NCBI GenBank assembly: GCA_951406725.2
Contig: OX597825.1
Span: 45,198,001-45,262,000 of the forward strand
Length of the DNA stretch: 64,000 bases
Direction of reading: 5' to 3'
Source of the DNA: Octopus vulgaris
Taxonomy: Eukaryota
This document shows, in pieces, positions 1 to 64,000 of the stretch. The stretch's first letter is position 1. Each line of letters starts with the position of its first letter. Position numbers and translations under genes: made by a program. The notes beneath the pieces were generated by a model. It worked only from the letters and a program-made list of their open reading frames with translations. It had not been told where the DNA came from and made no database searches.

Positions 1-1289
1 CATTCTTCACATGAATAATAGTTGAATCCTAAAACAAATCTTTTATGGTCAGCTTGAAAATTCACAACACAATGTAGACAGGCAACCTCTACAGTATAAG
101 AATAAATTCAAAGATAAATTGATATACTTGAATATCAGAGAAAAGAAAACACTGAGAACTTTGCAAGCAACCATGCCAACTGGAGGAGAGTGCTTTTTCC
201 ACCTTCAAAATTTGGTGACTCAAAGGTACCTCATCAAGATGAGTTACAAGAAAATAGGAAAATAAACCAACAGAATAACAATCTTCTTGCAAAGTACCAT
301 TGTCCACAATGATTTCTCTGCGTATAAAACTTGGAGAATCAAAATATGATCTAGCAGAGCATTTGACTCTACTCACCTGAAGAGGTTCATATGCCACTTT
401 TTCTGAGTGATATTAATGTAGTGCAGTTTATAATATGTGTAACATTCCGCAATGAACAGCTGGTAGTGATGTATAGAAACAATTGCAATGATATCTTCAA
501 TCTATCTTCTTGTATTAATATTTTTAATATTTTCTCTATAGATATTTACAGATTTCTACAGTATATCCAGTGATAGAAAAAGTCCCTAGCATTTGGTACC
601 TAATACCTGAAGAGAAGCTTTGGAAAACACACTATAAGGCTTTTCCCCAGATAATATTACAATTTTATATATATATTACACATGCACAGGTTGGTTCGGT
701 GCCACTCATTTGCTTTTTCGTTCAGCAAAGTTCTTTCATTGCTATTTGCAACCTTTTGAATACCTTCTATTTCAGTTAATTACAGAGGCTATTTTGCCTG
801 TGCGAGACCTCATTGGTTGCAGGTGTGTGCAGTTTAGGAGAGGAGGCAAGGGTGCTGATGACCGATGTGTTTGTGTGTGCATACATGTGTATATGTGTGT
901 GTCTGAGAGTGTGTGTGTGTATTCCTGCATCTGTGCATATGCATGACTGCATGTGTGTGAAGAATTTTATTTTCGCAATTATTTATAGACAGCACTTGGC
1001 AACAGATGTAGAAATGGCTGTAAGATTTGTTATGTCACCTATTTGTTATGTCATACTTTGTATATTAAAAAACACACTATAAATGTGGTCCAATCGATGT
1101 TTGTTAATCTGAGGTTTTCTCCATTTTCTGATTATTTGTATTTGGTTCTTGATAAACTCTTGTTTATCCTGTTGTTATCTGCACCCTACGTGTATGATGT
1201 GCCTGCACACCAACGCCCAGGCATAGCATGGGTAACAGATACCAGTACATACGGATATTTTATCCCTTAGTCGGTTATTACAACTGCTA

Positions 1290-1830
1290 ACTCTGTTTAC
1301 ACTATGTGTGTGTGTGTAATGACCTTTTTTCAGTTTACATCTACCAAATTCACCCACAAAGCTTCTTGCCACACAGCCATGCCTGCACTGTGCTTCTTTT
1401 TCAGATATATGATACACTGATGATGTGAGTGTGTGTGTAGGGGTGGGATGAGTGTGTGCACATGCGCACGTGTTTAGGTATATCCTTATCATTGTTTTAA
1501 TGTCCTTTTTTTCCGTGTTAGTGTAAGTTAGACAAAATTTATCAAGGCAGTTACCTTCTTGTCACCAACCCTCACCAATCTGCAAGTGAGGTAATATTTC
1601 CCTTAATTCTTTAAATATGAACATTTACAACTAACAATGTCAATATAGAGACACAAACATAAATACATGCACACACATACATACTCACCCCCACATATAA
1701 ATGTATGATGAGCTCCTTTTAGTTTCTATCTACCAAATCCACTCAGAGTTTGGTCAGACCAGTGTTATAGTAGAAAACAATTGCCCAAAGTACAGTACAA
1801 TGGAATTGAACCCAAAGCTGCAGAGTTATG
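1290..1830 (-). mobile_element. Degenerate tRNA-derived SINE copies
   Basis: Segments such as tttcagtttacatctaccaaattcacccacaaagc and taccaaatccactcagagtttggtc match the SINE at 33275-33655. Confidence 0.55.
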
Positions 1831-1845
1831 AAGTGAACTTCTTTA

Positions 1846-1884
<39 letters not shown>

Positions 1885-2869
1885 CACGCACGTTCATGTG
1901 CATCTGTTTTTACATGCATACATACATGCATGTACTTAGACAGATACATATGCAGTATGTGCAGAAAACTATATCTTTGAATTGTTGCACACATTGAAAG
2001 GCTCTCATACTTTGAGGGAAAATACCTTATGTAATTTTATAAATTTCTTACATCTGCTCTGAAATATTTCATTTGAGAATGTTAAACACAGGAATTTTAA
2101 GTTAATCACAGCATTGATTATATGATGTGAAATATTAAAACTTGCTTTGAGAATTACCATTCTGCTGGGGATTTCATCAAATATTTAGAGAAAAGTCAGC
2201 TTCAAACACCTGCTCTTTTTCAGTACTTTTCGGTAAATCCAGGTTTTACAAAATTGTTGGAAAGCAGTAAATAAAACACAATATGTTCCAGTCAGTAAAT
2301 TGACTATCTTACTGCTTCATCTCAGATCAAATTTTTTTTAAATCATAACATGATTCATTATTCTGTTCTAGAAATTACTGACGGTAATAGTAGAATAACT
2401 TTCATTGACTTCTATAATTTCTGATATATACATTTTCCCTCCTCGTACTTGAAGCTTGTTCCTAAAAAACTAGCAGGTGTACATCTAATATAAGCTTCTG
2501 GCATCCGCATTTTATAAGTAACTAATGGAATTAGATACTCTACAGCACAATAACAAAATTTTTCACTGAGTTATATATACACTATCATATCAAAAATACA
2601 TACATTTTTGTTGAATTAAATTCTCAATCAAAAAGAGACTACTGTGGCATTCTAAATTGCTCTTATTTATCTAACCAGTTGCAGACATTTTAAAATAGCT
2701 AAAAGCATCACTATGTTTATAGATATATTTGCTTTAATGTTTGAAATCCTATGTTCCAAGTGATATACTGACAAGAGTCGGTTAGATCAATAGATTTAAA
2801 GATTTACATGAATATTTACAGAACAGGTGATTTACAAATAAAGATATTTGGTACTGTAGCAATATCGTC

Positions 2870-4225
2870 AGGATCATGTACGGTCGTATCGTATAAGAGA
2901 CAGTCGCACACGATCCCATTCTTAATAATTATTTTACTGACTATATAATACATGCAGCGGCAATACACATAAGTTTGGAATGACAACAAGATTTCTTTTT
3001 AAGCTATATACATTATTTATTTTACATATTTTACAATCATGCTTGATGTTGGAAGTTTGTAAGTGTTAGCATGTTTTTGTGTCTGTGTGTTAGTGTGTGA
3101 CAGACAATGAATGTGGTTGACATAGAAAAGTACCTGATGGTGGAAGATAGCAGTCTTTGGTTGTTGAGCGTACATTGGCATAGTGGTTAAGGAACAGTTG
3201 TATCATTTTGTTGTTTAGCGCTGTCTCTGAAGCTAGTTCTTACAAGAACTAAAGACAGATAATTGATTTACTGTTTATGAGGTACACGAGGTGTAAGAGT
3301 TCAATATCAAGATGTTGTGTCTCGGAGCTGACATCTGTTGAATCGCTTGTTGCGTTTATCTTTCTCTTGATATGAATCTACTTCCAGATGTGTTAACTGT
3401 AGCCGTTTTTTCCGTGGCGAGATTTCACCTAACCGCTATAGTTGAATCTGTGATAGTCTTGTGTACTATTTAAAACTTCGTCGCTACCTACGAAGATTTA
3501 GCTCGTACATAAGATGGCTACAAAACCAACTTTTACTGTTTGTGTGAAAACCACACCACGGAAAAACAGTTGCAGTAATCTATATCAAGAGGAACAAAAA
3601 CCAAGCAAACATCGTCCCTAGCTACGAAGTTTTAAATAGTACACAAGACTATCACAGATTCAACTATAGCGGTTAGGTGAAATCTCGCCACGGAAAAAAC
3701 AGCTACAGTTAACACATCTGGAAGTAGATTCATATCAAGAGAAAGATAAACGCAACAAGCGATTCAACAGATGTCAGCTCCGAGACACAACATCTTGATA
3801 TTGAACTCTTACACCTCGTGTACCTCATAAACAGTAAATCAATTACCTGTCTTTAGTTCTTGTAAGAACTAGCTTCAGAGACAGCGCTAAACAACAAAAT
3901 GATACAATGGTTCCTTAACCACTATGCCAATGTACGCTCAACACCCAAAGACTGCTATCTTCCACCATCAGGTACTTTTCTATGTCAACCACATTCATTG
4001 TTCTGTCACACACTAACACACAGACACAAACACGTGTTGCATGCTCCCATACACTTCCAACCTTAACTTCATTGTAAATAAAATCTTATCTTGCCTCTCA
4101 AACAGTGACTTGTTGTCAATCCCTTATGTTCTATTGTGCTGCATGTATAAATGGTTTGTCTAACTCATTAAGAATGGGATCACGTGCGATTGTATTATCT
4201 ATATGATACGACCACATGTGATCTC
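2870..4225. repeat. Long palindrome / foldback element (arms ~2870-3485 and ~3620-4225, ~135 bp spacer)
   Basis: 3076-3485 is the reverse complement of 3620-4030 with about 6 differences by eye. The outer ~200 bp are still alignable but far more diverged. Confidence 0.95.
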
Positions 4226-5018
4226 GTTTTAGTACTATTATTCAACTGACAAGAACACAGAATAGGGATTTAATTACTAATACTGGCATGAAAGATTGAA
4301 GAAGATAAAAATCACATAATACATAAGTAGTGCTGAGTTTGTAAGAGCTAAATTCTTTACAAATAAGCTGGCAGAGTCATTAGAGCATATAACATTTGTT
4401 TCTTCTAATTCTTTACATTCTGAATTCAAATCATGCTGGAGTCAACTTTGCCTTCCATCCATCTGTGCTCAATAAAATAAAGTGCTTATCAAATACTGGC
4501 TTCTATGGGGACAACTTTCTCACTCTGCTCAAACTGCCTGGTTCTCTGAAACAACAATACCAACAAGAATTGCCACAGCTGCTATCATCATTAATATTAT
4601 TACCATGTGTGCATGTGCTTAGGTAAGTATATGTATTATGTATGTGTGTACATATATTTATGATGATTGCCTAAGCTTGCACAACACTTTTACCACTCTC
4701 TGTCACCATGGTAAGTTCCATTGACAAACATTGCAAGATGACTGGTACTTCTTTAGCTGCTAGCTCTATGTGAGAGTATCTTTCTCCTGGAAGAGGTATC
4801 TTCCCCATGGTTTTGTCAAAAATAACATGAGCCTCCACTACCCTTGAAAAATCTATTTGACCCATATATGAGACCCTGAGAGATACTACCATTCTGGGTC
4901 AGAATGAAGCTGGGAGTAAACATGATTAAGGGGTGACCCCAGACTCCCCACAACTTCAGAACTCCTGAACTGGAGCCTCAACACTGGATGCAGTTACATG
5001 TCATACATATACATATTT

Positions 5019-5916
5019 ACATGGTCTGATCAATAAGTATCCGGACTGTTATCATAGTAATGAAACTAAAGCACACAGAGTGAAGCTGCTTAGCACAGAT
5101 TGACCTTGAACTCTGCTGTGCATATGCACTAAGTTTTAACATTCTAGCTCACTGCCACTGTTTACATCAGTGCTTAGAAGGAAGGTGTGTAGTGTGTGAT
5201 CATCGCATTGAGCATGACAGAGAAAGTTAAGCAGAGAATCTGCATCAAATTTTGCCAAAAGCTTGGCCATGCCTGCCCAGAGGCCTACGCATAGTTTTCT
5301 AAAAGTTTTCATTGTTCTCAACACAATGAAAGAGCTCTTGTGCAACTGAAACCCAAGTGTCTTTTTGGTCAGCTGAAAGTAGTTTTGGCACAAAGTTGGT
5401 AGACACATGTCCCATATCCAAATCTTCAATGATAATAGACTGAACTGAACCATAACTAATCGGTACATCCTCTGATAACTCACAGATAGTGATTCAATGA
5501 TTTCCCCTCACAGTTGCATGCACATCTGCAACGTTTTTCTCAGTTCTGCAAGTTGTGGGTCTCCCAAAACGTTCACTAATATCAACATTTTTTCAGCCAT
5601 CTTGGAAATGTTTGAACCACTCATATATTTGTGTGTGGCTCATACACTACTCTCCATACATTTTCTGCAACTTTGCATAGGCCTCTGAGCAGGTGTCACC
5701 ATGACAACTTTCTCTGTCGTGGTCAGTGCGATGATCGCATGCTACACACGTTCCTTCCAAGGACTGCTGTAAACAGCAGAAGTGAGCTAGAATGTTAAAA
5801 CTTAGTGCACATGCACAGCAGAATCCAAGGTCAATCTGTGCTAAGTGGCTTCCCTTTGTGTGCTTTAACTTCATTACTATAGCAACGGTCTGGATATTTA
5901 TTGATCAGACCTCATA
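5019..5916. mobile_element. Mariner deletion derivative built from two inverted 5' ends
   Basis: TIR ggtctgatcaataagtatccggac / gtctggatatttattgatcagacc with TA flanks. The inverted similarity extends into the transposase start on both sides (MTEKVKQRICIKFCQKLG on +; HTH region YEWFKHFQDG...GRP on -). Confidence 0.85.
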
Positions 5917-5949
5917 TGCATACACATGTATATGGATATATATACATGT

Positions 5950-6300
5950 GGGGGGAGGTACAAGATATTCAGACTAAATTTCATGATTTTTTCATCTCCT
6001 TTTTACAGGAACAGTTTGATGTATTGGTGAAGAGTCAATGGCATTGGTGAGCATAAAGTTGACAAAAAGTTAGCTGAGATGGAGGACTGGAATCCATCTG
6101 AATATTGGAAAAGAGTTACCTGTGTCATGATGATTCATGCCAGGTATCAAAATGCTAACACCAACTGCTCTTCCTGCAACACTAAAGCTGACCTGGTGGC
6201 TATGATCAAGGAAGTATTCGAAGATTTTCCAAGGGCCACAGTGAGGAATGTATGCACCAGGTTCCAGAGCCATCTTGAGGCTGTGGTGGAAACTGAGAGC
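5950..6300 (+). mobile_element. Tc1/mariner (maT-like) transposase C-terminal remnant
   Basis: ORF 6079-6339 ends KADLVAMIKEVFEDFPRATVRNVCTRFQSHLEAVVETE, a typical IS630-Tc1-mariner C-terminus. Confidence 0.6.
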
Positions 6301-6720
6301 AGTATCTCATCCATGCGGGATCGATGCAGGATGGGTTGAAATGATCATTGTGAGCAATAAAGTTTCTCGTATATTCCTTTTTCCGTCTCTGTCATTTGTT
6401 ATATATATATTATTTCATTTGTATATTGTATATTGCATATTAATTTCGTATTCATATGTTCACTTTCTGTTATGTTTGGTCCCTTGTTCATTGGTTTGCT
6501 ATTTCTTGGTGACTTCTCACCACTGATTCCACCAAAAGGGAATCATATTCTCATAAAAAGTACAAAATTGACGAGAACCTTTGACTGATAGCTGATAAGG
6601 ATTTGGTGACCTTCTGTGTCTGTTTTCCATGTGTTTGTGCTTATATATATATTATATATATTATGTGCTTTTTAAACTTTTATATATATATACAAACACA
6701 CACACACACATATATATACA

Positions 6721-7975
6721 CTAGCTGTTGGACCCAGCATTGCTCATATTTTCCATGTTGAAGTTAAGCCCACCTCTGACCTTGTATTGAAATTGTCTAC
6801 ATTCCCCATGCCAACTATTACCCATTAAGATATTATATCTGGTTCAGCAGATTTACCCAGTAAATGCTTTCGACATATTCCTACATACTGGACCATCTGA
6901 AATCGCAGTCAAACTTTTGGGTGTTCCTTGACCCATTGAGAATAATGTTTGTTTATTTCTCTCCCCTTAATGCCACCCTCTGTACAAAATTGATCAGTGA
7001 GTCCAATCTCAGCAAAATCCAAAGAAAAGTGTTACATGAAAATATCCCATTGACTTTTAAATCCCAATACATTATATGAATAATCGATGTCAAAGTGCTT
7101 AATTTTACTCATTTTTCTTCAAAATTAGTTGAATTAGAGTGAATTTTGATGATTTCTGCCTTTCACCAGTTTAATTTTAGTTCTCCTACATGACTCTGAC
7201 CATAAACTTTACCTAAATGTCAAATTTCATCAAAATCGATTGAATTCTGTATAAGTTACAGCATAAAATATTAATCCTGTGGGTAATTGCATACAAAAAA
7301 CTTATTGATTTCTCAAAATTCCCCACTCATGCACAATTATTGATTTTTTGTCAACTCTTCATGTTGGCATTAACTAATGGACATGAACTGTAATCACATG
7401 TAAAATTTCTACAAAATTGATAAGAATGTCTCTAAGGAAATGCTTATTTGCATTTGTGCCCTGCCCTTTTCAAGCCCTTTTGAATTAAATAAACACCTTT
7501 ACTGTTTCCCCCACCACAAAATTTACCTACATTTCAAATATCATTAAAATCAGATAAAAAAATATAAAAGTTATAGCCGAAAATAAAATCCCTAGGGGTA
7601 TTTGCATGCAAAAAGCCTATTGATTTTATAAAACCACTGCTCAGGTGCAATTATCAATTTTTTTGTAAACACCATTTACTGACATCAACTCACTGCCATG
7701 GGCCTCACTCACTTATCGATTTTCATCAAAATCAGACAAAAATGCAAAAGCTGCAGGGAAAATAACATCGTTATGGGAATTTCCATTCAAACGCCTGATT
7801 GAGCTCACAAAGATCGATGCCAACTGAGCATTATTGAGTTTTCGAAAAATTCCAGCCTTATTTGAACTTCAGGGCATGTAATCTACCTATGTGCCAAAAA
7901 TCATTAAAATCGGTTGGACGAGTTAGAGTAGCCCCAAACACACAGACAGACAGACACCATTACACATTTATGTAT
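6721..7975 (-). mobile_element. Non-autonomous Helitron with internal degenerate repeats
   Basis: Minus strand ends in a decayed GC hairpin + CTAG|T at 6721. The motif aaatttcatcaaaatcg recurs at about 7222, 7402, 7535, 7719 and 7897. The acacacagacagacagac segment near the other end is shared with the other Helitrons here. Confidence 0.7.
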
Positions 7976-7977
7976 GC

Positions 7978-8011
<34 letters not shown>

Positions 8012-8013
<2 letters not shown>

Positions 8014-8239
8014 GCCATGTTGGATCGCTAGCCCCTACACGCAATTTTTTTCTCTCCTTGTTTCTTTTCTGTGTATCTTTCTGTCGAAGAGCATAGGCTC
8101 AAAACGTAAAAGACTTGTTTTATTTCTATTCCTGAGCGCCATACTAATACATTATTTGTTTGTACTCCACCTGCCTTCGTCTTTTGTTTATTTTCGTAAA
8201 CCTGCTTTTATCTTTTGTTTATTTTCGTAAACCTTCTGT

Positions 8240-8245
<6 letters not shown>
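8012..8245 (+). repeat. Penelope pLTR-like repeat with decayed hammerhead-like motif, between (TA)n tracts
   Basis: tcttt-ctgtcgaaga-gcataggctc-aaaacgta-aaaga at about 8076-8113 resembles stemI-CUGAAGA-stemII-GAAA-CGUA-stemI, with both core motifs mutated. Confidence 0.4.
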
Positions 8246-8276
<31 letters not shown>

Positions 8277-8399
8277 GGAGAGAGAGAGAGAGAGAAAAGT
8301 GCAGAGATAGGCTTAGAAAGGTTGGAAAAATAAAAGCAACAGAAAATTATTTCAGGTAGCCAGAAGGTAAGCTAGATGACAGGTCTATATAGCTAATAG

Positions 8400-9080
8400 T
8401 AAAGAAGAAGGGAATAGATTTGCCACTGCTTTACTGTATGAGTACAGTGGACATGATGTGTTCTGGATTACAAGACTGTGTTAGAGAGAATGAAGATGCT
8501 GTGCATGGATGGATCACAATACACTTGTACTTCATAATTCTGAAAAAAAGAGATGCAAAGTTATTGATACAAAAGACTATTAAATATAGAAAATGTTTGG
8601 GAGCAAGAAGGTCTTCCCAACATAGACACAAAAGGGGTATCAACTATCCTAGTTGACAGCAATAAGATAAGACAGAGCAATTAAGGATTTGAAGGCAGGA
8701 AAAGCTCTTTGTCCATCAGGGATTATCACAGATGCTTAAACTATTTGAAGGAGTAGGCTATGGATGAATTACCCATGTAGTTAATTAGATTATACAGTGT
8801 ACATGAAAAACAAAGTATAAATGTGTTGAGAGAAAAATTGGGGATAAGGAATATCAGATGTAGTGTGTAAGAGAGATGACTATATTGGTGTAATTATGTG
8901 CTGAGCATGGAGGAAAACAGCTGTATAAAGAAGGGCCAATCACTTAAAGTGGATGCAATGAATGGAAGAGGGAGACCCAGAAAGATACAGGATGAAGTAA
9001 TAAAGACTGGCCTTAAGATATTGAGTCTCCTGGAGATGGCAAAGGACTGTGATAGTTAGTGATTCACTATACTTGATGTC
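8400..9080 (+). mobile_element. Highly decayed RTE LINE fragments
   Basis: Similar to the RTE copies at 28100-28500 and 15330-15600 (ttgagagaaaaattggggataaggaatatcagatgtagtgtg; ggaagagggagacccagaaagatac). Confidence 0.65.
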
Positions 9081-9949
9081 ACAGTGAAAGTGAAGCATTA
9101 TGTTTGTTTATGCACTGAACGGCCCTGCCCCTGCATTATGTTTATCTATGCACTGAACAGGCCCAGCCCCTGCACCTAATCTTCTCCCATCAAGCCTTCC
9201 CCACCTCTCATCATCCTAACACCCATCCATTCATCAGTCTTCTAACTTGAGAATATTTACACTATATCTATCATATCAAAATTACATAGGAACTTTACAT
9301 TTAAAATTTCATCCCATTACACACAAATGTTTAAACTATGGCCCATTTGAATAATGAAAGCTTACATTGACTCTATAGTTGTTGTTAGGTAATATATTGA
9401 TTTCATTTAACATACTGAATATAATGCAATACCACAGTATAGATACATAGAATTTTTCATTTCAGCATAAGTTGACCAAAATAATATCCATTTAAAAGGA
9501 AGGCTTCAGCCTCTGGTTGAAACCAGTAACAATAAATTGAGACAGAATGGTTGGTAGCAATAGCATAACTGCAAAAGGGGAGAAGGGCAACTGAATCAGA
9601 GAAAATCAGGACAAAACAACTGAAATAAGCATCTGAATATTCATGTAAGTGTAGAAAATATAATTCTGTTTGTAATTAGGATGTCTCAAGCCAAAAGCCA
9701 TCTACTCTAAAATAAGACACTGGACCAGCTTTCACAGTGTGTGAATATTCAGGTGCCAATTGATAACCATCAATAAGTATATATCACTCTGCCAATACAT
9801 CTCATTTTTTTTATTTTTAAATTTTAAGTTTTTATTTTGGCTAAAAATGCATAACATATATAGTTTATAAACATATATAATTTAAAAACATATATAGTTT
9901 AAAATCCTCCTGATCACTATTCAATTAAATTAAACTCTAATTATTTTCT

Positions 9950-10395
9950 GCTCCGGTTTTTAGGACTCTACTGTTTGCCTTCTGATTCAGGAACAACTCT
10001 GGACTGGAGAACCAGTTGTTCATATAGATATATCCTTTGTGCATCAAGTCCTCATTCAGCAACAACATGACATTAGTTGATGCTGGAATATCAGATCTGT
10101 CCTCAGCAGTGAAGATTTTTTAATTCTAAGTGTAACCACATACTCTGCTTGATGTCTGACACACTTTATATAACTTGACTCCAAAGCAGGCATGTTTAGT
10201 TGGGTTGTATTGTTTGAATTTGAGTTTTCCCTTGAATTTCCATGAACTCTTGTCCATACAGATGTCCTGTGTAAAGATATACACCATTCTGAAATTTTCA
10301 GCCACTTTATCAATGATAAGACATATTTTGCATAGCCAATCATCCTGATTTTTGCCTGAGTTGAAATGGAGATTTCTGAGGAGTGCCACAAAAAA
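9950..10395 (-). mobile_element. piggyBac transposase remnant
   Basis: ORF 10126-10389 contains WKFKGKLKFKQYNPTKHACFGVKLYKVC, matching the piggyBac G.L.FKQY.P.K...FG.K motif. Frameshifted. Confidence 0.75.
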
Positions 10396-10800
10396 ATATA
10401 TTTGGAATTAGTCTTTATTTTGTATGACAATCTTTGCGACTATCCTGGTACAGTTTCTTATGGGTGGGACTTCGTGCATTATACAGTATTGCATCTATTT
10501 TGCAGTCTGAGTCACAGGTGCATCCATACCTAAAGTGGTATCTCACTAAAGATTTTGATTTTGAACAGTCATGTTGTTACTTGCCTGTTGATTCCCTAAC
10601 TTGATGGGCAAGTAACAACACGACTGCCCAAACTCAAGATCTTTATCAAGACACCTTTTAATGTATGGATATACCTAATGTGACCCAGACTGCAAAATCG
10701 ATGCAACACAACATAATGCACTAAGTCCCACCCATAAGGAACAGTAGTAGGATAGGTCGAAAAGATTGTTGCACAAAATAAGACTAATACTAAATCCATG
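10395..10800. repeat. Inverted repeat, ~190 bp arms with ~17 bp spacer
   Basis: 10395-10588 is a diverged reverse complement of 10606-10800 (e.g. cttatgggtgggactt / aagtcccacccataag; tgttgttacttgcc / ggcaagtaacaaca). Confidence 0.85.
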
Positions 10801-10971
10801 TTCTGATTACTTACTCAGTTACTATTATCTCAACTAACACTGCAGAATTCCTGAAGTAGATCCAACAGAATACACCCCAACTGCAGATGACATGAGGTAG
10901 CCCAAACTGTGCCAGTGCTTTACTCAACACATTAACACACTAATCAACATGTACTCATTAGTCCAAAATAT

Positions 10972-11007
<36 letters not shown>

Positions 11008-11293
11008 CATTCACTGATAACCTATATACAAATGCAAAGGCACTTTATTTCACATTGCTCCAGTTCACTCAGCTGTAGAAATGAGTTGTGACGTCACTGG
11101 TGCTAAGCCGTATCAGCCTTTGCCATTCCCTTGGACAACATCATTGGTGTGGAGGGAGGAGGGTGGTAGGCATGGGCAGCTGCTGGCCTTCCATAAACAA
11201 CCTTGCCTAAACTTGTGCCTAGGAGGGGAACTTTCTAGGTGCAATCCCATTGGTCATACATGGCCGAAGGGGGTCTTCAGACTTTGCCCTTTT

Positions 11294-11337
<44 letters not shown>

Positions 11338-11338
<1 letters not shown>

Positions 11339-13887
11339 TAGCATTATGACCCGGCGTTGCCGGGTCATAGTGCTAGTTTGGTATAAATTTGTTAAATTAA
11401 AAATTTGGGGCAATAAAACTTACAATGACATATTAAAAAGATGAATTAAAATTCTAGAGAAAAATACATAGAAGATAAATATACAAATTTACAAAAGTAC
11501 ATAAAAGTTCAGAGATGCACCAATTAATGAAACATATCATATATTTAAAATCGACACTCCCCTCGTCAGGATATTTTTTACACACAACACATCGTTTCTT
11601 TATTACCCATAAAGGGCTACACAGAGGGGACAATACAAACATTGGGGACATAAAACATCACAATTACATAAATATGGAAAATGAAATATGAAAATGATAA
11701 ATGAAAAATGAAAGTGATGCTAACGGCCCCATCTGCTAGCATCACTTACCTGTCTTTCATACTTTACCCTGAATGTAATACACATTGTGCTCTATTTTCA
11801 TCGCAAATCTCTTTTCCATTTCCGTTATTATCTCGTCATCTATTTCAAATCTAAACACTTTATAGTTTTTCTTTTTACATTTTTCCACGAATTCTTCTAT
11901 ACGTTCTTCCGAGATTACAGCATACCTATCACTGTCCTTGTCACACCAGTGATAGTCTTTCAATATTTCTTTACGTCTTTTTTCGTCGAAATACCTAGAA
12001 AATTGGGCCCAGGTTTTTTTGCGGTATCTTGTCTGTTTGCTTCTTTTTTTTTGTTTTCTTGTTAGTGGGGAGCAGGTGGGTTCACTGTCTGCAGTGGAAG
12101 GGTGGGTTTCAGAGGGTGCAGGTGGTGTTGGGGTGGATTGGGGTTCAGCACAAATAATTTTTTTCCTTCTTCTCTTCTTCCTTCTTCCCATTCTTTTTGT
12201 ACCTTCTCCTCTTCCGTTGTGTCTTTCTCTGTTGATTTCTGCTCTTCCTCATTGGCCACTACTTCTCTTTGAGGTTCCGCATCAATTTCCTTTGATGGGG
12301 GAGGGCAGTTAGCTCTTATGTGACCTTTCAGGCCACACTTGTAGTAGCGTGGAGCTCTGCTCTCCACCCACACTCTCATAATGACACTTCCCATTCTGAT
12401 ATTCTCAGTCAATTGTTCCAATATTTCAGCCTCTGCTTGCTCGTTTAGTTCCAAAACTGCACCCTTCCAGCCTTCATCTTTCACTGTAGCATGGAGGATG
12501 TCAACTTCTTCCTCACATCCACTGATTACGGCTGCCACTATCCCCTCCACCCAGATATGAGGGCAGAAGGAACACCTTTTCTGTCTTCACCGTTCTCGCT
12601 GCCATTTTCCTCGCCACACTTTCATTCTTGAACTGGACCACCACGGTACCGAAATTTATGCCTCTTGTCAAGAATATTATGTCTTCTTCCAGTATTTTTA
12701 ATGCTTCTACTATTGTCTCCATACTGACAACTTCTATTTTCTTTTTTGCATTGGCATAAACCCGGTATTGGATGGTCCTTCATTCATGCCACTCTCTTCG
12801 TTTTGGTGGCGGTGACAACTCCACTTCACCTCCGACCTTTTTAATAAATGCCTGGTAGCTTGGCAACTTGGCCAAGTCTATTTCTCTTTCCTCCGTTCTT
12901 GTCGCTCCTGTGTATGTGTTGCCTAATTGCTTGTCCATTTTCTTTATCGCCTTTTCAAGTTCTTCTTCAGAAGTCGATAAATCCAACACACTTTTGAACA
13001 TACTTCGTCTGGCAGTCTCTTCCTTAGGGAGGGGCAGCCCACTTCTCCCTTGTTTGTCTCAATACAGACAGACAAAAAAAAAACGTGTAACAATAACGTT
13101 TAATGATAAAAATTAACAATCAACAATTAAACAGCAACTCACAGGTTCAAATAAGAAGCACAATAACACACAACACATAGTACACGGAAACAAATGCACA
13201 ATTACATACCTGCTACATACAAAAGACCAGACATTACGTATTCCCAAAATTCTCATAAATACTGAATGCTACTTTATAAGCATATAATTCAATCTAGCAG
13301 CTATAGTAAATGGTATGTGCACAGCTCAAACTGGACTAATTCACTTCTGCACTCAATTAAATTTTTCATCTTTTAATTTCTCTCATTCATGCAAAGCCAC
13401 ATATTCGAGTTCAAGTCCTTGATACATTTTATACTAATTGCTATTTTTTCTTTTAATTGTTATATTACGGTTTAATTACCATTTTAATAAAATAAAATAT
13501 ATTTAATTACTACTTACTATATTTACTATATTTAATTCAATTGTTATTATTACCTTTAACTTTTATTGCAATTTTTATTTCTAAATTTCTTATGGAATGT
13601 CGAGTGGATCTTATGCGTACAATATATTTTTATATGATATTTATATATTTATATATTACTATATATTTCTAAACATCGGGCTTTAAGTCTGTTCTGAAGA
13701 TATATATGAATATATGTATGTGTTTGATCTTTCTGTGGATTTTGTAGTGCTCTTGTAGTTGCTGCTCGCATTGCCTCCCCTCAGATTAAAAAGTGTATAC
13801 AGCTCATTTGAGCACTACTATTCCAGTCTGTTATATATTTTGAGTGTTGTTGTCACTAACGATCTCAAGATATAACTTTATATTTTG

Positions 13888-13934
<47 letters not shown>

Positions 13935-14186
13935 CATCCATATACATACAATAGAGAGATGTTTTTGTTTTACTTTTAACACGTAATACTGAAATAATGG
14001 AGAAGATATGATATTGCTGTGGGCCCACTCTAGGCAAGAAGTTAAACATTTTTTTTGCCGATGACACTACATGGACCCAAAGTAAGGCATGTGTAAAATT
14101 TGAATGAAATTGGTTGTGTAGTTCTCAAGTTTTAGGGAAACACACAGACAGACAGGCACACGTTCTCAGTTTTATATATATAGAGA
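11338..14186 (-). mobile_element. Non-autonomous Helitron carrying nested insertions
   Basis: Minus strand starts A|TCTCTATATATATAAAA at 14186 and ends with the hairpin atgacccggc-aac-gccgggtcat followed by CTAG|T at 11338. These are canonical Helitron termini. Confidence 0.75.
11595..13165 (-). mobile_element. ORF1-only (HAL1-like) non-LTR element with frameshifted gag-like zinc-knuckle ORF
   Basis: Adjacent ORFs 13001-12780, 12722-12513, 12550-12062 and 12191-11757 form one broken ORF with YYKCGLKGHIRANC (decayed CX2CX4HX4C). No ORF2. Ends in aataaagaaa. Candidate 15 bp TSD acacacaacacat(c/a)g at 11580-11594 and 13166-13180. Confidence 0.75.
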
Positions 14187-14489
14187 TAAATACTAGCTTA
14201 AGGTGACCCGCAATACCTTGCTTTCTCTTACTCTCTATCTTTCTCTATCTATCTCTCTCCCATTTATAAACAACAAAAGATCTTGAGTAAGTTGAGAAAG
14301 AATATATTTTGAAAGATCAATCATAAATATCAGGCTGTAACAACGGAAAGGTCTGCTTCAAGGCAGACAGCAAAACACTAACATTTAAAAGGGACAAAGT
14401 TTGAAGGGATAGAATCTGAGGATAGTAGAGTCACCATGACTGGCATTTCTTAACAACGGACAGCAATGTAGTGGCAGTTTAACGGCTGG

Positions 14490-15730
14490 CATGTACAGGG
14501 ACGCTGCTAGTAAGGTGAGGGTTGGCAACGAGTACAGTGAAGAATTCCGGGTAGAGGTAGGGGTGCACCAAGGTTCAGTCCTCAGCCCCCTCCTATTTCT
14601 CATAGTCCTCCAGGCAATAACGGAGGAATTCAAGACAGGATGCCCCTGGGAGCTCCTCTATGCAGATGACCTTGCACCAATTACTGAGTCACTATCAGAA
14701 CTGGAGGAGAAGTTTCAGGTGTGGAAGCAAGGATTAGAATCGAAGGGCCTTAGAGTCAACCTAGCTAAAACCAAAGTCCTAATAAGTAGGAAGGTAGACA
14801 AATCACAAACGCCTTCAGGTAGATGGCCCTGCTCGATCTGTAGAAAAGGCGTAGGTAGAAACTCTATAAGATGCACCAAGTGTAAGCTATGGACACATAA
14901 GAGGTGCAGCAATGTCAAAGGAAGGCTAACTAGGAAAATAGTTTTTGTATGTGGCAGATGCTCAGGAGCAATAAACTCTGAAAATGCGCAGAGAACAACT
15001 TCCGCCACATTCCAGGGAGAAAAACTAGAAGTAGTTCATAGCTTCCGTTACCTAGGGGACCAAGTCAGTAGCGGAGGTGGGTGTGCTGAAAGTGTAGCAG
15101 CTAGAATAAGAATAGCCTAGGCAAAGTTCAGATAGCTCCTACCTCTGCTGGTAACAAAGGGCCTCTCGCTCAGAGTAAGGTAGACTGTATGATGCTTGTG
15201 TACGAACAACCATGCTACATGGTAGTGAAACACGGGCTGTGACTGCTGAGTACATGCATAAGCTCGCAAGGAATGAAGCCAGTATGATCCGATGGATGTG
15301 TAATGTCAGTGTGCATACTCGACAGAGTGTAGGTACCTTGAGAGAAAAGTTGGACCTAAGAAGCATCAGATGTGGTGTGCAAGAGAGACGTCTACGCTGG
15401 TATGGACATGTGGTAAGAATGGATGAAGATAGTTGTGTGAAAAAGTGCCACACCCTAGTGGTTGAAGGAACCTGTGGAAGAGGTAGACCCAGGAAAACTT
15501 GGGACGAGGTGGTGAAGCACGACCTCTGAACTTTAGGTCTCACTGAGGAAATGACTAGAGACCAAGACCTATGGAAGTATGCTGTGCGTGAGAAGACCCG
15601 GCAGGACAAGTGAGACCATAACCCATAGCCTCTATCTGGGATGTAGCCAGTACACTTATGCATACCTTTCCTTCTTGGAACACAAAACTCTACTTGTGAA
15701 GACAGGTTGAGGCAAGTGGAAATCAGAATC
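14490..15730 (+). mobile_element. 5'-truncated RTE-clade LINE (RT C-terminal half with PHD-like Cys cluster)
   Basis: GVHQGSVLSPLLF, LLYADD, FRYLG, MLHGSET, RLRWYGHVVRM and GRGRPRKTW motifs; stop and frameshift near 15120-15180. Confidence 0.92.
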
Positions 15731-15769
15731 AAAATCGAAATCGATCAACATCAATGGAAATTGTAGCTG

Positions 15770-16050
15770 TGATACCAGTGCCGGTGGCACGTAAGTGAAC
15801 CATCCGAATGTTGCCATTGCCAGAACTGCCCCAATGGGCCTCTGTGCCAGTGGCACGTAAAAAGCACCATCCGATCGTGGCCATTGCCAGCCTCGTATGG
15901 CCCCCTTGCCGGTGGCACATAAAAAGCAGCATCCGACTGTGGCCGTTTGCCAGCCCCATCTGGCACCTGTGCCGGTGGCATGTAAAAAGCACCCAATACA
16001 CTCACGGAGTGGTTGGCGTTAGGAAGGGCATCCAGCCATAGAAATATTGC
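15770..16050 (+). repeat. Degenerate tandem repeat (gccggtggcacgtaaaaagcacc core) at the RTE 3' end
   Basis: Four core copies at about 15780, 15845, 15908 and 15971, followed by ggttggcgttaggaagggcatccagc. Confidence 0.75.
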
Positions 16051-16446
16051 CAGATAATATTTCTCTCTATGAATGCAGACAGACGTAGATAGAGAGAGAG
16101 AGAGAGGATGTGGTAGAAAGAGTGAAAACAGCGGGGGAAGGATAGTAGGCGTTGTCAAACGACATTATAGAGAGAAAGTGAAAGGAAGGGAGGAAAGAGA
16201 GAGACACAGAGGAAGACAGCCAGATGAAAGAATGAGAGAAGACTTGTCAAAGTGTGTGTTTTTCGCCCTAGTAACCACACCTTTTAAGATAGGGATTTCT
16301 ACCCTAGCCCACCGATATCCTCACCTCATTTTACATGTCCCTGTAAATTTTGGAGTCAATCCAACGGGATCTAGTAGCCTTTAACCCATTCCAATGCCAA
16401 AACCAGACAAACAAACTTTTCGCATTTCAGAATTATAATATAGAGA

Positions 16447-18151
16447 CTAGCTTAAGGTGACCTGCTCTACGCGTGGGTAAGAGTGTGGTTGTTACTTTCT
16501 GCTGCTTCTTTTGTTTTTTATCACCACATTCTCCCTCTTTGTTTCTCTCTCCTTTCTCTCTCACTTTCCTACTCACTTACTCTTCCTTTCTCTCGGACTC
16601 TCCTTCGCTTTCTCTCGGACTCTCCTTCGCTTTCTCTAACTCTCTATATTTCTCTATCTCTCTCTCTCCCATTTATAAACAACAAAAGATCTTGAGTAAG
16701 TTGAGAAAGGAAATAGTTTGAAGGATCAATCATAAATATCAGGCAGTGACAATGGAAAGGTCTGCTTCAAGGCAGACAGTGAAACACTAACATTTAAAAG
16801 GGACAGACAAACTTGCAAGCTGAATAAAAATAAATAAATATTGGAAACCAAAGTTTGAAGGGACAGAATCTGAGGATAGTAGAGTCACCATGGCTGGCAT
16901 TTTTTAACGACAGACAGCAACGTAGTGGCAGTTTAGCGGCTGGCGTAAAATTTTGAACTTGATGTAAAAGAAAATTCCTAAACACCAAGTTTTGAAGTGA
17001 TTCTTTCTCACGACAGTAGACTCACCATGGCAAGCATTCAAAACTTCTTCATCATGGATGGCAACACATTGAAGATTAAAAGGTTGGCGTGAATTTTTTA
17101 GCTTGATGTAACAGAGAATTCCTAAACACCCGCTCCTGTAAATTTTAATCCCCTTCCAGCCCCATTTAGACCCCTTTTCACGTTTTGGTTAATACAACTT
17201 GATTTCATTCAAGTCTACTTGGGCCACATTTTATAAGATGAGGAATTTTGTCCTAGAGGTTATGCCTTTCATTTGAGGAAAAAAATAGTTGCCATGCAAA
17301 CTCGCCAGCACTTTTAACATAGGTGCGCATATTTTCAGCTCAACCGACCACATAATGCACACATTATATATATATGTGTGTGGTGTGTGTGTGTGTGCGT
17401 GTGTGTGTGTGTGTGTGCTTGTGTGTACACATTATATATATAAATGTATACAAATTATATATATATATAAATAAATACAGATATATACACTTTGTATATA
17501 TACATTATATATATATATTTATATATAGAACACACACACACACATATAAATTAACCCAATAAATATCTGATTCATAATATATATTTGTTCTCATGATTGT
17601 GTGGTGGTTGTGGCGATGATAATTCTCTCTATGAATGCAGACAGACGTAAAGAGAGAGTGTGACAGCGCTGGTGAAGGCAGCAGGGAAAAGATAGTAGAC
17701 TTTCCCTCGCTTTCTCTTACTCTCTATCTATCTCTCTCCCATTTATAAACAACAAAAGATCTTGAGTGAGTTGAGAAAGAAAATATTTTTACGCTTTTTA
17801 AACCCTTCGTCGTTATTCTCTTTCACTCATTATTACTTTCTCCCTTTCTTAGACACTGTGAAACGACATCACAGAGAAGGTGAAAGGCAGGGAGGAAAGA
17901 GAGTGAGAGATGGAGAAAGACAGACACATAAAAGAATGAGAGTAGACTTGTCAAAGTGTGCGCTTTTGGCCCTAGCAACGACACCTTTTAAGATTGGGAT
18001 TTCTAACCTAGCCCACTCTCACCCTCACCTCATTTTACATGTTCCTGTAAATTTTGGAGTCAATCCAACGGGATCTAGTGGCCTTTAACCCGTTCTCAAT
18101 GGCAAAACCAGACAAACAAACTTTTTGCATTTCAGAATTATAATATAGAGA
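16447..18151 (-). mobile_element. Non-autonomous Helitron (tandem copy B)
   Basis: Directly abuts copy A (minus strand ...CTAG|TCTCTA...). Subterminal hairpin at about 16461-16479; TC start at 18151. Confidence 0.8.
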
Positions 18152-18289
18152 TATATAGAGAGAGAAGGAGAAAGAGAGAGAGAAAGCAAGCAAGAGAGAG
18201 TAAGAAAAAGAGAGCATATATATATATAATATTTTTATCATCATCAGTGTTGTTATCATAATTATCATCATCGTCCTTATAATTATTAA

Positions 18290-18480
18290 GGCAGAAAGCT
18301 GGCAAAATCATTAGCACATTGGCAAAATGTTTAGTGGCATTTTGTCCATTTTTATGATTTGGATGCAAATTCCACCACGATCAACTTTGCCTTTCATCCG
18401 TTTGGTAGTCAATAAAATAAGTACCAGCTGAGCACTGGAGTCAATGTAATCAATTTGCCCACACCTCTGAAATTTCGGGC
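18290..18480 (+). mobile_element. tRNA-derived SINE
   Basis: gctggcaaaatcattagc head and caactttgcctttcatcc...aataagtaccag core, shared with 28949-29180 and 4370-4500. Confidence 0.7.
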
Positions 18481-18481
18481 C

Positions 18482-18514
<33 letters not shown>

Positions 18515-18515
<1 letters not shown>

Positions 18516-19048
18516 TGAGTGAGAGAGCAGTACATGCCATCAAAGTGATGCTGAGGTAAAATATACGAAGCCCAGTATACTCATCATCTGATAAGGGTAC
18601 ACTAAGCACATGCATCACAACAATATGTGCGTGACATGGTGATCTCATATCAAGATAAACAGCACATGACCTTGCAGGTGGGGCCCAGTTAGAATTTTCT
18701 TCTGGTCGAGTAACCCATCCTGCTCAAAAGGTCCTTGAATAAGGGTTGTTTAAGGAAATTCACCACATTTCCAGAGGTGAATTATTCAAACCCCAAAGAA
18801 TCCCTCTCAACACATGGCTATGATGCTCCTCCACTACTGCTCATGATCAGAGATGCACATGTTGTCAGCCACTAAGGGGCATGCTCAACTGGTTAAGGTC
18901 AAACAACTGACAAGCAAATCTGTAGTATTGAGCAGAATATTTGCTGTAACCCATCTTTTATACCAAGAGAAAACAATGTACATGATAACACTTCCAATCA
19001 GTTAAGATCAGAAGCCATGAGAGCCACTGCCTGGTACTGCATCAGGGC

Positions 19049-19050
<2 letters not shown>
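18515..19050. repeat. Interspersed repeat flanked on both sides by (TAT)n
   Basis: ~535 bp block bounded by (TAT)n at 18482-18514 and 19049-19090, consistent with a retroposed insertion into a microsatellite. Confidence 0.45.
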
Positions 19051-19091
<41 letters not shown>

Positions 19092-19365
19092 CTTTCTTCT
19101 GCATTATAGGTGCATCTTTGAACTGCTGGAGAACAGATCCAGTTTCTCAGATCAAACAGATCATTTTGCGCAGCTTTCTTACAAGCTGTCCAACATGAGG
19201 GCTGTACCATTGGAAAGGTTTTTTAAATAGCAGTAGTTATCTCTTCCAAAGAAGGATCTACTGTAAGTTCCCGACTTGTAGGCCTCTGAAGGATTTTAGG
19301 ATTGGTAGTGGATTTTTGATTTTACACGGATTTAGCCCTACTTTTCAGAATTTCATCTTTGCTAC

Positions 19366-22300
19366 TGTTGTAGTAAAAATGAGTATTCCCTTCCCAGCCA
19401 CCATAAAGTCAGACAGTCAGCTATTGTAAAAGGTCAGTAGTAGTAGAGTCATTGTACGAATTCTCAGTTGGAGTCAGTGTCAGTTACGTGTTATATACAA
19501 GTTTTAGTTACCATCAAGGTAGACGTTTCGAAGTCATTGTCTTGCAGAGCTATCAGTGAGAGACAAGTCAAAGATAATAAGATTCGGAATACCACCACAA
19601 CATGATAGTAGTGACAAGAATATTACAGTGCCAACAATAACATACAAGTGGACAAGGATCCACATTATAACAGTGGCAACAAAGATATAAACAATTCACA
19701 TGGACGATGTTTAAAAATTTTTTACAGAGAAATTAAAAACTCGATACGTGAGTAACAAACATTTTTGTTGTACATATTTTACAAAAAATCCATACAATTA
19801 TGGAAAACTTGTTAGAGGGTCTAGATGAGTTGCAAAAACAGCAACAACTCAAAGAACAAGAACAACAACCAGTGTTACAGCAACAAATGCTACAAATAAT
19901 GAAGTTGGTAACAAAACCAGAAAATATGTTTTTGTCAGACCATGTAGCAAATTCAATGAATGAATTTAAATATGACCCGGAAGAAGGAGTCACCTTCGAG
20001 GCATATTAGTGAAGATTATGGACGGATGAAATGAAAATGCATTTAATTCTGAAGAAACTGGTGATGATAAAGCATAAAAAATACTACAGTACTAAAAAGT
20101 TTCTGCCATAAATTTCACAGACACAATTGATATTTTATGGAAGATGTTTAGTGAAAAACATCGCTATTCAACACACATTGGAAGTGATTGAATACTAAGA
20201 AATGCAATAACAAAGACTTTACCACATATGTGGGTAGAGTGAACAGAGAGTGTGAGAGATTTAAACTGGATAAACTAAATCCAGACTCGTTCAAGTGCCT
20301 GATTTTTGCTCAGAGACTTACTGCTAAAAAGAACACAGAAGTTAGAACAAAAATTTTTGCAAAGCTGGAAATGAACCAGGATATAACTCTCCAGAAACTG
20401 TCAGAAGAGTGCAATATTATATTAAAAGTAAGGCACAACACAGAAGAAATCCAATGCAAAGATTGTTTAGAGATAAAACCAATGTGGAAGAGTTGGAAGA
20501 CGGATCAAGTGTTACACAAAAAACACATTATATACAACAGGAGATAAACCCATGTAAGGCATATGGTGGTAGGCATTCATAAAAGCAAAGTGTGTTCTTT
20601 GTGGGAATACAGGGCAAATTAAATCACACTGCAGAACTAAGATGATGAAAAATTAGACGAAACCAAAAAAAAAAAAAATAAATAATTTGTCATCAGAGAA
20701 AAAATTTTGTACAGCAAACAGAAAATTCGTGAAGGTGAGAGTCAAAACTACTAGTGTCAAAATGCAATTAGACATGGGTTGTGACATTACTATCATAAAT
20801 GAAGAAACATGGCAACAAATCGGTAAGCTGAAATTATCTAAATCAATAAAGTAGCATATGGTGTCACAGGAAAGAAATTATATTTCATCGGCAAATGTAT
20901 TTGCAATGTAACTGTAAAATTCAAATTAAATGAATTAACCCCAGATTTATTCAAAAGCCTAATTTTTGTTCAAGGGTTAACAGCAAGTAAAGACACTGAT
21001 ATATGTTCTCATATATTAACAAAATTAGAACAAGACCAAAAATTAACTCTACAGGTAGTGGCTGAAGAATGCCAGAGGATTATAAATTTAAGGCATGATG
21101 TGGATAAAATTAAAGAAAAAGATTGCTCTCGGATACATGCATGTCAACCTGAAATGGATAAGAAAAAAGAAAACTGAATGTCTAGGCCAAATCCATGCTA
21201 TGCCTTGCATTTTAAAAGTAATTGTCTTTTTAAAAATCTTAAATGTTTTTATTGTGGAAAAATCAGACAAAAACTCACATTGTATAACAAAACAAAAAAA
21301 AAAGGGTCGAACAAAACAAATTCTAGAAAGAATACATTGTTAAAAAAAATTCCATGTGAGGCTCAGAAAAGAAAATTTGTGTCCATAAAAATGAATAATG
21401 TGAATATCAAGTTACAGTTGGATATAGGCAGTGATATCATGATAATTAATACAGATACTAGGAGAATAATAGGGACACCTGGATTAAGGGAAACTTCAAA
21501 ATGGGTGAAATGATAAGTGATGCTACATTTTGTGAAAAAAACCTTGAAAGCCAAAGTTTTTGTGTTAAAAAATACAACAAATTTATTTGGAGCAGGCTGG
21601 ATAGAACTTATGGGACCTACCCATTATTATTTTTTGTAAGAATGTAAATGGTTCTTCCACCAGTACAAATAAGTAGTCGGAGAATTTTAAAAAAAGAATT
21701 AAAATTAATTTTTCCTGAAGTTTTTTGAGGAATTGGATCTTTGCACTAAAACAAAGGCAAAGTTTCGAGTGAAAGAAAATGCTATACCAGTATTTAAACC
21801 AAAAAGAATGGTGCCTTTCACAATGTGGAAACAAGTCAACAAAGAATTGGATAGACTTGAAAAGCTTGGCGTTATTGCAAAAATTGATAACACAAATTGG
21901 GCACCCCTTACAGTTTATGTAAAGAAAAAAATAATAAAATCTGAGTATGCACTGATTTCTCAACTGGATTAAACAAATATTTGATGCTATATAATTACTC
22001 ATTACCAAGTCCAGAAGAAATTTTTGCGAAGTTGAATGAAGGAAAAGTTTTTTCAAAGTTGGACCTATCTGAAGCATATTTGCAGGTAAAAGTCGATGAG
22101 GAATGCTCAAAATTATTAACAATAAATATCCATAAAAGGTTACATAAATTTAATTGACTCCTCTTTCCAACAAATTATGGACATTATGCTCACAGGTTCG
22201 GATTTCGCTGTAGCTTGATGACATACTCATAAAAAGTAAATCTCAAGGTCAGCATGCTGAGTATGTTAAAAAGGTTTCGAAAGAATAAAAGGGTATGGTT

Positions 22301-25300
22301 TTAAGCTCAGTGAGGAAAATTGTGAATCTTTTATGTCAAGAATAAAATATCTAGGGCAGATTATTGAGGAAAATGGACACAGACCAGACAGTCTAGGGCA
22401 AATGCAATAAAAAATATGCCTCCCCCAATGAACATTACAATATTACAAGCATTTTGGGGGCTTGTAAATTACTACCAGGTATACATATCGAATATGCACG
22501 ATTTAAGAGCACTCCTGAATAGCTTGTTAAAAAAAGACATTCAGTGGAACTGGTTGGACAAATGCCAAAAAGCCTTTGAAGAAATTAAAAATGTCTTAAC
22601 AATGGAACTGTTGTTATCACATTTTGACCCAAATTTAGAAATAGTAGTGGCAGCAGATATTAGTGAAAGTGGTAGTGGAGCTGTGATTTTACACAAGTAT
22701 GAAGATAGTAGCCTGAAAGCTATAAAATTTCAATCTTGGCCCAAAACCGATATTCCATGGTCCAGAATACACACAGAATTCGCAGGACTGTTAACTCGAT
22801 CATATTATCTAATAGTGGTAGATAGCTTTACTAAATGGCCAGAAATGTGTAAATATAGCAAACCAACATCCATGGTAACAGGTGATGAAAAAAAATAAAT
22901 AAAAATATTAACTTCCAATGGAAGTCAATTTCAAAGAGGGAGATGTTGTGGTGAGAGTTACTGACACCCCTAGTGGATTGGAGAATGGACTAGCAGAACT
23001 CTTATAAAGAGTAGAGGTCGGTAGTAGTTAGAGAGAGAGCATTTTAGTAGTCTTGCAGAGTACGTTGTGTGAACACTGATTAAACCTCCGCTGTGTAATT
23101 AATCTATACCAACTTGTGGCAGGATATAAAAGTAACTTTTTGAGGTGAAATGAAAAGGACAATCATTTAAGTGTTGAAAAAGTCACTAAACCTATTTGGC
23201 ACAGAATGCATGGCGTTATTTAAAATGTGGGATACCCCTATTAGTGTTCTCTGTGAAAATGTAGTCAGCACGGTTAAAAGTTTGAAGGAAGTCAAACAAC
23301 TGAGGCAAAAAATTTTTTAATTGTTTCCAAATGTTTTTCTGGAAGGATTAGGCTATTGCACTAAAACAAAAGAAAAGATCACAGTAAAAGAAAAGGCAAC
23401 ACCTGTTTTTAGGCCCAAATGGTATGTGCCATTTTCAGCATTGGACCAGATCAACAAAGAGCTAGAAAGACAAGAAAGTCTAGCTATAATTGAAAAAGTG
23501 AACCATTCAGACTGGGCAGCTCCAACGGTTCACGTAAAGAAAAAAATAATACACTAAGAGTGTGTGTGTGGACTTTTCAACTGAATTAAATGACTGTTTA
23601 GTTGAACTCAGCATCCATTACCAAGCCCAGAAGTGTTCTCAAAACTAAATGGAGGAAAAATTTTCTCAAAGTTAGGCCTCTCGGAAACCTATCTACAGAT
23701 ACAGGTAGGGGAAGATTGCATACACCTTTTAACAATCAACATACACCGTGGATTGTATAAATTCAAGTGGCTTCCTTTTGGAGTAAAAGTGGTGCCTGCC
23801 ATATTCCAACATGTAATGGATGCAATGTTAAATGATTGCAACATTGCTATTGCTTATCTTGATGGTATTTTGAACATATTAAAAAAGTATTCAGAAAAAT
23901 AGATGAATACAAGTTTAGATTAACAGAGGAAAAGTGTGAATTTTTTATGAAAAAAATCAAATATTTGTGTCAAGTAATTGATGAAAGGAGATAAAAGCCA
24001 GACCCAACAAGGGTGATGGCAATACAGAATATGCCTCCGCCAACGAACATAAAAATTGTTACAAGCATTTTTAGGCTTGGTAAACTACTATCAAATATAT
24101 ATTCTGAACATACACAACACAAGAGCTCCACTAAACAAGCTGTTAAAAAAGGATGCCAAATGGTTTTGGTCAGAAAAATGCCAGAAGGCATCTGAGGAGC
24201 TAAAAAGCATGTTAACTTCAGACTTGTCGCTTACACACTTCGATCTGAAGTTGGAAACTATGCAAGTGAGTTCAGGGTAGGAGCCTTATTCTTACACAAC
24301 TGTGAAGATGGCAGCCAAAAGGCCATAGCTCACATGCCAAGAACTATATTGCCAGCAGATAAAAATTATAGCTAAATTGAAAAAGAGACATTAGCAATTA
24401 TATCTGGCATAAAAAAGTTCCACAAGTTTATACTTGTAAACGGTTTCGACTACAAACAGACCATTGCCCATTACTAACGATTTATGGATCCAAGAAAGGA
24501 ATCCCAGTACATACAGCAAACAGGTAGCAGCGATGGAGCATATTTACCTTCGAAAAAGCTAGGACATATTGATGACCTATCTATGTTAATTCTCAGAAAT
24601 AGGAAACCATTCGAGGACACACTAATAGCAGCCCTAAGAGCTGAAGGGAAAATTAAACACATAATGTGGAACATTGGAGGAGAGCTACCAATAACTCTGG
24701 AGGAAATAAAGCAACACATGTCAAAAGATAAGTTCACTAATGAAACAAAAAAAACTCTGTGGTCATCTAAAGAAAGGAAAAATAGGTTCAGTAAGAAAAA
24801 TCAGCAACAGTTAAATATATATTCAACATGCGATGGCATACTAATGCATGGCCAAAAGAGACTTTACAAAAAAGCATGAAAGAATTCCATATTGGACATC
24901 CCAGGATCACAAGGATGAAAACACGTAAGCACAGTTATGTGCACTGGCAGACAAGGAAGACAGACAAGGAAGTTGAAAACATAGTAAAAGGCTGCAGAGG
25001 ATGTGCTCTGGCAGCAAAATTGCCTACTATAAAATGGAAGCCTTGGTCAGACATAAAAAGTTCATGGTCCAAGACTACATATCGATTTTGCAGGTTCGTT
25101 AAATGGTTATTACTACTTAGTAGTAGTTGACAGTTTTACAAAATGGCTGGAAATTGTTAAGTGTAAAAGACCAACCTCTAAAACAGTAATAAAGTTTTTG
25201 CACAAATTATTTGCAGGATTTCTTGTCCAAGATGTGATTGAATCTGATAATGGAACACAATTTGTGTCCAGTGAATTTTTAAAATTCTGTGAAATGTTCA

Positions 25301-25965
25301 TGGTAGAACATAAACAATAGCACCTTACCAACCCACATCAAATGAACAGACAGAGCATTTTGTGGACATTTTTAAAAGAGCTTTGAGAAAAGCAAACAAG
25401 GAAGTCACAGACAAAGTCACTCTGCAACAATTCCTAAGGGTATACAGGGTGACACCAAACCCCAATATACCAGTAGGAAGTTCACCAGCAAAACTGATGT
25501 TTGCAAGGAAGGTAAAATCAGTTTTTGATAAACTGTTACCTGGCAAGGAAAGAAAAAGTACCAGGAAAGACAATCCAAAATTTTTCAAAATTGGTAATAA
25601 GGTGTACATGAGGTCATATAAAAATGGAAAATAGTACTGGGAAGAAGGCAAAATTACAAAGTACATAGGAAAAATGATGTATGGAATTAAAAGCAGAAAA
25701 GGAATTGAAAAAAGACACAGAAACCAATTGAAGAAGAGATTCATAGAAAATGAACCAGACAGATTAGAAGAACCTATGGAATGGCTGTATGACACATTCC
25801 AGGTACTAACACCATTACAGATGGTTTACAGGTGGTTGAACCCAGGTGTATAGACATCAAAAAGGAAAAATATGAAGCTGGAAAAAATGCTAAAATGGGA
25901 GGAGGGGTGAATAAAGTAAAATAAAATTACTTGCTTCCCAAAGAAAAAAAATTACAAGGAGAGAT
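19366..25965 (+). mobile_element. Cluster of three or more decayed Ty3/Gypsy copies in the same orientation
   Basis: LTR 19366-19602 (TGTTGT...ACAACA); gag (EFKYDPEEGVTFEAY); protease twice (QLDMGCDITII, QLDIGSDIMII); RT twice (FKPKRMVPF, FSKL.LSE.YLQ, LPFGVKVVPAIFQ); RNase H; integrase (H.GHP.I..MK, CRGC, VVDSFTKW, SDNGTQF); PPT aaagagggaga + second LTR from 22944. Confidence 0.9.
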
Positions 25966-25974
25966 GCAACAACT

Positions 25975-27432
25975 CAGTGGGTATACCACGAATTTCATCT
26001 CTATTTCCTTCCTTCAATTCATCCAGCGTCCTTGACTGACTCTTAAGGTAGCCCCACAAGAAAAAATCACAAACAGACAAAACCAGTGATTGTGGATGGG
26101 CAGTGAATGTCACTGAATCTTCAGATGACAGTTACTGAACAAATCTTGCACAGCTGCCATTGATTGCCTTGTAGTGTGCAATGTCACCCCATTCTGTGGA
26201 AACCAGGCATTATGAAGTTGTGGAAAATTGTTCAATGCAGGTGCAACAAAAGATTGCAGCATCTCAACATATCGATCCGAATTGACAGTCTTTGTTATCC
26301 CATTTTCATTTTCAAAAAAGTAAGGTCTGATAACATCATGTGATAAAACTGCACACCATACTGTTACCTTGCGGCTGTGTAAAGGGCATTAATGATGTTT
26401 TTTAGGGTTGCTGCCTGCCCAGTAACGTTAGTTCTGCTTGTTCACATAACCTGTGAGATGAAAATGGATCTCATCTGATATCCTCAGCTTGTCTAGAAAT
26501 TCATTGTTTTCATTTATGTTTTCCATAATTGTTTGACAGATGTCTAATTACAATTGGTGATCATTCTCCTTCATTTCTCGCAAAATAGGAACTTTTGAAA
26601 AATCCAACAAACATAGGAAAAATTATAGAAAAATTATAGAAAACAAAAAATTATAGAAAACAAACAAAAACAACGAATTTCTCGATAAGCTGTGGATGTC
26701 AGCTGAGATCCATTTTCATCTCACAGATTATGTGAACAAGCAGAACTATTGTTACAGGGCAGACAGCAACCCGATAAAAATTCCCGAATGACCTTTACAC
26801 AGCAGCAAGGAGACAGTTTTGTCACATGATGTCATCAGATCTTACTTTTTTTGAAAATGAAGATGAGATAACAACAATTGTCTCTTCTGATTGGTATGTT
26901 GAGATGCTGCAATCTTTTGTTATACCTGCATTTTCCACAACTTCATGAAGCCTAGTCTCAACAGGATGGGGTAACATTGCACACTACAAGGCAATCAATG
27001 GCAGCTGTGTGAGATTTGTCCAGTCACTGTATCATCTCAAGATTCAGTGACAATGGCCCCAAAAATCACTGGATTTATCCGTTTGTGATTTTTTTCTTGA
27101 GGGGCTACCTTAAGAGTCAGGTCTACATGACTCAACCAAGGACACTGGATGGATTGAAGGAAGGAATTACAGATGAAATTCGTGGTATACCCACTGAGTT
27201 GTTGCAGCAAGCAATAGAGAGTCTCAAAGGCAAATTGGTAGAATGCATGCATAGAGGAGGGTACCATCTACAGGACGTAATTTTCAGACATGAATAATTT
27301 GGGTTACTAATTCTTAAAGGGCAAGTTGTTTAATTTCTGTCAATAAATCTTTTTGTTGGATTTGGATTTTTCATATTTTTATTGGGTTTTTCAAAAGTTC
27401 CTATTTTTTTTGTGTGTGTGTGTCACCCTGTA
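25975..27432. mobile_element. Two divergently oriented Tc1/mariner (rosa/DD41D-like) transposase fragments
   Basis: SDEIHFHLTGYVNKQN on minus (about 26480-26430) and its homolog on plus (about 26700-26750); FFLRGYLKSQVY in ORF 27016-27297; TIR-like aaaataggaacttttgaaaaa at 26582 and its complement near 27388, ending caccctgTA. Confidence 0.8.
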
Positions 27433-27776
27433 TTATAAAATAGTCTTATAATAGCTAACTTACAAATTGGCTTCATGCCAGAGGTGGAGAACCAATTCCA
27501 GCACTCATCTGAAATGGCTGAAATGTGGGCTCTTTGCCAATGGAAGCTTGAAAGTGCTACATCTGGTTTGTAGTCCTCAGAGATATAAAAGAAACTAGGC
27601 TAAAATTTGTGAAAGAAATCACCCACATCAAACACAGGAAGAAAAAATATTTAGTTCATCATTAGATTGAGACCAAAAAGAGCCATCCCACCAGAGTTTG
27701 GGTTGGAGTAGCACTGGGCAAGATTGAGGTTGGGGTTGATGTTGGAATAAGGGCTGAGTGAGTAGAAGTATGATGG

Positions 27777-29730
27777 CTATGACTCTGTAACTTTCATCAC
27801 CTGATCCAGCAATTTGATACCTCTGTAATTACTTCTATCTAAGGCATCAGCTTTAATTTTGTAACAGTTGACTATTGTTCTGCTACACCAATCATTGGGT
27901 ATCACTTCTTTGTGAACCACCTGATTTACAATACAGGTGACTAGACCATAACCCACATCATCCAAACCTAGGGTACTGTGGTGGTGGAACAATGTAGTAG
28001 ACAGGGCCATTAGAGCTAAGAAACAGGCCTGGAAGGCATGGAAGAATAGGGGTAGCAGGATACTGCATCAGATTGCTAGAGGGGGTGCTAGGAAACAAGT
28101 ATATCTAGCCAAAGGAGAAGCAGAAAAGAAGAAGTTTGCCTATGAGGATGAAAGAACTGAAGTGTTTCAGATTGCAGGACAGTGTATGAGAGAATGTCAT
28201 GATGTCATAGGAGAGAAATGTGTCCATATGGATGATGGTGCACTTGCATGTAATGATTCGGCAAAGAAAGAGGCTTGGAAATGTCGCTATGAAAAACTGC
28301 TGAATGTGGAGGATGAGTGGGAGGAGGAGAGTCTGCCAAATGTTGACCCAATTGAGGGACTGGCTACCCAAATCGACAGTTCCATGGTAGATACAGCAAT
28401 TAAGGATACAAAGACAGGAAAAGTTGCCAGCCCATTAGGAATCTCAACTGAGATGCTTAAAATATCTGGCAGTATGGGTTATGGTCTAGTCACCTGTGTT
28501 GTAAATCAGGTGGTTCACGAAGGAGTCATACCCAATGACTGATGTAGCAGAACCATAGTCATTTGCTACAAAGGTAAAGCTGATACCTTAGATAGAAATA
28601 ATTACAGAGGTATCAAATTGCTGGATCAGGTGATGAAAGTTACAGAGAGAATCATAGCCAAACTAATCAGGGAGATAGTTAGTTAGATTAGATATGATGC
28701 AGTTTGGTTTTGTGCCAGGGAGAAGTACCACTGATGCTATATTTCTGGCAAGGTAACTGCTGGAGAAATACATAGCTAAAGATAAACTGTTATACTTGAC
28801 CTTTGTTGATGTGGAGAAAGCCTTTGGCAAGGTCCCCCAATCTGGTATCTGGTGACCAATGCGGAAACTAGGGATAGACAAGTGGTTGGTGAGAGGTGTA
28901 CAAGCCATGTACAAGGATGCTACCAGTAAGGTGAGGGTTGGCAATGAGGACGGTGAGCTGGCAGAAAAGTTAGTATGCTGAGCGAAATGCTTAGCAGTAT
29001 TTCGTCTGCCGTTACATTCTAAGTTCAAACTCTGCCAAGGTCAACTTTGCCTTTCATCTTTATGTGGTCGATTAAATAAGTACCAGTTATGCACTGGGGT
29101 CAATGTAATAGACTTAATCCTTTTGTCTGTCCTTGTTTGTCCCCTCTATGTCTATCCCCCTGTGGGCAATAAAGAAATAAATGAGTACAGTGAATAATTC
29201 AGGGTACAAGTAGGGGTTCAGCCCTTAGCCCCCTCTTGTTCATCATAGTCCTCCAGGCAATAACAGAAGAATTCAAGACAGACTGCCCCTGGGAGCTCCT
29301 CTATGCTGATGACCTTCCTCTTATAGCCGAATCACTACCTGAACTAGAAAAGTTCCAGGTATGGAAGCAAGGTCTAGAATCAAAGGGCTTTAGAATTAAC
29401 CTAGAAAAAACCAAAATCTTAGTAAGTAGGAAGGCAAACAAATCACATAATCTGTAGAAAAGGTGTAGGTAGGAACTCCATAAGATGCATCCAGTGAAAG
29501 CTCTGGACACATAAAAGGTACAGCAATATCAGGGGAAGGTTAACAGGGAAACTAGCTTTTGTATGCAGAAGATGCACAGATACAATAAACACTGAAAATG
29601 GGCAGAAAATAGACTCCATCAACTGTCAGGGGGTCAAGCTAGAAGTAGTAGACAGTTTCTGTTATCTAGGTGACCATGTTAGTAATGGAGGTGGATGCTC
29701 TGAGAGTGTAGCTGTAAGAATAAGATCAGC
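27777..29730 (+). mobile_element. Decayed RTE LINE with nested SINE and an inverted piece at the 5' side
   Basis: NYRGIKLLDQVMKV, QFGFVPGRSTTDAIF, FVDVEKAF and LLYADD motifs. 27777-27960 is an inverted copy of about 28475-28660. Confidence 0.88.
28949..29180 (+). mobile_element. Full-length tRNA-derived SINE inserted in the RTE
   Basis: Interrupts gttggcaatgag|...|aatgagtacagtg with a 6 bp TSD aatgag. A-box-like head, conserved core, tail ...tgtgggcaataaagaaat. Confidence 0.85.
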
Positions 29731-30999
29731 ACTACGGGGATGTGTTGTCCTTGAGAGGGCCTGTCAAACCAACTGCATCCAGGCTGGTGACATGTAAAGA
29801 ACACCTTTTGAGCATTAGGCCTCATAGAGGCACTTTGGCTGAGTTCTTTTTGAATGAATGTTGGGCCACACAGAGGCAATGACCAAGACCTTTGGCATTA
29901 TGTCATGCTTGAGAAGAAGACCTATCAAGCCAAGTAAAATCGCAGTCATGGCAGATACCAGTGTCATGTAAATTGGCACCCATGCTGGTGGCACATAAAT
30001 GCACCCCAGTGTCATGCAAATGTCTCTAAAAAGGAAATGTTTTTTGATTCGATACTGAAAAAGAATAAAAAGATTTATTGATATATATTTATTGGTATTG
30101 ATTGAACCTAAATTTGATATATATCTCTGCTAGTTTTTAGTATTAGACTATCACTTTGGAGCTATTTTTAGCACACTCTATGGCTTCATTGTCGAAAAAT
30201 CATTAGATTGCCATGTGCGTCCAGTCATTTGAACATAAACAAAATTGTAGCATCTCTGTGTAGTTTTCCTGTAAGACAAATTTCCAACTTCAAGGTACTT
30301 TTAGAAATATTAGTTATTGGTGATTGATAACAACCATTAATATTGATTATTTGCTTCTTTTTTTCCAATTCATGAATCAGTCTGTTAAGAATAGAATTAT
30401 TTATTACCATCCAATTGTAAATGTATTTACTTACAGTTTTAATTCTTTGCACCTGCTATTTAGGAATTTTAAAATTTATCATCTATTCTTTTCACTATAC
30501 ATAAATGTACAGTATGCTAGCTGTTTCTCAATAATATTTCAATATATATATACTTTTTATATATCATTTAAATTTTTTGTTGAATATCATGTAAATTTTT
30601 ATTTGAGGTTAACTGAATTGAATAATTTTCTTTCGCTGTTGTGTTGCTGGACCTTTTTGAAGTTGATTGCAGAGTTCTTTTGTCATTGCCTTATTGAGCT
30701 GCTTTTTTGTTGTTTCAAGTAATTTTGATTATTACGATTTTTCATTCTTAATTCATTGATAGTAGATAGGAGCCATTGTTGAGGATGATAAATAATAAGA
30801 GAGGTGTTAAAGATGAGATATGGCAGACTTAAGATGTAGCTCAGTGAAAGAGAGAGATAACTGGAGGCACAGAAAGAAGGTGATTGGTGGAAAGTAGTAT
30901 GGGCAGAGATGATAATAAAAATGAGGGATGCCTTTTAAAAGGAAAAGGTTACTGGGGAAAAAGAAGGCGACTGGTTATGCAAAAGTGGTTATGAATAGA

Positions 31000-31900
31000 G
31001 AAGTTTAAGATGTGGAAACAAGGTTTAGAACCAAAGGGCCTTAGAGTTAACCTAGCAAAAACCTAAGTCATAGTAAGTAGGAAAGCAGAAAAATCACAAA
31101 TCCTTTCAGGTAGATGGCCCTGCTCAATCTGTATTCCATAAGAAATTCCATAAGATGTGCCCGGTGCAACCTATGGACATATAAGGGATGCAGCAATATC
31201 AGAGAAAGATTAAATGGGAAAATAGGCTTTGTGTGCGGAAGGTGTTCAGGTACAATGAACTCTAAAAATGTACAGAAAATAGACTCCATCAAATGTCAGT
31301 GGAGTAAGCAAGAGGTAGCTGATAGCTTCCATTATCTGGATGCCCAAGTTAGTAGCAGAGGTGGATGCTCTAAGAGTGTAGCTGCAAGAATAAGAATAAG
31401 CTGGGCAAAGTTCCAAGATCTCCTACCTCTGTTGGCAACAAAGGAACTCTCTCTCAGAGCAAAAGGCAAACTGTATGATGCCTGTGTGCAAACAACTGTG
31501 CTACATGGCAGTGAAACATAGGCTGTGACCACTGAGCATGTGTAGGCTTGAAAGAAATTAAACTAACATGCTTCACTGGATATGCAATATCAGTGTGCAT
31601 GTACAACAGAGTGTAAACCTCTTGAGAGAAAAGCTGAAAATAAGATGCATCAGATGTGGTGTGCAAGAGAGACAATTGCACTGGTATGGTCATGTGATGT
31701 GTATGGATGAGTACAGCTGTGCAATGAAGTTCCAATCTCTAATCGTGGAGAGAACCTGCGGAAAAGGTAGACCCAGAAAAACATGGGACAAAGTGGTGAG
31801 GCATGATCTTCAAATGTTGGGCCTCACAGAAGGCTATAACTAGTGTCCAGTGATGTGCCATGCTTGAGAAGATCCATCAAGCTAAGTAAAATCACAGTCA
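31000..31900 (+). mobile_element. 5'-truncated RTE LINE 3' part
   Basis: CARCNLW, VLHGSET, LHWYGHVM and GKGRPRKTW motifs; homologous to 14700-15600. Confidence 0.88.
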
Positions 31901-32600
31901 TGGCTGATGCCAGTGTCATGTAACTGAAACCTGTGCCAGTGGTATGTAAAAAGCAGCTTTCGAATTTTGGGCCTCATGGAGGCAATGTGGGCAATGCTAG
32001 TATTGCATACCTGGCACCCATGCTAGTGGCACAGCATGTAAAAAGCACTCGTCGAGTGTTGGGCCTCATGGAGGCAAGTGGCCAATGCTGGTGTCACATA
32101 ACTGGCATCTATGCTGGTGGCATGTAAAAAGCACCTTTCAAGCATTGGGCCTCATGGAGAAAACTGGTACCTGTGCTGGTGGCATGTAAAAAGCACCTGT
32201 CAAGTGTTGGGCCTCATGAAGGCAATGTAACCAACGCCAGTGTCACATAACTAGCACCTGTTCTAGTGGCACATGAAAGCACCTTTTGAGCGTTGCACCT
32301 CATGGAGGCAATGACAGATGATTGAGACATTTGGCAATATGCTGTGCTTGAGAAGACCCATCAGGCCAAGTGAAATCGCAGTCATGGCAGATACCGGTGT
32401 CATACAACTGGCACCGGTGTCATACAACTGGCACCTGTGCCAGTGGCACATGCAAGGACCCATTACACTCTTGGAGTGGTTGGTGTTAGGAAGGGTATCC
32501 AGCCATAGAAACGATGCCAAATCAAACTGGAGTCTGGTGCAGCTCCTCAGCTTACCAGCCCTAGTCAAATCGTCCATGCCAGCATGGACAACAGGTGTTA
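31900..32600 (+). repeat. Tandemly amplified RTE 3' segment (about six 60-90 bp units)
   Basis: Units of ctggtggcatgtaaaaagcacct...ttgggcctcatggaggcaa at about 31936, 32023, 32114, 32175, 32263 and 32440; ends in (GAT)n. Confidence 0.8.
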
Positions 32601-32964
32601 AATGATGATGATGATGATGATGATGATGTGTTGATTCTTCTTAAATGGTTACAGCAGCTGAGTAGCATCATAGTTAAAAGTGATGGAATGATGGGTATTA
32701 AGATGAGATGTGGAGGAATGCTTGTGTGTATGTATGAATGCTTGTGTGCATGTGTGTATATATTTATTTATAGTCTTATATGCATAAAAACAAGAAACAC
32801 TCACTGAATAAAAGTCTCAATGCATCTGTAAAATCTAATATTTATGAGTGGCTTTGATGTTTCACTAGTGGTGGCTTGATCAAGGTGAATTTGAACAAAC
32901 TATCACTATTGAAATTTCAAAATTACTGACAATAATAGATAGAGAAAGGGAGAGAGAGAGAGAG

Positions 32965-33015
<51 letters not shown>

Positions 33016-33274
33016 ATTAATTTAATTTAATTGATTGTTTTGGGACTCTTAATTCACACTGTTGTTGCTTAGGCCCTGATCATGCCTTACACAGCATACC
33101 CATGATGAAAATTATTTTAGTCATGAACATCCCATCCCTGTCCACTTATAATGCCTCTAGGATCCCATTATCCATCAATTGTTAAAATGGTAAACTGTGA
33201 TTGCAGCGAGATTGCTACCAAATTCAGTAACCACATAGAGGTCACTTGTTGATTTCCAGGTCACTTTACTCTCT

Positions 33275-33655
33275 CACTCTTTTATTTGTTTCAGTCATTT
33301 GACTGTGGCCATGCTGGAGCACCACCTTTAGTCAAACAAATCGACCCCAGAACTTATTCTTTGTAAGCCTGGCATTTATTCTACCAGTCTCTCTTGCCGA
33401 ACTGCTATGTTATGAGGATGTAAACACACCAGCATCTGTTGTCAAGTGATGGTGAGGGGACAAACACAGACACACACACACACACACACATACATACGAT
33501 GGGCTTCTTTCAGTTTCTGTCAACCAAATCCACTCACAAGGCTTTCATCAGCCTTAGGCTATAGTAGAAGACACTTGTTCAAGGTGCCACGCAGTGGGAC
33601 TGAACCCAGAACCATGTGGTTGGGAAGCAAGCTTCTTACCACACAGCCACACCTG
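33275..33655 (-). mobile_element. Full-length tRNA-derived SINE
   Basis: Minus strand: tggctgtgtggtaagaagc (A box), gggttcagtccc (B box), gcaccttgaacaagtgtcttc core, internal (TG)n, tail aatgactgaaacaaataaaaga. Confidence 0.85.
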
Positions 33656-33666
33656 TGCCTGTGAGA

Positions 33667-33786
33667 TGCTTACAGCACCTAGGTTTCCCAAGCGGTCACC
33701 CATCTAAGTACTCACTAGGCCCAACGTTGCTTAACTTCAGTGATCAGATGAGAACCAGTGCTTTCAATGTGATATGGCCATTCATG
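33667..33786 (-). pseudogene. 5S rRNA pseudogene (near full length)
   Basis: Minus strand GGCCATATCACATTGAAAGCACTGGTTCTCATCTGATCACTGAAGTTAAGCAACGTTGGGCCTAGTGAGTACTTAGATGGGTGACCGCTTGGGAAACCTAGGTGCTGTAAGC matches metazoan 5S, with many CpG-type transitions and no oligo-T terminator. Confidence 0.9.
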
Positions 33787-33800
33787 TTGTGGTGTAATTA

Positions 33801-35968
33801 CACAACGTAACAATTTTCAAAAAAAAATTTGTTTATTGTATTTTTTTATTGTTTATCAATCCATTTTTTTCTGCTGATTCCAAAAATGAAATTATATTTT
33901 GTGTATCATCAACAGTTAAGAAAATATGTCAACTTTCAATATTATTATGTGTTCGGTATCGTTATGATGTTCCGCTACTAAATGTATATCTAATTTTCTC
34001 TTTCAGACCAATTACTATGTTCTGATACTTTCAGGATGCCTACTATAGTATGTAAAAATTCACCAGATACATTTTGCTATGTGTGTGGTTATTATATCGG
34101 AAAAAAGCAGGTATTACATAAGATCGTGAAAGGTGCCAAACTGTGGATAGCGTACAGACTATTTCAGAATACCTATGGGTGACTAGGACAAACCACAGGC
34201 CCCACATGTGATATGTGGAAACTATCGATCTACTCTAGAAGGATGGTTAAGAGGTACAGGAAGGTCAATGCCTTTTGCCATTCCAAGGGTATGGAGAGAG
34301 CCAAAGTACCATCACGATGACTGTTACTTTTGTATGATCAATGTGACAAAGTACAGAAACGTGAAAAGAAAACTAGCTCTTCAGTATCCAGACATACCAT
34401 CATCTAGAGCACCTGTCCCACATGATGACAGTTTATGAGTATCACTACCACAAGAAAATATTTCATCTGAAGAGTCAACAATTAGCAGCAGCCAAGAAAT
34501 GGAGGAAGCTTTCGTACCAAGAACAACTTCGGAGACTCATTTTCCAAATCAGAGAGAGCTAGATGATTTAATCAGGGATCTGGGTCTTACTGAACTTCTT
34601 TCATCAAGGTTGAAGGAATGGAATCTACTGGGGGAAGATTGAAAGACATCTCTGTACTGGAAACGCTATGAAGAATTTGAAATTAACTATGAAAATATTA
34701 ATGATCTGTGTTATTGTAAAGATGTGATTGGTTTGCTTACTGCTATTGGACTCAAGCATGATTCTGCAGAATGGTGACTGTTCATAGACAGCTCAACACA
34801 AAGTCTCAAAGCAGTGTTGCTCCACAGTGGAAATAAATATCCTTCTTTGCCTCTTGCACACTCCAATGTCAAAGAACTTCTCGACAAAATAAATTATGCT
34901 GAGTTCAAGTGGGATGTTTGTGGTGATTTCAAGATGCTTGCCTTCTTGCTTGGCTTGCAAGGGGGATACACAAAGTATTCATGTGTCCTTTGCTTATGGG
35001 ACAGCAGAGCTGATGATCATCATTACAAGAGAGTACATTGGCCCCAACAAGTGGAACTGCAGCCAGGAATGTTAAATGTTCTCAAACAGCCACTAGTAGA
35101 TTCCAACAAAATCTTATTACCCCCACTTCATATCAAACTCAGATTAGTAAAACAGTTTGTGAAGGCCTTAGATTTTAGAGAAGCTTTTCAAGAAATTTGT
35201 CTTATGTTTCCAAAGCTGTCTGAGGCTAAGATCAAGGGTGGCATATTTGTTGGGCCCCAAGTAAATGCAAAGGTCGAAGAAACTGGAAAGAACGATGACA
35301 AAAGTTGAAAAAGAAGCTTGGTGTGAATTTCGTGATGTAGTTCATAGATTTCTAGGAAATCACAAGGATCCTATTTACAAACAGCTGGTAGCAAAGCTTA
35401 TTGAAAACTTCAAGAAAATGGGTTGTCGTATGTCCTTAAAGGTTCATTTTTTGCACTCTCACCTAGATTTTTCCCCGAAAACTTGGGTGATGTCAGTGAG
35501 AAGCATGGTGAAAGATTGCAACTATGGAAAGAAGATACCAAGGACAATGGGATACTGCTATGATGGGAGATTATATATATGGTCTCTAATCAGAAGAGAT
35601 GAAGGTATACACTCCAGAAAATCTCAATCGTCAAAGCACTTCTCATCTTAAGAAAAGAGTTATCAAGGCATTTACAGTGCAGAGTTTTATTGTTTCTTTT
35701 TGTTCTAACTAATATTATACTTCCTACATACCTTTCAATATATGAAAAAGTACTAAATGTTGTGTAATTATCCTTACAATACTAGAATAGATTAAACCAA
35801 CAAAGTGCTGTAGAGAAAAGTTACAAATATAACAAGCAAATATGAAATTAGGAATAAATAAATAAGTATCGATGTTACATCAAAATGAATGTGATTTTTG
35901 AATTTAGTAGCAAAAAATGCATATATGAACATTAAAAAATACAAATAAACAAAACATGTTACATTGTG
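33801..35968 (+). mobile_element. Full-length decayed Chapaev3-like (CMC) DNA transposon
   Basis: TIRs CACAACGTAACA...tttgtttattgtattttt / aaaaaatacaaataaacaaa...TGTTACATTGTG; flanks tta/cta. Transposase motifs CKNSPDTFCYVCG, MPFAIPRVWREP..H.DDCYFC, CGDFKMLAFLLGLQGGYTKYSC.LCLWDSR, LLPPLHIKL, MSLKVHFLHSHLD. Family assignment from memory. Confidence 0.8.
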
Positions 35969-36230
35969 CTATTTCTCTATAATAAGTCTTTGGGAAAATA
36001 TCCACTCTCACATTAACACTTTTATACTACCTTACAGTAAGTTTGTAATTGTTTTGAATGTAATTGTATGAATGCCATGAGTGTCTTATTTTCTCTTTCA
36101 AAATCACTACATCAGTTTTCATTAAAGTAGCCATTTTTAGAGAAGAAAGAATAGACAAATGGCAATGTTTAGGGAAAGATAAAAGGTATAGTTTATATGA
36201 CAGATGTGTAGAAATAAAAAGTAATCTTAC

Positions 36231-36411
36231 CAAATAGAGTAGGAGTTACTTTCTTCTTTTCAGTCATAATTCCCTCCAAAGGCTTAATAGTTTTTAATGA
36301 GACTGGAGAAGGTTCTAAACTTAACTGAGCAGCTGAAGGTATCAAACCTCTCTCAATTAAATTAAGGATTCCCTTTTGGGCATCTTTCTCAGAGATTGAA
36401 GCTGGTATATT
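36231..36411 (-). CDS. IQCH: Internal coding exon of IQCH-like gene (NIPASISEKDAQKGILNLIERGLIPSAAQLSLEPSPVSLKTIKPLEGIMTEKKKVTPTLF)
   Basis: Minus strand: acceptor ctatctttcag, 181 nt open frame (phase 0 to 1), donor gtaaga. The DA.KGIL.LIERGLIP.A motif is recognisable as IQCH from memory; needs BLAST confirmation. Confidence 0.8.
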
Positions 36412-37151
36412 CTGAAAGATAGATATACATACTTTTTCTCATTATATTTTATGAAACACATTTCAGATGAATTATTACACAGTTTTTCACATTTTTAACT
36501 GAAATTCAAAGCACTAGTTATTGACAATTAAGTCAATATTCGTTACAACATTCTACATAGATACATATTAGCATGTACTGGGACTGAACTGAGAAAACTT
36601 TATTTCACGAATTCTACAATCACAAAGACAAGAAATACAAGATAGACATGCATATATACATTGCACATAACAGGCTAAATCCTTTGAAATGGAATGTTTC
36701 AAAATTGCTTAATTTTGTGAGGAATGAACTCTAATTCAATAACATTAACTAGCACATGCATATATACACACATACATTGCATGTAAAAAGCCAGTTTAGA
36801 TGAATTTCTTACAGAGTATATCTGGAATAAAAAGGCCTACAAGGTCACATATGCCATCACTGTTCAATGCATGAGTGATTTCTTCCATAAATTTCATTCT
36901 GATTTTTTACAATAACCCTAAAACCCATAAACTAGATATGACAGATATGACATTTTCAAGCCTCCAGGGTCAAAGAGCACATACCATATCATTTGTTTGA
37001 GCCATTTCTGATAATTGCTGGATTTGAATTTCCATCTCTGGAATGAAGTGAGTAGGTAACTTGGCCATGATGTGATTATGGTGTAATAAATTATCAATAA
37101 ATATAATATACCCAACTTATCACTGTTAAAATTTCAAAATTACTGACAATA

Positions 37152-37217
<66 letters not shown>

Positions 37218-37221
37218 GTGT

Positions 37222-37258
<37 letters not shown>

Positions 37259-37284
37259 TGTCTGTCTGTCTGTGAAATACACAC

Positions 37285-37712
37285 TGGCATGACTGTGTGG
37301 TAAGAAGCTTGCTTCCCAGCTTTGTGGTTTCATGTTCAATTCACTTTGGAGACCAAGGGGTGACCAAAGCCTTGTGAATGAATCTGGAAGACGGAAGCTG
37401 AAAGAAGCCTGTCGTGTGTGTGTGTGCATGCAAGTATATGTGTGTGAATATGTGTGGAGGGAGGCTGAATGTTACTGTCTCCTTGCCTTGACATAATGTG
37501 ATAGTTGTAAGCAAGTGCAGTAAATGTCACAGTCATGCAACCGGTGTCCTTTACTTTCAATTTTCCATATCTGATCATGGGAGAATATCATCTCACTTGG
37601 AAATAAGTGAGAGTTAGTGACAGGAAGGGCACCTGGCCATAGAAAATCTGCTTCAACAAATTTCATTCAACCCATGTAATTATGGAAAAGTGAACATTAA
37701 ACCAATGATGAT
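37285..37712 (+). mobile_element. tRNA-derived SINE
   Basis: tgactgtgtggtaagaagcttgcttccc head; tail gacaggaagggcacctggcc...(GAT)n. Confidence 0.7.
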
Positions 37713-37798
37713 GATATACATGCACTGACATGCCTATGATGAGGTTCAGGCAGATCTGTGTGGTTAAGAAGTTTGCCTCTCAATCACGATTTCAGTTC

Positions 37799-37844
<46 letters not shown>

Positions 37845-39539
37845 GCACGCGCACACACACACACATATGTATGTAAGTTTGTATGTATGTATATATACAT
37901 ACAGGAAATGAAGATGAAAATGCATAGAGAATATTTTAAAATTAAATAGAATTTAATTAAATTTTAAAACATAGGAATACACTTGGCCAGTTTCACATTA
38001 GATTTTTGAAAGTATATACTATATGGAGATAGGTCAGAAATTATGTCTTTTCTGGTTGTTGTTATATAAAAGTGTTATAGATAATTATCGTTTATTATTC
38101 TGTCAAAGAATGTTACCAATTCATGCTAGTTCACTCCCACTGAATATGTTAAAACATAATCCCTTCTTTGTTAAGATAATGAGGTGTGGAGCAAAGAAGA
38201 TAGATGATAGCGGCTACATGATTTTTGGTTTTCTTAAGAATGATTACAAGTAGACATCATCATCATCATCATTACTAATGTTTTTATAGCCAGTTCAGCC
38301 ATGGCTTGTATTTTTGAATAAACAAATAAACAAAGTCTGTATATTGATAAAGTGAGAAGACAAGAAATTTGGGAGATTTGGTTTTTGAGCATGAGTCCAT
38401 ATGTTCACTAAGTAGGATTTGTCTTGTCCAGGATCTCATATTTGTTGATGATGAATTGTTAATTTCATTCTTAAAATAAGTTGAGTTTATCTATCATCAT
38501 CATTATTTAACATTCACCTTCCATGCTGGCATGAGCTGCATGGTTTAACAAGATCCAACATTTCCAAGGGGTACATAATTTTAGTGTTTACTTTGACATG
38601 ACTTCTACAGCTGGATACCCTTCCTAATGCCAAACACTGCACCATGTACTGAGTGCTTTTTTGTGGCACAAGCACTAGTGATGTCACTATGCAACTTGCA
38701 AGACTAAAATCCCTTTTGACTGAGTGAATCTACAATAGAGAAGGTTACAATAGAGACAAGGGGGTTAAAAATGTAAATGAAGGGGAAAGACTAGAACAAG
38801 TTTCATTCAGTAGAGGAGCTACATGGTTATTCACATTAGAAAAGAGAGGATGGGGTAGAGCTGGAAAGAACTAAAGATAGTGGTGATTGCATGTCAGGAT
38901 GAACCATCAAGGCATGAAGTGAGTAGAAGTGAGTGAGGAAAGGAGACTAGTGAGTGTAAGTGGATAGAGATTTCAAGTGTATATGGAAAAGAGATGGTTA
39001 GAGACAAGAAAATAGGGAATGGGTGAATATAATGAAGGAAGAATAAGCGTTGAGAAATGACAATCAGTTAAGAGTAGGTGACAACTGTATGTACAAGGTA
39101 AGGTTGAGGGTGGATGTAGAGAATGGTGGATAAGAGATGGAGATGGACAATGAGGATATGCAGCTGGATAGGTTATAAGAATTCTAGGGGAAGAGGCAGC
39201 ATAGTGAATGGAGAAAGTGAGAGACATGGTGGAGGAAAGATAATTTAGGAGGTAAATTAATGTAAAATGTATATGGAGAGGAAGAATTCAGAATAAAGAG
39301 TAGATATCAAATGAAATGGTTATGAATAATAAGTGAGCTAAGTAGTATTAGGGAAAAACTGGTGAAGTAAACAGTTCAGCCTACATATTATTACAGTAGC
39401 AGGAGACTGCAGTTAGAAAGATGATAGGTGGTATAGATGGCTTCAAAAGGAAGTTGAGTGAAAAGAAGGACAGTTGTGCATGCATGCACGTGCACACAGA
39501 CACACACACACACACACATACACATATACATTGTGCTTC

Positions 39540-40870
39540 CAGAATCAGTTTCATTGAGATAGGCAGTCATCCCAGTACATGAAGTTTAAGATCAGCCCTC
39601 ACAACTTCGACTTATATTTTCCAGGATCTTCCTCTTCCAAAGATCCATCCACATCACATGATAGTCACTTCTTTATACAGATGCCTTCATCTAAATCTGA
39701 CATGTCCCATATCAGTAGTCTTCATTTTTGCACACTAGATCTGATTCTGCTCATGCCTAAGTACATTGCATGTCCAACAGAGCATGCTAGCTTCTTTTTT
39801 TCTAGTATTCTCAAGTTCTCTGCATTCAAGACCTATGTCTCACTACCATGCAGCATTGCAGTTTTAACACAAGCATCATACAATCTGCCCTTAATACTGA
39901 AGGAAAAGACCTTTGTTTCCAGCAGCAGTAGAACCTTATTGCAGTTTTTCCAACTCATTTTACCCCTGGTCACTATATGTTTGGAGCAACCACCCCCACT
40001 GCTAATTACACTCCTCAAGTAACAAAGGCTATCAATTACTTCTAGTGAACCATCTGAGAAATTACGAGAATTCATTTCTCATGTGCTCATAGTACATATT
40101 GCTCTATTGCATCGGCCGCATATGGAGTTTACTTTCTCTGTTAATCTGCCTATGATTTCCTACACCACTTGCGTGTCCATAACTTACACTGAGTACAGCA
40201 TATGCAGTTTATATTCACTCCCATTATGCATGTAAAGCAAAGCTACTTCCCAGGGTCCAGTCTTCTTTTCTATTCACAAAAATAAGTCTTTACTAAGTTT
40301 ATCTTGTTGCCTCTGGATTCCACATCTAGTTTCCACGTTTGAAAATTCCTCTCTGATTCCTCTATAGATTCAGCTATGGAAACTTGGTCTTCAGTCTTCA
40401 GTATATAGGAGTTTTCATAGACTGCCAATCTTAAACTCCTCAGTGATGGCCTGCAGACAATGATGATAGAAGAGAACTGAGGATTGAGCCTTGTTGGACT
40501 CCTATCTTAAACTAAATTCATCACTGAAATTATTGTTGACACACTGTGTCTTTATACATGGTTTGCAAAGCCTTCGCACCTGTTTGCCTTTGTGACCACC
40601 AAATTACTGAATGTGGCACCCTATCAAAAACCTTCTCCAAGTTAGCAAATACCAGGAATAGTGGTTTACACTTAGCCATGCATTTTTTGTGCAGTTACCA
40701 GAAAGAGGAAATTGTATTCACAGTGCTTCTTTTGGGCATGAAACCAAATTGCATCTCATTTAAGTCTACTCTGTCATGAGTCAATTATGTTATGACTCTT
40801 TCTGTGACTTTCATAGTAACTGATTTCTTCTCTCTAAATCATCTCTTTTATCTTGGTAACAGTTTATGAT
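39540..40870 (-). mobile_element. Decayed RTE LINE
   Basis: Minus-strand LYDACVKTAMLHGSET, QFGFMP and VQQGSILS remnants; same family as 14490-15730. Confidence 0.8.
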
Positions 40871-41346
40871 GATACTTAGCTTGATTAACCATCCAGATGG
40901 TAATCAAGTATCCTACGTCTCTAGATGTTTTGAGCATCTCCACAATACAGGGACACACAGCATTCCCTCTGTTTATGTACTTAACCACCTTATCTATCAT
41001 ATTAATTGCTGGCAGGGACACCATATTTCATTTTGTAACTATAATATACTACCAAGTATAGTGTGATACAATTACTTTTAAATTATCTCTACAGATTTTC
41101 TATAGAATTTGGAACAAGCAATAAATATAATAAAAACCCTCATATGGCTAGAAATAAAACTAATGAAAGTACAGTTATTTGGAAAAATGTAATGGAAAAA
41201 ACTAACAAATGAAAGAGCAGATTTTGGAATGAAGGGGAAGTCACTAAGTCACAGAAAAGGTTGTGAACAGTAAAAAAAGAACTTTGATTAACAAACTACC
41301 AATTGACTGTTTAACCAGCACATTAAACAAATGATAGATTAGTTTG

Positions 41347-44300
41347 TATGGTGTTTATGGTGTTATGGGCTGTGATGAGCTATTTGGTGTTGGTGGAGAG
41401 GATTGCAGATGAGGTAGACAGAAGTGAAGACTGCAGGTGCCGGTGGAACAGCCATGGGGCACGTGTGGGCAGGGAGCACATGCGGACAGTTCGAGCAGAG
41501 ACGGCAGCGTGTAAGGACATGTTTATTTCTTGACAGTGATTGCTCATCCTGCCTGGGTCAACAGCTAAGGTCTTTGTATTTCTTTCTCCTGTTAGCTTCT
41601 TTTCCTGTTGTCTTCTTCCTCCATCACACTACAAGCTATTTCGGCCCATAAAAAAAAAACAAAAAAAACTGATGAGTGCAGTCCGTATTTTGAACAATAT
41701 GATCAAACCATTTTGCAGTGACACGGATGTAGTCACTTAGTTGAAGGAGATGAAGTTGGTGGCGAAGCTCCACGATATAAACGACTTAACGAGTTTTATG
41801 CCGCTGTACCTAGATGGTTCGGCGTTGGCACTGTACCTAGAAATGGAAGAGAGTGCCCAAATTAGCATGGAAAAAATAGGAACCCATTTGATGGAGGACT
41901 TTACAGAGAGAGTGTTCAAAGTGTATGCTCGCCTGGGGAAAGCAAAATGGACTGACGAACAGGTCGACGTATTTGCGAATGAACTCAGAAGATTGACTAA
42001 ACTGGCAGGATATGAGGGAGAATCACTGGACCAAACGGTTAAGTTAGCGTTTGTGAAACACTTTCCTGACCACATGTCGGTTCAGTTGCAAAAGCTGCCG
42101 AACATTAATTCTATGGTGATGGCAGACATTGTATCTTGGGCTCGTGTGCTAGTTTCATATTGCAAGACCGCCGGTAACAGCAACTGCAACAATGAAAAGT
42201 GGCTGAGCAAGGAGTAGCGGAGAGGAGTCAAACAAGGAACGTGTGCGACCATTCAAAGGATAGTGTTTCCGGTGTCAGGGCCCGCACATGGTACGAGACT
42301 GCAAGTCACCCAAGCCTGAGGTCATTTGCTACCGGTGTTGAGAAACAGGACATATAGCCAGCGAATGTCTGTGGGGAAACTGCGCTGGTAGTTGTCCCTT
42401 CGAATCAATAGAAGTGCATTTATCATCAAGAGACGAGCCGAAGGAGCAAAGTAGAATGATAGAGTGGAGGAGAAGACGACCGACATGATACAGGAAGTCT
42501 TGGTCAGAGTGAGAGCAGAGGATCCGGTGAGGGGCAGTTGGTATGTTCCCAAAGCAAAGAGCAGGATTGTATGGTGTAATGCCAGGAGCATCGCAATAAG
42601 GGTTGTCTTGGAAGTGGGAGGCATCGTGGTGAAAGATGCAGCCTGGCTCAGGAAGACGGATGACTGCAATTTATATCAATGTGGCGGAGTTGGATGTCGT
42701 GTTGAAAGGAAGGAACCTAGCCTTGAAGTGGGGGGGGGCTGCGCACCATAGAAATCAGGACCGATTCAACCACTGTACTTGGTTGGGTAACAGCAGTCAT
42801 CACCAATCAGTGGAGGGTGCGAACCAAAGGGGCCGCAGAGATGTTGGTAAAGTGTCGATTGGGGATACTACGTGAACTAACCGCTGAGTTTGATCTGAGG
42901 CTGAGTGTGATCTTTGTGCCTTCTGAGAAGAACAGGGCAGACATCCTGACCAGGGTAAAGCGAGCCTGGTTGCAGGTGCCAGAGGATGCGGAGAAGGCTG
43001 TGGCTGCAGTATGCCGTCTGAGTGACTCAGAGTTGAGGAGATTGCATACCATGCATCACATGGGGGTGGACAGGATGTTGTTCCTAGCCAGGAAAGTCGA
43101 CTCCGATGTAACAAGACAGAGCATGCAGAGAGTGATTAGCAGCTGTGACAGGTGCCAGTCCATCGACCCTGCTCCAGGTATACATGAGGCGGGAAGTATT
43201 CCAGTAGACCACGACTGGAAACGACTGGCAGTGGACATTACACACTACCAGCAGGGGACATACCTCTCAATGGTTGACTGTGGACCGGGGCGGTTGGCCA
43301 TATGGAGTGAGATGAAGATGGGGACCACAGAGGAACTCGTGAAAGTACTAAATGAATTATTCCTGGAACGAGGCTCCATGGATGAGCTGCTTCTGGATAA
43401 TGGCACTGCATTTCACTCGGAGGTGCTGAAAGAAATGCTTGATGGGTGACAGGTCAACCGCTTCTTCAGGGCAGCATACCAGCCAAGTGGAAATGGGGTA
43501 GTAGAAAGGCATCATCGTACCATCAAGACCATGGCAGAGAGGGGCCACATTTCACCAATCACGGCTGTATTTTGGTACAATATGTCACCCAGGTCAGGAC
43601 AGGCTGGGGAGTTGGTTCCACACAGGGCAATATTCAGGTACGAGTGGAGGCATCCATGTACTGCATCAATGCGACCCGGTGCAAAGGAAGAGCATACCTT
43701 CGTGCAGGTTGGGGAAGAAGTTTGGGTAAAAACCCCAAATGCACGGTGTACATCACGGTGGGAAAAGAGAACAATAATCTCCATCAATTCAAAGAACAAT
43801 GTCTGTGTCGATGGTATGCCACGCCATGTTTTGGATGTGCAGAAGATTGTCAATGCCTTAGAGGATGGAACCAGCAGCAGTGGGCAAGAAGATGAAGACA
43901 GCAACAGTAGGCAAGAAGATGAAGACAGCATCAGTAGGCAAGATGATGAAGCCAGCAGCAGTATGCCAGGAACGCAGGCCAGTCCCGGGGTTGCACAGCG
44001 ACCACAGAGGGAGTGGCACCCTCCTCCCTGATTAGCTGATTATGAAACCAGTTAAGGTGTGAGTTCGAGAGCGAAGAGTGAGTGGGAAAGCCAGTTGAAT
44101 GATCTGTAGATCAGAGGGGCATGTGGTGTTTGTGGTGTTATGGGCTGTGATGATCTACGTGGTGTTGGTGGAGAGGATTGCAGATGAGGTAGACAGAAGT
44201 GAAGACTTCTGTCTACTGGGGCCGGTGGAACAGCCACGGGGCATGTGTGGGCAGGAAGCATGTGCAGGCAGTTCGAGTAGAGACAGCAGCATGTAAGGAC

Positions 44301-44416
44301 ATGTTTATTTCTTGACAGTGATCGCTTATCCCACCTAGGTCAACAGGTAAGGCCTTTTGTATTTCTTTCTCCCATTTGCTTCTTTTTCTGTTGTCTTTTT
44401 CCTCCATCACACTACA
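41347..44416 (+). mobile_element. Internally deleted Ty3/Gypsy LTR retrotransposon with both LTRs
   Basis: LTRs 41347-41633 and 44122-44416; 5 bp TSD GTTTG; PPT agagggg before the 3' LTR; gag with two knuckles (CFRCQGPHMVRDC and a stop-interrupted second); RNase H (WCNARS, INVAEL, NRAD.LTR); integrase (H...HMG, CDRC, VDITH, DNGTAF, GNGVVERHH). No protease or RT seen. Confidence 0.92.
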
Positions 44417-44604
44417 GTTTGTTGATTAGATATTTAACCAGTTGACTATCAATAAAGAAGTGGAATTGAACCAGTGTGTATGTTTTTATTATTGGCATAA
44501 TGACTCTCCCAAGACACAGCAAAATGAAAATAGCCAATCTAAAAGTATTGAGAGTGATTACAGAGCCAAACATACAAATAAAACCTATAATAAAATTAAA
44601 CACA

Positions 44605-45000
44605 GGCATGGTGGTGTGGTTAAGAAGCTCACTTCACAACTACATAATCACATGATTTCGGATTCAGTTCACTGTACGCCACCTCAGTCAAGTTTCTTCT
44701 ACTATAGCACCAGGCTGACCAATGCCTTGTGGGTGAATCTGAATGACAGAAATTGCATGGAAGCCCATCATGTATAGGTGTGTGTGTATCTTTGTGTTAG
44801 TTTTCCCTGCCTCCATCACTTAACAACCAGTGTTGTTTTGTTTACATCCCCACAACTTAATAGTTCACCAAAAGGGACAGATAGAATAAGTACCAAGCTA
44901 AAAAAAATCTACTGGAGTTGATTTGTTTGCCTAAACCCTTCAAAACAGTGCTTCAGCATAGCCACTGTTCAATGACCGAAACAAGTTAAAGATAAAAGAT
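44605..45000 (+). mobile_element. tRNA-derived SINE
   Basis: Same head, core and tail as 33275-33655. Confidence 0.75.
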
Positions 45001-45533
45001 ATACAAAACTTAAGAATAAAAATGAAACAAATGGACACTGCACAAGCTAAAAACTAACCAAAAAGGTAGGATAGAAAATAATATAATTCATTCTGACATT
45101 TCTGAAACTGAATACTCAAACTACACATGTTCAAGAAAACTTATAAAGGGTAATTATGACATACCTCCATTGAACATTACTACCACTTACAAAATAGATA
45201 GCCATATTGAACTAAGAAAAAGAAAAGCAACATTATTTAATGTGCCTTCCATGTAAACTGCAGGACAAATATACCTAAAGTTTTCTTTAATATATTAAGT
45301 ATAAACTTATTTTCAAACCATAAATATAACTGCAATTTAAATAAGTATACAGTTAAATTCTTTTACTCTATAATACTAAATCTTGCAGTTATAAATATGC
45401 TCTAAGGTTTGTAAAATGAACAAGTATACTAAAAATGACACATATGCAAAACAGACAGCCAAACAGACAAACAAACAGATTGACAAACAATCAGATAGAT
45501 GGTCAAATAGATAAATAGAAACATACATAAATA

Positions 45534-46819
45534 TGAAGGCATACCCAAAAGTAACCAGAAATATTTTCTGTGGGACAAGCCCATTGTAGTTCAGGCTTCC
45601 ACCATTAGAAGCCCCTTGATGCAACCCTCAGAGACCAGTCTGCCAAATGGTGGCATCAATTGAAGTCATACTGTCACATGGTTCATCTTTGTTTTGCATT
45701 GCTTTTCCTCTGTTCATTGATTTTTGTGATGGGTGAAATGAAGGGACAGCGTGCTTCCATGAAATTCTGCTTTCTGCTGGGGAAAACAGCAGTCAAAATT
45801 GTTGTCATACTTCAAACAGCTTACAAGGATGCTGCCATGAGCAAAACAAAAGTTTACAAGTGGTTTTCACACTTTAGGAATGGTCACTTATTGTTTGAAG
45901 ACTAACCTCATTCAGGACGACCGTCGACCTCCTGCACAAATGGAAACATCATGAAAACTCATGAACGGATGTTGGAGGACTGTCACCAAACAACTGATGA
46001 ACTTGTTGATATGACTGGTGTGTTATGGGGCTCCTGACAACGAATTTGGAGCAAGGAGTTGCAGCAAAATTTGTGCTTCACTTGCTCATGGAAAATCAAA
46101 AACAGTCATGACTGAATGCATGTTGTAAACTGAAAAAACAGCTGAAAGTTGATCCAGACCTTTTTTCAAAGGTCATCATTGGTGACAAAAGCTGGTGCTA
46201 AGGCTACAACCCAGAAACAAAGCAGCAACCAAATCAATGGAAACATTCAATGTCACCACACTCCCAAAAAGTGCATCATGTGAAGTCCAATGTCAAGCTG
46301 ATGCTGATTTGTTTCATCGATGCAAAAGGAATTGTCCACACAGTATTTGTTCCTCCAGGTCAAACTGTTAACCAGACACTTGCAGTTCTGAAGCATTTGT
46401 AAGACATGGTGAGATGAAAACGCCCAACCTGTGACAAAGTGGAGAGTGATGGTTTCATCATGACAATGCACCTTTGCACAACGCCTTGACTGTGAGATAG
46501 GTTTTGACCAAAAATGGCATGACCCCATTTACCCACCCTCCCTATTCACCCAATCTTGCTCCCTGCAACTTTGTTTTGTTCCTCCAAATGAAAAAAGTCC
46601 TTAAAGGAAAACGTTTTGCAAATGTGGAAGAGATGAAGAGAAAAAATGACAGCAGTATTAAAAAGCATCACTTTGCAAGAGTTCTAGGACTGCTTTGAAC
46701 AGTGGAAAATGTGTCTGGACCAATGCATTGCTTCAAATGGAGAATACTTTGAAGGCAATAAAAGTGTAAACATGTAAAACTAAGTGAATAAAATTCCAGT
46801 TTCTTTTGGGTAACCCTTA
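45534..46819 (+). mobile_element. Full-length decayed mariner element (~1.29 kb)
   Basis: TIRs tgaaggcatacccaaaagtaaccagaa / ttccagtttcttttgggtaaccctta with TA flanks. QRASMKFC, VYKWFSHF, IIGDKSW, HHDNAP and HPPYSPNLAPCNF motifs, with stops. Confidence 0.92.
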
Positions 46820-47859
46820 TACATATGTCTTTATCCCTTTTTCCTCACCCTGCATGCCATCATTGTCATCATAATCATTTAATATTCACTTTCCATGCTG
46901 GCATAGGTAGGCTGCTTTGACAAGGAAGCAGAAGCTGCAGGATAGCATTGAGCTCCAATTTCATTTGGCATGGTTTCTCTAGCTCTATGCCTTTCATAGT
47001 ACCATCCATTTAATAGAGTGTACCTGAGGCTTTTTTTGTACCACCAACACAACTTTACAGAATTATTGGGTGCTTTTTTCATGCCACTGGCACAAGTGAG
47101 GTTGCCTTGTAATTTGCAAGACAGAAAAAGATAAGGAAAAGCTTTTACTACTAATAAGTATTTGGGAAAGAAAGGTGGAGAAATACAACATGTGTCAAAA
47201 GGTTAAAGTATGATAGTGTCTTGCAATAGAGGAGATATATGGGCAAAGGAGATAAGAGTAAGTTAATGATGGGTGCTAAAACAAACTCTTAAGGAACAAG
47301 GTGGGCACAAGAATGGACGAGGATAGTAGATCATTGGAGGGGATGAGAGAGTGGATGTTGTAGAATGATGTGTAAGGTGTATGAGCTGAAGAGAAGAGAT
47401 AACAGTACATAAGGGGCTATAGTGGGTGGGTAATGATGGTAGATATGAGAAGGTATTGAGAATGATAGCAGATAAGAGGTGTTTAGAATAGAGTGTAGCA
47501 GAAGGGGTAAAGGGTACTAGTTGAAGGCACAGAAAGGGGATAATTGGTTGGAATAGTGTGGATAGGCATGATGAGTAATGAGAGTAGTTCAGTGAGGAGA
47601 CCGTTTGGGAGGGTATATGATAATTTTTTTTTTCTTGAATGTGAATAGAGTGACCATGCAGTACCATAGATTGACAGGAGGAATACCTGACATGTCAGGG
47701 AGAGAAGAGTTTTTTGTCTATTAGAATCTTAGTCTTTGCTATGGTAATACTATTATTTTGCTTGGAAACAAATGAAAAATGGTAAATAGGAAAGACCACA
47801 GAGCCTTAAAGAATTCCATCAAAAACAGTGTTGTTATTGTTGTTGGTGGTGGTGGTGAC

Positions 47860-48085
47860 AACTGCAGAGAAGGAGGCGGGGGGAAGGGGATGGGGAGATG
47901 TGGAGGAGGAGGAGATTGGGAGGGGATTGGGAGGAGGAGGAGGAGGAGGAGGAGGGAGAAATATGGAGGAGGAGGAGGAGGAGGGGGAAGGAAGATGAGG
48001 AGGAGGAGGGGGAAGGAAGATGAGGAGGAGGGGGAGGGGGAGGGGGAGGGGAGGAGGAGGGGGAGGGGAGGAGGAGGAGGAGGAT
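47860..48085 (+). repeat. (GGA)n / G-rich polypurine tract
   Basis: ~220 bp of almost pure G/A with many GGA and GGGGA units. Confidence 0.9.
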
Positions 48086-48760
48086 ATTCCCTGAAATCCA
48101 TGAAACTACATTTTGATCCTTCTGCTTGTAGGTCTGGTCAAATGCAACAAAGATCTTAATCAATGTGGTCAAAAGCACTTAAAAACAGCTAAAATCATGT
48201 AAAGTATACTTTATAATTTTATGCAGAATAAGCTGCTTTGTGCATTAAGAATTAATTTTCCAAAAACTAAGTAAACATAAATTGAATTTTCTGATTGGTG
48301 ACATACTTGCTCGTAGTAACAATATGTATAATCTTTCTCTGGTAATTTATGCCATTTCAAAAGAGTTGTTCATGTGGGACAGAAAGTGGTTGTATTGATC
48401 CCCTTTTTTTGTCCAAGGAGAGGTTAAGACAATTGTTTATATTCACATGTATGTTTGATTGCACATGATAGCGACAGCTTAACCTCTTAGCATTCAAACC
48501 AGCTATATCAGGTCCAAATATTCTACTCGTTTTATGCTCAAACTGACTAGATCAGGCTCTCACACCTATCCTATAATGTCATTCTAAAATTAAATAATCA
48601 CATCAAAACCTAAAAAACTATGAGATAATGTATGATTAATTCAAAACTATGAATACATAAGCATTACATTTGACAGAGTAATCTGAATGTTAAAGTGTTA
48701 AGCCATCCATATATCCATTATGCAAAACATGCTACTGAGCTCATCAATTATATATATAGA

Positions 48761-49266
48761 CTAGCAGTATCGCCCGGCGTTGCTCGGGTTTGTAAGGGAA
48801 ATAACTATATAAGCATTTTTAGAGAGTTACTTCCCTTATAAATTCGGGCTTTCTTAGCCATTTTTGTTTTGGTGTCTTCAAGCCATGAAGTCGTTGTTCT
48901 AAAAGAACGCTGGTTTCCTTCACAACGCATTACGACGTTGATTTCTTTACACTCCCTTCCCCACAGCTTCACGAGGGAGGGAAGGGGGAGAAGCAAACAG
49001 GTGCAGCTGTGAGCGTGGACGCCAACTCCGCCGCCATCGACATACGATGCATTTTATGCATTAAAATGGAATAAAAAATGATGTTAAATTATTTTTAAAA
49101 TCGTAGACTCATCGTTGACGCGCACTAATAGTCAGACGGGCTCAATATGAATCACGCCTATAAGATACCCGAATTTGGTTAAACTGCACCGCAAAATGTG
49201 GGAGGAGTTAGGAATCTAAATCGAAGGGGACAGACACTCACACAACTAGAGTTTTATATATATAGA
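48761..49266 (-). mobile_element. Short non-autonomous Helitron (506 bp)
   Basis: Minus strand A|TCTATATATATAAAA ... CCCGAGCAACGCCGGG hairpin ... CTAG|T. Confidence 0.85.
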
Positions 49267-49659
49267 TATATGTGCACACATAACACACACACATCTTCAT
49301 CACTATCACTGCTTTAACAATGCTTGCATGTGTCAGGGAGAATCTGTTGGTTGGCTTCCTTTTCTGCTGCTAACCCCCACCTGTTTTCAAGTAAGTTAAT
49401 ATTTTCTCGTGGTTGAACATATTTTCATGGAAGGTTAGAAATGAATGGCACTGCTTGTACAATGGAGATACTAATTTACAACTGTCATGTGATATCAAAA
49501 CAAGGAGACAGAAATACACACACACACACACACACATATATACACATACATATCAATTAATAACAAAAGAACAGGAATTATGCAATTACTTTCATTAACT
49601 TAGAAATGTTTCTGCTATAACTTAGAAATGTTTCTGCAAACTTAGTGTACACATTTTTA

Positions 49660-51205
49660 ATTTACCCATCCCAAAATGACAAAATCCGTAGTACTGACCA
49701 AAAACAAAAGGAAAGTAGTTGATTACATCTACGATTTTCATTCAAAAAATACAAAATTAAGAAAAGAATACTGGATATGTGAGAAAAGAAGGCTGTGTTC
49801 AGTACAAATTCACATGGTAACAGAAAACAATGAGCCAAAAGTAGTTTATTTTTCTTGTGAGCACCGTCATCCTGCTGATGTAGATTCATTAAATGGTAGA
49901 AAAGCAGTCACAGAAATAAAGCATGAAGTGGTGGAAAACATAGCAGCAAGTCCGTGTAGCATAATGGCAGCTAAGTTTACACAGCTAACAGAAAATATTT
50001 GCTCTCAACTTCCTCCTTTGCTTGTACTTTCCAGAATTATTCAAAGGTGCCAACAAAAAAATTCTGAATTTCCTGCCAACCTAGGGGCTAGAACTGATTT
50101 TGAAATACCTGAAGAATATTGTAAACTTGATAATGGCAAACAGTTTCTGAGTTAAGAATTGGATATAAAGGATCAACAGTGCATTCTAGTATTTCTATCA
50201 GAAAGTGCTCTTCAGGATATAGCATCATATCACCATTGGGCATGTGATGGAACGTTCAAAACTGTGCTAGCGCAGTGGTTTCAACTGTTTAGCATTCATG
50301 TACAAGTTAAAGGTAGCAGTTTTCCACGAGTCTTTGCATTACTGTCGAATAAAACAAAGCAGACATACAAATTATTTTTCGCACTTGATCTCATGGCAGA
50401 TTTCGAAGTTGCAGTTCATAAGGCATTTAATTCATCATTCCCTAATTCATATATAGTTTGTTTCATTTGAGCCAATCAGTATTTTGAAAGATAACAGATT
50501 TAGGCCTCAAAGAAAAATACAATAAAAACTCTGAATTCTATCTTAAAATTCAATGTTTTTCAGCATTAGCCTTCCTACCATTGAAGATGTCAAAGAGGTC
50601 TATATGAAGAATTAATAGACGATGAAGAAATACCTGCTGAATTCATCACTTACTTTGACTTGACTTACATAGGCATTGTGAGAGGAAATGGTGCTAAATG
50701 AAGGAGAGAACTATTTTATTCTGTGATAAAGCATTCAGCAGGTGGAGCACATTTGAATATTTGGAAATTAATCAAAATTCTGAAGAAAGAGGAAAGGTTT
50801 GTTCAAGGTAAAATGACTCAAATTCTTCGAGAGGATCTGTCAAATTCATGTACACAATATCAAAGAATAACTGAATGCTCAAAAGATTGTTCACTGTCAA
50901 CAAGAAAAAATGATTTTTTGAAGAGTGTGGTGTATAATTTGCATCAATTTTAAGTGATCATAATAAATCATTAATTTTATCTTCTTACTTTTTTAAAATG
51001 ACTTTTTTAAATACATTTTCCACAGTATTTTACTTGAATCCTATCAATAAAATTCTCAATGATTATTTGATTTTTATGTTCACCTTCTTTTTTAAAGAGT
51101 TTATTTAAAATTGGACAAAAAATCATTGGACAAAAAGACGTTGGATGAAAAGACATGAACAAAGTGACATGGGACAAAATGACATCAAATGAAAAGTCAG
51201 GTCAC
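49660..51205 (+). mobile_element. Decayed Mutator-like (FLYWCH + MULE) transposon
   Basis: YWICEKRRLC...EHRHP (FLYWCH-like); WACDGTFKTV...QLFSIH; MADFE. Array of ~15 bp ggacaaaaagac-like subterminal repeats at 51110-51205. Confidence 0.85.
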
Positions 51206-51329
51206 TCTGTATTCTGGCATCACCAGTTGAGTTGTGACTTGTTGTATTTTACTCTGATCAGACTGCCAGCTGACTTGCAGATTAATTAAACTACTCTCAT
51301 TACAAATGTACTGCAGGGAACGTGGCAGT

Positions 51330-51800
51330 AAAACCATCGCACAAGTTGTTTGGTTTCTCCCTAATTCATGCAAGTTTAGGTGGTTGACTAATTCAGCTCT
51401 TAAGAAAGGAAAATGTCTACACACATTACACTTCAATTCTAGTTGGGTTTTGCAGACACTGTACTTGAATCTTGCTTACAGTGTGAGTGCTTCAAAGCTT
51501 TTTTGAAAGACATCACATTTATTCTTAACAATCTTTCTCTATAATGCATGGTTTCCAGCCGAAGTCTTCCAGTTATCCACAGCTATCTCCAAAGCTGTAT
51601 GATTGCTTTTTATAACATCCTTAAATCGCTTCCTTAATTTATGCTGTGGCCTTTTCCTTTTGGTCAGCTTCTCATAAAACGATCTATTCAGGTATCTTTA
51701 CATCATCTATTCTGACAACATGATCAGCCCGATGCATCTGGTTCAAAATTTTCCTTTTCTCAATATTGGCACTACCCACTAGGTCAGCTTATTAGATCTT
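51330..51800 (-). mobile_element. RTE/BovB-like LINE 3' fragment with terminal C2H2-like motif
   Basis: Minus strand ADHVVRIDD, KRPQHKLRKRFKDVIK, then CNVC...LVNHLNLH. Confidence 0.7.
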
Positions 51801-52717
51801 TAGTGATGATATACTAAAATTACAATAATCTAGGACAGTTATAACTGCCTCTCCTTAAAAAAGAAGAGATTCTATAATAATGACATTGTTACATTCAGTT
51901 GATTTTACAATATCTTCAGTATTTTTGGTCAGTAAGAAGAGAAATAGGAAAGCCCATAGTATTCTTAGATTTTCCAATATACCCTAAACAATTGGTTAAC
52001 TGGGTATATTTAGCAAGGTTAGGGTTTCTTTTTGAACTGTTTCAAGACAGATATTGTTGAGATGAAAATATATGCTATAAAGATTTTGCAGAATGGTGTT
52101 TATCTGAAGAAGAAAGAATGGAGAAATGCTTACAAAAAGACACGAAAAGAGAAAAGGAAGTATAGTAATGGACGAGGTGAAGCTGGAAGAAACTAGCTAA
52201 GGTGGACAGGTACCTGCTTAGAAAGATTAGATGTAATAGATTGGCAGAGCAAACATTGCAATGTAGTGTGTGTGTGCATGTATGCATTTGTGTGTGTGTG
52301 TGCACATGTGCACACATATGTTTGTGTGTGTGTGTATGTGTAAGACTGTGTATGTGTGTATGCATGTGAGACTGTGTATGTGTGTATGTGACTCTGTGTG
52401 TGCATGTGCACATGTGTATGTGTATGACTGCATATGTGCAGCTCTGTGTGTGTGAGTGTATGTGTGTGTGACTTTGTGTCTGTGTGTTTTTGTGTCATTT
52501 GTGTGTTAGGTGCATCATTCTAGATATGAAAGCAATCCAGACACTGAAATGCAGCCTTGATGAAATGTAAAAGTATCACCAGTATGAAGCATTAAATATT
52601 GTCAACCTGGCATTACAAAAGAAATTGATTGTTTCAGTTTTCTATTCCAGAACATTGTTCCACAGATATATTACTAAATATTATTCCCAAATATTGGGAA
52701 TATAGGTCATTACTTAC

Positions 52718-52807
52718 CAATGGGTCAAAGCGATTCTGTTTGGGAAGACTGACCAGAGGTTCAACTGTAGTACCAACAATAACTTTTTGTCCTGAACCAG
52801 GTGTCTC
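52718..52807 (-). CDS. IQCH: Internal coding exon of IQCH-like gene (ETPGSGQKVIVGTTVEPLVSLPKQNRFDPL)
   Basis: Minus strand: acceptor ttttttttcttgtttag, 90 nt open frame in phase 0/0, donor gtaagt. Phase-compatible with both neighbouring exons. Confidence 0.75.
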
Positions 52808-53212
52808 CTAAACAAGAAAAAAAACAAAAACAAGTCTGTAAAGAATGAAATCTTCAGATATCATTTTAATGTGAATGTTTGTGCATATATGTAAACATAC
52901 AGATATCTATGAGTGTGTGTGTGGTGGGGTGCATGATCAGTAGGTGGTGAAATTGATAGAGAGTAACTAACAACTCAGAAGTTATGATTCATATCCTGCA
53001 ACTAGGACTGCCCCTTGACCTACATGATGAAAGCATTTAAATCTTAAATGAGCAATGAAGGGATTCTGTCTTGTTTTTGCTAGTACATTTGAGATACATT
53101 TTGATGAGAGCAATATCTTTACAGCTAACCACTTACCTTTAAAGTCAGTGCCCTTCTCAATGAAGCAAATTGTATTTGTTTTTTCCCTCGAATATGCAAA
53201 TTAGAGAAGAGT

Positions 53213-53830
53213 TACAGGGGTTGGACAAAATAATGGAAACACCTTAAAATTTCAAACAAATTTATTTTAATATGGGGTAGGACTACCATCGGCAGTAATT
53301 ACTGCTTGAATTCTACGAGGTATGGACTAATACAAAGTTTGAATTGTTTCCAGAGGAATTTTTGTCCATTCTTCAGCTAAAACAATCTCTAGTTCTCGTA
53401 GTGATGATGGTGGAGGATATCAACTCCTTACTTGTTTTTCTAAAATGCACCATAAATGTTCAATAATATTGAGATATGGGGACTGTGGTGGCCAGATAAG
53501 ATGTTCAACTTCACAAGAATGTTCCTCATGCCATTCAGTAACAACTTTAGCTCTGTGAATTGGTGCATGCATTATCATCCTGAAAGGATGTGTTTCCCTC
53601 CAGAAGCAGTTCCACAACCATAGAATGAATTTGATCAGATAAAATGCTTAAATAGTTTTGACTATTAATTCTGCCATGAGGGGAAACCATTGGGCCGGCA
53701 GATTTCCAAGATATAGCTCCACCAGATCATCACAGATACTCCTCTGTATTTAACAGTTTAAAGAAGGCAGTCTGGGTCAAATGCTTCTTTTGGCTGTCTC
53801 CACACGTTTACTCGGCCAATGGTCAGAAAT
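53213..53830 (-). mobile_element. Tc1-like transposon 3' half
   Basis: WPPQSPYLNIIEHLW motif in ORF 53420-53617; terminal TA|caggggttggacaaaataatggaaacacc. Confidence 0.85.
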
Positions 53831-56013
53831 AGTATTCAAGCACTATGTGCTTGTAGTTTTTCATTCCATGCATTTCCTGGTTTTTAGCTCAAGCTTTGTA
53901 TGTGTAACTGCCAACCAATTTAACACATTTATCTCAGCATTTATTGCTCTTTTGAACATGTTAACAAGGGTTGTTTGGTAGAATGAGCTTTCTATTCCAA
54001 TAACCAACTATCAGATCCCTCCCAAGTGATTTCTCATTCAACAGTTTTACAAAAATGGTCAGGAGAGTTTCGCTGTGGATATTTTGAGAGAAACATTTGT
54101 ACAGTACTCACTCCATAGCTCATCTAACCACTTTGTGTAATGGGTATGTTGCTTGTTTATATTCAGAACCCTCACCAAATGCCTCTAAAACATTAAAGGG
54201 GTGAGCTTTTACAACTTTCACCACATGAACTTTCATTCTATGATACACTACTTGTGAGTTTATTGCACACAGACACAAAGTATGGATTAACTAGAAGTTA
54301 CTTTTGTTATTATCCTTAAGGATCTGCTTACTTAAATTTTTCAATGTCTCTTTGTTCCCCACCTCACCTTATTTATCTCCTCTTCTATATCCACTAATAA
54401 ACAGAGACATTTTTACCTGGGTACTTGAAGTTCTGACTCTGCAAAAATCAAAAACACAAAAACATGATCTTTTTCATGACAAAACAAAATTACTTAATTT
54501 AGTACTTCAATCAACCTTTTTCTTTGATGCTTTAGAAACATAAATATTCGAACTTTTCTTTGCTAACATGCATGTAATGTCTTTCCCTCCTTTTTCTCAC
54601 AATAAATCCTGGTGATTTCAAGCTCACTGCCATATAGATATGCTGGCTAGCTGAAGATATGACTACCTCCACCTCACCACCAAATGCCAGATATAACATG
54701 GCTTTAATCTCCTTTTGAGGCTGTCAGTATCTTATCTTGTACGAAGCTCTGATAAGTATCCTCCCTCACATATCAAGGGTCTGCAGCTATACAACTCACA
54801 CTAACTGCACTTACAACAATTATAAATAATAATAATTGCTAATTGTAATAGCACTGACGATTGACCAATGGATAGTGAATTAAATGAAAGGTCATGAATC
54901 TTCTGATTGTTGGCAAGCCAGGTACAAGTCTTCTTATTCCCTTCACACACAGCAATAGGAACAAACAGCAGTACTACCATAAATTTACCTTTTCCTGTCA
55001 ATTCCAAAGCCTTAGGGCTACCACCATCAATATAGACACAATATAAGGTAAATCTGGTGAAAGTGTGTAGTTGCTGGCGATGTGTACAACTGGCAAAATG
55101 GAAGGGACTCTGCCAAATTTCTCAAGAAACAGCAATCAAAAATTCTTGTGGATGAGTAAAAGCAATGGAGTGACTGGTTTATGTGTATTGCCATGAGGCA
55201 TGATTAAATAAAGTAAATAAGGTGTCAGAGTATGAAATAGAATAATTAAGCTGAGATGAGTTATAGACAGCTCAATAACAACATTTATCTCCATATATAC
55301 CTTACAGTCAGGATTGACAGACAACCAGAAGAAGCAGTTCTACAGGACCCCTTCTGCAAACTACTTCAAGAAAGATTGACAGTGACTTCATTGTTATGGC
55401 TGGTGACTTTAATGGATATGTTGGTCAACTCTATAAGGGCTTCCATGATATCCATGGAGGCTATGGCTTTGGTACAAGGCATGAGGAGGATTTGAAAATA
55501 TTGGATTTCTGTGACATAACAACACAGATCAAGAAACCAGCCAGTCTCCTCGTCACCAACCAATTTGGCTAACACACATATCAGATTTCCTCAAACCCAT
55601 GAGGCAGATCACTCTTCTAATCCTTCCTTGGTCACCTGAGCAAATGCACACGCCCTTTATTCAACCCCTCTAGTGTTGATACATGAAAAGTGCACCCAGT
55701 GCACTCTGTAAAGTGGTTGGTAATAAGAATGGCATCTAATTGTAAAAACCAAACCAAATGACACATATGAAAATCAATGGGAGATAACTCAGGCAGGAGA
55801 TCCATCCAACTCATGCCAGCTTGGAAAGTGGACAAAATAATGATGAGGGTGATGAGGGTGATGCTGTTGTTACTGACACTGATGCCGACTATGACACCAA
55901 TGCTGACAACACTAACATTGATGCAGACACCACCACTGCTGGCAACAATGACAATGGCAGCAAAAATGATGATATGTGATCATTGAAATTATAGAAATAA
56001 TGGAGGAACTTAC

Positions 56014-56133
56014 TTTGCCTTGTCTTTTCTGTGAAATCAGAGGTAGTTGTATGCCATAAGTATCGTAAAGTATATGGCGATTTTTTGCATGGAAAGGGTC
56101 AATGACAGCTTGAAATGCAAGCTGCTGCTTTAG
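56014..56133 (-). CDS. IQCH: Internal coding exon of IQ motif-containing protein H-like gene (LKQQLAFQAVIDPFHAKNRHILYDTYGIQLPLISQKRQGK)
   Basis: Minus strand: acceptor tatttatttcag, 120 nt open frame in phase 0/0, donor gtaagt. The peptide resembles the IQCH N-terminal DP..H.....YGI.LP.I segment as I recall it. Missing from the ORF track because it is short. Confidence 0.75.
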
Positions 56134-56370
56134 CTGAAATAAATAGAATTAGAGTGTACAATATATGATTATCTAACAAATGAACTATACTGTAGTTTAA
56201 ATATAAAAAAGAATATAAATTCCACCTATAGTCATAAACAGAAAAATTAAACTGTAAAACTTTAAAATAAAATATTGCAGACAGTCTTTGTACTGTCTAT
56301 GACAGCTATTAAATATATCTGAACAATCATTACTTTAAGTAAATAACAAATTACTCAAAACAAAATATTG

Positions 56371-56730
56371 TGAATAAACTTCACTGAAAAAATATATATA
56401 TATATTTACGAAGTCTAGACAGGTATCTTCAGCTAGCAGGCCTTGCTACTTTAGACTGATGACGGGCAAGACCCAGAAACATGCATGTCTCTAGATGCAG
56501 GCCTAGCTGTTGGGGGTGCTTGTCTCCCCTTCGTAAATATATAAGGACATAGGAAATGTGTCAAGGCCGACAGGAAGTGTCGATGCTTCCGAGGGTTAAA
56601 TAGCAGTGATGTACTTCCCTTTACGGGATTGTCACGTTAAGTTGACAGTATACAACCACTCTATCACTCCACCACCGCACATATCTCTCTGAGATATTTA
56701 GAAATTTAATATTTCTAATTTTGGTGATCA
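56371..56730 (+). repeat. Hammerhead-containing ~360 bp repeat unit, copy 1 (intact)
   Basis: gtgaataaacttcactgaaaa recurs at 56370 and 56731. The body matches 59572-59623 plus 62109-62382 at high identity. Confidence 0.9.
56431..56508 (+). ncRNA. Type I hammerhead ribozyme motif, copy 1
   Basis: tttaga-CTGATGA-cGGGcaagaCCCa-GAAA-catgcat-GTC-tctaga. Predicted cleavage after C56489; stem I extends via aggccttgc/gcaggcct. The first stem II pair is a non-canonical C.A. Confidence 0.75.
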
Positions 56731-56884
56731 GTGAATAAACTTCACTGAAAAAAAAAAAATATATATATATATATATATATGAATGTGTATGTATGTGTAT
56801 GTTTGTATATGTATATGTATGTATATGTATGTATATGTATATGTATGTATGTATATGTATATGTATATATATGTATATGTATAT

Positions 56885-59412
56885 ATCACTTTGACCGACC
56901 AGTCCGTCAGGCGTCCATTTGACACCGCTGGTCACAGCACGCTGTCCACTCCTGTCTGGATCGCGCCTTTCTCATCCACGTGATCCCAATCGTCCTCTTG
57001 AAATCGTCACTCCATCGTCGTGGAGGTCATCCGGGTAGTCTTTTCCACTCACGCGGGTACCACTCGATAACTGCGTGCGTCCACCGATTATCGGTGAGCC
57101 GGGCGACATGTCCAGCCCATCTATACTTGCTGCGAGTATACTCTGCGATGACATCTCTCACACCGGACTTCTTTCTGATGATCTTGCTATTTATGTGCTC
57201 TCTCAACGAGATACCAAGCATTGACCTTTCCATGGCTCTTTGAGCTGTTATCAGTCTTTGCTCTTCTCTCTTTGTGGTAGCCCATGTTTCACTACCATAT
57301 AACATTGCAGGCAGAACTGCACTGTTAATGAGGTTGGCGCGGGTGGTCCTGTCCAACCTTCCCTTGAGCACATTCCTTATGCCATTGAACGCCTTCCATC
57401 CAGCCCTTACTCTCCGTGAGATCTCCTTTTTGATATCCCGGCACATATTTACTTCCTGTCCCAGGTGGACATATTCTCTCATCTCCTCTATTTCATCACT
57501 GCCGATCACCATTCTGACCGCATGAACTTTGTTTTCATGCAGTTCATCTTGAGACTTACTGCAGAACGTTGTCTGACCGCATGAACTTTGTTTTCATGCG
57601 GTTCATCTTGAGACCTACTGCAGAACTTTTGATGTCGAGCTCCGTCAGCATGGTCTGAAGCTGATCCATGTTTTCAGCGATGAGTACGATGTCGTCAGCG
57701 AAACGGAGGTGAGTGAGGAGCTTGCCATTGATGTTGACACCACCTTGCCATTTGATGCCTCTGATGATCTGTTCGAGACATGCAGTGAAAAGTTTTGGGG
57801 AGATTGTATCTCCTTGCTTCACTCCCTTCTCGACCAGCACTCGTATGGGTGATGACAGTAGAGCTATGTTGGTGGTGCATCCGGAATTTGCCTCTCTGAG
57901 CAGCTGCACATATTGCGCTTCGATTCCTTGCCTCTGCAGCGAGTTCAGCAATGCGTTGGTTTCGACGCAAAGAGGCAGCTTGTACTCATTTGCTCGCTCA
58001 AGCAGTTGCGTTAGAGCAAATATATGGTCCATTGTGCTGTAGTTCTTCCGGAAGCCTGCTTGCTCCTCGGTTGTTGTTTGTCGAGACGACGTGACAACCT
58101 GTTCAGAATTATCTTCATGAACAGCTTGTACACGTGAGACAGCAGGCATACGGGTCGGTAGTTCTTTAGATCTTCTCTGTCGCCCTTCTTATACAGCAGG
58201 ATGGTATTTGACTCTTTCCACTGCAAGGGAATTCTTCCATCGTCTAGATAGTGCGTAAATCGCTCAGCGAGGATTTTCCAGAGCTGCTCTCTGCCTGACT
58301 TTAGCACCTCCGATGTTATCCCGTCTTTCCCTGGAGCCTTTCCGTTTTTCATCGAGCCGATGGCTCTTTCAACCTCACTGACAAGGATAAGTGGCACGTT
58401 TTCTTCCTGTTGGAGTGGTGGTAACGACTGGACATTTCTGGTAGACTTAAAGAGCTTGGTGTAGAAGTCTTCACAAACTTTTTCCATCTCGCTGTTCTCG
58501 TTGACCGGTATTCCATCTGTATTTTTCAGGGCCATCACCTCCGATCTATATAGTACCATGTCCCTCTTGCATTTCTTGAGGCTCTTCTTTTCCTCTGCAG
58601 CCTTCAAGAGCTTCTCCATCCAGTATGCCTCAAAGTCTTTCTTTAGTTGCTGACGAATCACTCTGCTGAGAATGGAATATTCAATAGTCCTCTTCATATT
58701 TTTCCTCTTCTCGAGTAACTTCGTAGTTTCTTCCGAGATTCTTCCCTTCTTTTCTCTTGGGCATACACCTTTAGCCTTCCTTAAACACTCCTTCAGTTTC
58801 CCTATCGGTGAGTTGTAGTCATCGTCTATGTCGTCTCCTTGGCACCAGTCTTCCTGCATGATGGCTTCCTGCAGCTTTGCCTCGTTGTAGACTCGGACAC
58901 GTTTTCCCTTCGACGCCAAATATAACGCCATCTTCTCCCTCTTCTCGTCGATGACGACCCTCGCCCTTACCAGACAATGATCGCTGATGGTGTTGAATGG
59001 CATCACGACGGAGACGTCATGCAATATGCGTCGCTTATCAACCAGGATGTAGTCGATCTCGCTTCAGTGCTTAGAGTTCGGCGATATCCAAATCCATCTC
59101 TTCCTCTCCCTCTTCCTGAATAGGCTGTTTCCGATGTAGAACTGCCTCGCCTCTGCCATGGTAGCCAAACGTTCTCCTTTCTCCTGACGTATTCCTCTCC
59201 TTGTCGTCCATGTCCAACCTTTGCGTTGAAGTCTCCCATCACGACAGTGTAAGTGGACTTCATAGCTAACCCTTTGTCTAGTTGTCGATAGAATTCTTCC
59301 ACCTCGTCATCGTCGCTGGCACTTGTGGGAGCATAGGTCTGAACAATCTTGAGGGTGGCCTTCCCTGAGAGGTTCACATTTAGTACACCAATCCGTGATA
59401 TCATCACGGATT
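56885..59412 (-). mobile_element. Relatively young 5'-truncated RTE-clade LINE (APE endonuclease + RT) inserted in (TA)n
   Basis: YAPT, MGDFNAK, SDH, GKAPGKDG, NYRPVCLL, QAGFR, GVKQGDTISPKLF, LRFADD, YGSETW and RWAGHVAR motifs; few frameshifts; ~43 bp tandem duplication near 57514-57620. Confidence 0.95.
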
Positions 59413-59462
59413 GGTATATGTATATATATGTATATGTATATATATGTATATGTATATATATG

Positions 59463-59576
<114 letters not shown>

Positions 59577-59623
59577 CAAAGTCTAGACAGGTATCTTCAG
59601 CTAGCAGGCCTTGCTACTTTAGA

Positions 59624-62108
59624 TGGTGACCTCGCAAGGGAGTGTTTGTGTCGGATTTGCAGTTGTGAGTTGAATTTTGTTGTTGCATATTGTTGTTGAA
59701 AATTGTTGCTTTGTGTTGAACGTTATAATTGTTGAATTCTTTGTTGGGTATGCAAGCCCAGACTTATGCGAAAGCAGCAGGCAAAAGCCTGTCTGCTGAT
59801 GCATTACAGTTAAAAGAAGTAATTATTGAGAAGGAAAATCTGAGGAAATACTATGACAGCTTCAAAAAGGAAGGAGACTGTCTGAGAATTACACCACCAG
59901 AAGACGAAGTTCAAAAAGCAGAGACAAAAACGATAACATACAGAACAGTGTGGTCTCAAAAAGAATAGATGTGGCAGAAGTGGAAGAGATTGAAAAGTGT
60001 TTACAAGAAATAAAAGAAAGAACTACCTTCTACAATAGAGGTAGAAAATATGCAACAGTAGAAGTTCGCTTCAAAAATGAAGATGAAGCAAAAAGGAATG
60101 CAACAACAGCGTTGAGATCAGATAAGTGGGTATTACTAACTACTTACTGTGGTAAGTTCCACCGGAACTTGATACCGAAAGAATAGTAGCAGCAATAATT
60201 TACAACTGCAAGGAGGACGTGGACATACTCAAGGTGGAAAAGTCGAATGAAATAAACTGGTGGGGTTATGCGGTGGAAGCCCTAATCCACATAACCCTGC
60301 TAGATTTGTACAACATCCCAGAGGAGTTGGTGTTCCCCGATGAGACACAACTGAGAGTCGTGGTGGAGGAGAGTCCGCCAGTGTGTTATAAATGTAAGAG
60401 CAGAGGGCACATGAAGGATGTGTGTCCTCAAAGAGAAATACAAGAGAAGACGATAACCCTGAAGGAAGAAATAAAAGCTTGGACAGGGGAGTTATAAAGA
60501 GAGAATGTAGAACTACAAGTGGAAGAAGAGATCATGACAACAGATAATATGGAAAGTGGCAACAAGCTAGAGAAGGAGAAAGAAAAGGAGAGAACAGAAG
60601 GAAAAGAGGATAGAAAGTGAACATGGGTGGAATCACCACTGAAAGACCAAAAAAAGAAAATAAAAAAAATAAAAAATTGCCGTAGAGACAGAGGATCGAA
60701 CACACGAAGGGAAATTTACAACAATTAAATTGAGTGAAGGTCAAATGTTGGAGGAAATGGAAATATGGTCAACAAAAGTGGAAGAATGTCTGAAAACATG
60801 CAAGAAAGGAGGAAGACTCAAAGGAAAAAATTTCAGAGCTGTAACGTTGTACTGAAAAGATAAAGAAATTGAGAAAAAATTAGCGATAATGAAAGGTCTA
60901 ACGAGAGTGAAATTGCTCAAGGTGGCTTCGTCATTCATACGTGCCATTCTTGCTACATTCACCCATCTTTTTTTAAAACATTCGCTAGACAAAACTTGCC
61001 TCTCTACTCTCACTTTCCTTTTCAAGTGGTACTTGAAGAAGTTGATGAGAGATTGACCAGAGAGGAAAGTGTTTGTCTCCAATCCTTTCAGACGCGTCCA
61101 CCAGATACATTCTTTCGCCATAGCCACAAGGATGATGAAAATAGCTCTTCCTTCCCGTTTGAAGGAAGGAGGCGTGACAATATTGACGATAGACTCAGCT
61201 GATAAACCGACTCGTCCCACACGTGACAGCAGTTGTTCGACATAAGCCCACAGGTCGGAAATTGTTGGACACTGAACGAGTGCGTGCAGAACGGTTTCGT
61301 CGCTCTGACCGCATCTCGGGCAGGTCGGCCCCGTGTTTCTCGAGCCGTGTCTGTAGAGCTTATCTCGAACGGGTAGCGCTTCTCGGTAGCACTGCCAGGC
61401 CAGGGATCTCTGGAAGTTGTCCATGGGCCCTGGCCCGAAAGTCGTCCTGAACAGGCGGGTCAGGTACTCCTCGTCGACGTCCAGGTTCGCCCCGAGCTCG
61501 TCGTCGTACCTCCCCTCCACTAAACCCCTATAGAATGCTTTGGTTGTGTTGAAGTCACTTAAGGTCGACCCAGGACGGCAGAGTTGCTTGAGAGCAACGC
61601 GACACTCGCGGTGCCATTCGCCCTTCCTCGGCCTCTTTTTGATCCACGACTGCAGTTCGGTCATGGAGACGAGCTGCGGGAAAGCGTGCCTCACAAACGG
61701 CGACCACACCTGTTCACCGTCGTCTACATAGAGCCAGAAATTGAACCCAAGGATATACGATAATGAATTAAAGGCAGTAATATTAGATAAAGAGACGGTA
61801 AATAAATTAATGAATTTGTTTCCAAATACAGTTGTGTGCATTGCGCACTACATTCGATATGACAGTTTACCCTGCATTATAGAGCAGGAAGAATTACTCG
61901 TTTACATTACTGACGAACACCCCGGATAGTATAACTGTAATTGTAAATGAAACTGTGAGCTTTGGGGGGGCTCGTAAGCCATTTCATTTAATTCATTGTT
62001 AATACTTCATTTCATATCATCCTTTCTGTATTTTTGTTATATGTGCCCCATGTCCTGTATTGTTATGTCCCCTTTTCATTCAGGCCAGTGTGCCTATAAT
62101 AAAGAGAA
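59624..62108 (+). mobile_element. ORF1-only (HAL1-like) non-LTR element with 25 bp TSD
   Basis: TSD agctagcaggccttgctact(t/c)taga at 59599-59623 and 62109-62133. Broken ORF about 59750-61929 with CYKCKSRGHMKDVC knuckle; ends tataataaaagagaa; no native RT. Confidence 0.85.
60916..61736 (-). mobile_element. L1/Tx1-clade ORF2 C-terminal fragment (zf-RVT), inserted antisense
   Basis: Open frame with W..YREALPVRDKL...CPRCGQSDETVLHALVQC; GC-rich relative to flanks; bounded by a 7 bp direct repeat gaaattg (60909-60915, 61737-61743). Confidence 0.85.
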
Positions 62109-62186
62109 AGCTAGCAGGCCTTGCTACTCTAGACTGATGACGGGCAAGACCCAGAAACATGCATGTCTCTAGATGCAGGCCTAGCT
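62109..62186 (+). ncRNA. Type I hammerhead ribozyme motif, copy 2
   Basis: tctaga-CTGATGA-cgggcaagaccca-GAAA-catgcat-GTC-tctaga. Perfect 6 bp stem I; predicted cleavage after C62167. Confidence 0.75.
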
Positions 62187-62696
62187 TTTGGGGGTGCTTG
62201 TCTCCCCTTCGTAAATATATAAGGACACAGGAAATGTGTCAAGCATCGATGCTTCCTAGGGCTAAATAGCAGTGGTGTAATTCCCTTTACAGGACTGTCA
62301 CGTTAAGTTGACAGTATACAACCACTCTATCGCTCCACCACCACACATATCTCTCTGAGATATTTAGAAATTTAATATTTCTAAAATGTTGATAATCTCT
62401 CTGAAAGAAATATCAAGAATTATACCAAATCAAACAGAACTTTTGATTGAAAACTAACTCTTAGGTAGTAGCTAGCTAAATGTGACAAGATTTAAACAAA
62501 ACAAAAATTAAAATTATCTTTTTATAGTATTTCTTTTGTATGGTAAGTGAAATTTTCAATTGTTATTAATTTTAATTTTGTTATTATTGTTTTAACATAA
62601 GGGCAGTAGACTGGTAAAATTAGTAGTACATTGGGCAAAATAAACATGGTTTAGCAAAATCAGTAAAGCATGGACAAAACACACACATTGATTAAC

Positions 62697-64000
62697 TGTT
62701 GTAATCCTCTCATCTGTTATGATATCCACTCCAGTATAGCAATATAGTTAGTTAGGCAAGTAAGACCACAACTATCTATGACCGTCTACTTCGTACTCTC
62801 TACCCATACTGATACTGACTGACAGTATTTTTAATGACTACCACATACCACTCATGTGTGAGGGATGTACCATTATTACTATTATCCCCATAACATCTCT
62901 TTTAAGTTTTTCTTTTTTCTTAGGGAGTGTAATTTTATTTCTTTTAATAGCAATAATTTTTACATCACCCCCACCTCCCTGTTTTGAGTTTTTTTAATTT
63001 TTTTATACAGTTACACATTTAATATTTTTTCATTTGGCATTCACTTCCAGGAACTCCATACATTTTCTTTTTCTTACGCTTGTGCATCTGGGTTCAATTA
63101 TTTGTAGTAGCATTGGTACTTGAAAAGTATCATAAAACCATTCTATTGGTTCTTCCATTCTCTTGGGTTCGCTCTCAACGAATCTTTTTTTCAGTTGGTT
63201 CATGTGTCTTTTGTATACCCTTTTCCTTTTACGAAGTATAGCATTTTTCCTATGTGTTTGGTAATCACACCATTCTTCCCAACTTTGTTCTCCATTCTTA
63301 TATGCCCTAACAAATTACCTTTTCACCAATTTTGAAATATTTTGCTGTATTATTTGTTGCAATTTTTCTTTTTTTTTGCCAGGTAGCACTTTGTCAAAGA
63401 CTGATTTTATTTTCCTTGCATACATCAGCTCTGCTGGTGACATACCTGCTGTTGTATTTGAATTTGGCATCACATGGTATACTCTTAAGAATTGTTGTAG
63501 AGCTACCTTATTCGTGACTTTCTTAAGGCTCCCTTGGATGTATCAATAAAGAGTTCTGCATGTCCATGGCTCACAGTGTTTCGGTTTCAGTCTGGACAAA
63601 CGATCCGCAACCTTAGTTTTTTTTTTTATGGTAAAAATTCCATTTTGTAGTCATAATTCAATAATGTAGTGTCCCATTGCTGTAGTCTATTCACTGTGTG
63701 TGTTGGTATTCCTTTTTTTAGAACCGTATATTGACAGTAGTGGACAATGATCTGTTTGTAGATGAAAACTTCTTCCATGTATAAATCTCTGGAATCTTTT
63801 CACATCGAATATGATTGCTAATGCTTCCTTTTCTATTTGGTTAAAGTTCCATTCTGCTGATAATAACTATCGTGATGCATGGGCTATAGCCTTTTTACTC
63901 CCGTCATCATATTTGTGCAGAAGCATAGCTCCTACACTGCAATCCCTTGCATCTGTAGTCAATATAATATCCAACTAATGATAAGTCTGATGTTAAAATG
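62697..64000 (-). mobile_element. Decayed Ty3/Gypsy 3' part, running off the window
   Basis: Minus strand RNase H ([33 protein letters not shown]); purine tract aaaagaga then LTR TGTTAT...ACAACA at 62895-62697; same family as 19366-25965. Confidence 0.85.

Follow-up and report, generated by a model that had tools for sequence, protein, structure and literature searches.

Passages of Cervera & de la Pena 2020 (PMC7229834) describe metazoan non-LTR retrozymes as units of 150–450 bp with a GC content under 50% and target-site duplications (TSDs) of over 4 bp, with units of 350–390 bp in Mytilus galloprovincialis and, in axolotl, a retrozyme (Rtz_353/HHR_Amex2) whose hammerhead is active even though helix II has a U·U mismatch at its base. 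In the excerpted text of a 2026 preprint by Li, Clavereau & Pollet (10.64898/2026.07.22.740005), animal retrozymes are argued to be non-autonomous derivatives of pseudo-LTRs (pLTRs), one of nine predicted Xenopus retrozyme dimers is reported to cleave in vitro, and the 35 species surveyed are given as 31 vertebrates, three insects and one anthozoan, with no mollusc among them. The minimal hammerhead of Penelope-like elements (PLEs), min-HHR, has a helix II of 7–8 bp, a helix I of 4–5 bp and little or no helix III according to passages of Cervera & de la Pena 2014 (PMC4209133), and excerpts of Frangieh et al. 2024 (PMC11167929) report internal initiation of reverse transcription at AT-rich targets for a PLE. 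Published figures put PLEs at 6.83% of O. vulgaris, in 190 families.

In the window analysed here, a stretch of 64,000 nt from Octopus vulgaris contig OX597825.1, an intron of IQCH holds two tandem copies, in permuted arrangement, of a 361-bp non-coding octopus repeat, each bearing a type I hammerhead motif. We consider it probable (about 0.7) that this dimer is a non-LTR retrozyme, that is, a non-autonomous PLE derivative, likely copied from RNA and later split by three insertions. Set against metazoan non-LTR retrozymes as characterised in the passages of PMC7229834, the octopus unit is likewise short, non-coding, LTR-free, tandem and below 50% in GC, with one type I hammerhead, a TSD exceeding 4 bp, RNA that is strongly self-paired, many copies and PLEs in the same genus; it differs in its cephalopod host, a group absent from the hosts named in those passages, its internal AATAAA and A-tract, a helix II with a basal C·A and a palindromic helix III of 3 bp. 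The octopus family differs further in that its copies are apparently mostly 3′-half fragments. With the vertebrate retrozymes in the excerpted preprint (10.64898/2026.07.22.740005) it shares type I hammerhead dimers and a dispersal as monomers, dimers and fragments, and the intronic position of the octopus dimer has parallels there (42–44% of copies in Xenopus), while the TRF-based pipeline described in the same text would miss a dimer interrupted like this one. The parts of the array and its host exon are as follows.

56014–56139, minus strand: IQCH exon, residues 95–136 of the O. bimaculoides protein
56362–56370, plus strand: left copy of a candidate 9-bp TSD of the whole dimer (chance 0.0023)
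56371–56731, plus strand: unit 1, 361 bp, 41% GC, non-coding
56732–56885, plus strand: start of unit 2, with AATAAA hairpin and A-tract, merging into a TA/TATG microsatellite blended with the tail of the first nested insertion, a presumed RTE
59413–59623, plus strand: continuation of unit 2 with its expanded TA run and 5′ arm, 50/51 identical to unit 1
62168–62382, plus strand: 3′ half of unit 2, with a 12-nt deletion relative to unit 1; the family's highest-copy part
62383–62391, plus strand: right copy of the candidate 9-bp TSD, with one mismatch between copies

Further IQCH exons lie on the minus strand at 52718–52807 and 36232–36411, and since residues 1–94 fall outside the window the dimer is placed in the intron upstream of exon 56014–56139. 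It is thus antisense to its host gene, as the preliminary description had it; nothing suggests that it takes part in IQCH expression, and we regard the locus as a fossil.

Unit 1 opens with AATAAA, followed by a short A-tract and TA run, and continues through the helix I rod and the hammerhead to several hairpins, and unit 2 is assembled from 56732–~56885, 59413–59623 and 62133–62382/4. The units differ at 12 of 303 aligned sites and by the 12-nt deletion in unit 2 (~4% divergence), and none of the five scanned ORFs of at least 40 aa within them has a Pfam match. Because unit 2 ends 13–15 nt before full unit length, the array is a permuted ~1.96-mer. It opens with a 16-nt end fragment and A-tract, start and short stop both lie within one TSD, and the array terminates inside the unit without a terminal poly(A), while the junction of AATAAA hairpin, A-tract, TA run and 5′ arm is present twice. 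Both the repeated junction and the end inside the unit indicate that a fixed unit was copied, from a template that was circular or multimeric. Divergence between the units counts against their being identical rolling-circle copies. The AT-rich 9-bp flank duplication is equalled by 0.23% of 20,000 random boundary pairs drawn from the local flanks; the first two A's of its right copy may belong to the unit instead. Two head-to-tail copies of a ~360-bp non-coding unit bounded by this candidate TSD had been proposed, and both proposals hold. No empty allele of the dimer appears among the run-contig rows listed, nor is the empty-unit joint 59623→62133 among the joints listed (15 of 248).

Two nested insertions had been described in the dimer; we find three.

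56886–59412, minus strand: nested insertion 1, a 5′-truncated, frameshifted LINE, presumably of the RTE clade, with EEP and RT domains, within the unit's TA run
59600–59623, plus strand: 5′ copy of a 24-bp TSD flanking nested insertion 2
59624–62108, plus strand: nested insertion 2, an ORF1-only element with a degraded CCHC zinc-knuckle ORF, AATAAA and a short A-rich end
60916–61736, minus strand: nested insertion 3, an inverted C-terminal Tx1/L1-type ORF2 fragment with zf-RVT
62109–62132, plus strand: 3′ copy of the 24-bp TSD, one mismatch between copies; it restores proximal helix I of hammerhead 2

The ORF1-only element with its TSD thus stands as first described, and is inserted precisely where helix I of hammerhead 2 meets C3. 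The ORF2 fragment within it (61% to an Argonauta hians protein) carries its own 7-bp TSD (60909–60915 and 61737–61743), and the empty joint 60908→61737 is present in all three DNA runs examined (X2, X6, X9); we rejected this fragment as a part of the ORF1 element on the grounds that it is inverted, has its own TSD and is absent at the joint in other copies. Likewise rejected were the units as pLTRs flanking the ORF1 element, as the 24-bp TSD splits the ribozyme itself. With a zf-CCHC ORF only, a TSD and a 3′ A-rich end, 59624–62108 fits the description of a HAL1-like ORF1-only element; excerpts on HAL1 (PMC5753468) give the same ORF1-like zinc-knuckle ORF alone, AATAAA end and long TSD, in elements described from mammals, whereas the clade of the octopus element is assigned by inference. 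No protein relative of its ORF1 fragment was found among 166 candidates. It resembles target-specific Tx1 elements in having inserted into another repeat, for which passages of PMC4494074 use more than 20% of copies in the same target as the criterion; its insertion at the ribozyme core is one copy at this locus, and among the matches listed a ~86%-identical relative (X12) runs 254 nt past the 3′ end with no match to the unit. As ~5.3 kb of insertions part its cut sites, this dimer cannot release unit-length RNA.

The two hammerheads and the rod enclosing the first are located as follows.

56399–56543, plus strand: extended helix I rod, ~49 bp in the constrained active fold (z = −7.4), enclosing hammerhead 1
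56450–56495, plus strand: type I hammerhead 1, 6-bp helix I, predicted cut after C56489
62128–62173, plus strand: type I hammerhead 2, with the same core as hammerhead 1 and its cut predicted after C62167

The cores begin at 56456 and 62134. In hammerhead 1, CUGAUGA (56456–56462) is followed by a C·A and a 3-bp helix II, GAAA (56476–56479) and the palindrome ACATGCATGT at 56479–56488, which forms helix III. The core (C3 U4 G5 A6 N7 G8 A9, G12 A13 A14 A15.1, U16.1 H17) is complete in both copies, and 56456–56495 carries none of the 11 substitutions between the units (276 aligned sites). Topology is type I, with an open-ended helix I and loop-closed helices II and III (6-bp extended helix I, 3-bp II, 3-bp III); a type I descriptor matches twice in the window, at these two hammerheads, and once in 100 dinucleotide shuffles. 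The CTGATGA/GAAA/GTC core per unit and the self-complementary stem III of the preliminary description are confirmed by these data, and its short stem II is correct in length (3 bp) and lacked the mismatch at the base, where both copies have C·A rather than the conserved G10.1–C11.1 pair. The same position can alternatively be described as a C bulge with an extra A before G12, and the 40 of 510 run-contig rows listed include no family variant at these two bases. It had also recognised the hammerhead motifs and overlooked the extended rod around the first, and its assignment to the minimal type I class fails: with a 6-bp helix I plus long extension and a short helix II, the architecture is of the canonical retrozyme type, the reverse of min-HHR as set out in the passages of PMC4209133. 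With the Penelope pLTR hammerheads in those passages it does share type I topology, a palindromic helix III suited to dimers and an extra base after A9. The search with hammerhead covariance models that had been proposed as a check returned no hammerhead family from Rfam, even at E ≤ 10, on 56300–56800 and 56425–56515 (the matches listed are microsatellite or chance), and at the gathering score the sole match in the whole window is a 5S rRNA.

As a circle, the unit has an MFE of −123.8 (z = −7.4), and none of 100 shuffles is as stable. In its MFE structure the homodimer is a double hammerhead whose intermolecular helix III spans 10 bp (−142.9 versus 2 × −68.6 kcal/mol), and the active monomer fold lies 3–5.5 kcal/mol above the monomer MFE. 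Since the active structure is not the one of lowest energy for the monomer, cleavage is predicted to work best in the double-hammerhead form.

Judged from public DNA runs, the family is high-copy, with roughly thousands of copies as an upper bound. Summed depth on 62166–62381 is 362k–488k in three of three DNA runs, against 34 for a single-copy contig in X2, where summed contig depth is distinct from copy number and, with short overlapping contigs overcounted, serves only as an upper bound and for rough comparison of parts. Relative to the 3′ part, depth in the DNA runs is 0.16–0.26 over the hammerhead and 0.02–0.035 over the 5′ arm, so that the part downstream of the predicted cut is ~4–6 times deeper than the ribozyme and 30–50 times deeper than the 5′ arm. 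Full units thus appear to be a minority of the family's copies, and no second tandem of the unit was seen in the run data. Run X12, RNA by guess and represented by contigs only, is equally uneven (0.18 hammerhead, 0.015 5′ arm), which counts against a dominant full-length circle, from which flat cover would be expected. In the run search 20 of 24 rows, from nine studies, contain part of the unit and none at least half its words; no run recorded as RNA is among those listed. Contigs that align to the right flank, at 0–2 differences, come from X2, X6 and X9; they extend only 25–27 nt into the unit, below the threshold of 31 letters, and were not counted as bridging. A metagenome scan with a 30-nt hammerhead word gave no loci and a viral-contig scan no matches; the sole metagenome match to a 19-nt word from the 3′ half (L001) was set aside as a chance 21-nt match with dissimilar flanks.

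This predominance of partial copies also fits the ends of autonomous PLEs, and the unit could itself be the pLTR end of an autonomous octopus PLE, with this locus a rare case of pLTRs alone in tandem, left by internal deletion of a PLE, and most genomic copies 5′-truncated ends without an independent circular-RNA life. We think this unlikely. The steep depth gradient towards the 3′ half speaks for it, as do the abundance of PLEs in O. vulgaris, the AATAAA, A-tract and AC-rich stretch near the 3′ end, which recall PLE ends in excerpts of PMC11167929, and the derivation of retrozymes from pLTRs in the text of 10.64898/2026.07.22.740005. Opposed to it are the hammerhead, which is of canonical retrozyme and not minimal PLE type (passages of PMC4209133), the pairing of the 5′ arm with sequence on the 3′ side of the ribozyme, which closes a rod of ~49 bp and makes the unit structurally self-contained, and the unit junction found twice in the array. 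Moreover, Penelope RT and GIY-YIG domains, which mark Penelope elements, gave no Pfam matches in the flanks (52000–56900 and 62100–64000), where the scan covered 68 of the 78 ORFs of at least 40 aa. The preliminary description had posed retrozyme and pLTR remnant as an either/or; membership of the retrozyme family is supported by unit size, GC, tandem layout, hammerhead, TSD, fold and high copy number, and the dichotomy itself is largely dissolved because the preprint, in the text drawn on here, derives the one from the other.

It is quite unlikely, in our estimation, that the repeat is a non-autonomous Penelope passenger with a decayed or dispensable ribozyme, copied from uncut multimers and forming no circles. 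The C·A at the helix II base of both copies and the disfavoured active monomer fold would agree with decay; insertion of a PLE in vitro was independent of hammerhead cleavage (excerpts of PMC11167929), and eight of nine predicted Xenopus dimers showed no cleavage (excerpts of 10.64898/2026.07.22.740005). Against decay, a mismatch in the same position leaves axolotl HHR_Amex2 able to cleave (passages of PMC7229834). The core nucleotides of the octopus hammerhead are also intact and identical in both copies and free of the substitutions that separate the units. Insertion of a single unit followed by local DNA duplication (by slippage or by unequal crossing-over within the TA run, TA runs being recombination-prone), with no multimeric RNA template, would accommodate the ~4% divergence and is very unlikely, since to yield the permuted array, with its end fragment, A-tract and short stop inside one TSD, a local duplication would have to start from an already permuted monomer.

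Under the retrozyme reading, read-through transcription of a tandem source locus would yield a multimeric RNA, the ribozyme is predicted to cut after GUC, and monomers would, by analogy with the family, be ligated into ~360-nt circles. A Penelope RT/GIY-YIG protein would nick AT-rich DNA, and reverse transcription would start within the unit, ~31 nt upstream of the A-tract; an AT-rich target and an ending inside the transcript are shared with the PLE PAc in excerpts of PMC11167929. Copies in which synthesis goes no further than the cut site or the long rod would give the abundant 3′-half fragments, and occasional read-through on a circle or an uncut multimer would give permuted more-than-unit copies like the IQCH-intron dimer. 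This copy was later struck by the LINE, the ORF1-only element and the inverted ORF2 fragment. A far-reaching extension, which we hold to be very doubtful, is that of a living octopus retrozyme (an Rfam-invisible helix II variant forming ~360-nt circles) parasitised by an ORF1-only Tx1-type element that would insert with specificity where helix I meets the catalytic core, its 24-bp duplication leaving the downstream ribozyme intact to cut the 3′ end of the element's transcript.

Our search of the printed literature found no cephalopod retrozyme; motifs from cephalopods may be listed in the supplement of PMC7229834 or in bioRxiv supplements. The unit may already stand under another label in the O. 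vulgaris repeat library (PMC13282606, Zenodo), and repeat libraries probably file it as Penelope, satellite or unknown. If true, the retrozyme reading would extend non-LTR retrozymes to cephalopods, with probably thousands of copies undetected by Rfam models. The natural C·A helix II variant offers a simple test of hammerhead tolerance, and the drop in cover near the predicted cut makes octopus suited to testing which retrozyme template, cut linear RNA, circles or uncut multimers, is copied by Penelope proteins.

The region 56371-62382 holds two head-to-tail copies (units 1 and 2) of a non-coding hammerhead repeat. The feature is real and was well spotted: the two-copy architecture of the preliminary description stands, with a unit of 361 rather than about 360 bp, while the two nested insertions it listed become three, an ORF2 fragment with its own 7-bp TSD and an empty joint having been overlooked.

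56371-56731, + strand: unit 1, 361 bp, 41% GC
56886-59412, - strand: degraded LINE with EEP and RT domains, in a TA run of unit 2
59624-62108, + strand: ORF1-only element with zf-CCHC and an AATAAA end, 24-bp TSD with one mismatch
60916-61736, - strand: inverted C-terminal Tx1/L1-type ORF2 fragment with zf-RVT, 7-bp TSD, inside the ORF1-only element

Unit 2 starts at 56732, is broken by all three insertions, and differs from unit 1 at 12 of 303 aligned sites, with a further 12 nt absent. Since contigs of X12 (a public run guessed to be RNA) carry extra letters at this gap, and the unit 1 base at 62343 is found in 94% of the depth of DNA run X2, both the 12-nt loss and the 62343 change are derived in unit 2. 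The repeat junction occurs twice; unit 2 ends 13-15 nt short of a full unit, and the array is thus a permuted ~1.96-mer, starting with a 16-nt end fragment and an A-tract and lacking terminal poly(A). It is flanked by a 9-bp TSD with one mismatch, a candidate from the preliminary description that is equalled in 0.23% of 20,000 boundary pairs drawn at random nearby. The LINE, which we take to be an RTE, holds a 59-bp tandem duplication (57513-57626) in its RT region.

The core is complete and intact in both hammerheads. Helix I measures 6 bp, helix II 3 bp (closed by a 5-nt loop) and helix III, of palindromic sequence (ACATGCATGT), also 3 bp; cutting is predicted after C56489 and after C62167. 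These hammerheads are the sole two type I descriptor matches in the window (100 shuffles gave one site), in agreement with the core motifs, short stem II and self-complementary stem III originally read in both copies. Bases beside helix I and the loop 2 ends may resemble those making the loop-loop contact in the Schistosoma ribozyme. A rod of about 49 bp (56399-56543, z = -7.4) prolongs helix I, and the circular fold of the whole unit reaches -123.8 kcal/mol (z = -7.4; 0/100 shuffles equally stable). For the monomer, the active fold is less stable than the MFE by 5.5 kcal/mol in copy 1 and 3.2 kcal/mol in copy 2, and the homodimer MFE is a double hammerhead joined by an intermolecular helix III of 10 bp; from these models, dimer-favoured cleavage after GUC is predicted. 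Core substitutions number 0/11 over 276 aligned sites, a weak indication as changes are so few. With helix I of 6 bp, a short helix II and a helix III that is short and palindromic, the architecture is that of the canonical metazoan hammerhead, unlike the minimal PLE hammerhead, in which helix II is long and helix I short (PMC4209133, available text); this replaces the minimal-type reading first given.

A less likely alternative is that the ribozyme has decayed. Both copies have C·A at the helix II base (56463/56475; 62141/62153), or a bulged C with an extra A before G12, where PMC4209133 describes the G10.1-C11.1 pair as highly conserved; this C·A could be the family state or an older pair that decayed before the dimer formed. 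The covariance-model check suggested earlier misses the motif: a scan of the window at the Rfam gathering score yielded no hammerhead, and neither did a search of the unit 1 hammerhead region relaxed to E <= 10. Both observations count against activity. Decay is possible, too, because hammerhead cleavage is unnecessary for PLE insertion in vitro (PMC11167929, available part) and because cleavage occurred in 1/9 predicted dimers in the accessible portion of a 2026 preprint on vertebrate non-LTR retrozymes (10.64898/2026.07.22.740005). The axolotl HHR_Amex2 has a comparable mismatch at the helix II base, U·U, yet is 22% cleaved in one hour as monomer, and its dimer cleaves better (PMC7229834, excerpt).

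Part of unit 1 was found in 20 of 24 runs among those listed, from 9 studies and 4 coded organisms, with no run record given as RNA. Depth from four of these runs (X2, X6, X9 and X12) was compared along 59574-62800. On 62166-62381, summed depth is 362k-488k in X2, 349k-500k in X6 and 23k-35k in X9 (all DNA runs), against 34, 51 and 6.4 on the single-copy flank contig. The resulting ratios of 3,600-14,000 place family copies at up to thousands, an upper bound only, because summed depth does not count copies and is inflated by short contigs that overlap. The 3' half is the high-copy part: relative to 62166-62273, cover (bin arithmetic; X2, X6, X9) is 0.26, 0.18 and 0.16 on the hammerhead part and 0.035, 0.020 and 0.028 on the 5' arm. 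The depth step lies at a bin edge adjoining the predicted cut site (bins 108 nt wide), and could also be produced by subfamilies with other 5' parts or by the reference break at 62109. X12 has the 3' half at 450-951, flank 62490-62800 at 0, and an uneven profile as in the DNA runs (0.18, 0.015), which fits read-through of dispersed copies; its contig cover, from a run that is RNA by guess with library type not recorded, does not point to a full-length circle as the dominant form. Depth on the right flank at 62706-62800 rises to about 4,500 in X2 and X6, so another moderately repeated element would begin there.

In protein comparison over the window, three exons align with IQ domain-containing protein H (IQCH) of O. 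bimaculoides at 93-98%, and the source is an Octopus-type octopod.

56014-56139, - strand: IQCH exon
52718-52807, - strand: IQCH exon
36232-36411, - strand: IQCH exon

Residues 1-94 of the longer isoform were not found within the window, which places 56371-62382 in the intron that precedes the 56014-56139 exon. The hammerheads, on the + strand, are antisense to IQCH, as first proposed, and the dimer's ribozymes cannot cut its pre-mRNA. IQCH introns also hold degraded LTR-retrotransposon fragments at 63033-63866 (-), with an RT RNase H domain match at 63690-63866, and at ~19750-25850 (+) and ~41740-44030 (+), both called from translations. Elsewhere, a full-length 5S rRNA match (Rfam, 90 bits, 33667-33785, -) directly joins a SINE-like body and a TG microsatellite, which occupy the ~200 nt downstream, likely a 5S-headed SINE; one recently active 5S SINE family is reported for O. 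vulgaris (PMC13282606, available text). Long inverted-repeat pairs (3104-4001, 5003-5931, 26355-26822 and 27783-28647; 395 nt at 97%, 226, 166 and 173 nt) are likely MITE or DNA-transposon ends.

As to origin, tandem source loci would be transcribed, monomers ligated into circles, and the RNA copied into the genome by a Penelope protein. The copying step draws on the PLE mechanism, in which AT-rich DNA is nicked and reverse transcription begins inside the RNA (PMC11167929), on a model given in PMC7761336 and on PLE abundance in O. vulgaris (6.83%, 190 families; PMC13282606), each from the available part of its source. Copies begun about 31 nt ahead of the A-tract and ended at the cut site or rod would account for the abundant 3' halves, and the dimer would arise when a circle or an uncut multimer was read through. 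As about 5.3 kb is inserted between the cut sites, the locus copy itself cannot yield unit-length RNA. The 68 of 78 flanking ORFs that were scanned matched neither a Penelope RT nor a GIY-YIG domain; the other 10 were microsatellite frames or overlapped the IQCH exon 52718-52807.

The ORF1-only element, whose ORF1 had no database relatives in the protein search, inserted at the precise point where helix I meets C3 in the second hammerhead. In its long TSD and core-boundary position it is reminiscent of target-specific Tx1 elements, some of which, several in number, insert into other repeats (PMC4494074, excerpt). Targeting of the core boundary is nevertheless improbable, since a 2682-nt X12 contig carries a ~86%-identical relative running 254 nt beyond the 3' end without a unit match, nesting is frequent in this region (three insertions within 6 kb), and the candidate target of a second, distant ORF1-only zinc-knuckle element (11595-13165, -) is unrelated. 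This second element (35% identity to the first over 89 aa, similar 3' tail, AATAAA end, candidate 15-bp TSD at 11580-11594 and 13166-13180) suggests that octopus has a diverse group of HAL1-like elements. The ORF2 fragment within the first matches an Argonauta hians protein at 61%, and its empty joint (60908->61737) was found in 3/3 DNA runs compared (X2, X6, X9). Its family is very abundant: in X2 the summed depth is 1.2-2.1 million, against 34 for single-copy sequence. In typical copies the ORF end is followed directly by a very short tail and then poly(A); the copy here, without tail yet with a TSD, suggests internal priming.

By its testable features the octopus repeat resembles metazoan non-LTR retrozymes as presented in the available parts of PMC7229834 and 10.64898/2026.07.22.740005, the latter treating retrozymes as non-autonomous pLTR derivatives. 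Membership of the retrozyme family, as first suggested, is thereby supported, and the repeat would work like such an element, with cleavage, circular RNA and further full-unit tandems as predictions. Among the literature matches listed, in their available text, no cephalopod retrozyme is described, although the unit may already be present in supplementary data or in the O. vulgaris repeat library; for giant squid, 235 Rfam hammerhead-1 loci are reported without further study (PMC6962438, excerpt). The octopus repeat is a probable additional retrozyme of an already known kind.
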